Assembly: GCA_964543355.1 (NCBI GenBank)
Contig: CAZIYA010000003.1
Coordinates: 9,283 to 73,282 of the forward strand
Origin: an uncultured Polaromonas sp.
Lineage (GTDB): Bacteria; Pseudomonadota; Gammaproteobacteria; Burkholderiales; Burkholderiaceae_C
Length of the DNA: 64,000 nucleotides
Direction of reading: 5' to 3'
Each line of letters begins with the position of its first letter. Within the stretch, counting starts at the first letter, position 1. Positions 1-64,000 of the stretch are shown here, in pieces. The notes beneath the pieces were generated by a model. It saw nothing but the letters and a program-made list of their open reading frames with translations, ran no database searches and was not told the DNA's origin. A program made the translations under genes and the position numbers.

Positions 1-181
1 CATTGGCCAGATCCGCGAATTTGCCCTCTATGACCACACGTAAACCGCGCAAGGTGAAGATGACGTCTGGTCTGTGCTGGCCCTTGACTTGAATAGTCTC
101 TGCTTCCGCCGCTACGCCCATTTTTGAGATTAGTACGGCTAGCTGTGTATTGATCGCCTCTTCGCGGTGCCTATATGCCAT
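1..181 (-). CDS. Partial CDS running off the left edge: PD-(D/E)xK nuclease-like N-terminus, possibly a restriction(-modification) enzyme
   Basis: Manual translation from ATG at 181 gives MAYRHREEAINTQLAVLISKMGVAAEAETIQVKGQHRPDVIFTLRGLRVVIEGKFADLAN, open to the edge, with a RPD...IEGK motif; not in the ORF track. Confidence 0.55.
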   Translation of the reverse strand, partial: MAYRHREEAINTQLAVLISKMGVAAEAETIQVKGQHRPDVIFTLRGLRVVIEGKFADLAN

Positions 182-390
182 ATGACTCTCTCAGCTTTGA
201 TGGCGTATTGTGCATTAGGGTAGAACGACGGTGGTCCTCACGCCGTAGTGGCGGTTGCTCACCCGAAGCCACTGGCAACTCCCGCTGGGCCGTGTCTGGC
301 AACCTGCAAAGCCGTACATAAGAACGGTACACTACAGGCTCTCAGCAGCGAAAAAATACCAATAAAAACAAGGGGCTAGCGAAGTCAAAG

Positions 391-425
391 GCGTGTCGGT
401 GGTTCGATTCCGCCCCAGGCCACCA
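391..425 (+). repeat. 3' half of tRNA-Phe (att-like copy 1)
   Basis: GCGTGTCGGTGGTTCGATTCCGCCCCAGGCCACCA = variable loop, T-arm, acceptor strand and CCA resembling betaproteobacterial tRNA-Phe; the upstream sequence does not form the 5' half. Confidence 0.8.
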
Positions 426-435
426 CTTCTTTTTC

Positions 436-759
436 TCAGACGATCCCAAGACAGCTCGCTGCTGCAACGACGTGCCTGTCCGTCGGATCAGGTAGCACGA
501 TGCAGTCGATGAGTTTTTCATAGCCGGTCACCAGGCAATCGGGCACCGCAGCGTTCATCAGCGCGACCAGGTCAGGAAGCCTGTGCGCGATATCGGGCCT
601 GTTCGCCGCCAGGTTTCGCGTCCATTCGTCCTGAATGTCCACGGTCCATTGCGCATGGTAAAGATCAGCCGTCGCCAGACTCAGCAAGGTATCACGCAGC
701 AGGTTGGAATAAAGGACGTTCGCGTCCAATACTGCGGTGTACCTCGCTGAGCCGGCCAT
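436..759 (-). pseudogene. PIN-domain toxin, C-terminally truncated
   Basis: VLDANVLY N-terminal PIN motif and LPDPTDRHVVAAA; stops before the usual IVTxNxKDF motif, next to the tRNA fragment. Confidence 0.75.
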
Positions 760-760
760 T

Positions 761-1234
761 TCAAAAATCCAATCCCAAATCGTGGGTCAGGTCGGACAAG
801 TTCTGAAGCGCTTTCTCGGAATTCTCCTTTTGCTCCGCCTGATAGCGAAGGAGTTCCTGAAACTCAATTCGACGGTGGAGATTCACCTTGCGGCACTTGA
901 GTTTGCCCTGCTCGATTTCCTTGATGATGAAAGGGCGAGACACGTTCAAAAAATTGGCGGCGTCTTGGGTCGTCATTTCATGTTTGTGAGGAACCAGCGC
1001 CATGGGCTCGCCTTTGGCCATTTGGCGAAGAACCTCTGCCAAAAAGCGCAGCGCGCGCGGCGGCAACTGGAGGGGAGGAATCGGAACATCCCCGTCCGCG
1101 TGAAGGTCCAAAGTAGCAGTGACTTCGATTTTTTCCGCCTTGGAACGGTCCAATGCGGTGATCAGACAAAGATGGGCTGCTTGCGCCATCTCTGCCTCGG
1201 CTGTGTCAGCGGGCTCAAGAATTGCGCCTTTCAT
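761..1234 (-). CDS. Excisionase-like (HTH_17) DNA-binding protein, putative antitoxin/regulator of the PIN gene
   Basis: TTQDAANFLNVSRPFIIKEIEQGKL...HRRI motif; 1-bp gap to the PIN gene. Confidence 0.85.
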   Translation of the reverse strand: MKGAILEPADTAEAEMAQAAHLCLITALDRSKAEKIEVTATLDLHADGDVPIPPLQLPPRALRFLAEVLRQMAKGEPMALVPHKHEMTTQDAANFLNVSRPFIIKEIEQGKLKCRKVNLHRRIEFQELLRYQAEQKENSEKALQNLSDLTHDLGLDF

Positions 1235-1254
1235 GGACTTCTCCTAATGTGATA

Positions 1255-1302
1255 ACTATTGCTCTTACGCTTTTGGGAATCCAAAAGCGTAAGAGCAATA
1301 GT
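1255..1302. repeat. Perfect 22-bp inverted repeat with 4-nt loop
   Basis: ACTATTGCTCTTACGCTTTTGG-gaat-CCAAAAGCGTAAGAGCAATAGT, 20 bp upstream of the HTH start codon. Confidence 0.9.
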
Positions 1303-1309
1303 AGGGACC

Positions 1310-1345
1310 AAACGAATTAAACGCAATAGTCGAAGCAAACGAAAC
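1310..1345. promoter_or_regulatory. Four tandem 9-bp direct repeats, putative operator of the HTH_17 protein
   Basis: AAACGAATT AAACGCAAT AGTCGAAGC AAACGAAAC upstream of the HTH-PIN operon. Confidence 0.5.
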
Positions 1346-1430
1346 ACACCAAAAACACGCAAACGTAGCATTTGCCGCAGTTATCCTACAAATCCAATAC
1401 GCACACGCAGAAAAATCAGCACAAATAATA

Positions 1431-1446
1431 CTGTGATAAAATACAG
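1431..1446 (+). promoter_or_regulatory. LexA (SOS) box overlapping an extended -10 element
   Basis: CTGT-GATAAAAT-ACAG fits CTGT-N8-ACAG and contains TGaTAAAAT. Confidence 0.75.
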
Positions 1447-1448
1447 TT

Positions 1449-1628
1449 CTTCGGCGGCAAGCACCGCTGAAAGCCTGGCCAGGCAAAGCCGATTCTCACG
1501 GCGGCACGTCGACAAGAGCCTTCACGACGAGAAAAACAAAGTTGGCTCCTGCATGTGAATTGCCGTAACGTGGGCCGCGTAAGAGTCCACGTCCAATTCA
1601 TTCAAGCCCGCTTCGAGCGGGCTTTTTT
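1449..1628 (+). ncRNA. Candidate SOS-regulated structured small RNA (~180 nt)
   Basis: Lies between the -10/LexA box and an intrinsic terminator; several hairpins; no convincing ORF. Confidence 0.45.
1604..1628 (+). terminator. Rho-independent terminator
   Basis: AAGCCCGCT-tcg-AGCGGGCTT followed by a T run. Confidence 0.85.
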
Positions 1629-1936
1629 ACGCCTGTCGGGCTTTTACTACGCTGGCGGCCCAAGAAAGGTCGAAGAGCCAATGCTGGCGGGCGTTTCAAG
1701 GGATCACGATGGGTATGACAGGGTTGCAGGCCGCATCTGGCCGTTATCAGCATTCTCATGACCGTGAAGGCGGCGCAGCAACGCGCACAGAAGGTCGGGG
1801 TACGACAAACGCATGGATTTGGCGCCTGAACAAGTGGGCACGGGGTTTGGTGATCGCCTGTTCGGCTATTTGAGAGATGCCGAACAAATCCAAGCTGTCC
1901 TGCTGAAGCTATGTGGCTGCAACTGCTCGGCGCCCC

Positions 1937-2692
1937 TTAAACGAATTCAGCCGCAAGCTTTCTTGCTGCCCCTGCGAACAGCAGCACATCCACACCGACG
2001 GCCACGTAGCTGCAACCGAGCTCCAGGTAGCGGCGCGCCAGTTGCGGATCGGAAGTCAGCGTGCCGGCGGCTTTGCCCGAATCGACGATGATGCGTATGG
2101 CCTGCTCGATCGCGGCTTGTACTTCGGGGTCGCCGGGTTTGCCGCGGTGGCCCATGGACGCAGCCAGGTCAGCCGGGCCGATAAAAACGCCATCCACCCC
2201 ATCGACCGCGCAGATCGCTTCCAGATTCTGCAGCGCAGTCACACTTTCGGCCTGCACCAGCAGGCAAACCTCGTCGTCGGCCACGGCCAGGTAGTCGGTA
2301 CGGCTGCTCCAGCGAGAGGCGCGACCGACGGCGCTGCCGACACCGCGCACGCCCAGCGGCGGGTAACGCGTCGCCGCCACCAGCCGCGCGGCCTGCTCCG
2401 CCGTGTCCACCATGGGCACCAGCAGGGTTTGCGCGCCGATATCCAGCAACTGCTTGATCTGCCAGTCCTCGCCCGACACCGCGCGCACCACCGGCTGCGA
2501 GCGATACGGCGCTACTGCCTGCAGCGTGGCCAGCGTCGATCGCAGGTCGTTGGGTGCATGTTCCCCATCGACCAGCAGCCAGTCGAAACCAGCCGTGGCG
2601 CTGACCTCCGCCAGGTAGGGCTGGGCCATGGAAAGCCACAGGCCGACCTGCGGCCGTCCCGCGGACAAGGCCGCCTTGAATGGATTGCTCAT
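1937..2692 (-). CDS. HpcH/HpaI-family class II pyruvate aldolase
   Basis: [40 protein letters not shown] motifs; ATG overlaps the upstream stop. Confidence 0.9.
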
Positions 2693-4173
2693 CACAGTCC
2701 TCCCTGACACAGGTATTTCCATTGAAGATAGTCGTCCAGGCCGTGGCGCGAGCCTTCGCGGCCGTAACCCGATTCCTTGATGCCGCCGAAAGGTGCGGCT
2801 TCGGCGGCCAGCGCGCCTTCGTTGATGCCGACAATGCCGGCTTCCAGCCGGTCGGCGACACGCGCGATCCGCGCCGCATCGGCTGAATAAAAGTAGGCGG
2901 CCAGGCCGAAAGGCGTGTCATTGGCCAGGCGCACCGCCTCGTCCTCCGAACTGAAACGCGACAGCGCCACCACCGGACCGAAGGTTTCCTCGACGGCGCA
3001 CAGCATGGTGGCATCCACCTCCGTCAGCACCGTGGGCGCGTAGTAGTGGCCCGCGCCCGGCACCTGCGGCGCGGCCAGCCGCTGGCCGCCGATGAGCACT
3101 TTTGCGCCGCGCTGAAGTGCATCACGCACGTGGCCGTCGATTTTTTCAACAGCGCGTGCATTGATCATCGGGCCGATCTGCGCTTGGGCATCACTGGCAG
3201 GGCCCACCCGCAAGGCGGAGATCCGGGCCACCAGTTTGTCGACGAAGCGCGCATGCACGGACGCCTGTACAAACACCCGGTTGGGGCAGACACAGGTCTG
3301 GCCGCCATTGCGGAACTTGGCCACCATCAGGCCCTCGACCGCGGCGTCAAGGTCGGCGTCCTCGAACACCATGAAGGGGGCGTTGCCGCCCAACTCCAGC
3401 GACAGGCGCTTGAGCGTGCCGGCCGAGGCGCGCGCCAGGTGTTTGCCCACCGGCGTGGAGCCGGTGAAGGTGATCTTGCGCACCCGCGCATCGGCGAGCC
3501 AGACGTCCACCACCTCTGGGGTGTGTTCGCGCGAGGCGCACACCAGGTTGATGGTGCCGGCCGGAAAGCCGGCTTCCTCCGCCAGCGCGACCAGCGCGGC
3601 GGCGGCCAGGGGCGTGTCTTCCGCCGGTTTGGCGACCACGGTGCAACCGGCAGCCAGCGCAGGCGCCAGCTTGCGCGCAATCATCGCCAGCGGGAAATTC
3701 CAGGGCGTGATGGCCGCCACCACACCGACTGGCTCGCGCGTGGCCTGCATGCGGCGGCTGCGCCCGGGTGAGGGAATCACGTCGCCGTGCACCCGGCCCG
3801 CTTCTTCGGCAAACCATTCCACATAAGACGCGCCGTACAGCACCTCGCCCCGCGCCTCGGCCAACGGCTTGCCCTGCTCGGCCGAGATGATGCGCGCCAG
3901 ATCCTCCTGATTGACCAGCATCAGCCCATGCCAGCGCCTGAGCAGTTGCGCGCGCTCGCGGCCGCTGCGCGCGCGCCAGGTGGCGAAGGCGGCCTGCGCA
4001 GCATCGAGGGCCGCCAGCGCGTCCGCGGCCGTGCTGTCGGGCACATAGGCGATTGTGGCCAGCGTCGCCGGATCGGTGACCGGGTGGCGGCCGCCGCCCT
4101 GCGCGTCGCACCACAAGCCGCCAATGAAATTGCCGGAGCGGACCAGGTCGCCCCGTGAAAGTGTGTTCAACAA
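2692..4173 (-). CDS. gabD: NAD(P)-dependent succinate-semialdehyde-type aldehyde dehydrogenase
   Basis: [32 protein letters not shown]; TTG start inferred from an AGGAAG RBS; true substrate uncertain. Confidence 0.8.
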
Positions 4174-4183
4174 GGGGAGCTTC

Positions 4184-5701
4184 CTAACTGACGATGCCCA
4201 GATGCCAGGGCACGAACTCATGATCGCCCAGGCCCAGCGCTTCGCTGCGGGTTGGCTCGCCCGACGCGTGGCGAAGAATCGCCTCGAAGATGCGCTGGCC
4301 CATCTGCGCCACATCGACCTCGCCGTCCAGGATAGCGCCGCAGTTGATGTCCATGTCTTCTGCCAACCGGGTGAACATGGGCGTGTTGCTGGCCAGTTTG
4401 ATGGTGGGCGCCGGCTTGGAGCCGAACATCGAGCCGCGCCCGGTGGTAAAGCAGATCAGGTTGGCGCCGCTGGCGATCTGGCCGGTCACGGCCACCGGGT
4501 CGTAACCGGGCGAGTCCATGAAGACCAGGCCGGACTGCGTGATCGGCTCGGCATAACGGTAAACAGCCTGCAGCGGCGTGGTGCCGCCCTTCATCGCCGA
4601 GCCCAGCGATTTTTCAACGATGTTGGCCAGGCCACCGGCCTGGTTGCCGGGCCCGACCACGCCGTTGAACTGGCCGTTTTGTCCGCGCGTGTAGTCCTCC
4701 CACCACGCCAGCCGGTCCAGCAACTGGCGACCGACTTCCGGCGAAACAGCGCGGCGCGTCAACATGTCTTCCACGCCGTGGATCTCGGGCGTTTCCGACA
4801 GGATGGCGGTGCCGCCATGGCGCACCAGGATGTCCATGGCCGCGCCCAGCGCCGGGTTTGCGGTGATGCCGGAAAAGCCGTCGGACCCGCCGCACTCGAG
4901 CCCGACCTTGATGTGGCTGGCCGATACGCTGCTGCGGCTGTAGGCATTGGCCAGCGGCAGCATGGCTTCGATGGCCTCGACGCCGGCGGCGATGGTGGCG
5001 CGTGTGCCGCCGACCTCCTGCATCACCAGCGTGCGCATCAGGCGCCCGGCTTCCAGCCCCTGGGAATCAACCAATGCGGAGACCTGGTTGCGCTCGCAGC
5101 CCAGGCCGACGATCAGCACGCCGGCCAGGTTCGGATGCCGCGCATAACCAGCCAGCGTCCGGCGTAACAAATCGAAATGTTCGCTGGGCGAAGACATGCC
5201 GCAGCCGGTGGTCTGTGCAAAGGCCGCGACACCGTTCACGTTCGGGAAGGCGGTGAGCCGCTCGGGCGTGAAGTGCGCGGCGATGCGCTTGATCACGGTG
5301 GCCGAGCAATTGACCGAGGAAATGATGCCGATGAAGTTGCGCGTGCCCACGCGGCCGTCCTCGCGCACATAGCCCATGAAACGCGCGCGGTGGGCCTCGG
5401 GCACATAGTCGACGGCCACCACATCGGCGCCGAAGGCCGGATCGCGCAAGGTCTCCGGTAGCTCGAGATTGTGCGAGTGCACGTGCTCGCCCGGCGCGAT
5501 GTCACGCGTGGCCACGCCGATGGCGGTGCTGTACTTGCGCACGGTCTCACCCCTGGCGATGGCAATCGCCGCAATCTTGTGGCCCGCCGCTACCTGCGCC
5601 CGCAGCTTCACACCCAGCCCGGGGAGGGCCTGACCGAGGGTCAGGCCCTCCCTGGCGACCAGGACGTTGTCGTCGGCATGCAGGCGGATCAGCGGGTTCA
5701 T
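4184..5701 (-). CDS. UxaA/GarD-family sugar-acid dehydratase with SAF domain
   Basis: LHADDNV, GHKIA, GTRN, GLGCE, GLECGGSD, FTTGRG motifs. Confidence 0.88.
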   Translation of the reverse strand: MNPLIRLHADDNVLVAREGLTLGQALPGLGVKLRAQVAAGHKIAAIAIARGETVRKYSTAIGVATRDIAPGEHVHSHNLELPETLRDPAFGADVVAVDYVPEAHRARFMGYVREDGRVGTRNFIGIISSVNCSATVIKRIAAHFTPERLTAFPNVNGVAAFAQTTGCGMSSPSEHFDLLRRTLAGYARHPNLAGVLIVGLGCERNQVSALVDSQGLEAGRLMRTLVMQEVGGTRATIAAGVEAIEAMLPLANAYSRSSVSASHIKVGLECGGSDGFSGITANPALGAAMDILVRHGGTAILSETPEIHGVEDMLTRRAVSPEVGRQLLDRLAWWEDYTRGQNGQFNGVVGPGNQAGGLANIVEKSLGSAMKGGTTPLQAVYRYAEPITQSGLVFMDSPGYDPVAVTGQIASGANLICFTTGRGSMFGSKPAPTIKLASNTPMFTRLAEDMDINCGAILDGEVDVAQMGQRIFEAILRHASGEPTRSEALGLGDHEFVPWHLGIVS

Positions 5702-5708
5702 CGGTGCA

Positions 5709-6704
5709 TCAGCCCTTGGCCAGCAGTTCCTTGAGCTTCAGGCGCCTGATCAGCAAGGTTTCCTTGTCGTACACAGTCTTGACGTACTTCAAGTAGTCCG
5801 GGCCGTCGAGGTACATCACCGGTGCATCGATCCTGCCTGCCACCGCCTTGAACTCGTCGCTGGCCACCGCGAAACGCAGGGCGCTGCGCAGTTTTTCTTC
5901 CACATCGCGTGGCAAGCCCTTGGGCGCGCCTATGCCGTTGGGAGCATCGACCACCACCTGGAAACCGGCATCCTTGAGCGTCGGTGTGTCCTTGAAGCGC
6001 GGTGTGCGCTGCTCGCCCCAGGTCGCCAGCAGGCGCAGCTTGCCGGCCTCCACATGCGGCGCCCACGAACTGGAATCAGCCAGCAGGTCGACCTGCCCGG
6101 CCAGCGTGTCCTGCAGCGCCTGGGCGCCGCCCTTGTAGGCAATGGCATTGAACTCGATGCCGGCAGCCATGGCGAACTCTTCCATGCCGACATGGGTCGC
6201 GCCGCCGACACCGGCGTGCGCGTAGGTCACGCGGCCAGGATTGGCGCGTGCGAAGTCGACCATCTCCTTGAGTGTCTTGAAGCGCGAGGCCGGCAGCACC
6301 GCAATGCCGAAGGTCTGGCCCGAGGTGCGCGCCAGGTAAGTGAAGTCCTTGAGCGGATCGACCTGCAGTGAGCCAAGCTGGGAAAAGCGCGTGACCGAGA
6401 TCGGAATCTGGCCGATGGTGTAGCCGTCCGGTTTGGCGCTGGCCAGCGCCTTGGCGCCTATCATGCCGGCCGCGCCGGCGCGGTTGTCTACTGCGATCGG
6501 CTGCTTGAGCACGGTGGCCGCGACCTGGCAGATGGAACGCATGGATGCATCGGCCGTGCCGCCGGCCGGCCAGGGGCAGATGAAGGTGATAGGGCGGGAT
6601 GGAAAGTTCTGGGCGGTTGCCGGTGTTGGCAGGACCAGGCCGGCAGCACCGGCAGCAGCGCCGGCCAGCAACAGGCGGCGGCGGGGTTGGGTTAGGTTTG
6701 GCAT
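5709..6704 (-). CDS. Bug/TctC tripartite tricarboxylate transporter substrate-binding protein
   Basis: RRRLLL Tat-like leader, FPSRPITFICPWPAGGTAD, YKGG motifs. Confidence 0.9.
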   Translation of the reverse strand: MPNLTQPRRRLLLAGAAAGAAGLVLPTPATAQNFPSRPITFICPWPAGGTADASMRSICQVAATVLKQPIAVDNRAGAAGMIGAKALASAKPDGYTIGQIPISVTRFSQLGSLQVDPLKDFTYLARTSGQTFGIAVLPASRFKTLKEMVDFARANPGRVTYAHAGVGGATHVGMEEFAMAAGIEFNAIAYKGGAQALQDTLAGQVDLLADSSSWAPHVEAGKLRLLATWGEQRTPRFKDTPTLKDAGFQVVVDAPNGIGAPKGLPRDVEEKLRSALRFAVASDEFKAVAGRIDAPVMYLDGPDYLKYVKTVYDKETLLIRRLKLKELLAKG

Positions 6705-6789
6705 TTGTCTTCCTCTCAAATGATGGGTGGACCGGAACGGGAGCGGGCGCATTCTTGTGATGGCTTTGCCGGGATTGTGTCCGTCTTTC

Positions 6790-6809
6790 ATAACAAGATA
6801 TTTTGTTAT
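6790..6809. promoter_or_regulatory. Putative LysR-type binding site in the divergent promoter
   Basis: Dyad ATAACAA-N6-TTGTTAT between the divergent Bug and LysR genes. Confidence 0.45.
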
Positions 6810-6850
6810 TTGCATTGCTTCATGCACTTAACATTAACTATCATCTCGCC

Positions 6851-7822
6851 ATGGCAACCATAGACCGTGCATTGCGCTCCAACATCAAGTTGCGCCACCT
6901 CCAGCTGGTGGTGGCACTCGACGAATTTCGCCACCTCGGGCGCACCGCCGAATTTCTCTCCGTGAGCCAGCCTGCGGTGTCCCGCATGTTGAGTGAAGTG
7001 GAGAACATGCTGGGCTTGAGCCTGTTTGATCGCTCCACCCGCGGCAGCGATCCCACGGCCAGCGGCATCGCCATCGTGCGTTTTGCCCGATCCGTGCTGG
7101 CCGACTATGAGCGCACGCGGGACGAGATCGCCGCCGAGGAAAGCGGCGCGGCGGGACGTACACGCGTCGGCTCCATGGTGGTGTCCATGCCCACGCTGCT
7201 GGCGCGCGCCGTGGGGTTGCTCAAGCAGCGCTCGGCTCGCGCCACCGTGCTGATCGAAGAAGGCGACCTGACCCATTTGCTGCCCAAGCTGCGGCTGGGC
7301 GAACTGGATCTGTTCGTCGGCCGCTTGGAGCCCGGTTATGCCGCGCCCGACCTGGAAACGGAGGCGCTGTACAACGAGCCCATGGTGGCCGTGGTCAAGC
7401 CGGGGCATGCGCTGCTGAAGAAGGCACGCGCTGGCTGGACCGATCTTGCCACCATGCCCTGCGTGCTGCCGCCGCCCTGGGCCTCGCTGCGCGTCAAGCT
7501 AGAGCAGGAATTCCACAAACACGGCCTGCACCCGCCGGTGGACCTCATCGAGACTTCGTCTTTCCTGGCGCAAACCACCTTCGTGCACGAGCGCGGCGCC
7601 GTCGCCTTCATGGCGCGCTCCGTGGGCCGGCATTTCGAGAAGCTAGGTCTGGTGAGGGTGCTCAAGCTCAAGGTGCAGGTCGATCTGCCGGCGGTCGGCC
7701 TGATCACCATGCGCAGTCGCCGCCTGACGGCCACCACCGAGCAGTTGATGGACTGCCTGCGCCAAGCCGCGAGTGCGAGCGATTTATTTAGTGATTCTGG
7801 TGACCTGTCTGCTCAAAGTTAG
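6851..7822 (+). CDS. LysR-family transcriptional regulator (GbpR-like)
   Basis: IKLRHLQ...AEFLSVSQPAVSR...LFDRSTRG helix-turn-helix; divergent from the catabolic operon. Confidence 0.92.
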   Translation: MATIDRALRSNIKLRHLQLVVALDEFRHLGRTAEFLSVSQPAVSRMLSEVENMLGLSLFDRSTRGSDPTASGIAIVRFARSVLADYERTRDEIAAEESGAAGRTRVGSMVVSMPTLLARAVGLLKQRSARATVLIEEGDLTHLLPKLRLGELDLFVGRLEPGYAAPDLETEALYNEPMVAVVKPGHALLKKARAGWTDLATMPCVLPPPWASLRVKLEQEFHKHGLHPPVDLIETSSFLAQTTFVHERGAVAFMARSVGRHFEKLGLVRVLKLKVQVDLPAVGLITMRSRRLTATTEQLMDCLRQAASASDLFSDSGDLSAQS

Positions 7823-7886
7823 AAATGCCAGTCAGCAGTCGTTTTGATGCCTATTACTGCCAAAGTGTGTGAATCTGCCTCAAAAC

Positions 7887-7940
7887 TGTTGAATTCCGTC
7901 GAGAACTGACCCTCGGGTCAGACTTCGGTGCAATTCAACA
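7887..7940. mobile_element. 54-bp collapsed IS21-like element (two terminal inverted repeats, 2-bp spacer)
   Basis: TGTTGAATTCCGTCGAGAACTGACCC-tc-GGGTCAGACTTCGGTGCAATTCAACA; TGT...ACA ends and CTGACCC motif. Confidence 0.55.
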
Positions 7941-8076
7941 CACGAAGTTCATCAGAACTAACCCGCCTCCTGAGCGAGTTGCAATTCAAATTCGTTGGGT
8001 GAACAGTAGCCAAGTGCCGAGTGAAGCCGCTTGGCGTTGTAGACCTCTTCGATGAAGCGTGGCAACCGACCGGTTA
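7941..8076 (-). pseudogene. IS3-family transposase C-terminal remnant
   Basis: [28 protein letters not shown] is the typical IS3 OrfB C-terminus; upstream part missing. Confidence 0.8.
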
Positions 8077-8086
8077 GGATCCGGCA

Positions 8087-8758
8087 ATGGATGTCTTCAT
8101 TGTGGGTGCCGGGAAGCTGGCTCAGGAGCTGCTGGGTCAGTCCCAGAAGTTTGGAGGATCGCGGGTGCGCCCGTGGTCCGCGCGCGGCGGCGAGCACGGG
8201 CTATCGGTAGTGGTGCATGCCGGGTCCGGACGGGAGTTGCCTGAAGTCTGCGCGTTCTGCAATGAGACGGGCTCACCGTTTCTGGAGCTGTCCACAGGCT
8301 CCGAGGTGAGCGCCTCTGCGGGCTTTCCCGTCGTGATTTGCGCCAACACCAACATACTTATGCTCAAATTCATGAGCATGCTGAAAACGAGCGGACACCT
8401 TTTTCGTGGCAATCGCATCTTGCTAACAGAGTCTCACCAAGCTACCAAGACGTCCGTGCCGGGTACTGCGCTTCACATCGCTCGCTCACTTGGCATCGAG
8501 GAGTCCGAGGTGAAGTCGATCAGGGATCCGGACTACCAGCACGCTGTGCTTGGGTTTTCCAGTGCGGACTTGGCTCGGCATGCATTTCATGAAGTCGTCA
8601 TCGAATCCGGCGGCTGCACCCTGAAGCTGCAAAGTCGCGTCGACGGCCCGGCTCCCTACGTCGAAGGTGTCGCATCAATTGTGCGTGCAGTGTCCCAGCA
8701 CTCACTCGAAAACCGGCTCTATGACGTTACCGAGTTGATTGAGCTCGGGTGGCTTTGA
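8087..8758 (+). CDS. Dihydrodipicolinate reductase-like protein
   Basis: Rossmann [25 protein letters not shown] resembling the DapB EHHxxKxDAPSGTA motif. Confidence 0.7.
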
Positions 8759-8774
8759 GGGACAGGATCTTGTC

Positions 8775-9047
8775 ATGGCTGACACGACACCGCTCTCACT
8801 ACTACCGAATCTCGGACCCAAGTCTGCTCAGATGCTGCAGACTGCGGGCATACAAACGCTCGGTGACCTGCGAACACTCGGATCTGTGGCGGCCTACGCG
8901 AGGGCCAAGCGTGCTGGTCAGCGTGTCTCATTGAATCTTCTGTGGGCGCTGGAGGGGGCCCTCACGGGCGAGCGGTGGCAAGATGTCGCCCGGCAACACA
9001 GGACGAGCTTGCTGCTCGCCCTGGATGAATACGAGCGCAGCGGGTAA
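8775..9047 (+). CDS. TfoX/Sxy C-terminal domain protein
   Basis: LPNLGPKSAQMLQTAGI...SLNLLWALEGAL. Confidence 0.85.
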   Translation: MADTTPLSLLPNLGPKSAQMLQTAGIQTLGDLRTLGSVAAYARAKRAGQRVSLNLLWALEGALTGERWQDVARQHRTSLLLALDEYERSG

Positions 9048-9253
9048 CGACGCTGAGGGGACGTGACGTTCCCTACCGCCTAGATGCTCTCGGGAGCGCG
9101 TGTTCCGCCCCAGCCAATCCCAATCACTGGTGGCCGCGGGAGCAGGCGGCGGTGAGGCGATGGCTGACAAGCGGCTGACCTGCTCATCAAGAGGCGACCT
9201 AGCGTGTAACGCGTATGCCGAGTGTTTGCAACACCGCCGCGCAAGTGGGTCGT

Positions 9254-9496
9254 CTACTTTAAGTACGACCGAAGGACGGCCCCAACCTGATTCAGTTCTC
9301 GATCACGCTCGCCGGCTGATAGGCCCTCCACGCCGATATGTTGCCTAAGGTGCCCCTCTAGCACTTCCACCATCAGTCCATTGATCGCGCCGCGAATGGC
9401 CGCAATCTGCTGCAACACTGCAGAGCATTCGGTTTCATCGGTCAGTGATTTCTCGAGCGCAGTGGCTTGCCCTTGGATGCGCCGCACCCGTGCCAA
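9254..9496 (-). CDS. CsoR/RcnR/FrmR-family metal/formaldehyde-sensing repressor, possibly 5'-damaged
   Basis: RVRRIQGQ...ECSAVLQQIAAIRGAINGLM...EGHL; the KKRLL segment upstream has no in-frame ATG and an in-frame stop near 9540. Confidence 0.7.
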   Translation of the reverse strand: MARVRRIQGQATALEKSLTDETECSAVLQQIAAIRGAINGLMVEVLEGHLRQHIGVEGLSAGERDRELNQVGAVLRSYLK

Positions 9497-9981
9497 TAGC
9501 CGTTTTTTACCTGTGACACCTCGCGCATCATTGCCGAACTACCGGTTCACCCGCGCGACGAGCAGTTCCACCAGATAGCGTCGTTCTCCCGGGCCTAAAG
9601 CGGACTTGCCGGACGCCGCCGTATGGAAAGCATTTCAGGCGGTTGCGGACGGTGGCTTGATTTCGCGGTTGGCTTGGTCCCAACCAGGTGCCGCCTCTGA
9701 CTTGAACGCGGCAAGCCTCACCGCCTAGCGAAGCTCGAGTCCTCCCTCTACTGGGAACTACCACGTTGGGTAGGCATGCCAAGCGTGTAGTGAGAACGCG
9801 GACCACCCAGGTGATGAGAGCCAACCCCATAGTCTGCGCGGACGGCATATGTCCTGATACCGCTCGGGGCGAAAAGGTGATAAACATGGGACGAACCACT
9901 AAGAAAGTTCGGTCCAAAGGCAAGCAATAATCGATCGCCACTTCTTTTTCTACCAACATATATTCCTCAGGAACGGGACCC

Positions 9982-12900
9982 ATGACGAAGTTTAGCGGTC
10001 CTCCGCCGACGAGTGCTATCTCCCACGCAAACACAAGTAAAACTGATCTGGAGTCGCTCAAGCAAGAAGTTGAGACCCAGAAAGCAGTAATACTTGCCTT
10101 GCAAGACAACGAGCAGCGTTTACGCAGCCTGGCTACCATTTCCGCCGATTGGTATTGGGAGCAGGACACCGAATATCGCTTCACCGGCTTTTTTACCGAA
10201 CAAAATTCCGGGATGATCAATGCTGCACTGCTTAATGGTGCAGTCGGTGTGCGCCCTTGGGAATTGCCGGGAGTCGTACCCATGACATCGCCCTGGGAGG
10301 CCCACCGCCAAACGCTCGATGCTCGGCAGCCCTTCCGAGATTTCGAGTACAAGCACCTGCCAGACGGCGAGCCGGCCAGCTACTTTTCAGCAAGTGGAGT
10401 TCCTTTATTTGATGACAAAAAACTGTTCATCGGATACAGGGGAACCACACGAAATATCACCGCGCGCATCCGTTCAGAAGAAACGCAAAGGCAGACGGTC
10501 CGGTTGCTTGACGACATCGTGGACAACATCCCGATCGCTATTCATCTGAAGTCTGTCAAGGACTACAAAATTGTTCAGTGGAACAAAGCCGCTGAAGCTT
10601 TGTACGGCGTGACACGGGAGGAAGCAGTGGGCCATACGGTTCACGATCTGTGGCCGAGAGAATATGCGGACGGGATGCATGAGGCCGATCTTCAATTGGT
10701 CAAGCAGGGGTTCATGCAAGATTTTCCTGATCGGATCGCAGTTACCAGGCATCGCGGCAGTATTCACGTGCATATGCGGAAAGTACTCATTCAGGATGCC
10801 GCTGGGCACATCACCCACATCCTGGTTACGGCTGAAGATATTACGTTGCGTTTGGAAGCTGATGCCCGACTGCGACAGAGCGATGCAAAGTTCAGAAGCT
10901 TGACTCAGCTGTCATCTGATTGGTATTGGGAGATGGATCATGAGTTTCGGTTCACCTTGCTGTCGGAGGATACGCCCGAGAGAACCAGAGCCACAGCAGT
11001 AAGATTATTGGGGAAGACCAGGTGGGAAACTACTGGCATGGATGGCAATGAGGCGTTCTGGATGGAACACCGAAAATGCCTGGAGCGCCACGAGACTTTC
11101 CGGAACTTCGAGTACACACATCAAGATATCAATGGTTTAAAGACCGTATCCATCAGCGGTGAACCCATGTTCGATGCGGACGGGAGCTTCAAGGGTTACC
11201 GCGGCGTAGGGAGTGACATTACTCAACGCAAACAAACTGAAATTGCTCTGCGAGCAAGTGAGGCACGATTTCGCGTAGTCGTGGCAGCGATGGCCGAAGG
11301 GGTCCTGCTGCGTGACGGTCAGGGATATGTAGTCGATGGGAACGCCAGTGCCGAACGAATCCTTGGAAGGACATTGCAGCAGATGAAGGGTGAGTCCTCG
11401 ATTGACTCGTCCTGGCAGATGTTGCGGGAGGACGGTGCATTTATGCCGGATCAAGAGCGGCCTATTACTCTCGCCGTTCGGACAGGCTTGCCGCAGACCA
11501 ACGTGGTTATTGGATATCGAAGGCCTGATGGCAACGTGCTTTGGGCGCTGCTCAATGTGCAGCCTCTTTATGACGAAAACTCTGAAAAGCCGTCAGGTTA
11601 CGTCACCACTTTTACTGATATTACCGAACGAAAGCGGGCGGAAACTGAAATTGTCAGACTCAATGTAGAACTCGAAAACAGAGTGCTCCGCAGAACCGCT
11701 CAACTCGAAGCGGCCAATAAGGAGTTGGAAACGTTTTCCTACTCGGTGGCACACGACCTGCGTTCCCCATTGAGTAGCATCGATGGATACAGTGCCCTTC
11801 TGCAGAAGGCCTTGGCGGGTACGTTGGACCCCCGCTCCAATCACTACCTCGTTCGCATACGCGACAGTGTGCAGCGTATGGGGAACCTTACTGACGGATT
11901 GCTCTCTTTGGCCAAGCTGTCGCGCACCAGCCTCAACTGGGAAACAGTTGATCTAAGTGCTGAAGCTGAAGAAATTGTCACTCAGCTTCGAGAAAATGAA
12001 CCAACACGCAGTGTTCAAATTTCCGTTGAACCAGCAATGCTTGCGCGAGCCGATAAATCGCTGGTGCGTCAGGTCCTGGAAAATTTGATTGCCAACAGCT
12101 GGAAGTTCAGCGCCAAGAAGTCTTCGGCGGAGATCTCTGTTGGCAAAGTTCTCGGTGATGACAATGAACCTTCATATTTCGTGCGGGACAACGGCGCAGG
12201 GTTCGATATGGCTTATGAGGACAAGCTCTTCGGTACCTTTCAGCGGCTTCATTCCCCTGACGAATTTTCTGGTACAGGCATTGGACTGGCAACTGTCAAG
12301 CGCATCGTGACGCGCCACGGAGGACGGATTTGGGCCAAGTCGGTAGTTGGCGAAGGAAGCACCTTTTACTTCACGCTCGGAAGCGACCTAACCAACGTGC
12401 TCCTCAAGCAAAGCAGCAAATCGGACGAAATCACTGGACGGATTACCTTGGCGCAACCCCCAAGGGCCTTGGAGTCGCTCAACCAGCCCGGTCCGTCGAA
12501 GAATGTTTTGCTGGATGATACCGAGAACATTTTGGCAGATACCGATAGGCAGTTCAGCAATGCTTTTGAGCATGCTGCCATTGGGATGGCGTTGATTGCA
12601 CCTGACTCGAAACGTCTTAGAGTTAACAGTGCTTTTTGCAAGATGTTGGGCTATTCGGAAGCTGAGATGTTGTCCCGCACCATCTACGACATCACTCATC
12701 CTGAGGACATTGAATGGGATCTAGTGCAAAGGGGCCGAGCGCTTTCCGGTGAAATTGAAACATATCAATGGGAAAAGCGGTATGTTCACCGTTCTGGGGA
12801 GGTAGTTTGGGGACATCTGACTTGCTCATTGGTTCGAGACTCAGACCGCAAGCCACTTCATTTCATTGTTCAAGTTCAGGATATCACTGAGAGGAAGCAG

Positions 12901-13899
12901 GCCGAAGCTGTGTTGCGAGAAAGCGAGGAGCGATTTCGCGCACTCACAGCCTTGGCGTCAGACTGGTTCTGGGAACAAGATGAAAACTTCCGATTTGTTG
13001 AGGTGTCAGGTAACGAAGGTGATGAACAAATGTCTGCAGTTGCCAGAGGACAGGCAATGGGCAAGACACCGTGGGAGCTCGACCACCTATGTATGCCCGA
13101 AAGCGTGTGGGCTAGGCATAAGGCACGACTTGAGCGTCATGAGGTTTTTCGTGATTTTGAGGTGACGCAGTTGGACCGGGATGGCCAAATTCGCTACTTA
13201 TCGATAAGCGGAGTTCCAATTTATGACGTGTCAGGGCGGTTTAAGGGATACCGTGGCACTGGTCGTGACACGACCGAGATGCGCCGCGTCAATGAGGCAC
13301 TACGCCTCAGCGAAGCGCAGCTAAGAGACATTACTGATACCTTGCCCGCAGTTATTTCCTACGTAGATGCTGACCAAAGATTTCGTTTTCACAATCGTTC
13401 TTATGCTGAAGGCCTTGGCCTGTCCCGCGATCAGATTAACGGTAAAACGATGCGGGAAGTCCTGGGGCAGGAAGGATATGAGCAGGCTCTGCCTTGGGTA
13501 AAAGAAGTGCTTTCAGGTTATCCGGTGAGCTTTGAGCGCAGCCGCAAAAATCCACAGGGGGACTTCCGCGATTTCATCGTCAATTATTTTCCGTGCTACG
13601 GTAATGATGACGACGAAGGAAAAGTCATAGGGTTCTACGCTCTGGGAACCGACGTAACAGAGTTGAAGCGCGTTGATCGCATGAAAACCGAATTTATTTC
13701 GATGGTGAGTCACGAGCTTCACCAGCCACTCGGGTCGATTCTCGAATCCCTGAATTCGATTTCGGGGGGCATAGTTGACCGGCGCCCAGAAGATGTTAGC
13801 GCTGCGGTTGAGATTGCAAAGAAAAACTGCGTGCGACTACTTCATTTGGTCAAAGTTATTCTTGATACAAGAAAGATAGAGCTCGGAAAGCGTGATTAG
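9982..13899 (+). CDS. Multi-PAS sensor histidine kinase: 4 PAS, HisKA, HATPase, 3 PAS, second HisKA without ATPase
   Basis: Repeated DWYWE/DITERK PAS-PAC units; SVAHDLRSPL, NLIANSWKF, DNGAGF, GTGIGL; C-terminal VSHELHQPL. Confidence 0.88.
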   Translation: MTKFSGPPPTSAISHANTSKTDLESLKQEVETQKAVILALQDNEQRLRSLATISADWYWEQDTEYRFTGFFTEQNSGMINAALLNGAVGVRPWELPGVVPMTSPWEAHRQTLDARQPFRDFEYKHLPDGEPASYFSASGVPLFDDKKLFIGYRGTTRNITARIRSEETQRQTVRLLDDIVDNIPIAIHLKSVKDYKIVQWNKAAEALYGVTREEAVGHTVHDLWPREYADGMHEADLQLVKQGFMQDFPDRIAVTRHRGSIHVHMRKVLIQDAAGHITHILVTAEDITLRLEADARLRQSDAKFRSLTQLSSDWYWEMDHEFRFTLLSEDTPERTRATAVRLLGKTRWETTGMDGNEAFWMEHRKCLERHETFRNFEYTHQDINGLKTVSISGEPMFDADGSFKGYRGVGSDITQRKQTEIALRASEARFRVVVAAMAEGVLLRDGQGYVVDGNASAERILGRTLQQMKGESSIDSSWQMLREDGAFMPDQERPITLAVRTGLPQTNVVIGYRRPDGNVLWALLNVQPLYDENSEKPSGYVTTFTDITERKRAETEIVRLNVELENRVLRRTAQLEAANKELETFSYSVAHDLRSPLSSIDGYSALLQKALAGTLDPRSNHYLVRIRDSVQRMGNLTDGLLSLAKLSRTSLNWETVDLSAEAEEIVTQLRENEPTRSVQISVEPAMLARADKSLVRQVLENLIANSWKFSAKKSSAEISVGKVLGDDNEPSYFVRDNGAGFDMAYEDKLFGTFQRLHSPDEFSGTGIGLATVKRIVTRHGGRIWAKSVVGEGSTFYFTLGSDLTNVLLKQSSKSDEITGRITLAQPPRALESLNQPGPSKNVLLDDTENILADTDRQFSNAFEHAAIGMALIAPDSKRLRVNSAFCKMLGYSEAEMLSRTIYDITHPEDIEWDLVQRGRALSGEIETYQWEKRYVHRSGEVVWGHLTCSLVRDSDRKPLHFIVQVQDITERKQAEAVLRESEERFRALTALASDWFWEQDENFRFVEVSGNEGDEQMSAVARGQAMGKTPWELDHLCMPESVWARHKARLERHEVFRDFEVTQLDRDGQIRYLSISGVPIYDVSGRFKGYRGTGRDTTEMRRVNEALRLSEAQLRDITDTLPAVISYVDADQRFRFHNRSYAEGLGLSRDQINGKTMREVLGQEGYEQALPWVKEVLSGYPVSFERSRKNPQGDFRDFIVNYFPCYGNDDDEGKVIGFYALGTDVTELKRVDRMKTEFISMVSHELHQPLGSILESLNSISGGIVDRRPEDVSAAVEIAKKNCVRLLHLVKVILDTRKIELGKRD

Positions 13900-14445
13900 T
13901 CACGAGCCTTTTTGCCTCGGGAGTTTCGCGATTCTATCGCCTCGCTTTACCAGCCATGTGGCCAGCTTCTCCGCGTAGGTATCGAGATCCCTGGAGTTGG
14001 CTCGCCTTGGATACTTGGGCTGGCCCTCTCGTGGTCGCAGGTGGTTGTTACTGCGATGCGAACCAAGCCTGTGGGCTTTGAAATCTTGCGGATGGACATC
14101 TGATCTCGCAGTGCCGGTCACCTGATGCAGTTAGTCGCCACATCTATCAATTCCCCTCTGCTCTTAAAAACAAGAAGGGTCGTGCCTACCAGGGCAGCGC
14201 TTCAATAGTTTTCCACCAGGTTGGCGTGTCCATCGCCGTCATCATGGTGTTCATACTCGCCGCGTAATTGACCGAGTCGTCGCTTTTGCCCGTGAAGTCG
14301 GTACCGGCGAACCGGGAGGCGCGCCCATGGTGGTGGCGCTGGAAACGAAAGCGTGTAGGACCGCGCCTGCCTCGCAGTCGACTCGGTCTTACACCGTGCC
14401 GGATTCATCCCGGGCACACTGGCGACCTCAACTTTACCGTGCGCC

Positions 14446-15618
14446 ATGCCCACAACCCAGACCCACATTGCCCTGACAGAAACCGCACATAGCGCCAGGG
14501 CGGGTGCGGAACTTGGACAAGCTATTCGCGCCGCATTTAACGGCGCGCCTGCCGATGCAGTGATCGTATTTGCTTCGGCCCAGCACGACTACGACGCGCT
14601 TCTTCAGGCGCTAGCGAACGAAGCCGGAACACAAGTGATCGCGGGTTCTTCGTCGGCCGGTGAATTCACCCATAGCGGCCGCGGCGAGGGCCAGGTGTCC
14701 GCGTTGGGCGTCCGCAATTCGGACATGAAATTCGCCATCGGCCTGGGCCAGGGCGTGAGCGAAAACGCGCAAACAGCGGCTCACCAGTTGTTGGAGGGAT
14801 TTCGCGGTATTGGTTCCTCTGGGCCTAACCATCACAGTGCTCTGGTGATGACGGATGCGCTGGCGGGCCACACGGATGCACTCGTCGAAGAACTTACGCT
14901 CCGAACCCAGGGCGATTACCGATTTTTTGGCGGCGGAGCGGGTGACGATGGCCAGTTTCACGCCACCCACGTATTCGCCGGAACCCGGTCGTACAACAAT
15001 GCTGTTTCGGCGCTAGAGATATTGTCTACAAAGCCCATTGGAATCGGTGTGGCGCATGGATGGGAGCCCGCCAGCGATGGCATGCGGGTCACGGAGGCGC
15101 AGGGGACGCGCTTGATCGGCCTGAACGGGGGCCCCGCACTCGAAGCGATCCGGGAGTACGCTCGCAGCACGGGCCAGGAGTTGGACACCTCCGACCCACT
15201 GCCCTTTTTCCTCCATAATGTCCTGGGGATCCGTTCAGCCGAAGGCTATCGGTTGCGCGTGCCACTGTCTATTGGCGAGAACGGTTCGATTCATTGCGCA
15301 GCCGCTGTACCTGAGGGCTCCGTTGTCCACATCATGAAAACAGACGCCCAGTCGGCCGTGCGAGCTGCACAGCAGGCCACAGAATCTGCCCTGCGTGCGC
15401 TCGCGGGAAATAAACCAGCGGCGGCTCTCGTTTTTGACTGTGTGGCGACGCGCTTGCGCCTCGGACGGGGATTTGAGAACGAATTGCAGGCGTGTGCAAA
15501 GCTGCTGGAGCCTGCGGGTTTCGTAGGGTGCAATACCTATGGGCAGATCGCGCGGGCCGAAGGGCAATTCGGCGGCTTTCACAACTGCACTGCGGTTGTC
15601 TGCGTGCTGCCTGAGTGA
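14446..15618 (+). CDS. FIST N/C-domain signal transduction protein (NosP-like)
   Basis: GSSSAGEF, FFGGGAGDD, HGWEP, FDCVAT, GCNTYGQI, FHNCT motifs. Confidence 0.85.
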   Translation: MPTTQTHIALTETAHSARAGAELGQAIRAAFNGAPADAVIVFASAQHDYDALLQALANEAGTQVIAGSSSAGEFTHSGRGEGQVSALGVRNSDMKFAIGLGQGVSENAQTAAHQLLEGFRGIGSSGPNHHSALVMTDALAGHTDALVEELTLRTQGDYRFFGGGAGDDGQFHATHVFAGTRSYNNAVSALEILSTKPIGIGVAHGWEPASDGMRVTEAQGTRLIGLNGGPALEAIREYARSTGQELDTSDPLPFFLHNVLGIRSAEGYRLRVPLSIGENGSIHCAAAVPEGSVVHIMKTDAQSAVRAAQQATESALRALAGNKPAAALVFDCVATRLRLGRGFENELQACAKLLEPAGFVGCNTYGQIARAEGQFGGFHNCTAVVCVLPE

Positions 15619-17228
15619 CGCCCATGCCGCATTCGCCGCGGCCATGGATAGACGCGTTAGCCAGTGAGGCGGGACGTGAGCAAGCTGCGCAGGCGCTCGC
15701 AAACGTGATTGGTGCGAAACACTTGCTTCTTCTTGTGAAGGACCCGGAGCTCGGTGTCCTGCTGCCCGCGCCGGGAATGCGCAAAACGCAGGTGGCAGGA
15801 CCCTCCTGGCGCACCTTTCTCCAGCGCTGCCTGCACAAGGTTCGGCTGGAGGGAAACGTCGAATTCGAAGGCCGTGACTGGCATGCGAATGCGTGCGTCG
15901 AAGGCGACTGCGCGTTCGTACTTTTATGCGACACCCCCTGCCCATTTCCGCATGACCTGCTCGGGAGTTTGCCGCTTCTTGCGGCCGTTTTATGCGCGCA
16001 GCAAGCTCTGGGAATCGGCAACGCCAATGCGGCTGAGGCGCGAGACGCTGCGGCGCGCGCGCACCAGCTCGCAACGGCCCTCGATACGGCGCGCGCCTCA
16101 GCGGCGGAGCTGAATCGGCAACTGCGACTGGAGCATCAGCAAAAGGACGAATTCCTTGCCATGCTCGCCCACGAGCTGCGCAACCCGCTTGCCCCCATCA
16201 TCACCGCCATCGAAGTGCTCAAGCGGACTGACCCGCATGACGCGAATCGCCGCGACCGGCAACTGGCGGTGATAGGCCGGCAGATGCAGCAAGTGACACA
16301 TCTTGTGGATGACCTGCTGGACATCTCGCGAGTGAGCCGCGGCCTGATCGAGTTGCGTCGCGAGGTCCTGTCGATTCAGGAGGTGGTCGCTGCGGCGGTA
16401 GAGGCCAGCCGACCACTCATCGACAGCAGGCGGCACAACTTTCGGTTGGCTTGCGCTGTAGAGGGCCTGCATGTAAGCGGCGATCGCGTACGGCTGACCC
16501 AGGTGTTCTCGAATCTTTTGAACAATGCCGCCAAGTACACGGACCCCGGTGGGGAACTCGTTGTATACGTGGATGGCGCGGCTGGTCAGGTCGAAGTGCG
16601 TGTGTGCGACAACGGCCCCGGTATTCCGCAGGAGATGCTGAAGGCGGTCTTTGACCTGTTTACGCAAGTGCCCGGGTCACTCGACCGGGCGCCGGGTGGG
16701 CTCGGTATTGGCCTCACGCTGGTCAGGACGCTGATTGAACTGCACGGAGGCCGTGTGGAGGCGCGCAGTGAAGGTGTGGGGCGCGGCAGCGAGTTCGTCG
16801 TGGAGCTGCCCCTTGTTGAGGGTGAGCGGCCCGCAGCGGTGGGCAATGAAGCGCCAAGCGGAGCAAGTTCTGTCACCGAAATTTTGGTTGTAGACGACAA
16901 CGTGGATGCTGCCGAGACGCTGGCGGAAGTCCTGCGTCTGATGGGCGCGCGCGTGAGCGTAGCGTATGACGGGGCGCAGGCGCTGGCGCTGGGTACACGA
17001 GACCCGCACCCTGAATTGGTCTTCCTGGACATCGGCCTTCCAGGAATGGATGGCTACGAAACGGCCCGGGAATGGCGCCAGCGCTTCGGTTCGAAAGCCA
17101 GATTGTTCGCACTCACTGGCTATGGCAGCGCCAACGACCGGCGTCGCAGCGCCCAAGCGGGGTTCGACGGGCATCTGGTGAAACCGGTGACAGTGGAGCT
17201 TATAGAGACGCTGCTCTGTAAGGGGTAG
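15615..17228 (+). CDS. Hybrid sensor histidine kinase/response regulator
   Basis: LAHELRNPL, NLLNNAAKY, DNGPGI, GLGIGL; receiver VVDDN...LDIGLP...KP; GTGA overlap with the FIST gene. Confidence 0.92.
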   Translation: MTPMPHSPRPWIDALASEAGREQAAQALANVIGAKHLLLLVKDPELGVLLPAPGMRKTQVAGPSWRTFLQRCLHKVRLEGNVEFEGRDWHANACVEGDCAFVLLCDTPCPFPHDLLGSLPLLAAVLCAQQALGIGNANAAEARDAAARAHQLATALDTARASAAELNRQLRLEHQQKDEFLAMLAHELRNPLAPIITAIEVLKRTDPHDANRRDRQLAVIGRQMQQVTHLVDDLLDISRVSRGLIELRREVLSIQEVVAAAVEASRPLIDSRRHNFRLACAVEGLHVSGDRVRLTQVFSNLLNNAAKYTDPGGELVVYVDGAAGQVEVRVCDNGPGIPQEMLKAVFDLFTQVPGSLDRAPGGLGIGLTLVRTLIELHGGRVEARSEGVGRGSEFVVELPLVEGERPAAVGNEAPSGASSVTEILVVDDNVDAAETLAEVLRLMGARVSVAYDGAQALALGTRDPHPELVFLDIGLPGMDGYETAREWRQRFGSKARLFALTGYGSANDRRRSAQAGFDGHLVKPVTVELIETLLCKG

Positions 17229-17476
17229 TTGTCCTCCAGACAAATCCGAGATTTTCATTTCAAATCGCGGGTTGTCCCAAGAGCGCGCACAGCCACCGTC
17301 ACTGAACTCGCTTGCGGCGAGCCATACTTCTGGTCCGCACCACGCGCCTCAGCGGGGAACGTAGCGAGGTTTTGGCAAAAGCCGACGTGCTGCCTTTGGA
17401 TAAGCGTTTTGAGGATGGTCACTCTATGTTTCTCCCTTGATTTCAGGCCAACAAAAATCCAGTGAGACAGGGGCAG

Positions 17477-18871
17477 TCAGCTGCGGCGTTCAGTCAGCAA
17501 GGTCTCAGCATTCACGCGCTTGCGCCAGAATAGCCATGCGGTCAACATACCGTGCAACGCGAAACCGCAGGCAATCGCCAGGGACAAGCCGAAGACTCCC
17601 AAATCGAGCCAAGCCACGGCCAGCAGGCCACCCCCCACGCTCACCACCAGCCTAAGCCCATTCGCGCTGACCGCGGGCAAAACGGCACCCATCCCCTGCA
17701 TTGCAAAGTAAAGCGCCATCGCGAGCCCGTAGGCCGCATACAGCGGCGCGACGGTGGTCAGGTAAACGGAACCGAAGCCAATAACTTTCTCGTCCACGGT
17801 GAACAGGCCTAACCACAGGCCGGGGAAGAGCGCCGCAAGAAAGCCGATAGACCCACATGCGAGCGCGACCGTCGCAGCGCCCGTCCACGCAATTGCCTGA
17901 GCCCGTCCATACTGCTTTGCGCCCCAGTTCGTGCCCACCATCGCCACCACCGCCGTGCCAAACCCGAAGGCCAGCGGGATCATGATGTATTCTAGGCGCG
18001 CGCCCAGTGCATAGCCCACCGCCGCCTCCTTGCCCAGCCGGCCGGCGATGCCGGTGAGGCAGACCACCGTCAAGTTGTTGATGGCGACGTTCACCAGGCC
18101 AGGGATGCCAACGCTGAAGAACTCTCGGAACAATTCCCAGCGGTAGCGAACGCCCCGAAACGCGAGCCGTACGAGAGAATCCGTCTTTCGCAACTGGACG
18201 AACAGCACGATGCTGCCGGCGCCAAAAGACACGACTAGGCCCAGCCCGGCACCGGCCGGCCCCAGCGCGGGAACCGGGCCTATGCCGAAGATCAGCACCG
18301 GTGATAGCACCAGATGCAGTGCCACCGCGGTAATCAGCACGCCTGCCGGAAAGCCCATGTTGCCGGTGCCCCGCACCACGTTGGCCAGCATGTTCAGCAT
18401 GAAAACCGAAACGATGCCAGCGAACACGGCGTTCGAATACGACAAGGCGGCTTGCATGACCTCACCGGCGCCTCCCATCCACCGGTAGAAGAGTGGGCCG
18501 GCCAAGAGCATGAGCGCCGAGAAGACCAGTGCCATCGCCACAGCCAGCACGAACGCGTGTGCCGCCAGTTCATTGGCTCGCACCTTGTCATTGGCGCCCA
18601 GCGCACGTGCCACTGCGGAAGAGACAGCGCCGCCCATGCCGCTGGCCGCTACATGCTGGACGAACATGACGAACGGGAAAACTAGCGATACGCCGGCCAG
18701 CACGCTGGGTCCCAACCGTCCGAGGAACAAGCCATCGAAGGTGATGAGCCCGCCGATGGCAAGCAGATTCATGACGTTCGGCGCAGATAAGCGTAGCAGC
18801 GTGGGCAGAATAGGCCCTTCGAGCAGCAGCCGGGTGCGCGCGGCAACGGGAGCTTTGGCGCCTTCAGTCAT
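17477..18871 (-). CDS. MATE-family efflux transporter
   Basis: LLEGPILPTLLRLSAP start, about 12 hydrophobic segments, VRGTGN motif. Confidence 0.88.
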   Translation of the reverse strand: MTEGAKAPVAARTRLLLEGPILPTLLRLSAPNVMNLLAIGGLITFDGLFLGRLGPSVLAGVSLVFPFVMFVQHVAASGMGGAVSSAVARALGANDKVRANELAAHAFVLAVAMALVFSALMLLAGPLFYRWMGGAGEVMQAALSYSNAVFAGIVSVFMLNMLANVVRGTGNMGFPAGVLITAVALHLVLSPVLIFGIGPVPALGPAGAGLGLVVSFGAGSIVLFVQLRKTDSLVRLAFRGVRYRWELFREFFSVGIPGLVNVAINNLTVVCLTGIAGRLGKEAAVGYALGARLEYIMIPLAFGFGTAVVAMVGTNWGAKQYGRAQAIAWTGAATVALACGSIGFLAALFPGLWLGLFTVDEKVIGFGSVYLTTVAPLYAAYGLAMALYFAMQGMGAVLPAVSANGLRLVVSVGGGLLAVAWLDLGVFGLSLAIACGFALHGMLTAWLFWRKRVNAETLLTERRS

Positions 18872-18883
18872 CGGGGCGTTGGC

Positions 18884-19915
18884 TCAAGGCCGCATCAGGC
18901 GACGTTGAACAGCCGCGACCAGCGGATCGATGGCGGACGGCGGAAATGGCGACACGCTGCTGACGTTGATCTCGCAAAGCACGTAGCGCTCCTCCCCGCC
19001 TTCCGCGCGGTCGCCGAACATGAAGTCGCAGTCCCACAGCAAGGGCAGTTGCGCGGGAGAAAGGTGGACGCATTTACGAAGCAAGTCGATCCATCCCGTC
19101 TCCAAGCGGTGCTTCAACTCCGAAAATTGCGGCACGTCGGCCGCGTGGTACAGCCGTGGGCCGGGGCCGGGCGCGGGGCCGCCCGGCATGCCGGGGTACA
19201 GCGCGTTCACCGCCTGGTGGCCGAAGCCCGCCACCCGGTCCTCGACCAAGTAAGCGCGAACCATCCCTTCCACCAGCCGGGGTTGCCACGTCTGGTCGAT
19301 CATGTGCCCGCCATGGGCCTGCTCGAAATACGGAGCCAGCCGTTCCAGCAGCGCGGGCAGCTCAAGCAACTCTTCCTCACTGCCGCGCTGAGCATGGCGC
19401 GCCCGCATGAGGCCGGATGCAGGATCGGCCAGCTCCACGCGCCAAACGCCGATGCCGCTGTGGCCGCGAAACTGCTTCAACACCCTTGGGCCCTGCTGGA
19501 GCCTGTGGGGCAGCTCCTCTTCGAGCTGGCGAACGCTGTCGATGCGACAGACGTCGCTGCCGAAGGGGAGGTCGCGCGCCTCGAACAGGACGTCTTTGGT
19601 CCCCAGCTTCAGGATCGTGTCTGGGTGCGTGCTGACGACGACGCCAGATGGAGCGACCCGCCGCAGCAACGCATCCAGCTGGTCGCGCCGTCGCCCGCCC
19701 TCGATCGGATTGCACCAGACGAGCACGACTGCGCAGGCGCGCAACTGGTCCTCGACTTCGTCGGCAAATGCGTCGTTATACACAGCCGGCACCGCCTTCA
19801 CGCCGGCCCGCGCGAAGGCCTCGAACAAGGCGGCAAAGCGGCTCTCGGCCGGTTCCGCGCGGTCCCGCATGGCACGATCGCCCGGATAGAGCAGTGCAAC
19901 AGAAGGATCACCCAT
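18884..19915 (-). CDS. Cj0069-family ATP-grasp-like protein
   Basis: VLVWCNP, STHPDTILKLGTKDVL, RVLKQ.RG.SG.GVW, LWDCDF, CEINVS. Confidence 0.75.
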   Translation of the reverse strand: MGDPSVALLYPGDRAMRDRAEPAESRFAALFEAFARAGVKAVPAVYNDAFADEVEDQLRACAVVLVWCNPIEGGRRRDQLDALLRRVAPSGVVVSTHPDTILKLGTKDVLFEARDLPFGSDVCRIDSVRQLEEELPHRLQQGPRVLKQFRGHSGIGVWRVELADPASGLMRARHAQRGSEEELLELPALLERLAPYFEQAHGGHMIDQTWQPRLVEGMVRAYLVEDRVAGFGHQAVNALYPGMPGGPAPGPGPRLYHAADVPQFSELKHRLETGWIDLLRKCVHLSPAQLPLLWDCDFMFGDRAEGGEERYVLCEINVSSVSPFPPSAIDPLVAAVQRRLMRP

Positions 19916-19932
19916 GTCGGCTCCTCGATGGC

Positions 19933-20859
19933 TCACATGCGCAACAGCCGCTGCGCATTCCCGCTGGCGATCAGATTCCGGTCCGCGCTGGCCAGCCCGC
20001 ATTGGTCGAACAAGCTCGCGAGCCGGGCTGGCAAATCCGTTTCGGTGACGACCGGCCAGTCCGTGCCCGTGATGACATGGTCCGCCCCGACCAGCTCAAT
20101 GGCGGCACGAAGCATGACTGGGTGCGTCCCGGTCGTATCAATGAAGACGTTGCGCCGCGGTGACGCGCCTGCTCCGATCCGCGCCCCATCCGCCAGGCAC
20201 TCCCCCACAAGCAAGCCGCCGAGCGCGAACGCTGTCACGACGACATTCAGGCCGGGCATCTCTTCGAACATGCCGGAATGCATCATGGCAAGCAGCGCTG
20301 CGCTGTTGATCGCGCTGCGGGAGAGCCGCTCGCTGAACTTCCCGGTTTGCCTGAACTTCTGGCGCAGAGCGGCATCGGGCACCGGGTGCAGGAACACGGG
20401 GATGCCGAGTTGAGCCGCGGCCAGGAAGGTCGGCCTAGCCTCGGGAGCATCGGGCAGGAGATCGCCTTTGGCGCTTTCGATGATCACCCCCTTCAAGCCC
20501 AACTCCCTGACCGCTCGTGTGAGTTCGCGCGCCGACTCCTCTCCGCGGTATGCGTCGACGGTGGCGAGCCCATGCAGGACATCGCTGTTGCGATGCGTCA
20601 CCTCCGCGATGGAGTCGTTGATCCGGCGCACGATGTCGAGGCCGGCCTCTTCACCCGGAGTCAGGACGAACTCGAGCGATGTGTTGATCACACGGCTCCT
20701 GACGCCCGCAGTTCTCAGCGAGGCAAGCAGTGCCTCTTCCTGCGTCAGCCGCATGCTCACGCCGTCCCAGAACTCCTTCTGCGCCGGCGGGTTGCCCCGA
20801 GACGCATCCACAGGGATGCCTCGTCCGGCGAAGTGGCAGTGAAAGTCGATCACGTCCAT
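19933..20859 (-). CDS. Amidohydrolase-family protein
   Basis: IDFHCH, PVFLHP, GTDWP, SGNAQRLL motifs. Confidence 0.82.
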   Translation of the reverse strand: MDVIDFHCHFAGRGIPVDASRGNPPAQKEFWDGVSMRLTQEEALLASLRTAGVRSRVINTSLEFVLTPGEEAGLDIVRRINDSIAEVTHRNSDVLHGLATVDAYRGEESARELTRAVRELGLKGVIIESAKGDLLPDAPEARPTFLAAAQLGIPVFLHPVPDAALRQKFRQTGKFSERLSRSAINSAALLAMMHSGMFEEMPGLNVVVTAFALGGLLVGECLADGARIGAGASPRRNVFIDTTGTHPVMLRAAIELVGADHVITGTDWPVVTETDLPARLASLFDQCGLASADRNLIASGNAQRLLRM

Positions 20860-20869
20860 GGCCGGTCCC

Positions 20870-21778
20870 TCAGCTCTGCTTCGCCGCAAGCGCCCGGCCT
20901 GCGGATTTCCAGCCGTCGATGCCGCCACGCAGGAATTTGGCATCGACTCCCGCCGCGCGCAAGCGCATGGCTGTGGAACGCCCGACCTCGTGCCCGTACA
21001 CGCAATAGACCACCACAGGCTTGTCCATGGGCAACTGCGCGCACCAGGTATTCACCTGGCCCGGGTCCCGCCACTCGGAGCCTGGGATGATGGCATCAGC
21101 TTGCTCGAACACCCCCGCCCGGCGGACGTCGAGCACATGGGCGCCCGCAAGGTCGTCCGCCGTGACCGCCAGAGGCTCGCTGCTTGCATCCACCGCAGCC
21201 TGATACCGCGCGTAAACGCCAGCCCAGTTGGTGTTCTCCATGAACGCATCGACGTATTGGCCGGCTGCCGCCCCGAAATCAAGGTGGTAGGCGTGTTCGT
21301 ACATGTCGAGCGCAAGGATGGGAATGCCGCCCGCGGCGGCATGCGTGTGGTCCGCGGCCCATTGGTTCACGAGAGTCCCCTCGCGCGGCTGGAACACCAG
21401 CAGGACCCAGCCCGAGCCACCGGCCAAGGCTTTTCCCATGGCGACGAATTCTTCACGCCAACGGTCAACACTATCGAAGCTTCCCTGTAGCGCCAGCGCC
21501 ATCGCGGGTGTCATCGACTGCCCTGGGGGGCCGAGGCTGTCGAAGTACAGCTCGTGCAGGACCATGGAGTTGGTGGCGATCAGCTCCTCGCGCTTGAGCC
21601 CGTTCAAAACGAAGCCAGGAGCCGCCGGAAAAGGCAGTTCCTGCAGCCGCCCGCGGATGGCGTTGAGCCGCTTCACGGCGCCGCTGTAGTTGTTCTGGTG
21701 ATGGCTGCGCAGCAGCTTCTCCGAAAGTCCGTTCAGGCCGGCGGGGTCGAAGGGAAGGTTTTGAATTCGAGCGTCCAT
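20870..21778 (-). CDS. chrC: ChrC-like Fe/Mn superoxide dismutase fused to a rhodanese (ChrE-like) domain
   Basis: HHQNNY, LHELYF, LDMYEHAY ligands; C-terminal LDVRR...VVYCVYGHEVG...LRGGIDGW. Confidence 0.82.
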   Translation of the reverse strand: MDARIQNLPFDPAGLNGLSEKLLRSHHQNNYSGAVKRLNAIRGRLQELPFPAAPGFVLNGLKREELIATNSMVLHELYFDSLGPPGQSMTPAMALALQGSFDSVDRWREEFVAMGKALAGGSGWVLLVFQPREGTLVNQWAADHTHAAAGGIPILALDMYEHAYHLDFGAAAGQYVDAFMENTNWAGVYARYQAAVDASSEPLAVTADDLAGAHVLDVRRAGVFEQADAIIPGSEWRDPGQVNTWCAQLPMDKPVVVYCVYGHEVGRSTAMRLRAAGVDAKFLRGGIDGWKSAGRALAAKQS

Positions 21779-21786
21779 GGTGCACC

Positions 21787-23136
21787 TCAGATCAGGTTGG
21801 TGAGTCGCAGCACCAGTCCAACGATGCCGGAGACCAGCACCACGGGAATGACGCCTGCTTTGAAGCGGAAAAGGGCTATGGCAGCTGCCAGTCCGATGGC
21901 AGCGGACGGCCAATCGAATCGGCCCGCGAGACCTTGCGGCCAGAGCACGTGGTAAGCAAAGAACACCGCAAGGTTCACGATGACGCCGACGACGGCGGCC
22001 GTGATGCCCACAAGGGGCGCGGTGAACTTCAGGTTGCCATGGGTGGACTCGATGAACGGTCCGCCCAGGAGAATGAAGAAGAACGAGGGAAGAAATGTGA
22101 AGAACGTAACCACGGTCGCTGCGACCGCACCGGCGAGGAAGAGCGATTCCGGACCGAAGATCGCCTTCGTCCAGCCTCCCACGAAGCCGACGAACGCGAC
22201 GACCATGATGAGCGGGCCGGGCGTGGTCTCGCCAAGTGCCAACCCGTCGATCATCTGGGAGCCCGTGAGCCATTGGTAGTTGTCCACCGCACCCTGGTAA
22301 ACGTACGGGAGCACCGCATAGGCGCCGCCAAAGGTCAATAGCGCGGCTTTGGTGAAGAACCACGCCATCTGCGTGAGCACCGCGTCCCACCCGTATGCAG
22401 CCGTGAGAGCACCGATGACGGCTACCCACAGACTTAGGCAGACGACCAGCACTTGCCTGAAACGCTTCCAGGTGAAGAGCGCATGGGAGGGTGTGGGCGT
22501 GTGGTCATCGATGAGGGCCGGGCCGAACTGTTTGGCGGAACTGCCGTGGCCACCGGTCTTGAACTTGTCGGGTGCGTACTTCCCGCCGAAGTAGCCGATG
22601 ATGCCAGCAGCGAGCACGATCAGCGGGAACGGGATGTTGAAGGCGAAGATGGAGATGAATGCCGCGGCCGCGACGCTCCATAGCCAGCCGTTTTTCAGCG
22701 CGCGGGAGCCAACCCGGTACGCGGCATGTATCACCAGCGCGGTGACGGCAGGCTTGATACCGTAGAACAAGCCCGCGATGGCCGGGACGTGACCGAAAGC
22801 CATGTAGACCCAGGACAGGGCAACCAGGATGAACAGCGACGGCAGAACGAACAGCCCGCCGGCGACAACACCACCCCACGTCCGGTGCATCAACCATCCA
22901 ATGTAGGTCGCGAGCTGTTGCGCCTCGGGGCCGGGCAGCAGCATGCAGTAGTTCAGGGCGTGCAGGAACCGGTTCTCGGAAATCCAGCGCCGGCGCTCCA
23001 CGAGCTCCTCGTGCATGATGGCTATCTGCCCGGCAGGCCCACCGAAGCTGATGAAGCCAAGCTTCAGCCAGAAGGAGAACGCTTCTCCACGGGTGATGGG
23101 TTCAGGAGCTGCTTGGTCGAGGGTATGAGTTGTCAT
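21787..23136 (-). CDS. chrA: Long-chain chromate efflux transporter
   Basis: KLGFISFGGPAGQ, LPGPEAQQ, TFGGAYAV, TPGP motifs. Confidence 0.95.
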   Translation of the reverse strand: MTTHTLDQAAPEPITRGEAFSFWLKLGFISFGGPAGQIAIMHEELVERRRWISENRFLHALNYCMLLPGPEAQQLATYIGWLMHRTWGGVVAGGLFVLPSLFILVALSWVYMAFGHVPAIAGLFYGIKPAVTALVIHAAYRVGSRALKNGWLWSVAAAAFISIFAFNIPFPLIVLAAGIIGYFGGKYAPDKFKTGGHGSSAKQFGPALIDDHTPTPSHALFTWKRFRQVLVVCLSLWVAVIGALTAAYGWDAVLTQMAWFFTKAALLTFGGAYAVLPYVYQGAVDNYQWLTGSQMIDGLALGETTPGPLIMVVAFVGFVGGWTKAIFGPESLFLAGAVAATVVTFFTFLPSFFFILLGGPFIESTHGNLKFTAPLVGITAAVVGVIVNLAVFFAYHVLWPQGLAGRFDWPSAAIGLAAAIALFRFKAGVIPVVLVSGIVGLVLRLTNLI

Positions 23137-24077
23137 TTGGCGGCCTTCAAAGCAGCGTGCAGGGTGTCAAAAAAGGTGAAAGCCGCTTCTAGCAACTGGT
23201 CGTCGTCCCCGTGCTGCGCCTGCAAGCCTCGGACGATCATTTCGATGCCCGGCGCTTCGTCGAGCGGAATGCCACCGACATCGATGTAGTGGACGAACTG
23301 GGCGAGTCGCGCCAGGACGGGCTCGTTGTCTAGACCGAAGCTCTTGGCGACGACCTCGAAGGTCACCAGCTCACCCACGTGCGTGAAGGTCGCCCCGTCG
23401 AAGTCGTAGCCGAGAGCCGACTTGGGGCATTTTTTCGGGTCCGACAGCCAGATGAAGTTCGGGGACTTGTCGATGAAGCGACTGACCAGCCAGGCGGTGG
23501 CCAGACGGTCTACCCACGGGCGCTTGCGGGTGGCCCAGATACGGCCCTGATAGTCCTCAATGGAAAGCGAGGGGACGACGGCCTTTGTAGGCGACGGCTC
23601 GTCCGGTGAGAGATGCAGTTCAATCTCACGTCGCAGAGCCGAGACCGCGTCGACACACCGTGCGCTCTCCTTGCCCGGGAAGAAATCGCTCGCCTGGACC
23701 TGCTGCAACTGCTGCTCAAGGCTGCGCAGTGTCTTGTGGAGTTCCGCTTCACTGGCCGCCTGGATGCCCTTGCGGGCGTCCTTCACGGTTTGCAGCAACT
23801 CCGCATAGTGCTCGGAGCGGTCGAACAGGGCTCGGAACGCCTGTTCCTGAGCCTCATCGCGCGCACGCAACTCGAGCAAATGGGCATCGGCACCCGCATC
23901 GGCAATCGTCTTAGCGAGTTCCCGGAGAGCAACGGCGGAGGGTGCGGTGGCTGGAAGGACATAAACCCCCTCCCGAAGCGTTCCCGCACCCGTGGTCTTA
24001 AGCGCGCGCCATACCCGGACCCGCAGACCACTCGGCGTGGTCGGCAGCGTCGCGGTAAGAATTAGCCAATCAGTCAT
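23133..24077 (-). CDS. chrB: Chromate-sensing regulator
   Basis: RVRVWRALK N-terminal domain; WATRKRPWVDRLATAWLV.RFID, FDGATFTH. Confidence 0.92.
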   Translation of the reverse strand: MTDWLILTATLPTTPSGLRVRVWRALKTTGAGTLREGVYVLPATAPSAVALRELAKTIADAGADAHLLELRARDEAQEQAFRALFDRSEHYAELLQTVKDARKGIQAASEAELHKTLRSLEQQLQQVQASDFFPGKESARCVDAVSALRREIELHLSPDEPSPTKAVVPSLSIEDYQGRIWATRKRPWVDRLATAWLVSRFIDKSPNFIWLSDPKKCPKSALGYDFDGATFTHVGELVTFEVVAKSFGLDNEPVLARLAQFVHYIDVGGIPLDEAPGIEMIVRGLQAQHGDDDQLLEAAFTFFDTLHAALKAAK

Positions 24078-24325
24078 GAAGCAATCATCTCATAAAGAGA
24101 TGAACGTTACAAGAAGGGCTGTTGATTGGGCACTGAAACGTGCTGCCGGTAGCCGTTTGGCGTGCTGGAGCGAAAGCGAGATAATCGAGTTAGGAAGCGG
24201 AAATGTCTGCGGTGCGGAGCCGCAATTTCCGGTTTTCTACTGGCCTGTTTGGTGTACCCCAGGATGTACCCTGCAAGTAGGACGAATTGGTGAGAGCGAG
24301 TAGTGACGCGGGTTGCAGGCGGTTC

Positions 24326-24348
24326 TTCGATTCCGCCCCAGGCCACCA
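24326..24348 (+). repeat. tRNA-Phe 3' end duplicate (att-like copy 2)
   Basis: 23 bp identical to 403-425; preceded by paired TGTACCC arm-like repeats at 24253-24271. Confidence 0.82.
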
Positions 24349-24355
24349 GACGCAT

Positions 24356-24390
24356 AAGCCCTTGATTCTTAATGGAATCAAGGGCTTTTT
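24356..24390 (+). terminator. Hairpin plus T run after the tRNA fragment (terminator and/or IHF-like att element)
   Basis: AAGCCCTTGATTC-ttaatg-GAATCAAGGGCTT-TTT. Confidence 0.65.
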
Positions 24391-24851
24391 CAATTCTCGT
24401 ACGCCCTTAACCCTTCATTTGCAGTCAATATCCTCGCAGGAGTCGCCGACCGCGATGATCTGGGCATGAGCGCCTGCGCGACGGGCGGGGTCGTCGTAGT
24501 CCGTCGCGGTCATAGGCCATGCTGGCATGGAACGGCACAGAGATGCGCCGGACGGCGGGGCAACTGTCCGATCGAGCTTGCGCATGGACGAGCTTTTGGT
24601 CATGGAAGACTGATCTTGGTACATCCGCCAATTGCTGCGATGCAGAAAGAAATTTCATAACCCGCGCTCGGCAATTTCGCAAACTACAGCCGCGACACAC
24701 CGGCTAGCATCCCGGTCTTGATGTGCGCGATGCCGACATCTTCCGGGGTCCCCATCGCATGGCAGTCGCCTGAATAGGTATGCGAGCGCCAGCGTACGCC
24801 GCTGCCTTTTACCTGCTTGCAACAGCTTCCGGACAAGCAACGAGGAACTTG

Positions 24852-25619
24852 ATGACCGAGCAAACCCGCTATCCGAGCCTTAACGGCAGGAGCGTACTCA
24901 TTTCCGGCGGCGCAACGGGAATCGGCGCGACCTTCGTGGAATATTTCGCCTCCCAGGGCGCCAAGGTGGGGTTTGTTGACATCGACACGGAGGGCGCCTT
25001 GGCTTTGCAAGCCAAGCTTGCGCATGTGGGAATACGTGGCGTCCATTTCGAGGAATGCGATGTCACGGATACCCCTCGGTTGCGAAACGCGATTGGTACG
25101 CTTCGCCAGCGGATCGGCCCCATACAGGTGCTCGTGAACAACGCAGCGAATGACCAGCGCCATCTTATTGAAGAAACAACGCCCGAGTCATGGGACAGCG
25201 GCGTTGCGGTGAATCTAAAGCACTACTTTTTTGCCGCGCAGGAGGTTTTCAAAGACATGAAAGCCCTGGGCGAAGGCTCGATCATCAATCTCGGCTCGGT
25301 GAGCTGGATGGTCAAGACAGGTGGGATGCCTGTGTATACAACGTGCAAGTCCGCGGTTCAAGGACTCACCAGAAGTCTGGCGCGGGACTTCGGCCCCTAT
25401 CGCATTCGGGTCAACACGATTGTGCCGGGGTGGGTCATGACCGAGAAGCAGATCCGGCTATGGGTGACGCCGCAAGCCAAAGTCGAACTGGCAAAGGCGC
25501 AGTGCCTGCCAGGCGAACTTGTGCCCGGGCACATTGCGCGCGCCGCGCTCTTTCTCGCCTCTGACGAGAGTAGCATGATCACTGCGCAGGACCTGGTCGT
25601 CGACGGCGGCTGGACATGA
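24852..25619 (+). CDS. SDR oxidoreductase, similar to NAD-dependent D-xylose 1-dehydrogenase
   Basis: YPSL.GRSVLISGGATGIG, NNAANDQRH, YTTCK, PGWVMTEKQ. Confidence 0.85.
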   Translation: MTEQTRYPSLNGRSVLISGGATGIGATFVEYFASQGAKVGFVDIDTEGALALQAKLAHVGIRGVHFEECDVTDTPRLRNAIGTLRQRIGPIQVLVNNAANDQRHLIEETTPESWDSGVAVNLKHYFFAAQEVFKDMKALGEGSIINLGSVSWMVKTGGMPVYTTCKSAVQGLTRSLARDFGPYRIRVNTIVPGWVMTEKQIRLWVTPQAKVELAKAQCLPGELVPGHIARAALFLASDESSMITAQDLVVDGGWT

Positions 25620-26629
25620 CCCTGGATCCGGGTCTTTCATCCGCCTCCGCCCTCATCCTGGTGACGGGTGCAACCGGCAAGGTCGGGCGACCATTTATTG
25701 ACCGTCTGCTAGGCGATGCGCGCTACGACAGGTTCCGGGTTCGTGCGCTGTGCCACCACCGGAAGTTGCCGCCGCATCCCCGAATCGAATCCGTGCACGG
25801 CTCCATCCAGCATCGCGCCGATGTTAGCCGTGCGGTGGAGGGCGCGACGCATGTTCTCCATCTTGCGACCAGCAAGGAGACGCCGGACGACGTGATGGAC
25901 GTGGCGGTCAAGGGGATGTTCTGGCTGCTCGAGGAATGCCGCGCAAGCAAGACATTCCGCCAGTTCCTGCTCGTAGGAGGAGACGCCGCAGTGGGCCACT
26001 TCTACTATCCGCGCAGCGCGCCTGTCGTCGAGAGCCAACCGCACAGTGCTTACCCCGGGTGCTATGCGCTGTCCAAGGTGCTGGAGGAAGTGATGCTGCA
26101 GCAGTACCAGATCCAGTACGGACTCAACAGCTGCTGCCTGCGTGCACCCTGGATCATGGAGAAAGATGACTTCCGTTACACCCTGTCCTTCGGCGACGAT
26201 GTCTTCGGCGGACCGCGCTGGCATGAGCTGGTGGGGGAATCAAAAGCGCGCGGATACGTGGCATCTGCGGCCGTTCCGGTCATGCTGGACCCGGAGGGCG
26301 TGCCAGTGAGGCGCAACTTCGTGCACGTGGACGATATGGTGGAGGCACTTCTGCTGGCGCTCGACGCGCCGCAAGTCCGGCACCAGCTGATGAACGTCTG
26401 CATGGACGAGCCCATCGACTACGGAGTACTGGGAGACTACCTGGCGCGCACGCGTGGCCTGCCGCTGGTTCCTCTGCGGACTCCCTACCACTCGACATGG
26501 CTGGACAACACCAAGGCGAAATTCCTTCTGGGCTGGCGCCCGCGGTACGACATGGCGCGGCTCGTGGAGGCCGCGTGGACCTACCAGCGCTCCTCGGATG
26601 AGCCCCGCATCGTCTGGTATCCCGGATAG
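25616..26629 (+). CDS. NAD-dependent epimerase/dehydratase family protein
   Basis: ILVTGATGKVG, YALSK, NFVHVDD. Confidence 0.85.
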   Translation: MTLDPGLSSASALILVTGATGKVGRPFIDRLLGDARYDRFRVRALCHHRKLPPHPRIESVHGSIQHRADVSRAVEGATHVLHLATSKETPDDVMDVAVKGMFWLLEECRASKTFRQFLLVGGDAAVGHFYYPRSAPVVESQPHSAYPGCYALSKVLEEVMLQQYQIQYGLNSCCLRAPWIMEKDDFRYTLSFGDDVFGGPRWHELVGESKARGYVASAAVPVMLDPEGVPVRRNFVHVDDMVEALLLALDAPQVRHQLMNVCMDEPIDYGVLGDYLARTRGLPLVPLRTPYHSTWLDNTKAKFLLGWRPRYDMARLVEAAWTYQRSSDEPRIVWYPG

Positions 26630-26718
26630 GAAAGCTGCTTCGCCCGTTGCCGCACCGGGCGAAGCTGACGAATGGAGTGCTGGCTCGCTTCGACGAAATC
26701 AACTTCAGGAGACCCGAC

Positions 26719-27696
26719 ATGAAACCCCTTCAACGACGCAAATTCGCGGCGGTTCTGGCTGGCGCCAGCCTCGTGCTGGCGTGGAGCCCGTTTGCCCATG
26801 CCCAAGCCGCAGGCAAGAAGCTGGTGATCGGCTTCGCGCAGACCGGTGCCGAGAGCGAATGGCGCACGGCGAATACGGAATCCGTCAAGGCCGCCGCGAA
26901 CGCAGCCGGCTACGAGCTGAAGTTCTCCGACGCGCAGCAGAAGCAGGAAAACCAGATCAAGGCGATCCGCTCCTTCATTGCCCAGAAGGTGGACGTCATC
27001 ATCCTCGCGCCGCTCGTCACAACGGGCTGGGACACCGTGCTGCGAGAGGCCAAGGCCGCCAAGATCCCCGTTATTCTGGAAAGCCGCAATGTGGTGGTGA
27101 AGGATGCCTCCACCTGGACCACCTTCGTGGGTTCGGACTTCGTCGAGGAAGGCCGCCGCGCCGCGCAGTGGTTGCTCGCGCACACGAAAAGCACCACTGG
27201 CGACGTGAACATCGTCGAACTGCAGGGCACCGTGGGGTCCGATCCGGCCATCGAACGGAAGAAGGGCTTTGAGGAAGTGCTCAAAGCCAACCCGCGCTAC
27301 AAGATCATCCGCTCGCAGACCGCCGACTTCACCCGCGCCAAGGGCAAGGAGGTCATGGAGGCCTTCCTGAAAGCCGAGGGCAAGAAGATCAACGTGCTGT
27401 ACGCGCATAACGACGACATGGCCATCGGCGCGATTCAGGCCATCGAGGAGGCGGGCCTGAAGCCAGCCAAGGATATCCTCGTCATCGGCGTGGATGCGGT
27501 CAAGGGTGCCTTCGAGGCGATGATCGCCGGCAAGATGAACGTCAGCGTGGAGTGCAACCCATTGCTCGGTCCTCAGTTGATGGAAGCAGCAGCCAAAGCC
27601 GCCGCCGGGCAGAAGCTGCCGCGCTGGATCAAGTCGATCGAGGGCGTGTTTCCGGCCGAAGTGGCTGCCAAGGAGTTTCCCAACCGCAAATACTAG
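26719..27696 (+). CDS. Sugar ABC transporter binding protein (YtfQ-like)
   Basis: GFAQTGAESEWRTANT, SDAQQKQENQIKAIRSFIAQKVD, HNDDMA, VECNP. Confidence 0.88.
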   Translation: MKPLQRRKFAAVLAGASLVLAWSPFAHAQAAGKKLVIGFAQTGAESEWRTANTESVKAAANAAGYELKFSDAQQKQENQIKAIRSFIAQKVDVIILAPLVTTGWDTVLREAKAAKIPVILESRNVVVKDASTWTTFVGSDFVEEGRRAAQWLLAHTKSTTGDVNIVELQGTVGSDPAIERKKGFEEVLKANPRYKIIRSQTADFTRAKGKEVMEAFLKAEGKKINVLYAHNDDMAIGAIQAIEEAGLKPAKDILVIGVDAVKGAFEAMIAGKMNVSVECNPLLGPQLMEAAAKAAAGQKLPRWIKSIEGVFPAEVAAKEFPNRKY

Positions 27697-27828
27697 CGAT
27701 ACGGGTTTTGACATTCGTATGGCCGCAGAAGCGACTGGCCTGGGAGTCGGCGTTCACTACGATCAACCGCGCGGTTTCGAAATCGCGCTGGTGCCGCCAG
27801 GCCGGCACTACACGATCAGGAGACAGCA

Positions 27829-28932
27829 ATGCACACGAGACGAGACATTCTTGCCGCAAGCGCCGGCGCAGCACTGGCTGGTATCGGGGGACCCGCGGTG
27901 GCGCAGACCCATGAGCCCGCCTGCTTCAAGCCTTTTTCCTCCAGCACGAAGACCATCCAGTACCCGGCCAAGAAGGGGCCTTACCGCATCGCTCTGGCCA
28001 ATGGTTATGCCGGCAACAGCTGGCGCATCCAGATGATCAAGTCGCTGAAGGCCTATGCGGCGACGCCGGAGATGAAGCCGCACATCAAGGAGCTGAAGGT
28101 CGTATCCACCGGCACCGACGTCGCTGCGCAGCTGGGCGCCGTTGACAACTTCATCAACGCGGGTTTCGACGCCATCCTCACCATCGCGGTGTCGCCCACT
28201 TCGTTCAAGCCGGTGATCAAGCGCGCCAAGGAGGCGGGTGTTGTGCTCGTCCCGTTCGACAACGTGCTCGACACCGACGAGGTCATTCAGGTCAACGAAG
28301 ACCAGCTCGAGATGGGCCGCCTGATGGGACGATGGCTGGAGAAGAACGGGGTCATCAGCGGCAAGGTGCTGGAGATCCGCGGCCTGCCGGGCAACTCGGT
28401 GGACCGCGACCGTCACCTGGGTTTCCGCGAGATCATGGACAAGCACAAGGGCGTGCAGATCGTCGAGGTGGTCGGCAACTGGGACGATGGCACTTCCCAG
28501 AAGGTGGCGGCAGACGCCATCGCCGTGCACGGCCGGTTCAACGGCATCTACACCCAGGCCGGATCCAACGGCACGATCCGCGCGCTCATGGAGGCCAAAC
28601 ATCCCTTCGTGCCAGTCGGCGCCGAGGGAGAGAATGGCTTCCGCAAGATGGTCTACGCGCACCACAAGGACGGGCTCAAGGGCGCTTCGGCCGCGCAGTC
28701 CCCCGGCCTGGTGGCCGTGGCGCTGAAGGCGGCCATTGCCGCACTGCAGGGACAGAAACTGCCCCAGTACATCTCGGTGCCCATCCCTTACGTGGAATAC
28801 CAACAGCTGGCGCCCGGGAAGAACTTCTATCCCGACCTGCCGGACACGTTCTATGTGGCCAATGAATTCCCGCCGTGCAACATCAACATCACGGCGCCGG
28901 ACATCATGAAGCAGAGCGAAGGAAACACCTGA
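27829..28932 (+). CDS. Second sugar ABC transporter binding protein (Tat leader)
   Basis: TRRDIL leader; ALANGYAGNSWRIQM periplasmic-binding-protein fold. Confidence 0.85.
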   Translation: MHTRRDILAASAGAALAGIGGPAVAQTHEPACFKPFSSSTKTIQYPAKKGPYRIALANGYAGNSWRIQMIKSLKAYAATPEMKPHIKELKVVSTGTDVAAQLGAVDNFINAGFDAILTIAVSPTSFKPVIKRAKEAGVVLVPFDNVLDTDEVIQVNEDQLEMGRLMGRWLEKNGVISGKVLEIRGLPGNSVDRDRHLGFREIMDKHKGVQIVEVVGNWDDGTSQKVAADAIAVHGRFNGIYTQAGSNGTIRALMEAKHPFVPVGAEGENGFRKMVYAHHKDGLKGASAAQSPGLVAVALKAAIAALQGQKLPQYISVPIPYVEYQQLAPGKNFYPDLPDTFYVANEFPPCNINITAPDIMKQSEGNT

Positions 28933-28943
28933 AGGAACGCGCC

Positions 28944-30473
28944 GTGCCCCAGACCTTGCTGCAGCTCCAGGGAATCTCCAAGCGCTATGGAGGTGTTTGC
29001 GCGCTGGACGGCGCGGACCTCGCCTGCCATGCCGGCGAAATACACGCCGTGCTGGGAGAAAACGGGGCGGGCAAGTCCACCCTCATCAAGACCATCGCCG
29101 GGGTGGTGCAGCCCGACACCGGCCGTATCCTCATGGATGGCGTCGAGGTGCACCTGGCTTCGCCGAACGTGGCCCGCGACCATGGGATTGCCTGTGTTTT
29201 CCAGGAACTGTCCCTCGTGCCGGACCTCTCTGTGGCGGAGAACATCTTCCTGTCGCGGCCGCCACGCCGGCGCGGCCTGATCGATTCGAAGGCGCAGCAG
29301 GAGCAAGCCCTCGCGCTGCTGGCCATGCTGGGATGCGGCGACATCCATCCCAGGGAGCGGGTCCGGGACCTGCCGCTTTCGCGCCGTCAGCTGATCGAGA
29401 TCGCCAAGGCGCTAAGCGTCCAGCCGCGCCTGCTGATCCTGGACGAGGCGACCTCGGCCTTGAGCAGCGAGGACGTGGATCGGCTTTACAGGCTTCTGTT
29501 CCAGCTGCGGGCGCGCGGCGTGGGCAGTTTGTTTATTTCACATCGCATGCATGAAGTCAGGGCGCTGGCGGATACCTGCTCGGTGTTTCGCAACGGCCGG
29601 CGCGTAGACACCTTCGCCAGCGGCACCCGCTCCGATGCGGAGGTGGTTCAGCTGATGATCGGCCGCGACGTCGCCAAGTCCTATCCGCCGAAAACCGGCC
29701 CCGCGCCCTGGGCTCTGCCCGCCATCAGCGTGGAGGACCTGACCTGGGTCCCCGAGCTGCACGACATCTCGCTGGAGATCAGGGCGGGCGAGATCGTCGG
29801 GCTGGGTGGCCTGGATGGCCAGGGCCAGCGGGAACTGCTGTTGGCCCTGTTCGGCGTGCTCAAGGGTGTCCAGGGCAAGGTGCAGGTGTTCGGGCAACTG
29901 CGCCGCGACCTGGCGCCGCATGTATGCAAAGCCCCGGACCTGGGCATTGCGCTGATCCCGGAGGACCGCAAGACCGAGGGACTGATCCTGCCCATGAGCA
30001 TTCGGGAGAACATGAGTCTGGCCCACCTGCCTGCGCTCGGGCGCCTCGGCGTTCTCGGCGGAGCGGCGGAGCGTTCCGCGGTGACGCGTATGGTGGAGCA
30101 GTTGCGCATCAAGATCGGATCCACCCTGGACCCGGTGCAGACCTTGTCGGGCGGAAACCAGCAGAAGGTGGTGATTGCCAAATGGCTCATGACCGGGCCG
30201 CGCGTGCTGCTGCTCAATGACCCGACCCGCGGCATCGACGTGGCCACCAAGCAGGAGCTGTACGTGCTGCTGCGCCAGCTCGCCACCCAGGGCGTGGCCG
30301 TGCTCCTGTATTCCACCGACTACGAGGAACTGATTGGGTTGGCCGACCGGGTGCTCATCATGTACGAGGGACGGATCACCCACACTCTGGTTGGCGACGA
30401 GATCAGCGAGCACGCGATCGTGGCATCTTCACTCAACGTTTCGCTCGGCGGCAGGGAGGCCGCCACTGCATGA
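28944..30473 (+). CDS. Sugar ABC transporter ATP-binding protein (two ABC domains)
   Basis: GENGAGKST, LDEATSAL, LSGGNQQK. Confidence 0.93.
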   Translation: MPQTLLQLQGISKRYGGVCALDGADLACHAGEIHAVLGENGAGKSTLIKTIAGVVQPDTGRILMDGVEVHLASPNVARDHGIACVFQELSLVPDLSVAENIFLSRPPRRRGLIDSKAQQEQALALLAMLGCGDIHPRERVRDLPLSRRQLIEIAKALSVQPRLLILDEATSALSSEDVDRLYRLLFQLRARGVGSLFISHRMHEVRALADTCSVFRNGRRVDTFASGTRSDAEVVQLMIGRDVAKSYPPKTGPAPWALPAISVEDLTWVPELHDISLEIRAGEIVGLGGLDGQGQRELLLALFGVLKGVQGKVQVFGQLRRDLAPHVCKAPDLGIALIPEDRKTEGLILPMSIRENMSLAHLPALGRLGVLGGAAERSAVTRMVEQLRIKIGSTLDPVQTLSGGNQQKVVIAKWLMTGPRVLLLNDPTRGIDVATKQELYVLLRQLATQGVAVLLYSTDYEELIGLADRVLIMYEGRITHTLVGDEISEHAIVASSLNVSLGGREAATA

Positions 30474-31456
30474 TCCGGCGCAGCGAATGGGCTATGAGAC
30501 TGCGGCGCAACGGCGGCCCGCTCGCCGCGCTCGCGGTGTTCGCCGTGATGTTCGTGCTGTTCCTGATGCAGCACCCGCGCTCGATCTCCGTGGCCATCGT
30601 CACCACCGCATCCAACAAGGCGGTGCTGCTGGCCATCGTGGCGATGGCGCAGACCTTGCCCGTCATCACCCGGGGACTTGATCTCTCCGTCGGCATGGTG
30701 ATGGTGCTGACCGGTTGCCTCGCCTCCACGGTCGTGAACGGGGCGCCCTGGCAGGTTGCATCGGGTATCGTGCTGGTGCTCGCCTGCGGCGCGGCGGCGG
30801 GCGCGCTCAATGGCGCCATTGTGGTGTTCGGGCGACTGCAGCCCATCATCGTCACGCTTGCAACCGGTGCGGTGTATTTTGGCTTTGCCCTGTTGCTGCG
30901 TCCCGCGCCGGGTGGCGAGGTCAGTGAGGGGCTGTCGGACGCCCTGACCGGCCGGCTGTTCGGGGTGATTCCCACCACCCTGGTTTTGCTGGCTGCGCTT
31001 GTTGTGCTGGGATGGATGCCTTTCAAGCGAACGGTGATGGGGCGCGCATGTTACGCCGTTGGCTCCTCGGAGCAGGCCGCTTACCTCTCCGGCGTTCCGT
31101 CCGAGGGCGCCAAGTTCCTGGCCTACACAATCGCCGGGCTGCTTTCGGGCGTCGCCGGGCTGCTGCTGTCGCTGATCGCGCTGTCGGGTGAGGCCAGCGG
31201 CCCGCAGGCCGGGTTGTATACCCTGAACTCGATCGCGGCGGTCGTGATAGGGGGCACATCCTTGTATGGCGGCACCGGCGGGATGGTCGGCTCCATCCTC
31301 GGCGCCTTCGTGCTGCGCACGATCGGCGACCTGCTGTTCGTGTTCGACGCGCCCGCACTTTGGCAGCCCCTGTTCGAGGGGCTGATCCTGCTGGCAGCCG
31401 TGTGCATGGGTGCTGCGCGCGTGCTGCGCGTCAGAAACCGCCTGGACCTGTTCTGA
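30470..31456 (+). CDS. Sugar ABC transporter permease
   Basis: GLDLSVG, AAVVIGGTSL motifs. Confidence 0.9.
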   Translation: MIRRSEWAMRLRRNGGPLAALAVFAVMFVLFLMQHPRSISVAIVTTASNKAVLLAIVAMAQTLPVITRGLDLSVGMVMVLTGCLASTVVNGAPWQVASGIVLVLACGAAAGALNGAIVVFGRLQPIIVTLATGAVYFGFALLLRPAPGGEVSEGLSDALTGRLFGVIPTTLVLLAALVVLGWMPFKRTVMGRACYAVGSSEQAAYLSGVPSEGAKFLAYTIAGLLSGVAGLLLSLIALSGEASGPQAGLYTLNSIAAVVIGGTSLYGGTGGMVGSILGAFVLRTIGDLLFVFDAPALWQPLFEGLILLAAVCMGAARVLRVRNRLDLF

Positions 31457-32445
31457 TGAGCGGAAGTGAACTGGTCGCCGCGCAGCCTTCGTCCGGGGCT
31501 ACGAAGAGTCCAGTGCAGCGCTTGCTGCTGAATCCGCCCGCCGTGGTGGGGCTGTGCTGTCTGTTGCTGCTTCTGGCCGGCAGTGCCGTGAACAGCAACT
31601 TCCTGATGCCCACCTATCTGCTGCAGCAACTGCAGATCGCGGCTTTTCTCGGGCTTGCCGCAGCGGGGCTGATGGCCGTCATCCTGCTGGGCCACATCGA
31701 CCTGTCCGTGCCATGGACCATCACCACCGGTGCCATGATGGCAGCCGCAGCGGGGGCGACCTACGGAGCGGGGTGGGCCATTCCTGCCGGTTTGTTCTGC
31801 GGAGCCCTGGTCGGGCTGGTGAACGGTTTGGGCGTCGCGTTCCTGCGGATTCCGTCGATGATCTTCACGCTCGGCACCAATGCCGTGCTGCAGGGGCTGA
31901 TGGTGCTGTACACGGGCGGCCATGCGCCCCAGCACGCCGCCACCCAGCTGATGCGCGACCTGGCCGTTGGCAGGACCATGGGCATGCCCAACGCGGTGTT
32001 GGCCTGGGCGGCGGTCTCGCTGCTGGTGCATCTGCTGCTGACGTGCACGGTGGCGGGACGTTATGTCTACGTGATCGGCAACAGCGAACGCGCCGCCTAT
32101 CTCTCCGGCGTCCGAACTGGCAAGATGACGGTCGTCTGTTTCGTCGCTTGCGGTATGTTGGCCTCGCTTGCGGGTGTGCTGCTGGCCGGGTATTCCGGTA
32201 ACGCCTACCAGGCCATGGGTGACCCCTATCTGCTGCCGGCGATCGCGGCCGTTGTGCTGGGCGGCACCAGCATCCTGGGCGGCCGCGGCAGCTACCTGGG
32301 TACGGTCGCCGGCGTGGTGTTCATCGTGCTGTTGCAAAGCATGCTGGCGGTTCTGCAGATGCCCGAAGCGGGCCGCCAGATCATCTACGGGGCGCTGATC
32401 CTGGCCATGTTGCTCCTGTACGGGAGATCGGCCAAATTGAGGTGA
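31456..32445 (+). CDS. Sugar ABC transporter permease
   Basis: HIDLSV, AAVVLGGTSI motifs; TGATG coupling with the upstream gene. Confidence 0.9.
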   Translation: MSGSELVAAQPSSGATKSPVQRLLLNPPAVVGLCCLLLLLAGSAVNSNFLMPTYLLQQLQIAAFLGLAAAGLMAVILLGHIDLSVPWTITTGAMMAAAAGATYGAGWAIPAGLFCGALVGLVNGLGVAFLRIPSMIFTLGTNAVLQGLMVLYTGGHAPQHAATQLMRDLAVGRTMGMPNAVLAWAAVSLLVHLLLTCTVAGRYVYVIGNSERAAYLSGVRTGKMTVVCFVACGMLASLAGVLLAGYSGNAYQAMGDPYLLPAIAAVVLGGTSILGGRGSYLGTVAGVVFIVLLQSMLAVLQMPEAGRQIIYGALILAMLLLYGRSAKLR

Positions 32446-33398
32446 GCATGGGTGAAAGCTACGGTATTCGAGGCGACTTTCGCCTGCATGACGCCCGCTT
32501 TCGTGGCGTGGTGCCTTCCAACGGCTTCGTCGAGAAGCTCTACACCGGTGCACGCTGGGCCGAAGGGCCCGTGTATTTCCCCGCGACCGATTTCCTGCTG
32601 TTCAGCGACATTCCCAACAACCGCATCCTGCGGTGGGTACCCGACGGCGCCGGCGCCGGGTGCGTGGTGGAGTTCCGCAAACCGTCCAATTTCACCAACG
32701 GCAACACGCGCGACGGCGAGGGACGCCTGGTCAGCTGCGAGCATGGCACGCGCTGCGTCAGCCGCACCGAGCACGACGGGCGCCGCACGGTGCTCGCATC
32801 CCTGTTCCAGGGCAAGAGGCTCAATTCGCCCAACGACCTGGTGGTCGGACCCGATGGGGCGGTGTGGTTCTCCGATCCGTCCTACGGCATCCTTTCCGAC
32901 TACGAGGGTTACGCGGCGCAACCCGAGTACGGGGGCCGATACGTGTTCCGTGTCGATCCCGCCAGCGGCCGCGTGGACGCGGCCGCGACCGACTTCGTCC
33001 AACCGAACGGACTGGCCTTTTCGCCAGACGGCCGATGGCTGTACATCGCGGACTCGGGTGCTTCGCACGACCCCGAAGGGCCGCACCACATCCGTTCGTT
33101 CCAGGTGATCGAGGGCAGGCTGCGGGGAGGCGAGGTGTTCGCGACGGTGGATACCGGTATCCCGGACGGGCTGCGCGTGGACGTTCTCGGCAATGTGTGG
33201 ACCAGCGCCGGGGACGGCGTTCATTGCTTTAGCCCGCAGGGCGAGCTGCTTGGCAAGATACTCATTCCGGAGCCGGTGGCCAATCTCGAGTTCGGCGGCC
33301 CCAGAGGCAACAGGCTGTTCATCACGGCCACGACGTCGCTGTATTCCTGCTATCTGGCGACTGCCGGTGCCAGAGCCCAAGCGTCGCGGGCCAGCTAG
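32442..33398 (+). CDS. SMP-30/gluconolactonase-family lactonase
   Basis: WAEGPV, LNSPND, PNGLAFSPD, PDGLRVD. Confidence 0.9.
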   Translation: MSMGESYGIRGDFRLHDARFRGVVPSNGFVEKLYTGARWAEGPVYFPATDFLLFSDIPNNRILRWVPDGAGAGCVVEFRKPSNFTNGNTRDGEGRLVSCEHGTRCVSRTEHDGRRTVLASLFQGKRLNSPNDLVVGPDGAVWFSDPSYGILSDYEGYAAQPEYGGRYVFRVDPASGRVDAAATDFVQPNGLAFSPDGRWLYIADSGASHDPEGPHHIRSFQVIEGRLRGGEVFATVDTGIPDGLRVDVLGNVWTSAGDGVHCFSPQGELLGKILIPEPVANLEFGGPRGNRLFITATTSLYSCYLATAGARAQASRAS

Positions 33399-33495
33399 CG
33401 GGATGGCAGGACCGTTTTCCGGTTGAACCGGCGCATGATCCTGCTGGTCATGGCGGCCGATTCTGGCCCTTCGCCGGGTGGTGGAGGGTGAATTT

Positions 33496-33559
33496 TCAGA
33501 GTCAAATTGCCTTCAAGCCCAATAGACGCGGGCGTGAACAGCTATTGAAACAGGAGCAA
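33496..33559. repeat. Comamonadaceae-type intergenic (REP-like) repeat
   Basis: ...AGCCC...GCGGGCG..CAGCTATT.AAA... layout shared with 62455-62515; lies between convergent genes. Confidence 0.5.
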
Positions 33560-33610
33560 AAGGGCGGACTCACTGCCTGCCCTGCTTCCCCAAGTCACCG
33601 ACCCGCATTT

Positions 33611-35314
33611 TTATGCAGCTCGCAGAACCGCCAGGTAACCGTTCTGGTCCTTGCCGCCTTCTTCACGGATCACGCTGGGCTCCAGGCTGAGGATCTCAAA
33701 GCCATGATCGCCGGCCAGGCGTTCGATATACGCCACCGAGTGTGCGTAACGACGGGTTGGGCGCAGGACCAGATCCTCGGTTTCGCTGGACTCGAATGAG
33801 AAGGCAAACAGGCTCCCCGGCCTCACGGCAGTCCGCGTGGCCTCAAAGACGGCCTCGAGCGCACCGACATAAATGAACACATCGGTGGCGACCACCAGGT
33901 CAAAACGGGTGGTTTGCGGTTCGAGGAAGGTGGTCAGGTCGCTGCACACGAGCTGATCGTAAATGCCGCGCTTGCGCGCCATCTCCAGCATGTTGGGCGA
34001 CAGGTCCACCCCTGTCAGGGTACGCGCCAGCGGTTTGAGGAGAGGTCCGCACAGGCCGGTGCCGCAACCCAGGTCCAGCACGTCCATCCCGCTGGCTGGA
34101 TGCAGCTTGAAGATCTGCTCGCAAATCAGGGCCGGCGTCTGGTACTTCAGGCGCCCCTGCAGGTGGTCGTCGAAGTGCTCCGCATACCAGTCGAACAGGT
34201 TGACCACATAGCGCGCCGGCGCGGTTTCGGGGACAACGTCCGCGCCCAGTGAGGCCAGGGCGTAGGTCAGCTCGGCCCGGTCCCCACCCAGTTCTAGGGC
34301 CTTGCGAAAACTGCGGGCTGCTTCTTCCGGGCGCTTCAGCATGATCAGGGTTTCGGCACGGTCCGAGTGGTTTTTTGCATCGTCCGGGGCCAGCGCGATC
34401 GCGCGATCGTAGTCCTGCAGCGCCTGGTCCAGAATCTTCAGGCCGGCCAGCAGGCCGGCCCGTGTGGCCAGTGTTGACGCCGCATCGGGTTTGACCCGCA
34501 ATGCCCGGTCGAGAATGGAAATGCATTCCTGCGGTGGCTTCTTGAGTTTGTGCATGACGAAGGCCTGCCGCACCAGCGCCTGTTCATGGTCAGGCTTGAG
34601 TTGCACCGCACGGCTGTAGCACGCCAATGCCAGCTCATATTGCTTTTCATGCTGCTGCGTGAGGCCGCGATGGTAATGCGCCTCGGCGAAGTCGGGCGCA
34701 AGCTGAAGCGCACGTTCAATGCTCTGGACGGCTTCCTCATGACGCTCCATGGCGAACAGGGCGTGGCCGCGGTTGTTCAGCACTTCAGGATTGTCGGGGC
34801 GCAGCTGCAACGCCTGGCTGTAGTCGTCCAGCGCTTCCTCAAGACGGTTGAGGTTGTGCAGGCAAAATCCGCGGTGAACAAAGGCTTCCGCGAGGTCGGG
34901 CTGCAGCCGCAGCGCCTCGCCCAGGCTGGTAGTGGCTTCCTCGTAGCGCGCCATGAATCTCAGGGCCTTGCCGCGCGTGAGATGGCAGCGCGCATTGGCC
35001 GGCTGCAGCGAGATCGATTCGTTGCAGCGTTCCAGTGCCATGTCGTACAGGCCAAGATAGAAAAACACCTGCCCCAGGTTGGCCAGCGCATCAGGATCAC
35101 CCGGAGCCAGCGTCAACGAGGTCTCGATCAACCTTCGGGCGTAAAACTGGTTGCCCTTCTGGCTGACGATGACACCCAGCAGGTGAAGCGCGTGATGGTG
35201 ATTGCGGTGTACAGCCAGGATCTGCTCGTACAGGATCTGGGCCTCCGCCAGGCGACCGTGCTGCTGGTGTTCAATGGCCTGCTTGAAGGCAGCTTCTGCC
35301 TCGATCTGGTTCAT
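33611..35314 (-). CDS. TPR-repeat protein with C-terminal class I SAM methyltransferase
   Basis: About 10 TPR units; LFDWYAEHFD, LDLGCGTGLCG, GVDLSPNM, RYAHS. Confidence 0.88.
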   Translation of the reverse strand: MNQIEAEAAFKQAIEHQQHGRLAEAQILYEQILAVHRNHHHALHLLGVIVSQKGNQFYARRLIETSLTLAPGDPDALANLGQVFFYLGLYDMALERCNESISLQPANARCHLTRGKALRFMARYEEATTSLGEALRLQPDLAEAFVHRGFCLHNLNRLEEALDDYSQALQLRPDNPEVLNNRGHALFAMERHEEAVQSIERALQLAPDFAEAHYHRGLTQQHEKQYELALACYSRAVQLKPDHEQALVRQAFVMHKLKKPPQECISILDRALRVKPDAASTLATRAGLLAGLKILDQALQDYDRAIALAPDDAKNHSDRAETLIMLKRPEEAARSFRKALELGGDRAELTYALASLGADVVPETAPARYVVNLFDWYAEHFDDHLQGRLKYQTPALICEQIFKLHPASGMDVLDLGCGTGLCGPLLKPLARTLTGVDLSPNMLEMARKRGIYDQLVCSDLTTFLEPQTTRFDLVVATDVFIYVGALEAVFEATRTAVRPGSLFAFSFESSETEDLVLRPTRRYAHSVAYIERLAGDHGFEILSLEPSVIREEGGKDQNGYLAVLRAA

Positions 35315-35400
35315 GCTGGGTTCTTTCCTGGACACGGTCTCGCTGGTCGCGGATTATGCCGGGGATCCTGGGCGCTTATCCAGTCGACAGCATGCCCCGG

Positions 35401-35703
35401 TTACTCCGGCTGGGTGTCGCCCACGGCACGCGGCGGCGCCACGGCCTCGTTGGCAACGATTTCCGCCAGCAGGCCAATCCACCAGTCGCGGCGTTTTTGC
35501 GCCGACTGGATGGAATGGTCGTCCATCTCGGAAAACAGCGTCTTGATGCTCAGGCCTTCGCACACTTCGAGAAAGTCTTTGGACGCCATGGCGAGCTGGT
35601 CGGCGTTCATGCGCCGCATCACCGACAGCAGCATGGCCGAGTCGATGGCCACAACCATGCGAAGACTGGAGATTTCCGAATGCAGGGTGTCTAGCTTGTC
35701 CAT
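35401..35703 (-). CDS. Hypothetical protein
   Basis: 100-aa ORF with plausible RBS (GAGAAG) and protein-like composition; same strand as the TPR gene. Confidence 0.5.
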   Translation of the reverse strand: MDKLDTLHSEISSLRMVVAIDSAMLLSVMRRMNADQLAMASKDFLEVCEGLSIKTLFSEMDDHSIQSAQKRRDWWIGLLAEIVANEAVAPPRAVGDTQPE

Positions 35704-36191
35704 GGGCCACTTCTCTCAGGTTGGTGCGCCGCCTGCTGGCGCGGTTGATGCGTGTCGTCTGTTCTTTTTCTATCGTAGCCCTTGCACCGGTCTGGGTCGG
35801 TCTGAGGCCACCATGTTGGGGGAGGCACGCAGTGACCGGCACGCAGCCTGGGTGGCCTTGCACCCTGCTGCAGGGGCTGCCGCGAGAAGGTTTAACCCGC
35901 TTTTTTTCGCCAGCCTCGGCCTATTTTTGTAACTTAATCACGAGCCACACACAAAAGTAACCTTTGCGCACATTTCATGCAGAAAATATGCAGCCTATCA
36001 GTGGCAATTCAGTGTCATCAGCAGGTCATGGCCATGTGCAGAATCTGCGACAGCGGTTGTAATTACTTATTGCTTCGCCTGGTTTTGTATTGTAAAAACC
36101 TGTAAATGTAAGAGTTGTGATTGATTCACTGGTCGCTTCATGAGTCGCGGCTCCTTGCTGCATTGTTATCAACCTTTTTCAAGGAGAATTT

Positions 36192-36731
36192 ATGTCTGAC
36201 AGCTTGCAAAAGTGGGTGGGCCGCAACCGGCCGCCACGCGTTCAAATTACATACGATGTGGAGATTGGGGACGCGGTCGAAAAGAAAGAGCTCCCCATGG
36301 TGGTGGGCCTGCTTGCCGACCTTTCGGGTCAGCCGGCAACGCCGCTGCCCAAACTGAAAGACCGCCGGCTGGTCGAGATTGACCGCGACAACTTCAACGA
36401 GATCATGGGGAAAATTTCCCCACGGCTGGACATCTCGGTGCCTGATGCCATGAAGGGCGAAGGCAATATCAAGGTCGAGCTGAACTTCAAGGAGTTCGAC
36501 GACTTCCATCCTGAAGCCATTGTCAAGCAGATCCCTCGTCTGGCCAAGCTGCTCGAAGCACGCCAGCAACTGCGTGACCTGTTGGCCAAACTGGACGGCA
36601 ACGACGAACTCGACAGCCTGCTCGAGAACATTGTCCAGAGCACTGAAGAGCTGAAAACCCTGCAAACCGAAGCCAATGCGGGCGCTGAAGCCCCCGCAGA
36701 TGCTCCGGCCGCCGAAACCCCGGCGGCGTAA
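36192..36731 (+). CDS. tssB: T6SS contractile sheath small subunit
   Basis: RPPRVQITYDVE, ELPMVVGLLADLSG, IDRDNF, DDFHPE. Confidence 0.96.
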   Translation: MSDSLQKWVGRNRPPRVQITYDVEIGDAVEKKELPMVVGLLADLSGQPATPLPKLKDRRLVEIDRDNFNEIMGKISPRLDISVPDAMKGEGNIKVELNFKEFDDFHPEAIVKQIPRLAKLLEARQQLRDLLAKLDGNDELDSLLENIVQSTEELKTLQTEANAGAEAPADAPAAETPAA

Positions 36732-36788
36732 GCAACCATCCCGGTCTGTGCTTCGGCACACCCCTTATTTTTTGGAACGGTGATTGAT

Positions 36789-38288
36789 ATGGCTACTAAG
36801 AAATCAGAAGCAGGCGGCGCAGCAAGTGCCTCCACTGAAGCCGGCAGTGAATTGGGTCTCCTTGACCGGATCATTGTCGAAGGAAATATGGCTGTTGAGC
36901 CATCGCAGGGAACGTATGCGAAGAAGCTGATTGGTCAGTTTGCTTCGCAAATCCTCGACGAAGGCATGAAGGCCAGCCCTGACAAGGGTGTCGTGGCGAT
37001 GATCAATGAGCGGGTCGCTGAAATTGACAAGCTCCTGACCGACCAGCTCAATGAAATCATGCATGACCCGTCCTTCCAGGCGCTGGAAGCGTCCTGGAGA
37101 GGCTTGCACGACATGGTGTTCGGTACGGAAACCAGCACCCGGCTGAAGCTGCGGCTGCTTAATGTCACGAAGAAGGAGCTGCTCAAGGACCTGGAGTCTG
37201 CTGTCGACCATGACATGAGCGTCCTGTTCAAGAAGATTTACGAGGAAGAATACGGCACCTTCGGCGGCCATCCTTATTCCGTGCTGATCGGCGACTACAC
37301 GTTTGGCCGCCACCCGCAGGACATGGCCTTGCTCGAGCGCATGTCCAAGGTGGCCGCAGCGGCGCACGCACCGTTCATTGCCGCCGCATCGCCTGCCTTG
37401 TTTGACATGAAGTCGTTCACCGAGCTGGGTGTTCCGCGCGACATGTCCAAAATCTTCGAAAGCGCCGAACTGGCTACCTGGCGCAGCTTCCGCGAGTCCG
37501 AGGACTCGCGTTATGTGTCGCTGGTGTTGCCCAGCTATGCAGCACGCCTGCCCTACGGCGCCAAGACGATTCCGGTTGAAAACTTCAACTTCGAGGAAGA
37601 CGTTGACGGCAAGGATCATTCGAAATACCTGTGGGCCAACTCCGCTTACCAGCTGGGTTTGCGCATCACCGACGCCTATGCCAAATACGGCTGGTCAACC
37701 GCCATCCGCGGCGTGGAAGGCGGCGGCAAAGTCAGCGGCATGACTGCTCATGCATTCAAAACCGACGAAGGCGACGTGGTCCTCAAGTGCCCCACGGAAG
37801 TGCTGATCACTGATCGCCGTGAAAAGGAACTCAACGACCTTGGCTTTATTGCAATCGTGAACTCCAAGGGGTCGGACTTCGCGTCCTTCTTTGGCGGCCA
37901 GACGGTCAACAAACCCAAGCTCTACAACAAGGATGCGGCCAACGCCAATGCGCAGTTGTCTGCCCGTCTGCCCTACGTGTTGGCAGCTTCGCGTTTTGCG
38001 CACTACATCAAGGTCATCATGCGCGACAAGATCGGCAGCTTCCAGTCGCGCGGACAGGTGGAAACTTACCTGAACAACTGGATTGCCGACTACGTCCTGC
38101 TCAATGAGTCTGCCCCTCAGGAAATGAAAGCCCGTTTTCCGCTGGGTGCCGCGCGCATTGACGTGACCGAAGTGGCCGGCAAGCCCGGTGCGTATCAGGC
38201 AACCTGTTTCCTGAAACCGCACTTCCAGATGGAAGAATTGACGGCGTCGATTCGCCTGGTTGCGGAACTGCCTGCTGCCGCCGCCTGA
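36789..38288 (+). CDS. tssC: T6SS contractile sheath large subunit
   Basis: FQALEASWRGL, YEEEYGTFGG, AAAAHAPF, SRFAHY, LKPHFQ. Confidence 0.96.
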   Translation: MATKKSEAGGAASASTEAGSELGLLDRIIVEGNMAVEPSQGTYAKKLIGQFASQILDEGMKASPDKGVVAMINERVAEIDKLLTDQLNEIMHDPSFQALEASWRGLHDMVFGTETSTRLKLRLLNVTKKELLKDLESAVDHDMSVLFKKIYEEEYGTFGGHPYSVLIGDYTFGRHPQDMALLERMSKVAAAAHAPFIAAASPALFDMKSFTELGVPRDMSKIFESAELATWRSFRESEDSRYVSLVLPSYAARLPYGAKTIPVENFNFEEDVDGKDHSKYLWANSAYQLGLRITDAYAKYGWSTAIRGVEGGGKVSGMTAHAFKTDEGDVVLKCPTEVLITDRREKELNDLGFIAIVNSKGSDFASFFGGQTVNKPKLYNKDAANANAQLSARLPYVLAASRFAHYIKVIMRDKIGSFQSRGQVETYLNNWIADYVLLNESAPQEMKARFPLGAARIDVTEVAGKPGAYQATCFLKPHFQMEELTASIRLVAELPAAAA

Positions 38289-38376
38289 TGCAGCGGAGCA
38301 TCAAGCGTATTTGAATAGGGGGCTGGCCGGTTCGGACCCGCCTCCATCTCTTGGTTGGTTATTTACGGAGTGACTC

Positions 38377-38868
38377 ATGATTTATCTCAAAATTGATTCC
38401 ATCAAAGGCAACTGCACGGAAGATCCGTACAAAGAACAAATCATCGTGGACTCATTCAGCCACAGCCTGAGTCAATTCCTGACCTCGCGGCCGGGCAATA
38501 CCGAGAGGACTTCCGATGGTCCCCAATTTTCGGAAATGACCTTTTCGAAGACCATGGACTCGTCCTCCCCGGGGCTTTATCAGGCCTGCGCGGGAAATTT
38601 GAAACTGGGCACCGCCACTGTTTCCGTGACGCGCATCGAAGGCGCCAAAGTGATGTCTACCATCCAGTATGTGCTTGGCGATGCGATGATTTCGAACATC
38701 AGCACCTCGGGCTCCGGCGGTGGGGATCTGCCGCAGGAAAGTTTCAGCATCAATTTCACGACGATCACGTCGCAAATGACGCAGCAAAACGCCGACTCCA
38801 CCAAGAAGGGTGTGGCTCCGTTTGGTTGGGACCTCAAAGAGGGCAAAGCCCTCGCGCCGGCTGCCTGA
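38377..38868 (+). CDS. hcp: T6SS tube protein Hcp (TssD)
   Basis: IYLKIDSIKG, FSKTMDSSSP, PQESFSINF, GWDLK; position after tssBC. Confidence 0.92.
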   Translation: MIYLKIDSIKGNCTEDPYKEQIIVDSFSHSLSQFLTSRPGNTERTSDGPQFSEMTFSKTMDSSSPGLYQACAGNLKLGTATVSVTRIEGAKVMSTIQYVLGDAMISNISTSGSGGGDLPQESFSINFTTITSQMTQQNADSTKKGVAPFGWDLKEGKALAPAA

Positions 38869-38922
38869 CGACCTGTGTTCTTTCACCGATGTCAGCCGGT
38901 TCGTTAAGAAACGCACGCGATC

Positions 38923-39384
38923 ATGTCGGAACTCGTCCGAGGCTCGCCAGTACCTCTTTTCGATCGGCTGTCGTCTGTGCAGGGATCGGACGGTAGTCGG
39001 CATCAGCTCTTGACACCTGAGCAGCTGGAGGTGTCCATTGGGCACGAATTGTCGCGCCTCATGAATACCCGCTCGCCTCTCAAGCCGTCGGAATTTTCCG
39101 GTAGCACGGGAACTACCATTGACTACGGAATCCCGGATATTTCAGCGCTTTCCCCCAAATCCCATCCGGATCTTGACCTGTTGCAATCGACCATCAAGCA
39201 AGCCGTCAATCACTACGAACCCCGCTTGAAGGATGTCACCGTCAAGGCTTTTCCAGCGGCCAGCGGGGGTGGTGCGGCGACGTTGGTGATTGGTGGGACT
39301 GTGACGATAGGCTTGAAATTGCGTCAGCTGAACTTTGAGCTTCAACTTGATCAGCGGCAGGGTAGCCGCACAAAGGCGGCCTGA
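38923..39384 (+). CDS. tssE: T6SS baseplate gp25-like subunit
   Basis: PLFDRL, LMNTR, DYGIPD, YEPRL. Confidence 0.92.
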   Translation: MSELVRGSPVPLFDRLSSVQGSDGSRHQLLTPEQLEVSIGHELSRLMNTRSPLKPSEFSGSTGTTIDYGIPDISALSPKSHPDLDLLQSTIKQAVNHYEPRLKDVTVKAFPAASGGGAATLVIGGTVTIGLKLRQLNFELQLDQRQGSRTKAA

Positions 39385-39386
39385 AC

Positions 39387-41150
39387 GTGGCCGAGATCCT
39401 TCATAACGATTTGCTGCAGTACTACAAGCGTGAGCTTGTTTACCTGCGTGACCAGGGTTCGAACTTCGCCAAGCGTTATCCCAAGGTGGCGTCGATGCTG
39501 GCACTCCACGGCACGGAGTCGCTGGATCCGCATACGGAACGATTGATCGAGTCCGTCGCTTTCCTGGCGGCCAGGGTTCACCAGGACCTGGACCGGGAAT
39601 TCCCGCAGGTGGCCGCGGCCCTGCTCGACAATTTGTGCCCTTCGCTGATCCAGCCAGTGCCCTCCATGACGGTGGCCGAATTTGGCCTGGACCCCAGCCA
39701 GGGCAAGGTCACGGCGGGCTTCAGGATCCCGCAACACACGGCCTTGTATGCCAGCGCAAATGGGCAGCAGTGCCGGTTTCGAACAGCCTGGAACACCGTG
39801 TTGTGGCCGGTGAAGGTTGTCAAGGCGGTGCTGGAGGGGGGCGGTTCCACGCTCCGGATGGCTTTCGAATGCAGCGCCGAGACCGATTTCGCGGAACTGG
39901 AAATGGATAGCCTGCGCATTCATCTGCAGGGGGACTGGATGACCACCATGCCCCTGTACGAATTCCTGGTGGCCGACGTGGTCGAAGCAAGCATCACGCC
40001 GGAAGGCGGCGTTCCCCGAATATTGCCCGATGCGTCCTGGCGCGAGGTTGGCTACGCAGAGGGCGAAAATGTGCTTCCCTTGCCGGCCAATGCGCAGCCT
40101 GCATACGGGTTGATGCAGGAGTACTTTGCCTTTCCCCGGAAATTCCACTTTTTTGACCTGCACAACATCCGTGCCCATGCCGGTAAGTGCACCCGGTTTG
40201 ACCTTGCCATCACCTTCGATCAGCCGGCGCGCGGCCTGGGCAATATCACGGCCGACAACTTCCGGCTCGGCTGCACACCTGTCGTGAACCTGTTCCCGAA
40301 AACCAGCGAGCCGATTCTGGTCGATCACCGGCATTACGAGTACCTGCTGGTGGCTGACCGCCAGCGTGAATCAACAACGGAAGTGCACTCGATAGTGTCG
40401 GTGACGGCATCGGATCCGAATGCAGAACGTCCCGTCATCGTGCCGAGTTTCTCTGCTTTGGGGCATATCCGCTCGAATGCGTCCACCAGCTTCTGGTCGT
40501 CCCGTCGCGAGCACAGTCTGCGCAAGGACATTTCGGGAACGGACGTTTTCCTGTCATTTGTCGATCAGGCCAATACCTTGAAGACACCGGCCGATCCGGT
40601 GGTTTTTGCAAATCTGCTGTGCACCAACCGGCGGCTGGCCGAGCAGGTGCCTATCGGCGCGCGCATGGTGGCCGAGGGCGTTTCAAAAACAGCCACGGTA
40701 CGCTGCCTGTACGAGCCGACGTCGCAGCGCAACCCGCCGCTTGGAAGCGAAACCCTCTGGCGGCTGGTTTCATTGCTGACGCTCAATCACCAGTCACTGG
40801 TCGATGGCTCTACCGGCAAGGACCAGCTGCGTGAAATGCTGACCCTGTTTGCCTCCGACAGCACGCGTGACCACGAACAGATTCGCGGTATCAAAGGCTT
40901 GCAGGCGCGCAGCGTGACCGGCAGGATCGGGCATGACGCCTGGCGCGGCTACTGTCGCGGTACCGAAGTTCTGCTGGAATTTGACGAAGAGGCCTTTGTG
41001 GGTGGTTCCCAGCTGTTGATGTCTGCTGTGCTGGCGCGGTTTTTTGCGATGTACACCTCCGTCAACTCGTTTGTTCAATTGGGAGTCCGCCGCGGCGATG
41101 AAGTATGGAAACAATGGGAACCGATGAGCGGCCGCCAGCTGGTGCTCTAG
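39387..41150 (+). CDS. tssF: T6SS baseplate subunit
   Basis: YYKRELVYLR, DPHTERLIESVAFLAAR, QEYFAFPRKF, LGCTPVVNLF. Confidence 0.95.
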   Translation: MAEILHNDLLQYYKRELVYLRDQGSNFAKRYPKVASMLALHGTESLDPHTERLIESVAFLAARVHQDLDREFPQVAAALLDNLCPSLIQPVPSMTVAEFGLDPSQGKVTAGFRIPQHTALYASANGQQCRFRTAWNTVLWPVKVVKAVLEGGGSTLRMAFECSAETDFAELEMDSLRIHLQGDWMTTMPLYEFLVADVVEASITPEGGVPRILPDASWREVGYAEGENVLPLPANAQPAYGLMQEYFAFPRKFHFFDLHNIRAHAGKCTRFDLAITFDQPARGLGNITADNFRLGCTPVVNLFPKTSEPILVDHRHYEYLLVADRQRESTTEVHSIVSVTASDPNAERPVIVPSFSALGHIRSNASTSFWSSRREHSLRKDISGTDVFLSFVDQANTLKTPADPVVFANLLCTNRRLAEQVPIGARMVAEGVSKTATVRCLYEPTSQRNPPLGSETLWRLVSLLTLNHQSLVDGSTGKDQLREMLTLFASDSTRDHEQIRGIKGLQARSVTGRIGHDAWRGYCRGTEVLLEFDEEAFVGGSQLLMSAVLARFFAMYTSVNSFVQLGVRRGDEVWKQWEPMSGRQLVL

Positions 41151-42160
41151 TCGAACGACTGGGCGACCGGCCGCAGGGCTTCAATCTCTTTCAGGCGATC
41201 AGCTTGCTGGAGCGCGCTTCGCCGCAACTGGCGCCTGTCGGCAAGGGCGACGGCCAGATGGAAGCTGTTCGCCTTAAATCGGTGGTTTCGCTGGGTTTTC
41301 AACCCAGCGATGTGAGCAGGGTCAGCGCGGGCGCAGAAGATGCGGAAGCCTGGATTCTGGCTACGCCGGTGCTGTCGCTCGCGGGTGCGCAGGGACCGCT
41401 GCCTTTGCCGTTCACCGAAATGGTGCTGGAGCGCACGGCTGCGCGTGACCACGCTACCGCTGACTTCCTGGACATTTTCAACCACCGCTTTCTGGCCTTT
41501 TTATACAGAAGCAGGAAGAAGCACCACATGGGTCTGAACTGGCAGTCGCCGCAGGCTTCATCGCTGGCGGGCTGCCTCGACGCTCTCAGTGCTTTGGGTC
41601 TGAAGGCGGGCCTGGGATCGCCGCAAGGTGAATCGTCCTGGCTCCGGCACGCCGGGTTGCTGGGCGGTGCGCCCCGCTCGATGACGGGGTTGATGGCCAT
41701 GCTGTCGGACCGCCTGGGCGTGGTGGCCAGAGGCCGGCAGTTTTGCGGTGGATGGCGCAATCTCGAGCCGCGCGATATCACCAGGCTGTCCGGCCGGGCG
41801 CCTGGCCGTGCAGCCCGGCTGGGGCGATCAGCCGTTCTGGGCAAGCGCGTGTGGGATCAGGGTGCGGGTATCACGCTTGAACTCTCCGGGCTGACATTGC
41901 GGCGCTTGAGACGCCTGTTGAGGGGCGGCGAAGAATACGGGCTGCTGGGCTGGATGGTGGGCAGGTATCTGCAGCAGGACGTTGGCGTGGAAATGGTTCT
42001 TCACATCGATGGCCGTGAACTCAGGCCAAGCATTCTGGGGCAGAAAGAGCCGCTACAGCTGGGGTGGACCTCCTGGCTGGTAAGCAGTACGCCTTATACC
42101 GGCACCTTCGCGCCTGCGAGGTTCAAACTTCATGACGATGCTGTCCCCGGCATGGCCTGA
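41114..42160 (+). CDS. tssG: T6SS baseplate subunit
   Basis: FNLFQAISLLE, GPLPLPFTE, DFLDIFNHR; 37-bp overlap with tssF. Confidence 0.93.
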   Translation: MGTDERPPAGALVERLGDRPQGFNLFQAISLLERASPQLAPVGKGDGQMEAVRLKSVVSLGFQPSDVSRVSAGAEDAEAWILATPVLSLAGAQGPLPLPFTEMVLERTAARDHATADFLDIFNHRFLAFLYRSRKKHHMGLNWQSPQASSLAGCLDALSALGLKAGLGSPQGESSWLRHAGLLGGAPRSMTGLMAMLSDRLGVVARGRQFCGGWRNLEPRDITRLSGRAPGRAARLGRSAVLGKRVWDQGAGITLELSGLTLRRLRRLLRGGEEYGLLGWMVGRYLQQDVGVEMVLHIDGRELRPSILGQKEPLQLGWTSWLVSSTPYTGTFAPARFKLHDDAVPGMA

Positions 42161-42177
42161 ACGAAACGGCACTCAAG

Positions 42178-44901
42178 ATGGAAATTGACATTCGCACCCT
42201 GCTGGGCAAGCTCAATCCCGAGTGCAAACGCGCGCTGGAAAAGGCCGCGGAGTTGTGTGTCCAGCAAACCCATTACAACGTGGATGTCGAACACCTGCTG
42301 TTCAAACTGCTGGAGACCGAAGCGCCGGATGTCTGCCTGATACTCCCGGAGTACGACATCAAGATGGACGTCATCCTGGCCCAGCTGCAGGACGCAATGG
42401 ACAGGTTCAAGCGGGGGAACGGCCGCACGCCGGCCCTGTCGCCGCATCTCGCGCCGCTGCTCCAGGAGGCGTGGCTGCTCAGTTCCATGTTGCTCGGTGA
42501 GCAGCAGGTTCGCTCCGGAACATTGATACTGGCATTGCTGGAGGTCGATAGCCTGCGCGGCGCTCTGCTGGAATCGGCGCCCGGCCTGCTGCAGATTCCG
42601 CGCGAGAGCCTGCGCAAGAACCTGGCCGATTTGCTGACCAACTCGGCCGAAGACGCCGGTGGCGCCGTGCGCTCGGCGAAACCGGCCGCCATGACGCAGG
42701 CGCAGGGCCCGGCAGCCGGAGCGGGTGTGTCGGAAGCCTCTTCCCCGCAAATGCCCACCATGCGCCGTGGCGCGTCATCCAACCCTTCGCTGGACCAATA
42801 TACCGTCGACATCACGGAACAGGCCAGGCAGGGCCTGATTGACCCCATCCGTGGGCGAGATGCCGAGATTCGCCAGATCATTGATGTCTTGTTACGTCGG
42901 CGGCAAAACAATCCCATCCTGACCGGTGAGGCCGGCGTCGGCAAAACCGCGGTGGTGGAAGGCTTTGCGCAGCGCATCGTGCAGGGCGAGGTTCCTCCTG
43001 CCCTGCAAAAGGTGTCGGTGCGCTCGCTGGACCTGGCCTTGCTGCAGGCCGGGGCGGGCGTCAAGGGCGAGTTCGAGAACCGCTTGAAATCCGTTATCGC
43101 CGAAGTCAAGGCCTCCCTGGTACCGATCGTGCTGTTCATCGACGAAGCACACCAGCTGATTGGCGCCGGCGGGGCAGAAGGCCAGGGCGATGCCGCCAAT
43201 CTTCTCAAGCCCGCGCTGGCGCGTGGGGAGCTGCGCACCATCGCGGCCACCACCTGGGCCGAATATAAAAAATATGTCGAGCGCGACCCGGCCCTGGCGC
43301 GACGCTTCCAGGTGGTCAAGGTTGATGAGCCTACCGAGGAGGTCGCCATTGACATGCTGCGCGGCATGGTCCAAACGCTGGAAAAGCACCACGGTGTCGA
43401 GATCATCGACGATGCAGTCAGGGACGCCGTCAAGCTGTCGCACCGCTATATCTCGGGGCGCCAGCTTCCCGACAAGGCCATCAGCGTGCTGGATACGGCG
43501 TGCGCGCGCGTGGCCATTGGGCAGAACGGCCTGCCGCCGGAACTCGAATCGGTGGCGCGCGAAATTTCCAATGCGGAAAACCAGCTGCGGATCTTCCGCC
43601 ATGAATCTGCAACCGGGCGCGACCATGTGCACGCGATTGCCGCGCTGTCGCTGGAACTCGAAGGCCTCAGGCAACGCCAGCGCCGCCTGACGGAAAAGCT
43701 TGAAGAGGAAAAAAATGCAGTCGCCGAAATTGTGGCACTGCGCAAGCGCATCGCCGAAGGATTGAAGGAAGACGGCAGCCAGCTGGAAGGCGAAGACAGC
43801 GAAGACATGTCCGCCTCACTGAACCGGCTCGAGAAAGGGCTGGATGCGATCCAGAGCGACGAACCCATGATTCCGGTGTGTGTCGACTCCGGCGTGGTTG
43901 CTTCCGTGATCTCCGGCTGGACAGGTATTCCAGTCGGCAAGATGCTGGCCGACGAGTTGCATACCGTCCTCAACCTCAAGGAAAAACTGGCCGAGCGCGT
44001 GGTCGGGCAGGACCAGGCGCTGGATGCGATTGCGCGACGTGTCCGGACTTCCCGTGCCGACCTGGATGATCCGGGCAAGCCGGTCGGGGTCTTTCTGCTG
44101 GTGGGGCCCAGCGGCGTCGGCAAGACCGAGACCGCATTTGCACTGGCAGACATGATTTATGGAGGTGACCGCAACATGGTGACCGTCAACATGTCCGAAT
44201 TCCAGGAGGCGCACACCGTGTCCAGCCTCAAGGGAGCGCCGCCGGGCTATGTCGGTTATGGCCGTGGCGGCGTCCTCACAGAGGCAGTCCGGCGCCGGCC
44301 TTACAGCGTGGTCCTGCTTGACGAGATGGAAAAGGCGCACCCCGATGTGCTGGAGCTGTTTTTCCAGGTCTTCGACAAAGGTGTCATGGAAGATGGCGAA
44401 GGCGTCCAGATCGATTTCAAGAACACGCTGATCCTGCTGACGTCCAATGCTGCCCAGGATGTCATCACCGATGCCTGCGAAGGCGGGCGCCGGCCGGATC
44501 CGGAAGTCCTGATCGAGCGCTTGCGGCCGGTATTGACGCAGCAGTTTTCGCCGGCTTTTCTCGGGCGGCTGGCGATTGTTCCCTATTACCCGCTCGGCGA
44601 CGAGCAGATCCGGTCCATTGTGAGTCTCAAACTGGGAAAACTGGCCCAGCGCTTCTCCCGCAACCACAAAGCCGAGTTCACCTGGGACGATGCCGTGGCG
44701 CAAACCATCACGGCCCGGTGTACGGAAGTCGACAGCGGCGCGCGCAACGTCGACCACATCCTGTCGCATGCCGTTCTGCCTGAGCTTTCACGCCAGGTGC
44801 TGGAGCGGATTTCCATGTCCGATGCCTTTGACGAGGTACACATGGGCGTGGATGCACGTGACGATTTTTCCTTTACTTTCGGCCCGCCGAAACAGGCATA
44901 G
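42178..44901 (+). CDS. tssH: T6SS AAA+ ATPase ClpV
   Basis: Two Walker A motifs (GEAGVGKT, GPSGVGKT), RRRQNNP, GAPPGYVG. Confidence 0.96.
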   Translation: MEIDIRTLLGKLNPECKRALEKAAELCVQQTHYNVDVEHLLFKLLETEAPDVCLILPEYDIKMDVILAQLQDAMDRFKRGNGRTPALSPHLAPLLQEAWLLSSMLLGEQQVRSGTLILALLEVDSLRGALLESAPGLLQIPRESLRKNLADLLTNSAEDAGGAVRSAKPAAMTQAQGPAAGAGVSEASSPQMPTMRRGASSNPSLDQYTVDITEQARQGLIDPIRGRDAEIRQIIDVLLRRRQNNPILTGEAGVGKTAVVEGFAQRIVQGEVPPALQKVSVRSLDLALLQAGAGVKGEFENRLKSVIAEVKASLVPIVLFIDEAHQLIGAGGAEGQGDAANLLKPALARGELRTIAATTWAEYKKYVERDPALARRFQVVKVDEPTEEVAIDMLRGMVQTLEKHHGVEIIDDAVRDAVKLSHRYISGRQLPDKAISVLDTACARVAIGQNGLPPELESVAREISNAENQLRIFRHESATGRDHVHAIAALSLELEGLRQRQRRLTEKLEEEKNAVAEIVALRKRIAEGLKEDGSQLEGEDSEDMSASLNRLEKGLDAIQSDEPMIPVCVDSGVVASVISGWTGIPVGKMLADELHTVLNLKEKLAERVVGQDQALDAIARRVRTSRADLDDPGKPVGVFLLVGPSGVGKTETAFALADMIYGGDRNMVTVNMSEFQEAHTVSSLKGAPPGYVGYGRGGVLTEAVRRRPYSVVLLDEMEKAHPDVLELFFQVFDKGVMEDGEGVQIDFKNTLILLTSNAAQDVITDACEGGRRPDPEVLIERLRPVLTQQFSPAFLGRLAIVPYYPLGDEQIRSIVSLKLGKLAQRFSRNHKAEFTWDDAVAQTITARCTEVDSGARNVDHILSHAVLPELSRQVLERISMSDAFDEVHMGVDARDDFSFTFGPPKQA

Positions 44902-44907
44902 AGGCGC

Positions 44908-46899
44908 ATGCGGACTGGCTTCAAACAGACGAACTCGGCGTTGACGGTGACCACACCGTTCGGTGCGGACGTGTTGTTGCTCGACTCCTTCCAGGGCGTG
45001 GAGGCCATCTCCCAGCCTTTCAGGTTTTCGCTGGCGATGCGTTCGTCCGACACAGGTCTGGATCCGGCCCTGATTGTGGGCGCTTCGGTCACGGTCAAGC
45101 TTGCCTTGCCGGACGGACCCGCCCGGTTTTTCAACGGCATCGTGTCGCGTTTCATGCATGCAGGCGGTGACCGCTCTTTCTCGTCCTATTCGGCGGAGCT
45201 GGTTCCCAGCCTCTGGCTTCTGACACTCAGCAGGGACAGGGCCATCTACCAGAACAAGACGGCGGCCGACATCATCAAGGCCATCCTGGGCGAGTTTGGC
45301 GTGACTTTTGATGCGCAGCTGACAGGTACCTATGGAAGCCGCGAATACTGCGTCCAGTACGACGAGACCGCACTGGAGTTCATCTCCCGGTTGATGGAGG
45401 AGGAAGGCATCTTCTATTTCTTCACCTTCACCGATGGTGGACACACCATGGTGCTGGGCGACAGTTCGGCAGCCCATATCGATGGTGTGGGTGGGGCCGC
45501 CCTGCGCTACTTCCCGGACCCGGGCGGGCGCCGCATGATGGATACCGTCAATCAGCTGGAATACGAGAGCCGACTGGTGGCGCAGAAGTTCGAATACAGC
45601 GACTACAACTACCTCACGCCCAGCACCGCCTTGCTGACCGAATCCGCTGGGGCGACGGGCAAGGGAAAGCAGTTCGAGTTCCCGGGCAAACATGCAGTGC
45701 TGGCCGATGGCACGCAGCGCGCCAAGGTCCGCGCCGAAGCCAGCCAGGTCGACGGCGCGGTGTGTCGCGGCACGAGTTATTGCTACCCGCTTTCTGCGGG
45801 GAGGAAGTTCACGCTCTCAGGTCACTCGAGAACAGCATTGAACACGGCGCTGGTGCTGCGGGCCGTGACCCACATGGCCAGCAACGAGCAGTACAGCAAC
45901 AGCTTTGAGGCGTTTGCCGCCACCGTGCCCTTCCGTCCGCCGCGACTGTCGCCGTTGCCGCGGGTTTCAGGCAGCCAGACGGCGCTGGTGGTGGGTCCCA
46001 GCGGCGAGGAGATATGGACCGACACGCACGGGCGGATCAAGGTGCAGTTTCATTGGGACCGGATTGGCGTCAAGGACGAAAACAGTTCGTGCTGGGTGCG
46101 CGTTTCCCAGTCCTGGGCCGGGCTGGGCTGGGGAAGCCTGTTCCTGCCGCGGATTGGACAGGAGGTGGTGGTCAGTTATGTTGATGGCGACCCCGACCGG
46201 CCTATTGTTACCGGCTGCGTCTACAACGCAGAGAACACCACGCCAGTGACGCTGCCGGGCATGCAAACCCAGAGCACCATCAAGTCCCGCGCCTCCAAGC
46301 AAGGCACCGCCGGCAATGAGATGCGAATGGAAGACAAAAAGGATTCGGAAGAGTTCTATTTTCATGCGCAAAAAGACATGAAGGTCGAAATAGAAAACGA
46401 CCTGAGTACCAAGCTGGTCAAGGGTTCCGAGACGCACACGCTGGAAAAGGGGGATCGCACTGTCGATGTCCAGACCGGCAAGGAAGTCCACAAGGTCAAG
46501 GGCACGCGGGAGCTCACGGTCACCGGCAATGAGACTCATACCAACAAGGCTGATTTCAGCCAGGCCGTCACCGGGAACTACGAACTGAAGGTCACGGGCA
46601 ACCTGGTGATTGATGTGACGGGCTCCATCACGATCAAGTCCGGGACCACTTTCGGTGCCGAGGCCGGCACCTCCCTCACCAGCAAGGCAGGCACAGCGCT
46701 GACCAACGAGGCCGGCACCTCCCTGACCAACAAGGCCGGGCTGGACCTGACGAACCAGGCGGGTACCGGGTTGAAGAACAAGGCCGGGACCACGCTGGAC
46801 AACGAAGGTGCGATGGTGACCAACAAGGCGTCAGCCATGCAGACGGTGGACGGTGGCGGGATGCTGACCCTCAAGGGTGGCCTGGTGAAGATCAACTGA
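44908..46899 (+). CDS. vgrG: T6SS spike protein VgrG without C-terminal effector domain
   Basis: CVQYDET..FISRLMEEEG, GRIKVQFHWDR, PRIGQEV, DGDPDRP; 8-aa beta-helix repeats. Confidence 0.96.
   Translation: MRTGFKQTNSALTVTTPFGADVLLLDSFQGVEAISQPFRFSLAMRSSDTGLDPALIVGASVTVKLALPDGPARFFNGIVSRFMHAGGDRSFSSYSAELVPSLWLLTLSRDRAIYQNKTAADIIKAILGEFGVTFDAQLTGTYGSREYCVQYDETALEFISRLMEEEGIFYFFTFTDGGHTMVLGDSSAAHIDGVGGAALRYFPDPGGRRMMDTVNQLEYESRLVAQKFEYSDYNYLTPSTALLTESAGATGKGKQFEFPGKHAVLADGTQRAKVRAEASQVDGAVCRGTSYCYPLSAGRKFTLSGHSRTALNTALVLRAVTHMASNEQYSNSFEAFAATVPFRPPRLSPLPRVSGSQTALVVGPSGEEIWTDTHGRIKVQFHWDRIGVKDENSSCWVRVSQSWAGLGWGSLFLPRIGQEVVVSYVDGDPDRPIVTGCVYNAENTTPVTLPGMQTQSTIKSRASKQGTAGNEMRMEDKKDSEEFYFHAQKDMKVEIENDLSTKLVKGSETHTLEKGDRTVDVQTGKEVHKVKGTRELTVTGNETHTNKADFSQAVTGNYELKVTGNLVIDVTGSITIKSGTTFGAEAGTSLTSKAGTALTNEAGTSLTNKAGLDLTNQAGTGLKNKAGTTLDNEGAMVTNKASAMQTVDGGGMLTLKGGLVKIN
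46660..46803 (+). repeat. Six imperfect 24-bp coding repeats (xAGTxLTN) in vgrG
   Basis: EAGTSLTS KAGTALTN EAGTSLTN KAGLDLTN QAGTGLKN KAGTTLDN. Confidence 0.8.
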
Positions 46900-46900
46900 G

Positions 46901-47638
46901 ATGGCGACGCAAAAAACCTCCACCACTGCGGTGCCCGCGGAAACGCCCGCTGGCGAGATGCAGCGCGGCTTTGTCGAGCGCGAGCAGTTCAACGACACCG
47001 GCGGGCTGACCAACCGTGCCGGTTTGCTGGATGGCGTGCTCCAAGGCGAAATGCGCTCTTTTGGTCCCGACGGGAAACTGCTTGCCAGCGCCCAATACGA
47101 TGCCGGCGTGCTCCATGGTGTTCTCAGGCTTTTTGATGAGCAGGCCAATCCGGTGCAGGAGGCGAATTACAGCCGCGGTTTGCAACATGGCGTGACCCGC
47201 GTCTTCGTGAAAGGGCGCTTGTTGTCCGAGCAGCGGTTTTCGAATGGGAGTCTTCATGGCGAGTCGGTCTCCTATTCGGAAGCCGGAGAGATCGCCATGA
47301 AGCAGAATTTTTTCAGAGGCGAGGTGGAGGGCGAAGCCCTGTTCCTGAACGAGGGTGAAGTGGTCCGCCGTTCGCAGTACCGCAAGGGCCTGCTGGAAGG
47401 GGAAACGCTGGACTACGACCGCGACGGTGCGGTGGTGCAGAAAGCCGGTTACAGAAACAACCTGCTGGAAGGGCCGCTGACACGGTATTGGCCGGACGGG
47501 CAGGTGATGGAGGTGTTGTTGTACCGCGCAGGCAAACCTGTCGGCAAGCCCAGGCGTTTCGACAGCAAAGGGGTTGAACTGCGTGACGACGCCAAAACCA
47601 GCCTCATGAAACGTCTCGAAAAACTGGTGAAGGGCTGA
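46901..47638 (+). CDS. MORN-variant repeat protein (YwqK-like)
   Basis: Repeating YxxGxLxG...Y/F units of about 24 aa; 1 bp after vgrG. Confidence 0.78.
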   Translation: MATQKTSTTAVPAETPAGEMQRGFVEREQFNDTGGLTNRAGLLDGVLQGEMRSFGPDGKLLASAQYDAGVLHGVLRLFDEQANPVQEANYSRGLQHGVTRVFVKGRLLSEQRFSNGSLHGESVSYSEAGEIAMKQNFFRGEVEGEALFLNEGEVVRRSQYRKGLLEGETLDYDRDGAVVQKAGYRNNLLEGPLTRYWPDGQVMEVLLYRAGKPVGKPRRFDSKGVELRDDAKTSLMKRLEKLVKG

Positions 47639-47640
47639 AC

Positions 47641-48027
47641 ATGGGCATTCAGGTCGCCGTAGGCGCAACCCTTCAGTGCAGTTTTGGCGTGGCTCCCAGC
47701 GTACTCACCGTGCTTCCCGCGAACCGTGTGCTCACGGGCGGGCCGGCCGCGAACATCATGGACCATGTTCCGTTTGTCAATGTGCTGCCCTTTGGCATGT
47801 GCAATTGCCCCTCCAATCCGATGGTGGCCGCCGCGACGGCCGCCGCTCTCGGCGTGTTGACGCCCATGCCCTGCATTCCCATGACCGCGGCACCCTGGAT
47901 GCCCGGCTCAGCGACGGTGATGCTGGGCGGGATGCCTGCCTTGCAGAACTCTTCCAAGCTGATGTGCCAGTGGGGCGGCGTCATCCAGATTCTTGTCCCG
48001 GGGCAGTTCACCGTGATGGTCCCTTAA
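47641..48027 (+). CDS. DUF4280 PAAR-like spike tip protein
   Basis: GATLQCSFG, PFGMC, PMPCIP, LMCQWGGVI cysteine pattern. Confidence 0.88.
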   Translation: MGIQVAVGATLQCSFGVAPSVLTVLPANRVLTGGPAANIMDHVPFVNVLPFGMCNCPSNPMVAAATAAALGVLTPMPCIPMTAAPWMPGSATVMLGGMPALQNSSKLMCQWGGVIQILVPGQFTVMVP

Positions 48028-48046
48028 ACGTGAAGATAGGTAACAA

Positions 48047-48262
48047 ATGCAATACACTTTGTCGCTGACGACCCGGATGATGACCATTGCCGGGCTTTGC
48101 CTGCTGCTGCTTTGTGTGCTCCTGTTCCTGCTCGGGGTGGAAATCGGCAAGAAGATTTCTTCACCCGCAGAAGGAATTGCGCCCGCAGCTGCGCTAACCG
48201 CAACCCCGCCTTCGTCAGCGCCCGTCGGGGAAGCGCCTTCGCCCCCCGTTGCCAAACCATGA
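48047..48262 (+). CDS. Small single-pass membrane protein with Pro/Ala-rich tail
   Basis: Hydrophobic IAGLCLLLLCVLLFLLGV; ATGA overlap with the next gene. Confidence 0.65.
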   Translation: MQYTLSLTTRMMTIAGLCLLLLCVLLFLLGVEIGKKISSPAEGIAPAAALTATPPSSAPVGEAPSPPVAKP

Positions 48263-49224
48263 ATCAGGATTTGATGATGTCAAAAACTCAGCCCGGACAG
48301 CCCTTGCACAGCCAGTCAACGTCGTGGTGGAAAGCCGGCTTGTTTGTTCTCGGGTTCTGGGGGTGTGCCGGTGCGGCCTTCGCGGCGCCCCTTGCTGTCA
48401 GCGCGGCCCCTGCCGCTCCGGTGACGGAGGTGGCGCCGGTACCCTCTCCGCTGCCCGCTCCGAGCCTGGTCAAGGTGGCCGATGGCCGACTGCTGGCGCC
48501 CAGCATTGCCCGCATCGTCAATCGGGGAGAACTCATTGTTGCGATGCTTGGCGTGGACACGCCGCCGTTCTTTTACGTGAAGAAGGGGGAGCTGGTCGGT
48601 CTGGAGGTAGACCTGGCCAAAGCGATTGCGAAGGAGCTCAAGGTCAACGTCAGGTTTGACCGCAGCGCCCGCACCTTCAATGAGGTGGTTGATGTGGTCG
48701 CGCGCCAGGAGGCTGACCTCGGCATCAGCAAGCTGTCGCGGACCTTGGCGCGGGCCCAGATGATCAGCTTCACCGAGCCCTATATCCGCCTGAACCACGC
48801 GTTCATCCTGAACCGGGTGAAGTTTGCCGAACTGGCTCGGGACCGGCCCTTGCCCGTTGTGGTTCGCGAGTTCAAGGGTTCCATCGGGGTCATTGCGAAA
48901 TCGTCCTTCTCGGACTACGCCAGCAAAAATTTCCCGCTTTCGGAGCTTCGCGAATTTCCGACCTGGGACGCTGTCCTCAAGGCGCTTGAAAAAGGCCAGA
49001 TCATGGCCGCCTATCGTGATGAGTTTGAGATCAAGCGGATTCTGAAGAGCGACCCGACGGCCTCCCTGACATTGCGCACGGTCACTTTCAAGGACCTGGA
49101 AGACACCCTTGGCATTGCCGTGGGCATTCAGGATCCGACGCTCCTGGCCTTTGTGAACCAGTTTTTGGCCGAGAGCACCGAAAAGCTGACGATTGACAAG
49201 GTGCTGAAGGCCCTGGACCGGTAA
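48259..49224 (+). CDS. Polar amino-acid-type periplasmic binding protein (SBP family 3)
   Basis: IVNRGELIVA, PPF, GLEVDLAKAIAKEL, SRTLAR...FTEPY; signal-like N-terminus. Confidence 0.88.
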   Translation: MNQDLMMSKTQPGQPLHSQSTSWWKAGLFVLGFWGCAGAAFAAPLAVSAAPAAPVTEVAPVPSPLPAPSLVKVADGRLLAPSIARIVNRGELIVAMLGVDTPPFFYVKKGELVGLEVDLAKAIAKELKVNVRFDRSARTFNEVVDVVARQEADLGISKLSRTLARAQMISFTEPYIRLNHAFILNRVKFAELARDRPLPVVVREFKGSIGVIAKSSFSDYASKNFPLSELREFPTWDAVLKALEKGQIMAAYRDEFEIKRILKSDPTASLTLRTVTFKDLEDTLGIAVGIQDPTLLAFVNQFLAESTEKLTIDKVLKALDR

Positions 49225-49241
49225 TCGATTAACTAAGGCGT

Positions 49242-50522
49242 GTGATGATCAATCTCAAAAAACTCTATGCATTTGCGCTCAACCCCTGGGTGGTGGTGGC
49301 CAGCCTGTCGGCCGGGTTCGCGCTGGGCATGTACATGCCTGCTGTCGGGCTGAAGCTCGGTTTTGTGGGCGATGTGTATGTCGATCTCCTCAAGATGATT
49401 GCCTTGCCCTTCATGGTGTCGGCCGTGATCTTCAGTTTGCAGCGCCTGTTCCGGGAGGGCGGGGCCGGCGGGCTGATGGCTCGCGTGGCGGTGGTGTTCG
49501 TCGTTTTTTCGATTGTTGTAGCGCTGCTGGGGGCGACAACGCTGCTGGTGATGAAGCCGGGCTCCAACCTGTCAAGCGAAACCATGCAAACTTTCGGCAA
49601 GATCGTCGGCAACGATCTCAATTCCAGCGACACGGTCATGAGCCTGGGCGGTGTCGATGCGCCGGTCAAGTCGGTGAGTTTCACCGAGGTGCTGGTCAGC
49701 CTTGTGCCGTCGAATATTTTTGCCGCGCTGGCCAGCGGCGACACGCTCAAGGCGCTTGTTTTTGCGCTGCTTTTCGGTTTTGCGGTGGGCCAGGTTCCGT
49801 CGCGGGTTTCCGACGGGTTGACCCAGTCCCTGGAAACCATTTACCACTCCTGTCAGACCCTGATGCGCTGGTTGAACTACCCGCTGCCCATCATTCTTTT
49901 CTGCATGAGCGCTGCGCAGATGGCCAAAACCGGCATCGGCCCCCTGCAGGCCATGGCCCAGTTTGTCCTGGCGTTTTTTGTTGCTTCCGTGCTGGCCCTG
50001 GTCATTGCAACAATCATTATCTGGAAGCGTTCCAATTCGACGCTGGGCCAGACCCTCAATGCCATGCGAGGCCCCTTTGCGCTTGCGCTGGCGACCCGCA
50101 GCAGCGCGACATGCATGCCCATCATGATCGAAAGTCTGGCGGACCGCCTGGGTTTTGCGCGTTCAAGGGTCGAGCTGATGGTGCCCCTGAGTGTGTCGCT
50201 GCTGCGTATCGGGCCGGTGATCTATTACGTGGCCGCCACCGTGTTCATTGCCCAGCTGTATGGAAAACCGATTGGTCCGACAGAGCTGACCGTCATCCTG
50301 TCGGCATCGATCCTTGCCGGCTTTGCATCAGCGGGCATGACCGGTTTGCTCACGGTCTCGCTGGTCGGCCTGACATGCAGCTACCTCGGCCTTCCGTTTG
50401 AGGCGGCTTTCATCCTGTTTCTGGCGGTGGATCCGATTTGCGACATGCTCAGGACCCTGGTGCTGGTGATTGGCAACAACGCGGCGGTTTCCCTGATCTG
50501 CCCCCGGCCCCTGAAGATATAG
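49242..50522 (+). CDS. Dicarboxylate/amino acid:cation symporter (DAACS/SLC1 fold), atypical
   Basis: GDVYVDLLKMIALP, VPSNIFAAL, TRSSATCMP, DPICDMLRT; NMDG motif replaced. Confidence 0.85.
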   Translation: MMINLKKLYAFALNPWVVVASLSAGFALGMYMPAVGLKLGFVGDVYVDLLKMIALPFMVSAVIFSLQRLFREGGAGGLMARVAVVFVVFSIVVALLGATTLLVMKPGSNLSSETMQTFGKIVGNDLNSSDTVMSLGGVDAPVKSVSFTEVLVSLVPSNIFAALASGDTLKALVFALLFGFAVGQVPSRVSDGLTQSLETIYHSCQTLMRWLNYPLPIILFCMSAAQMAKTGIGPLQAMAQFVLAFFVASVLALVIATIIIWKRSNSTLGQTLNAMRGPFALALATRSSATCMPIMIESLADRLGFARSRVELMVPLSVSLLRIGPVIYYVAATVFIAQLYGKPIGPTELTVILSASILAGFASAGMTGLLTVSLVGLTCSYLGLPFEAAFILFLAVDPICDMLRTLVLVIGNNAAVSLICPRPLKI

Positions 50523-50531
50523 GAGGCCAGG

Positions 50532-51248
50532 ATGTCCCGAATCGGCGTATTTGGAGGAATGGGGCCATCAGCAACGGTCGACTTTCTCGACAAGCTGGTC
50601 AAGCTCACCCCTGCTGCGCGCGACCAGGACCATCTGCCGGTCATCGTGGCGAGCTTGCCGCATACCCATGACCGTTCCAGCGCCATTCTGGGGCATGGGC
50701 GGGATCCCCTGCCGCAGTTGCTGGCCGGCATCGAGATGCTTAATCAGGCTGCCGTTGGCGTCATTGCCATTCCCTGCAATTCGTCGCACCACTGGTTTGA
50801 TGAAATGAGTTCGAGCAGCAAGGTGCCGTTGCTGCATATTGCCAAGGCCTGTGTCGAGGCGATTCCTCCCACGGGTGTCTCGCGGGTGGCCATTTTTGCC
50901 ACGAGGGGCGCTTTGGCCTCAGGCTTCTACCAGCGGGAACTTCGGTCGCGCGGCGTTGACTTCATGCTCCCGGATCCCGAGGCCGGCCAGAAGAATGTGG
51001 ACAGTTGCATACGCGAAATCAAGGCCGGCAACCTGGATGCCGGCGGGCAACATCTGACCGAAGCCTGCCGGGAGGCCGCGCGGCAAGGTGCCACCACCAT
51101 CATCATGGGCTGCACCGAAATTCCCATTGCCTCCAGGTACGCAGATGTATTGGGTCTGGGACTGATCGACAGCTCACTGGAGCTGGCGCGAGCCAGTGTT
51201 GCTTTTGCCCTCGCACGAGGCTGGAACAGGCCGGGATGGGATTCCTGA
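50532..51248 (+). CDS. PLP-independent Asp/Glu-type amino-acid racemase (RacX/YgeA-like)
   Basis: IGVFGGMGPSAT, IPCNSSH and GCTEIP, with both catalytic cysteines present. Confidence 0.9.
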   Translation: MSRIGVFGGMGPSATVDFLDKLVKLTPAARDQDHLPVIVASLPHTHDRSSAILGHGRDPLPQLLAGIEMLNQAAVGVIAIPCNSSHHWFDEMSSSSKVPLLHIAKACVEAIPPTGVSRVAIFATRGALASGFYQRELRSRGVDFMLPDPEAGQKNVDSCIREIKAGNLDAGGQHLTEACREAARQGATTIIMGCTEIPIASRYADVLGLGLIDSSLELARASVAFALARGWNRPGWDS

Positions 51249-52720
51249 AGCGCCTGTCGAACAGTCCGCTGGCGCTCCTGCTTTGCGTAATGGGGGGCGC
51301 ACTGCTGGGCTGGTTTGCGCCTGGCGTCGGTGGCGAGGCCTTCATTCTGGGACAGATCTACCTGGCCCTGGTCAATATGGCTGCGCTTCCGTTGCTGGTT
51401 GTGGCCACTTTTTTCGGCCTGCGCCAGACATTGGCCCTGCCGCAGCCTGGAAAACGCACATTGATGATTGTGGGTCTGGCGATCGGCCTGGTGGTGTTGT
51501 GTGCAGTGCTGGGGGCGATGTTCGGTATGCTTGCCGGTACCGGTCAGGATCTGAGCTCTGCCAACCGTGAATACCTCGGCGCCCTGGTGCAAAACGCCGG
51601 CGGAGATGCCGCAAACGCCGAAATTTCCCTGTATGGTGCTGGAGCTTCCGACGTGACAGCAGCGCCCGATTTGTGGATGGCTGCGGTGCCGGACAATTTT
51701 TTCCGGGTGCTCGCCGAAGGCCAATCACTGTCTATCCTGCTGTGTGCCATCCTGTTCGGGCTGGCTTTTGCGGCACTGCTCAGGCCGCAAACCAATGCCC
51801 TGATGGGTATTTTCGAAGCGATTTACCGCACCCTTGAGTTGATCATTTCCCGCGTCAACGTCTTTATTCCCGTGCTGGCTTTTGGCATGGCCGCTTATTT
51901 TGTCGCCAGGACCGATGCCCGAACGCTTCATGCGATGGGCAGTTTTCTGGGTTCCTTCTACCTGTTCGCTTTTTTCCTCTCCGGAGCGGCCTTCCTGCTG
52001 ATCTGGAAGAAGTCAGGGCTTTCTCCGGCCAGTGTGATGTCGGCGCTGAAGGCGCCTGTCCTCATCAGCCTGACTTCAGCCAGCACCACGGCAAGCATTC
52101 CCGACACGATAGAGGCCATGAGTTCCCGATTGGGGTTCAGCCGGGGCATTGTCGAGCTGGTGATTCCGGTTGCGTCGGTGTTCATGCGTTCCGGTGCGGC
52201 ACTCTATTTCTCGCTGCTGGCAGTGTTCGTGGCCAATATCTATGGGCGCCCCATCACATCGCAGGAGTTCCTGCTGATCTGCGTCGGTGCTTCGCTGGCG
52301 GCGTTTGCATCGGCTGGCAACAATAGCCTGGCGGCAGTGGGGTTCGCCGGGGTGGTGCTGTCCCTGTTGAATCTGCCCATAGAAGCGGCGCTGGCACTTT
52401 TTCTGGCGATCGATCTTGTCTGTGAAGGCCCGCGCAATCTGCTCACGCTGCTTTTTGCCTGTGTGCTGATCGCGCTGGTTTCCCGCGGACTGCCTTCGGA
52501 GCGTATTGAAACCGCCGCGTCGGCGAACCTGCGGACGCTGGAGCCTGTCCGCTTTGTTTTTTCCCGGGCAAGTGTTGCAATGGCGCTGGCTTGTGTCCTG
52601 CTGGCGGCGTTATTGATTACGATTGCGGGTATCGGCGTCGGGATGCGAAAGACCGGCGTGGGCCTGCCCCAGCCGTATGCAACGGGGCCCATGGCCGTCG
52701 CCGGGAACAGCCCTGTTTAA
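51236..52720 (+). CDS. Second atypical DAACS-fold transporter with extra C-terminal TM segment
   Basis: GQIYLALVNMAALP, VPDNFF, SASTTASIP, DLVCEGPRN; overlaps the racemase stop. Confidence 0.8.
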   Translation: MGFLKRLSNSPLALLLCVMGGALLGWFAPGVGGEAFILGQIYLALVNMAALPLLVVATFFGLRQTLALPQPGKRTLMIVGLAIGLVVLCAVLGAMFGMLAGTGQDLSSANREYLGALVQNAGGDAANAEISLYGAGASDVTAAPDLWMAAVPDNFFRVLAEGQSLSILLCAILFGLAFAALLRPQTNALMGIFEAIYRTLELIISRVNVFIPVLAFGMAAYFVARTDARTLHAMGSFLGSFYLFAFFLSGAAFLLIWKKSGLSPASVMSALKAPVLISLTSASTTASIPDTIEAMSSRLGFSRGIVELVIPVASVFMRSGAALYFSLLAVFVANIYGRPITSQEFLLICVGASLAAFASAGNNSLAAVGFAGVVLSLLNLPIEAALALFLAIDLVCEGPRNLLTLLFACVLIALVSRGLPSERIETAASANLRTLEPVRFVFSRASVAMALACVLLAALLITIAGIGVGMRKTGVGLPQPYATGPMAVAGNSPV

Positions 52721-52727
52721 GAAAATA

Positions 52728-53216
52728 ATGAAATTTCTAAAAATTTGCCTGATCAGTCTTGTTTTGGGGAGCTTGTCGGCCTGCGGCACCATCAGCAGTG
52801 TTGCCGGGTTCTTCACGGCGAAAGGAAGCCGCCTGGACTGGAACGGCATGACTGTCATCGCGGGCGAGGGTGCCAACCTGAACACCCCGGTTGCGCTGGA
52901 TGTGGTGCTGCTTCGGGACGACGCAACGCTGGGCATGGTGTCGACATTGCCGGCGTCCAAATGGTTCTCATCCCGCGCCGATCTGGCCAAGACCTTTCCC
53001 GAGGGGTTGAGCTACCGCAGCATGGAGATCGCGCCCGGGCAGACCCTTAAACTTCCCGCCGACGCCTTCGGGGCGTCTCGCGTCGTTGGCGTCCTGCTTT
53101 TTGCGGACTACCTGACGCCCGGGGAGCACCGCGTACGGGTCGACCAGATGCAGGGGGAAATACTGGTGCAGCTGGGTGCGCGTTCATTCTCCGTGTCAGC
53201 CCTGAAGACCGAATAA
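52728..53216 (+). CDS. tssJ: T6SS outer-membrane lipoprotein (TssJ-like)
   Basis: Lipobox LSAC, ANLNTPVALDVV, FADY; directly before tssKLM. Confidence 0.75.
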   Translation: MKFLKICLISLVLGSLSACGTISSVAGFFTAKGSRLDWNGMTVIAGEGANLNTPVALDVVLLRDDATLGMVSTLPASKWFSSRADLAKTFPEGLSYRSMEIAPGQTLKLPADAFGASRVVGVLLFADYLTPGEHRVRVDQMQGEILVQLGARSFSVSALKTE

Positions 53217-53294
53217 GCCGAGGAGGCCCTATGAAGAAAAAAGCCAAGACGCTCCGTATCCCGGAAGGGCTCGCGACACATGGAGGGGCTCTCC

Positions 53295-54623
53295 ATGGTT
53301 AAGTCCTTCCCGGTTGAAGAGCGTATCCAGTGGCATGAAGGCATGCTGTTGTCGCCTCAGCATTTCCAGCAGGCATCGGCCCGGCTCGACTCCCTGGTGG
53401 CCTGGCACACGCTGCTGGCCGCCCCTTTTTCATGGGGTGTGCGCAGCCTGAAAATCGACATGGGGCTGTTGCCGGCCGGCATTGTCAGGGTCCAGCAGCT
53501 GGAAGCCATCATGCCGGACGGCACCTCGGTCAGCTTTTCGGCAGACAACGTCCAGCATGGCACGCTCGAGCTCAAACTGGCCCCGTTTGCCGAAGCGCTG
53601 GGTAACGCCCCCCTGGACTTCTACCTGGTCCTGCCGCTGACCAAAAGCATGCGCGACAAGGGCTCGCCCTCGCGATTCCGTTCGGTTGCCATGGGCCAGG
53701 TGGAAGACGAGGTGTCGGAGGCTTTGCCTGCGGACCTCCCGCGGCTGCTGCCCAACCTCTCGCTGGTCGCGGGGGATGTGCCCTCGGGGCTTTATACCTG
53801 GCTGCGCCTGGGCACAGTGTTCAAGGACAACGAACTCATCAAGATGGGCGAGACCCTGCCCGCGCTGATCGAGATGCCGAAAGACGGCGCCTTGTGGGAG
53901 CGGGTGTCTGCCTTCGTCGGCCAATTGCGCGGCAAGGCGGCTTTTGTGGCGAAGCAGACAGCTGTGCCGTCCTCCAAAACCGAGGACAGGCTGGCCTATC
54001 TGGAGCAAAGGGAGCGGCTGCGCAACCTGATGACCGGCCTGCCGCAAATCGAAGCCGTCCTGCGCACACCGAATTTGCACCCCTATCCCCTGTACCTGGC
54101 GCTGTGCGCCCTGCTCGGGCCCCTGAGCATGCTCAAACCCGGCGCCTTGCCGCCCGTACCGCCCGCATACGATCACGCCGATCCGCTGGCGGTGCTCAAC
54201 CCGGTGCTCGAGGCCTTGCAGGACTCCCTGATGGAAATCAGCCAGGAGTACCGGGAGCACAAGTTCGAATACCGCCACGGGGCGTTTGAAATCAAGCTGT
54301 TGCCTGAGTGGGTCGACAAGCAGCTGGTGGTGGGCTTGCGCGGCCAGCCCGAAAAAGACCTGATCGCCTGGATGAACGGCGCCATTGTCGGGTCCCAGTC
54401 GGCTTATGCGTCGCTCAGGGAGAGACGCGTGCTCGGTGCCATGCGGTCGCACATTGAAGTAGCCCAGGAGCTCGGTGTGCGGGCCAGCTCGGGGTACACC
54501 CTGTTTTCCATTCAGGCCAGCGCCGCCCTGACGCTGGCCAATGAGCCCCTGATCATCAGCAATTCCACGGAAAGCGCGTCTGCGCAGCGCCCGCAGGAAA
54601 TGGTTCTCTTCGTCAAGGGCTGA
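53295..54623 (+). CDS. tssK: T6SS baseplate connector
   Basis: IQWHEGMLLSPQHFQQ, WGV, IMPDG, HPYPLY, YDHAD. Confidence 0.93.
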   Translation: MVKSFPVEERIQWHEGMLLSPQHFQQASARLDSLVAWHTLLAAPFSWGVRSLKIDMGLLPAGIVRVQQLEAIMPDGTSVSFSADNVQHGTLELKLAPFAEALGNAPLDFYLVLPLTKSMRDKGSPSRFRSVAMGQVEDEVSEALPADLPRLLPNLSLVAGDVPSGLYTWLRLGTVFKDNELIKMGETLPALIEMPKDGALWERVSAFVGQLRGKAAFVAKQTAVPSSKTEDRLAYLEQRERLRNLMTGLPQIEAVLRTPNLHPYPLYLALCALLGPLSMLKPGALPPVPPAYDHADPLAVLNPVLEALQDSLMEISQEYREHKFEYRHGAFEIKLLPEWVDKQLVVGLRGQPEKDLIAWMNGAIVGSQSAYASLRERRVLGAMRSHIEVAQELGVRASSGYTLFSIQASAALTLANEPLIISNSTESASAQRPQEMVLFVKG

Positions 54624-54647
54624 CGCTCCAACAGAAAGCAGCGAACA

Positions 54648-55406
54648 ATGGCACGCCAAACCCGAGACAAACAGGACGACAACCACCTGATCGCGCAGTT
54701 TCGCTCTTTTTTCGACGAAGTTTCGAAGGCCCAGACCCGCGCGATCGAGATGCGCGAAACCGACCCGGACCTGGCCGCCCAGCATGTCAGCAAACACCTG
54801 GAAAACCTCATCGAGCTGCAAACACTAGAGTCCAAGCGTGAGGGCAACCGGTTTGAGCTCGAGAGCATTGCCGATGCGCGTTACCTCAAGGCCGCGCTGG
54901 CCGATGAAATCCTGCTCAACACGGCCTGGATAGGCCGTGACTGCTGGACCACCCATTTGCTGGAGGCTTCCCTCTTCAGAACCAGTATTGCCGGCGAGCG
55001 GATTTTCGAACGCATAGAAGAACTGCTGTCCAGCCGCGAGCCGTCCTTGCGCCCGATCGCCAGCCTTTACCTCTCGGCGCTGGCGCTGGGCTTCCAGGGC
55101 AAATACCGCGGAGCAGCCGACACGGATCGCTTTGCAGGCTACCGGGAGGAGCTGTTCCAGTTTGTCTACCAGCGCAGGCCCGATCTCTCCGGCCGGGACC
55201 GCGTCCTGTCAGACCGCGCTTATGCCAGTACGTTGTCGCATATTGCGCCGAAGAAGATGCAGACATTGAGCCGCTGGACGGTGGTTTTCCTCCTCGGGGT
55301 TGTCGGATTGCTGGCCATCTCTGAAATGCTCTGGCTGTGGCAGTCCTGGCCGGTGCGGCAGGTCCTGCAGACCGGCAGCACGACAGGAACGGGGGGCAGC
55401 CAATGA
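54648..55406 (+). CDS. tssL: T6SS DotU/TssL inner-membrane protein without OmpA domain
   Basis: ARY..AALADE.LL, AGERIF, LGFQGKYR, single C-terminal TM. Confidence 0.92.
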   Translation: MARQTRDKQDDNHLIAQFRSFFDEVSKAQTRAIEMRETDPDLAAQHVSKHLENLIELQTLESKREGNRFELESIADARYLKAALADEILLNTAWIGRDCWTTHLLEASLFRTSIAGERIFERIEELLSSREPSLRPIASLYLSALALGFQGKYRGAADTDRFAGYREELFQFVYQRRPDLSGRDRVLSDRAYASTLSHIAPKKMQTLSRWTVVFLLGVVGLLAISEMLWLWQSWPVRQVLQTGSTTGTGGSQ

Positions 55407-55440
55407 AATCGCTTTCTCCAATGCGTCCGGGAGGCCGGCG

Positions 55441-58400
55441 ATGCTGAAAGACAACCTGTTTTTGGCGTCCCTGGGCGTCCTGATTGTCCTGGTGCTGGTT
55501 GTTCTGGGCCTGGTGCTGTATTTTGCCCTGCGCCGCTCGGCTGCCAAGCCCGGCAGTGATCCCAAGATCGTCAAGCTCCGGTTTGACTCGCTTCGCAACT
55601 CCTTCAGGCAGGCGGTTGAACTGATCGAGGGCAATATTGCTTCCCGGAGCGAGCGCTACAGCATTCCCTGGGTGCTGGTACTCAATGAAGGCCTGGATAA
55701 CCGGCAACTGCCCATTGAACAGTCGGGCGTGGCCAGTGCGCTCAGCTCCGAGGCCGCTTCCGCGGCCACAACCCAGGGCATCGCCTGGCACTTCTTTGAC
55801 AAGGGCATTGTCATTGACATGCAGGGCGCCTATCTGGGTTCGCCCGACGATGAAGATGCCACGGAAAAACCGTGGGACGAGTTCCTCGGCCTGTGCCGCA
55901 AATACCGGCCCCAGCGGCCCTTTGACTCCGTGGTCATCACTGTGCCGGCTGCCTTGCTGCTGGACAACAACCCGGATGCCCTGCTGGAACTCGGCAAGCT
56001 GGCCCGCCTCGCGCACCGCCGGCTCTGGCTGGCGCAAAACCGCTTTGCCATGCGGTTTGCCGTTTACGTCGTAGTCTCCGGGTGCGACCAGATCGAAGGT
56101 TTCTCCCCTTTCGCCAGGGCGCTGCCCGAGCCCATGCGCGCCGGCATTCTCGGCTGGTCATCGCCTTACGATTTGTCCACCACCTATCAGGACGGCTGGG
56201 TTGGCGAGGCACTCGACAGTGTCGTGAAAACGGTCTCCGACACCTCGGCCGAACTCTTTGCGCTCGATTCGGTCAGTGCAGAAACAGGCAAATTCTTTCT
56301 GCTTCCGTCCCGGATCGATGCGGTTCGGGCGCAACTGCAGGTTTATGTGGACGAACTCATGCGGCCCAGTGCCTACCATGAGCCGTTTTTCTTTCGCGGC
56401 ATTTACCTGACCGGCGACAGCAGCGAATCGGCGCAGAAGGCCGGCGCCCTTGATGTCGCGGCGGCGCTGAACGGTGAAACGAAGGAAGAGCAGGCCGACC
56501 TGGTGTCGCAGCTGATGCGCGAACCGGCTTTCCTGCGGGATCTTTTCGAGAAAAAGATCTTCATGGAGTACGGCGTGGCCAGGCCGTCCCGCCAGCAGTT
56601 GACGCGGCCGGTGCTGAGCCGCGCCGCACGCTGGGCTGCGCTGGTAGTGTTGGGGGGCTGGAGTGTGGGCCTGCTGGTGGCCACGGTGCAACTGAGCAAA
56701 CGCAACCCCGAACTGGCCAGGGCCCTGTCGCAGATCGAGACCGACGCCAACTACCGCGCCCGCGCCAGCGAGCGCGGTGAACCTATCGCCTCGGACTGGT
56801 ACCGGACGAAAACCCTTTCCCTGCTGGCTGCCATCGAGAAGCTCGGAACCGACAAGGCCTGGACGTTTTTCATGCCCGGCTCGTGGGAGGTTTTTGACAA
56901 CCTGGATGAGCGCGTGGCCGCGCGCATAGAGCGCGAGTTCGGCGAGATTGCCATCAACACCCTGCGGCGCGAACTGTATGCGCGGGCAGCTGACATGACC
57001 GGGGTATCCCAGGATGCCAGCACCTCGGAACTCATCATCGGCGGCGAGTGCGCCGCGCCCGCGGGATTTGCCGCGATTGCAGGCACGCCGCACAAGTTCA
57101 GCCTGGCGGTCGAGGACTTGCCGGAGTTCTCGGCCATGTTGCAATACCTGACAGCCGTCGAGCGGCTTGACCAGGCGATTGTGGCCATGGTTCGCCTGCA
57201 AAAACCCAACCAGAACGAGGCCAACGACCTCAGGTTGCTGGTCAAGTACACCCTGGGCGCCGAACTGCCGGGCAACATGTCGCAGAGCATCCGCTTCTTC
57301 AGGGGCAGCGATATTCCCGGGAGCATCTCACCGGCGGCCATCAGCGTGATGCACATCCAGCAGGCAGTACGCTGTTCGCTGGACAGGGGAATGAACGCCC
57401 TGGACAGGCGCCTGTTCGTGAACAACGACCTGCTGGTCTCCGAGCGGCAGCTCGCGGCGCAGGGTGCGCGGCTGTTTGCCACCGATGCGCGTATTGGCGG
57501 CTACACCCAGACCGTGGGTGGCTACAAGGAGATCCTGAGGGCGATCAAGGAGCAGGAGAGTTTGCTGGCCACCGGCAAAGGCGGCTGGATGAGGCTGTCC
57601 GGCCTGAACCTGGGTTCGGCCTATGACGCTGCACTGATGCGTATCACCCAGTCCAGGCGCCTGCTCGGGCCGGAAGCTTCGGACCAGGTGCGCCAGCATG
57701 CTGTCACCGAATTCCAGAAATTCAGGACCGAGTTTGAAGCACTCCTCGGGGTCGAAGGGCAGGCCGGTGTTGTCTGGCAGGAAAAGGACGCGCGTTTTGC
57801 GCTGTCCACCGACAGGCTCGCCCTGCGCGATGCGCTCACAGGGCTGCTGGCGCAGCCTTTCATGACGCCGCCCAGCGACCGCGAGATTCCCGAGATCGTG
57901 GCGCAGAGCATTCTGGTATGGGACAGCACCAGGCTGGACCAGGCCCTGGCGCTCAGTGAAGCGCACAAGCGCTTCTTGGGCGAAGGCCTGGTCAAGTTCC
58001 CGCCTGCAACCCGCCCCAGCGTTGCGGCCTTTGTCAACTTCCAGTTTGCACGCCTGGTCGGTGACCACGCGGTTGAAGCCCTGTCGATCAGCGGCAGGAC
58101 CGATCCCGGTGCGGTGGCCGATGCCATGGCGTTCGACGCTTCGCGAAGCCGCCTGGTCAAGGTCCAGGGACTGCTCACGGAACTTGGCGCCAAAGGCAAG
58201 GCGGACAACTTGCGTAGCCTGATTTCGCAGGATGCAGTTGCGCGCCTGCGGCAGGTCGACGACAGTTTGACCCAGTCCGACCTGTATGCCATCCGGGGGC
58301 GGGACTTCAGCTATTGGCTGGGTGATCGCGGTCCGCTGTTGCAGGCCTTCGGTGTGCCGGATGGCCCCAGCCTGCTGCAGACCCTGGCACTGCAGTTCAG

Positions 58401-59505
58401 TCGCGCGGAAACACTGGGCCGGCAATCTGAAATTTATCTGGCCTCGCTCGACAGTGCGGCGGCCGAGTCGCAGCTGGCGCGGCGCTGGCAGGCCATCAAC
58501 CGCGAACTGGAACGTTACCGCCTGAAAAACCCGAACAGCAGCCTGGTCGTTTATGAGCAGTTCCTTGTCACCACCGGAACCGACATCGACAGGGCGAACT
58601 GCTCGGAAAAACTGGCAGGCAAGGCGCCGGGCGGGCGCCCGACCGATTATTTCGCCGAAAAACACCTGCAGGTCTACAGTGCCCTGCTCAAGCGCTGCAA
58701 TGAGTTGCGTGTCGGCGAGCAGCAGGAACAGTGGGCGGCTTTCTCGGGCAATTTCAACCGCCTGCTGGCGGGCCGCCAGCCCTTTGCAGCGCTTGGCGCC
58801 AAGGAGGCGCCGGAAGCGGATTTTGATGACGTTGGCCAGATCCTCAAAACCTCCGAGCGCTTGTCCCGCACCCTGAAGGAAACATCTGCCTCAAGCCGCA
58901 GTTCCCCGGGACAGCCAGCCCGGCGCTTTGCCGACCAGTTCGACCGTGTCAGGGCCTTCATGGCCCCGCTGTATCCGGTGGAAGAAGGCGCGATTGCAGG
59001 TTATGACATGGCGGTGGAGTTCAGGACCAACCAGTCGGCCGAAATTGAAGGCAACAAGGTGATCGACTGGACCCTGGAGGTCGGCTCGCAAACACTCAAG
59101 CTGCGTGACGCACCGCGTCCGCTGCGCTGGGAGCCGGGTACGCCGATCACCCTGACCCTGCGGCTGGCCAAAGACTCCCCGGTGAACGCCGTCAATGATC
59201 CCCAGCAGCCGCATATGTCTGCCGATGGCAAGACGGTTTCTTACCGGTTCACGGATGCCTGGTCCCTGGTGCGCATGATCCAGCGCCAGCGCGAACCCGA
59301 CGCGGCGGGCCGGGCCGACGGCCGCACGCAGCTGCTGCGCATGGAGTTCCCGCTCAGCTTCACGCCAGAGAACCCCAAGGCGACCCCGCAGGAGGTTCGC
59401 GCCAGGGTCTACCTGCGGCTGGCCCTGTCTCCGGTCGGCAAGCGCACCCCGGTGTTCTGGCCGGGCGTGTTCCCGACCCGGGCACCTGAATTTGGCGGGC
59501 AGTGA
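55441..59505 (+). CDS. tssM: T6SS IcmF/TssM membrane core protein
   Basis: RYSIPWVLV, YRPQRPFDSVV, GCDQIEGF, FFRGIYLTG, FLRDLF; ATG 55441 with GGAGG RBS. Confidence 0.9.
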   Translation: MLKDNLFLASLGVLIVLVLVVLGLVLYFALRRSAAKPGSDPKIVKLRFDSLRNSFRQAVELIEGNIASRSERYSIPWVLVLNEGLDNRQLPIEQSGVASALSSEAASAATTQGIAWHFFDKGIVIDMQGAYLGSPDDEDATEKPWDEFLGLCRKYRPQRPFDSVVITVPAALLLDNNPDALLELGKLARLAHRRLWLAQNRFAMRFAVYVVVSGCDQIEGFSPFARALPEPMRAGILGWSSPYDLSTTYQDGWVGEALDSVVKTVSDTSAELFALDSVSAETGKFFLLPSRIDAVRAQLQVYVDELMRPSAYHEPFFFRGIYLTGDSSESAQKAGALDVAAALNGETKEEQADLVSQLMREPAFLRDLFEKKIFMEYGVARPSRQQLTRPVLSRAARWAALVVLGGWSVGLLVATVQLSKRNPELARALSQIETDANYRARASERGEPIASDWYRTKTLSLLAAIEKLGTDKAWTFFMPGSWEVFDNLDERVAARIEREFGEIAINTLRRELYARAADMTGVSQDASTSELIIGGECAAPAGFAAIAGTPHKFSLAVEDLPEFSAMLQYLTAVERLDQAIVAMVRLQKPNQNEANDLRLLVKYTLGAELPGNMSQSIRFFRGSDIPGSISPAAISVMHIQQAVRCSLDRGMNALDRRLFVNNDLLVSERQLAAQGARLFATDARIGGYTQTVGGYKEILRAIKEQESLLATGKGGWMRLSGLNLGSAYDAALMRITQSRRLLGPEASDQVRQHAVTEFQKFRTEFEALLGVEGQAGVVWQEKDARFALSTDRLALRDALTGLLAQPFMTPPSDREIPEIVAQSILVWDSTRLDQALALSEAHKRFLGEGLVKFPPATRPSVAAFVNFQFARLVGDHAVEALSISGRTDPGAVADAMAFDASRSRLVKVQGLLTELGAKGKADNLRSLISQDAVARLRQVDDSLTQSDLYAIRGRDFSYWLGDRGPLLQAFGVPDGPSLLQTLALQFSRAETLGRQSEIYLASLDSAAAESQLARRWQAINRELERYRLKNPNSSLVVYEQFLVTTGTDIDRANCSEKLAGKAPGGRPTDYFAEKHLQVYSALLKRCNELRVGEQQEQWAAFSGNFNRLLAGRQPFAALGAKEAPEADFDDVGQILKTSERLSRTLKETSASSRSSPGQPARRFADQFDRVRAFMAPLYPVEEGAIAGYDMAVEFRTNQSAEIEGNKVIDWTLEVGSQTLKLRDAPRPLRWEPGTPITLTLRLAKDSPVNAVNDPQQPHMSADGKTVSYRFTDAWSLVRMIQRQREPDAAGRADGRTQLLRMEFPLSFTPENPKATPQEVRARVYLRLALSPVGKRTPVFWPGVFPTRAPEFGGQ

Positions 59506-60647
59506 GAAACATGACCATGAACCCACCCGCAGGTTTCCTGCCAGACATCGAAGCCCTGCTCGCACCTGTTCCCGGGGCAGACCCGGCCGGGCCGTCCATG
59601 CGGTATGACCCGCTTTACCTCGGCATCCGGCAGGCCCGCGAGGAAGACGATGCCAGCCTGCCCATGGGCGAGTGGGAGCGGCCCCTCAAAAAGGCCGACT
59701 GGAAGGCGGTCTCGGCCAGGTGCACCGAGCTGCTGGGCAGCCGCTCCAAGGACTTCCAGGTGGCCGCCTGGCTCTGCGAGTCCTGGATACGCCAGCACCA
59801 GCTCGAAGGTTTCAATGCTTCGGTGGACCTGCTGACGGGGCTGGTCGAACGTTTCTGGGACACGGCCCATCCGCTGATCGAGGACGGTGACGACGACGCC
59901 CGTGCGGCACCGTTTGTCTGGATCAATGAAAACATGCCGCTGGTCCTGAAGCTGCATATCTCTCTGCTCCAGCTGCCTGACCGCATGCCTTCAGCGGTCA
60001 GCCTGGCTGATTGGGACCAGGCCCTGATTACCGATCATCAAAAGGGCGATGCGAAAAAAACATCAGGCGCCAATGTCCTGACGCGCGACGAGCTGGGCGC
60101 CGCCGCCAGCGGGAGCAACCTGCTGTCCCTGATAACCATCAGGGACCAGGTTCAGTCTGCGACCGGGAAATGGGACGCCCTGACAGGACTGCTCGACGAA
60201 AGAATGAGCGCCAATTCGCCCAGCGTGGCGCGTGTCGGCGACATGTTGCGGCGCCTTGGGCGTGCCGTGGACAGCCTGATCGACGGGCGCGACCCGCGGC
60301 CGCAAACGGCAGCGCCGCCGGCTCAGGACGAAGGAACACCTCCCCCCATCAACCAGGACGACATCATGGCTGCTGCAACTCCGAACACCGACGCCGTTCC
60401 CGCTGCGCACGAAGCGCTGCTGCGTTCCGGCTCCATTTCAAGCCGCGAGGATGCTTACCGCATGCTGGAGGCGGTCGCAGCTTTTCTGGAAAAAACCGAA
60501 CCGCACAGTCCGACCCCGTACCTGGTCAAGCGTGCCGTCTCATGGGGGCGGATGTCGCTGGCCGACCTGATGCAGGAAGTGGTGCGCGAAGAGGGTGATA
60601 TTGCACGGTATTTTTCGCTGCTCGGCATCAAGGAGTCGCGCGAATAG
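59502..60647 (+). CDS. tssA: T6SS TssA (ImpA_N domain, short form)
   Basis: LLAPVPGADPAG...YD, SKDFQVAAWL, FWDTAHP, EPHSPTPYLVKRAVSWG. Confidence 0.93.
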   Translation: MRNMTMNPPAGFLPDIEALLAPVPGADPAGPSMRYDPLYLGIRQAREEDDASLPMGEWERPLKKADWKAVSARCTELLGSRSKDFQVAAWLCESWIRQHQLEGFNASVDLLTGLVERFWDTAHPLIEDGDDDARAAPFVWINENMPLVLKLHISLLQLPDRMPSAVSLADWDQALITDHQKGDAKKTSGANVLTRDELGAAASGSNLLSLITIRDQVQSATGKWDALTGLLDERMSANSPSVARVGDMLRRLGRAVDSLIDGRDPRPQTAAPPAQDEGTPPPINQDDIMAAATPNTDAVPAAHEALLRSGSISSREDAYRMLEAVAAFLEKTEPHSPTPYLVKRAVSWGRMSLADLMQEVVREEGDIARYFSLLGIKESRE

Positions 60648-60815
60648 GGTGAATCGGGCGCAGCGAATCTGTGCTGGCAAGTTGGGCGGCGATTTTTATA
60701 AAACGTCCTTGGCCGGGCCGCGCCGCGCTCTGCCTGGATAAATTTCAGTCGTTCGGTGAATCATCCCGTGGCGGGATGGTTTGAACCGGGGCGGCCAGAA
60801 GGGGAAACCGGACAT

Positions 60816-62411
60816 ATGGCAACAATTCCTTGGCATGAAACATGGATGCGGGACACCTACTCGTGGTCAGACGCGCGCAGCGAAAAACTCAAGGCGGTTG
60901 ACCTTGCGATATTCATCTACGACAGCGACAAGTCGGAGGAGTCGCGGCTGAGGATCAAGCAGGCACTGGACGACTACCGGTTTAACCACAGCCGCCGCGG
61001 CAAGGACTGGACCCAAAGCGTGCGCAACAAGAAGGGCGCCCTGACCAACCTGCACCGGGCAGTCAACAACGTGGACCAGCGGCGGCTCACCGAGGCCGAT
61101 CTGCTGGCGATGCGCGAAATGGTGACGCTTCAGCAGCATGCCCTGAAGGAGATGTTCGCCGGCAAAGAGCTGAGCCTGAAAAGTTTCAACAAGAAAAAAC
61201 ACGCCAGCGAAATCAAGACCCTGCTCTCCAAAACCCAGGGTGCAGCCGCCAATATCCGCGACATCAACGTGACCCAGTCCGGCACCCGGACTGCGCAGGG
61301 GGTCAACGCCGTGGCCGGAACGGCCATCACGCAAAAATTCGACGAGATGGTCAAGGCGGTTTGCGGCGCCCTGGACCCCGCCATGATCATGCGTGAGCTG
61401 GGCCTGGGAAGCGTTGCGGACTTTGCCAAGAGCATGGCTCCGGCGCTGGGCATCATTGCCTCGGCGAGCGATACGGCGGTGGGTGTGGGCAAGATTGTGT
61501 ACGGCAAGTGGAAGGCCGCGCAAATGCATGAAGTCGGCACCTACGCGATTGCGGCGGGTGACCCGCTGGCTGCGTTTCAGGCGCTCGAGGTGCTGATTGA
61601 CCGGGAGATCAACTCCACCATCGCAACGACAGCGATTGCAGGCGCTGCCTTTACTGCCAAGACCCTGTGCAGCGCGCTGGACCTGGGCGCGGCCAGCGGC
61701 CCGGCGATCGGACTCGCCGAAACCATTGCCAAGGCGATCCAGCACATCGTCGAGTTTGTGCGGGATTGTGAAGAGGTCCAGATGGCCAACCGGCTGCTCG
61801 CCCAGGGCACGCTGGACCTGAGCCTGTTCCGCAGCTGCCCGCTGCTGGGCTGCTACTACGTGGCCGTGCAGGATCACAGCACGCTTATCAACATGGCTGT
61901 CGCTGACTTCGGCACGCCCAACTTCGTGGTGGATGCAGACCGCCTGGTCGCCGCTGTCAAACCCGTGATCGCCAAGGCCGGTCAGTTTGTCCGGAGCTCC
62001 CGGTTTGAAATTGCGGGCATGGAAAACCACAAGGGCATCAAGCTGGCTGCCTGGGAAAAAATGAGCGCCAGTGAAAAAGCCAGCAACCTCAAGCAGCATG
62101 TGACGGACGGCATGATCGACATGGTCACCACGGATAGCTCGAAGACGTCGTTGCCGCAGGTGGACCGCTCGCGCATTGTGGGTTTTGGCAGCGACAACCC
62201 GCCGCCACCCACCTTGCTGCGCTCGGGCGGGCGCGTGGTGCCGCCGCCCCTGCCGCCTCGTCCTGCTGCACCTCTGCCGGCGCGGGCAGCCCCTCCCTTG
62301 CCGCCCCGCCCTGTGAAGCCAGCAGCTCTCGCTGCGGCGCAGAGGATGGGTGTGGCCCTGCCGGAATTTTCGGCAGCGAGCAGGGCAGCGCTGCCGCAGC
62401 GTATCGAGTGA
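60816..62411 (+). CDS. Hypothetical protein, candidate T6SS effector with Pro-rich C-terminus
   Basis: 531-aa ORF with host-like codon use after tssA; no recognisable family; PPLPPRP repeats. Confidence 0.7.
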   Translation: MATIPWHETWMRDTYSWSDARSEKLKAVDLAIFIYDSDKSEESRLRIKQALDDYRFNHSRRGKDWTQSVRNKKGALTNLHRAVNNVDQRRLTEADLLAMREMVTLQQHALKEMFAGKELSLKSFNKKKHASEIKTLLSKTQGAAANIRDINVTQSGTRTAQGVNAVAGTAITQKFDEMVKAVCGALDPAMIMRELGLGSVADFAKSMAPALGIIASASDTAVGVGKIVYGKWKAAQMHEVGTYAIAAGDPLAAFQALEVLIDREINSTIATTAIAGAAFTAKTLCSALDLGAASGPAIGLAETIAKAIQHIVEFVRDCEEVQMANRLLAQGTLDLSLFRSCPLLGCYYVAVQDHSTLINMAVADFGTPNFVVDADRLVAAVKPVIAKAGQFVRSSRFEIAGMENHKGIKLAAWEKMSASEKASNLKQHVTDGMIDMVTTDSSKTSLPQVDRSRIVGFGSDNPPPPTLLRSGGRVVPPPLPPRPAAPLPARAAPPLPPRPVKPAALAAAQRMGVALPEFSAASRAALPQRIE

Positions 62412-62454
62412 AGTCAATACATCCCGGGACCTGCTTCCGGTGGGACCCGGTTTC

Positions 62455-62515
62455 GATATAAAACAGGCTATCAGCCCTTTGCTGGCGGGCGCAAGCAGCT
62501 ATTAAAAATGTAGCG
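62455..62515. repeat. Comamonadaceae-type intergenic (REP-like) repeat
   Basis: Similar layout to 33496-33559 (AGCCC...GCGGGCGCAAGCAGCTATTAAAA); lies between convergent genes. Confidence 0.5.
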
Positions 62516-62577
62516 ATTACGGCATGCCTGTGCGCCGCAGTGTCGGCTCAGGTCGGCGGGTCCGCAGGCTCAACCGA

Positions 62578-63861
62578 CTAGCGCTTGCCCGACTTGCGCT
62601 GCTCGTAACGCTTCATCAGCGGCGTGACCGACACGCCGTGTGCCAGCACCGACGCCACCACCACCGCCAGCGTGATCGACAGTAGCCGGCCGGCCAGCGC
62701 CGGCTCGAGTTCGTGCGTGATGGCGTACATCAGGTAATAGACGGACCCGATGCCACGAATGCCGAACCAGGCGATCAGCCGGCGTTGGGGCCGCTCGACC
62801 CGGGTACCGTACAGGCCGAGATAGACCGCCAGCGGCCGGATGACCAGAAACAGGGCCGGGATGAACCACAACACTTCCGTGCGGAAAGCGACCACCCAGA
62901 GCAGCGATCCCACCACCAGGACCACGCCCACTTCCGCGAACCGTTCGAGCTGGGCGTTGAAGCGTTCCACCGCGTTCATCATGTGCGCTGGGGCTTCGGC
63001 GGCTGCGGCCCTGTCGTCCGCCGTCGTGTGGGCAGGCGCGGGCAGGTCGCCGATCCGGCGCAGCGCCAGCCCTGCGGCAAAGACCGCCAGGAAGCCGTAG
63101 GTATGGCACAAGACGGCCAACCCATACGCCAGGGCAATCAGCCCCAGCGCCATGAACTCGTCCGTCCCCAGTGCCTCGCGGTGATGGGTCCGCAGGTAGA
63201 GGATGGCCCGGCCGGTCAGCGTGCCCAGCAGGTAGCCGATGGCCACACCGCCCGTAACCGCCCACAACACGTCGACAGCCCACCAGCGCCAGCCGCCGGC
63301 GCCAAGATCGTGCAGCGAGAGCAGGCCCAGGCCCAGCATCACAAAAGGAAACGCGGTGCCGTCGTTCAGGCCACCTTCGCCGGTCAGCCCGAAGCGCAGG
63401 CGGTCCCGGTCAGCCGGGTCGGACACCTGCACGTCGGAGGCCAGTACCGGGTCTGTCGGCGCCAGAATCGCGCCCAACAGCACGGCGGCTCCCAGCGGCA
63501 GGCCCATTCCCCAGACGCCCAGCGCCGTCACTGCGCCCACCGTCAACACCATGGAGACCGAGGCCAGTTGCACCGGAATGCGCCAGCGCCTGTCGTTCAG
63601 CGGCAATTCCAGCTTCAGTCCCGCGCTAAACAGCGAGATCAGTACGGCAATTTCGGTCAGGCGTTCGAGCAGGCCGGCGTCGCTGATCGGGTCCAGCACC
63701 AGCAGGCCCAGCCCCGCCGGGCCTATGCCCACGCCCACCGCGAGGTACAGCATGGCCGCACTCAGCGGCAGGCGGGAAATGAAGCAGCTGCTCATCGTCA
63801 TGACGATCAGCAGCACGCCGACCACGACGAAACCCAGCGTGAAATCCAGGCCTTCATTCAT
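62578..63861 (-). CDS. CPA1/NhaP-type cation:proton antiporter
   Basis: LAPTDPVLA, GEGGLNDG, WFGIRGIGS motifs. Confidence 0.92.
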   Translation of the reverse strand: MNEGLDFTLGFVVVGVLLIVMTMSSCFISRLPLSAAMLYLAVGVGIGPAGLGLLVLDPISDAGLLERLTEIAVLISLFSAGLKLELPLNDRRWRIPVQLASVSMVLTVGAVTALGVWGMGLPLGAAVLLGAILAPTDPVLASDVQVSDPADRDRLRFGLTGEGGLNDGTAFPFVMLGLGLLSLHDLGAGGWRWWAVDVLWAVTGGVAIGYLLGTLTGRAILYLRTHHREALGTDEFMALGLIALAYGLAVLCHTYGFLAVFAAGLALRRIGDLPAPAHTTADDRAAAAEAPAHMMNAVERFNAQLERFAEVGVVLVVGSLLWVVAFRTEVLWFIPALFLVIRPLAVYLGLYGTRVERPQRRLIAWFGIRGIGSVYYLMYAITHELEPALAGRLLSITLAVVVASVLAHGVSVTPLMKRYEQRKSGKR

Positions 63862-64000
63862 CGGGTTTTACAGCGCTGGCGCAAGTTCATGGAGGCACTC
63901 CGGGCGGGTGAAACCAGGATTGGCCGCACGCGCTCCAGTATGGGTCAGGTGCCCTGGCCGGCTTGCAGGGCGGCGCCCCGAGCGCCTGTCAGCCGGTTAC

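Follow-up and report, generated by a model that had tools for sequence, protein, structure and literature searches.

A T6SS cluster in the 64,000-nucleotide stretch of DNA analysed here (the window) carries transporter and racemase genes between its PAAR-like gene and tssJ, which raises the question of what such genes do inside a secretion locus. The explanation favored, with a probability of roughly 0.5, is a captured acidic amino-acid uptake and racemisation operon within a T6SS-b cluster, accessory to firing, whose second transporter (D2) has become adapted to the T6SS. The original prediction had presented the arrangement as its best candidate for a novel system. However, the same arrangement has been published for the T6SS-b of Paraburkholderia phymatum (PMC8356804), and this locus adds one more copy of that cluster. 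What is new is the assignment of a small gene to the T6SS subtype, the separability of module and T6SS, the xRxG motif of the transporters with their pairing to a periplasmic binding protein (SBP), and the tail of D2.

Gene content of the locus

Five open reading frames, all on the same strand, lie between the DUF4280 PAAR-like gene and tssJ (Table 1). The small gene follows the PAAR-like gene by 19 bp and overlaps the SBP gene by 4 bp; 17-20 bp separate the SBP gene from D1 and 9 bp separate D1 from the racemase gene, which overlaps D2 by 13 bp, and D2 ends 7 bp before tssJ. Position, strand and tight spacing were as originally predicted, but not all five genes are foreign to the T6SS, since the small one-TM gene belongs to the T6SS subtype. 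The GC content of the five frames is 0.59-0.61, compared with 0.57-0.64 for the T6SS genes. A Pfam search of the window found no transposase family and no long repeats were found at the locus, confirming the reported lack of IS scars; with GC like that of the T6SS genes, an IS-mediated or recent insertion in the window's genome is unsupported. Purifying selection acts on every module gene, with dN/dS of 0.02-0.14 in seven pairwise comparisons (0.03-0.27 for the small TM gene, also in seven).

Table 1. Features of the T6SS cluster and its insert, in window coordinates.
Feature	Coordinates	Strand	Basis or remark
tssB, tssC, hcp, tssE, tssF, tssG, clpV/tssH (5' block)	36192..44901	+	Pfam/NCBIfam; P. 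phymatum T6SS-b gene order
vgrG	44908..46899	+	domain search; toxin domain not detected
MORN-repeat protein	46901..47638	+	PF07661; orthologue of 'YwqK-family antitoxin' Bphy_5986
DUF4280 PAAR-like spike tip	47641..48027	+	PF14107
small one-TM protein, 71 aa	48047..48262	+	T6SS-subtype gene; no Pfam family
SBP (family-3 periplasmic amino-acid binding protein, SBP_bac_3)	48259..49224	+	PF00497
D1, SDF/DAACS-fold transporter	49242..50522	+	PF00375
Asp/Glu racemase, two-Cys (Cys82, Cys194)	50532..51248	+	NF052483, TIGR00035, PDB 1JFL
D2, SDF/DAACS paralogue of D1	51236..52720	+	PF00375; start ATG 51236
extra C-terminal TM tail of D2, residues 437-472	52544..52651	+	homology to small TM protein
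tssJ lipoprotein, lipobox LSAC	52728..53216	+	fold match to TssJ/SciN
tssK, tssL, tssM, tssA	53280..60647	+	Pfam/NCBIfam

All 13 core T6SS components are present, TssJ being recognised by its fold. Pfam missed tssJ in the window and PF12790 was weakly matched in 13 of 36 homologues; the predicted structure of the product (pLDDT 90) was best matched by TssJ/SciN structures (E 5e-6), and on this model the tssJ label is correct. The vgrG gene is the only one found in the 78%-complete genome, and no effector able to release prey amino acids was identified in the cluster. The best sigma-54 match upstream of tssB was 8/10, at a position not conserved across eight tssB upstream regions, and a sigma-70 scan gave chance level only. 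A 460-aa plus-strand frame (34550-35932) was rejected as the shadow of a TPR-methyltransferase gene on the minus strand.

The small TM protein has the motif Y/F-x-F-S-x-T-x-R ... F-x-x-G-x-x-x-G; apart from single chance matches, no Pfam family was found across 38 members. An identity with TssW of Acidovorax was rejected because the descriptions do not match, TssW being an outer-membrane protein of a different T6SS. The small gene was present in 3/3 module-less T6SS genome loci and in 9/12 module-less metagenome loci (not seen in L179, L185 and L187). Its retention in T6SSs that have no module indicates that it is a T6SS-subtype gene and that the insert consists of four genes, ruling out a five-gene module.

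An extra TM tail was found at the C-terminus of all 30 D2 proteins checked. In an hhalign comparison with the small TM protein, run alongside controls, it scored 96.4% (E 1e-9), and it is under constraint, with pN well below pS. When the small-protein profile was searched against the window's own genome, the D2 tail was absent from the top 10. By profile comparison, the tail is homologous to the small T6SS membrane protein. The tail and the lost Na+ motif described below are the most unusual features of the locus; both were missed by the original prediction.

Separation of the module from the T6SS

The module was absent from 12 of the 49 fully spanned loci selected by TssJ, and 10/68 transporter loci had no T6SS genes; among nine module carriers in an evenly drawn family sample, three had no T6SS. 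Obligate linkage is ruled out in both directions, and the co-occurrence check that the original prediction had proposed for itself went partly against it. The SBP-D1-racemase trio stands alone in unrelated contexts (L074, L075, L076, L099, L101, L103 and L104), and a Gemmobacter locus listed with the stand-alone contexts (L070) has all four genes. In midpoint-rooted FastTree phylogenies, stand-alone loci make up the deepest branches for the transporters, and module-less loci those for TssK. At least four changes of label are required by supported branches.

Two genera preserve the site itself. In Polaromonas, the trio alone occupies the site where the window and G010 hold the T6SS, as marked by PLA1-uvrD downstream (L007, L008, L011, L013 and L048) and a response regulator upstream (L011 and L047). 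The DNA likeness stops at the racemase stop codon, and L011 retains 56 bp of the start of the small gene. The Ramlibacter genome G213 carries its T6SS in the interval from rplQ to a cytochrome c gene; in L020 and L068 this interval contains SBP-D1(-racemase) alone. In both genera, SBP and D1, mostly with the racemase, stayed after the T6SS was lost.

The converse was also seen. In six module-less loci (L172, L175, L198, L111, L113 and L115), the alignments of the core genes are free of stop codons, and in three (L179, L185 and L187) the tssM alignment contains one stop. Near-identical pairs differ by the module alone (L175/L174, 93-99% DNA identity; L172/L180, 90-94%). The insert is accessory: intact T6SSs are kept without it.

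D2 behaves differently from the other three genes. It was gone in 9/9 assessable T6SS-free loci while D1 was still there, and all 58 D2 rows fall into a single clade with support 100, every one of them from a T6SS locus. Among 300 genomes sampled evenly from the family, six have D2, and these are the same six that have this TssK. Two T6SS loci (L071 and L073) keep SBP and D2 alone; G005 has a separate stand-alone trio (L020) as well. Two parts of the insert can be told apart: a metabolic one (SBP, D1 and racemase), which persists after the T6SS is lost, and a T6SS-bound one, D2 with its tail, which does not. With this split, the 2021 question of why a T6SS should contain two symporters becomes open to direct test.

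The possibility was considered that the operon simply landed between T6SS genes and uses the T6SS promoter with no tie to secretion, the D2 tail being a relic of insertion. Losses in both directions, many times over, would be expected of such a passenger, and duplication at the insertion would account for the tail without any function. However, the loss of D2 from T6SS-free loci that kept D1, the constraint on a tail found in every D2 checked, and co-inheritance of the module across several Burkholderiales families make this distinctly unlikely. According to the favored explanation, the four-gene insert would have begun as a stand-alone uptake operon that entered the locus at the gene for the small T6SS membrane protein, and D2, a second copy, would have become fused with a duplicate of that gene. 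The tail may tether D2 to the small TM protein or to the apparatus, although a physical link between D2 and the T6SS is put forward only tentatively.

Transporters, binding protein and racemase

D1 and D2 matched PF00375 with 204 and 166 bits, respectively. In D1, NMDGT is replaced by LRIGP (321-325), N401 by leucine (L408), D405 by asparagine and T314 by P325. The HP1 serine motif and the equivalents of D394, R397 and T398 (D401, R404 and T405) are kept, and D401 with R404 occurs in the 12 commonest TM8 variants listed for 65 rows; D2 mostly has E and R. D2 is 31% identical to D1, with MRSGA in TM7 and the changes D394E, T398N, N401T and D405A, and to judge from these residues its substrate site is degenerate. 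Its predicted structure resembles GltTk/GltPh (E 3e-14), with the GltPh fold intact. The residues of HP1, HP2 and TM8 vary among D2 proteins, yet dN/dS is 0.08-0.13; this ratio and the intact predicted fold rule out that D2 is decaying.

Sodium-coupled glutamate/aspartate symporters are defined by N310, M/S311, D/E312 and D/E405, and H+-coupled glutamate symporters by M311L with D405N and by a hydrophobic residue at position 92, while D394 and R397 determine acidic specificity (Reddy et al. 2025, PMC12668577). Neither D1 (LRI...N) nor D2 (MRS...A) has the Na+-symporter residues, and D1, although it has D405N, differs from the H+ symporters in its arginine at 311. D1 has D394/R397 but not the substrate contacts T314 and N401, and because these bind aspartate in GltPh, another substrate, or none, is possible. 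Arginine occupied the M311 position in 138/139 rows and in 118/146 representatives of 50%-identity clusters; D312 was found in 0/139 and 0/146, and is missing in at least 146 such clusters.

An SBP gene was present in 79 of 82 transporter loci, the three misses being loci cut off upstream. A profile search found SBP fused to D1 relatives in 7 of 17 long representatives scanned; a separate search among proteins of 747-2130 aa found no fusions. Comparison with solved structures did not reveal the SBP ligand, the best matches being generic family-3 proteins, and Pfam detected no ABC permease or ATPase partner between the PAAR-like gene and tssJ. TRAP transporters are binding-protein-dependent secondary carriers. 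Since members of the xRxG subfamily adjoin a single family-3 binding protein or are fused with it, they would probably work as TRAP-like importers, and from this association the SBP is the likely partner of the xRxG transporters. This sizeable DAACS subfamily without NMDG, tied to a family-3 SBP, could reveal a new replacement for ion coupling, and it should interest transporter specialists because a literature search found no pairing of an NMDG-less DAACS with such a protein.

In the favored uptake explanation, the SBP would bind an acidic amino acid, likely D-Asp or D-Glu, in the periplasm and pass it to D1, which would import it without a sodium-binding motif, and the racemase would convert the D form to the usable L form in the cytoplasm. 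Co-expression with the T6SS may let the cell harvest amino acids under firing conditions. Import is very probably the direction, because a binding protein is present and such proteins imply uptake. An acidic substrate is probable, given the retained D394/R397 and the Asp-racemase-like active site, whereas scavenging of D forms in particular stands at about even odds. The gene identities and the uptake and racemisation idea of the original prediction fit these domain and residue data. Several observations run against the uptake explanation. The racemase is the module gene most often dropped (8/54 assessable T6SS loci; 10/37 spanned module-bearing loci), R397 is retained in just 90/140 scored representatives, and the peptidoglycan-recycling neighbors that speak in its favor (murQ/murA or anmK beside the trio, in three genomes) all trace to one alphaproteobacterial genus. 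In P. phymatum, the T6SS-b promoter peaks on citrate, is constitutive on aspartate and shows little activity on glutamate (PMC8356804), indicating no obvious induction by acidic amino acids.

A sensing role was proposed in the same study (Hug et al., PMC8356804). SBP and D2 would then relay ligand binding through the T6SS-type tail to the apparatus and tune assembly or firing, with D1 and the racemase serving only to remove or convert the signal. The confinement of D2 to T6SS loci, the loci with SBP and D2 alone, variable substrate residues in a selected protein with a conserved tail, and relatives fused to dCache-adenylate cyclase (P0182, P0196 and P0234) are all consistent with such a transceptor. 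On the other hand, the T6SS loci without the module and the near-identical pairs mean that any gating is optional, and Pfam found no kinase or FHA gene among the frames from tssB to tssA; the transceptor is possible but unlikely. A joint version is also unlikely. It holds that xRxG proteins are an unrecognised SBP-fed, Na+-free elevator class with arginine in place of Na+, that D2, fused to a duplicate of the small T6SS membrane subunit, senses the amino acid at the apparatus and tunes firing, and that D1 and the racemase would eat the substrate, for example D-Asp or D-Glu from lysed neighbors.

The racemase matched NF052483, the CuyB model, with 218 bits (cut-off 190) as well as TIGR00035, and PDB 1JFL, the Pyrococcus aspartate racemase, with E 6e-41. 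The catalytic Cys pair was intact in 54/54 racemases. R48 and K164 align with 1JFL, and we take their equivalents to bind the side-chain carboxylate. A YgeA-type enzyme was rejected, PRK10200 giving 58.7 bits against a cut-off of 417, so that the RacX/YgeA label of the original prediction gives way to an enzyme closer to the Pyrococcus one. A Kyte-Doolittle scan found no TM or signal-like segment, and the racemase is predicted to be cytoplasmic.

If the racemase were a true CuyB, the module might import and epimerise cysteate for sulfonate breakdown. All 9 racemase homologues scanned, and with the window's own all 10 module racemases, pass the CuyB cut-off (196-231 bits), and cuyB of Bilophila wadsworthia adjoins an SDF transporter gene (PMC11193023). 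However, no cuyA-like gene was found in the module or among the neighbors scanned with Pfam. At the genome level, where many assemblies are incomplete and CuyA and DcyD are counted together, a D-cysteine-desulfhydrase/CuyA-like gene (TIGR01275, 272-298 bits) occurred in 5/30 racemase-bearing genomes and in 2/15 racemase-less ones, plus one partial match, showing no co-occurrence. The window's genome, at 78% completeness, has only a lower-scoring homologue that is likely an ACC deaminase. A cysteate pathway is improbable.

Alternatively, the module could make and export a D-amino acid for peptidoglycan editing (immunity) or signaling. Racemases are reversible, an ion-uncoupled carrier could run outwards, and two transporters could split import and export. 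Against this, the binding protein speaks for uptake, and both transporters stay where the racemase is dropped. The precedent, RacK of Acinetobacter baumannii, has a signal peptide and makes D-Lys in the periplasm (PMC7439305), whereas the racemase of the window is of the Asp type and has no such segment. A RacK-type label was rejected on this ground, the wall-editing analogy drawn originally is weak, wall editing is unlikely, and export as a whole is highly improbable.

Comparison with known systems

By its gene complement and their arrangement, the locus is orthologous to T6SS-b (T6SS-8; SecReT6 i4a) of P. phymatum STM815, Bphy_5978-5997 (PMC8356804, PMC5732942), an arrangement already published in 2021. 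All 20 of 20 genes occur in identical order at 35-83% identity, on a single strand: tssBC-hcp-tssEFGH-vgrG-MORN-PAAR-HP-SBP-symporter-racemase-symporter-tssJKLMA. L069 and L001-L003 share one 70-row TssK clade (support 99), and D1 is 100% identical to that of L001. The host differs, being a Polaromonas-like genome in which housekeeping genes flank the cluster. Hug et al. 2021 (PMC8356804) describe the module as a hypothetical protein, a binding protein, two symporters and a racemase, and they list 15 further carriers as well as one that lacks the racemase. In the sections covered here, that study tests none of the module genes and does not report the stand-alone trio, relatives without the module, the tail of D2 or the xRxG motif, although the motif change may be visible in the alignment of its Supplementary Figure 1. 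Secretion and antibacterial activity of the P. phymatum system were reported through a vgrG insertion, possibly polar according to its authors.

Other systems resemble the module in part. RacK is likewise a racemase considered in a T6SS setting, but the present enzyme lies inside the T6SS operon. CuyB and 1JFL share with it the two-Cys PF01177 enzyme class passing NF052483 and, in Bilophila, an adjacent SDF transporter; unlike Bilophila, the module has no CuyA or RidA partner, has an SBP and is embedded in a T6SS. Uncoupled glutamate-transporter homologues often adjoin amino-acid enzymes (Reddy et al. 2025, PMC12668577). The module resembles GltPh, GltTk and the uncoupled ancestor AncInt (PMC12668577) in its fold and in the HP1 serine motif and D394/R397/T398 of D1, and differs from them in having xRxG for NMDGT, in the loss of N401 and D405, in a subfamily paired with or fused to a family-3 SBP, and in the extra TM tail of D2. 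As in TRAP systems, a periplasmic binding protein is combined with an elevator carrier that uses no ATP, and the operon contains no ABC ATPase, but the module uses a family-3 SBP (PF00497) rather than DctP and a DAACS carrier (PF00375) rather than DctM/DctQ.

The T6SS locus and the inserted genes

Profile searches with Pfam and NCBIfam models showed that the window carries a complete T6SS, tssB through tssA, on the forward strand. As first described, five genes lie close-packed on one strand between the DUF4280 PAAR-like gene and tssJ, where neighboring reading frames overlap or are spaced 7-20 bp. The absence of insertion sequence scars was also confirmed, since neither a transposase nor a long repeat was found at the module when the window was searched. 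The insert was originally counted as five non-T6SS genes. However, it consists of four, encoding the family-3 binding protein (SBP), the transporters D1 and D2 and the racemase, because the small one-TM gene is kept in T6SS loci of this subtype that have no module. In base composition the module genes resemble the T6SS genes, and every one of them is under purifying selection in seven pairwise comparisons. A Polaromonas assembly (L001) carries an identical D1 (100%).

Positions of the features discussed
Sequence	Feature	Position	Strand
Window	TPR-repeat protein with C-terminal methyltransferase	33611-35335	-
Window	T6SS, tssB through tssA	36192 (tssB) to 60647 (tssA)	+
Window	Small protein, 71 aa, one TM	48047-48262	+
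Window	SBP	48259-49224	+
Window	D1	49242-50522	+
Window	Two-cysteine racemase		+
Window	D2	51236 (most likely start)-52720	+
Window	Gene with predicted TssJ fold	52728-53216	
Window	551-aa protein	60756-62411	+
L102	xRxG transporter, signaling genes	178-11841	
L075	xRxG transporter, signaling genes	2814-4970	
L070	Gemmobacter plasmid locus	6402-11309	
L101	Stand-alone trio	4065-11549	
L074	Trio with type I secretion genes	109-12009	
G000:C415 (L118)	PLP enzyme	2038-2997	

The TssJ protein scored below the Pfam cut-off, and its predicted model (pLDDT 90) has TssJ/SciN structures as first matches, whereas T6SS-b of Paraburkholderia phymatum was listed without TssJ in the accessible text of a 2017 report (PMC5732942). 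No toxin domain was detected in VgrG, the sole vgrG product found in the 78%-complete genome. The 551-aa protein directly 3' of tssA has a Pro-rich end, matches no family above cut-off and is a possible effector. A 27% match lies 3' of tssA in genome G756, none was found in genome G010, and the Atlas hits comprised unnamed clusters at 0.90 and, at 0.85, a weak RTX lead. The TPR-methyltransferase gene, divergent from tssB, is conserved (81%) at the equivalent place in G010.

Transporters, binding protein and racemase

D1 and D2 share the DAACS fold of GltTk and the ancestral aspartate transporter but differ by the loss of the TM7 motif NMDGT, which is replaced by LRIGP in D1 and MRSGA in D2. 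D2 is predicted to fold as a full GltPh-type protein. Of 139 transporter rows from the loci collected here, 138 have the TM7 arginine and none the NMDG aspartate; among the best 150 profile-search representatives, 146 of which were scored, arginine occurs in 118 and D312 in 0. According to the available text of Reddy et al. 2025 (PMC12668577), the Na+ signature consists of N310, M311, D312 and D405, acidic substrates are determined by D394 and R397, and amino-acid enzymes often adjoin uncoupled homologues. D1 keeps D394, R397 and T398 and has lost T314, N401 and D405, while D2 is more variable than D1 at HP1, HP2 and TM8. Because the sodium signature is altered, neither protein is a standard sodium symporter; the TM7 arginine may stand in for Na+.

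Of 82 transporter loci, 79 contain the same SBP family, and the three misses are truncated upstream. Seven of the 17 long representatives scanned have SBP and transporter fused, and a further three xRxG transporters (P0182, P0196, P0234) carry fused dCache and adenylate cyclase domains; a separate length-limited search of proteins of 747-2130 aa gave no fusion. In L102 and L075, xRxG transporters adjoin cyclic-nucleotide signaling genes (HD-domain, adenylate cyclase). Since the module contains no ABC permease or ATPase, the SBP most likely feeds the carriers, which would be analogous to TRAP systems, where a carrier is fed by a binding protein. A literature search returned no paper on the pairing of DAACS with family-3 SBPs. 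The pairing may nevertheless have been seen before, because annotation pipelines list DAACS-binding-protein fusions.

Both catalytic cysteines are present in 54/54 racemase homologues. The enzyme was at first likened to the RacX/YgeA type, which did not hold: Pyrococcus aspartate racemase is the closer match (E 6e-41), against E 3e-13 for the YgeA-type enzyme of E. coli. A literature search for aspartate racemase operons in Proteobacteria gave nothing. A hydrophobicity scan found no signal-like segment in the module racemase, unlike RacK, which has a signal peptide in the accessible text of PMC7439305, and export of a D-amino acid for wall editing is accordingly very unlikely. Cysteate use was also considered. 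All 10 module racemases exceed the CuyB cut-off, and CuyB, as described in the available part of PMC11193023, partners with CuyA and adjoins an SDF transporter. However, the module contains no CuyA, and genes resembling CuyA/DcyD were found in 5 of 30 racemase-bearing genomes versus 2 of 15 others, which makes this explanation quite unlikely. The PLP enzyme of L118, which has counterparts of 86-92% identity in eight other Burkholderiales genomes, is likely an ACC deaminase rather than CuyA.

In three genomes of one alphaproteobacterial genus (L101, L103, L104) the stand-alone trio has murQ, murA, a MurR-like regulator or anmK as neighbors; murQ, murA and anmK are a weak hint of peptidoglycan-derived D-Glu. 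In L074 and L076, SBP-D1-racemase ends a same-strand series of type I secretion genes (OEP, HlyD, C39-peptidase ABC), with a LanM lanthipeptide synthetase near the former and a split D1 in the latter.

Occurrence and history of the module

T6SS genes accompany 58 of 68 D1 loci in genomes (racemase and D2 in 46, D2 without racemase in 8, with 4 incomplete at their ends). The other ten belong to nine genomes; TssK was not found in seven, and two have T6SS-b elsewhere with SBP and D2 only. Ramlibacter albus (G005) has a stand-alone SBP-D1-racemase (L020) and a separate T6SS-b (L071/L072) with only SBP and D2. Among 300 family genomes sampled evenly, nine had a D1-type gene, six with this TssK and D2 and three as SBP-D1-racemase alone. 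A T6SS-selected survey of 400 order genomes found this TssK in six: two with the full module, one without racemase and three, of one genus, module-less. Alignment to TssJ, with a query drawn mostly from module-bearing loci, found 142 metagenome loci, of which 80 were retained with redundant loci left in; the 49 spanning PAAR to tssJ comprised 27 with the full module, 10 without racemase and 12 module-less. An obligate link between module and T6SS failed in both directions, with these 12 loci lacking the module and ten D1 loci lacking T6SS genes. The near-identical pairs L175/L174 and L172/L180 differ solely by the module, with core genes intact.

L162 and L167, T6SSs of this subtype with 33% GC, have neither the module nor clpV between tssG and vgrG. 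On the Gemmobacter plasmid (L070), SBP-DAACS-racemase-DAACS adjoins GMC oxidoreductases without a T6SS, and the second DAACS there is not orthologous to D2. Six loci (L005, L009, L010, L046, L066, L067) come from assemblies titled Acidovorax caeni, Kapabacteria, Asaia, Sphingobacterium or Bordetella, probably mis-binned or mislabeled, since the copies are Comamonadaceae-like (D1 73-96%).

In the window's contig the T6SS is flanked by a response regulator on one side and by genes for a Na+/H+ exchanger, PLA1 and uvrD on the other; the T6SS of G010 occupies the same Polaromonas site. L007, L008, L011, L013 and L048 carry SBP-D1-racemase alone, 5' of PLA1-uvrD; the response regulator is present in L011 and L047. 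The stand-alone Polaromonas trio loci resemble the window in DNA as far as the racemase stop codon; 56 bp of the start of the small gene remain in L011. At the rplQ-cytochrome c site of Ramlibacter, G213 has the T6SS and L020 and L068 a stand-alone SBP-D1(-racemase). Stand-alone D1 copies of both genera are nested among T6SS copies, supported branches forcing at least four changes. More distant D1 relatives (29-48% identity) are stand-alone, and the deepest TssK branches are module-less (FastTree, midpoint root). The simplest history is that an ancestral T6SS-b captured an uptake operon and that either partner was then lost repeatedly. D2 has been lost from 9/9 assessable T6SS-free loci.

The favored reading, to which a probability of about 0.5 is given, is that the module is a captured operon for acidic amino-acid uptake and racemisation, accessory to secretion. 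It would take up an acidic amino acid and then racemise it without being needed for secretion. Against this, the racemase is often dropped (for example in 8 of the 54 T6SS loci with D2 and 10 of the 49 spanned loci), a motif scan found no sigma-54 site, no lytic effector was identified in the cluster, and the P. phymatum T6SS-b promoter is most active on citrate and low on glutamate in the accessible text of PMC8356804. Hitch-hiking of the module is unlikely.

The D2 tail and comparison with T6SS-b

An extra hydrophobic helix was present at the C-terminal end of 30/30 D2 proteins checked. The tail profile gave an ungapped 41-column alignment with that of the small protein (hhalign 96.4%, E 1e-9), while 91 control windows of D1 and D2 reached at most 11%. 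Among 48,098 ORFs of the window's genome, its top non-self match was the small gene (E 0.0034); in the reverse search the D2 tail fell outside the top 10. Across 27,685 sequences (all loci and representatives), the tail profile gave scores of at least 13 bits to 96 of 113 small proteins, the best unrelated sequence reaching 8.7, and the small-protein profile placed seven D2 tails above every unrelated sequence. The tail is conserved (pN < pS in 7/7 comparisons). It likely arose when the operon inserted at the small gene with duplication, whereby the downstream copy would have been fused to the last transporter. The tail may bind the T6SS apparatus.

The original prediction of a novel system was not sustained, as Hug et al. 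2021 (PMC8356804, available text) describe the same genes 3' of vgrG in P. phymatum T6SS-b and name 15 further carriers. These authors find the two symporters intriguing and propose a substrate differing from that of DctA and a sensing role. Sensing by SBP and D2 is a rather unlikely reading of the module. Functional tests of module genes were not found in the main texts of the open-access literature, where the matches were Hug 2021 and Spiewak 2019 (PMC6612558), as far as their accessible parts extend. Killing of two Paraburkholderia species was lowered by a vgrG insertion, possibly polar, in the available text of De Campos et al. 2017 (PMC5732942). Deletion of P. phymatum tssBC is described as reducing swimming by 29% with no symbiotic defect in the text available. 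With the layout already published, the new leads are the NMDG-less transporter subfamily linked to a binding protein and the T6SS-derived tail of D2, through which the reason for two symporters inside a T6SS becomes testable. The P. phymatum region (L069) shares 20/20 genes with the window in the same order at 35-83% identity, and the locus is a further member of the known system T6SS-b.
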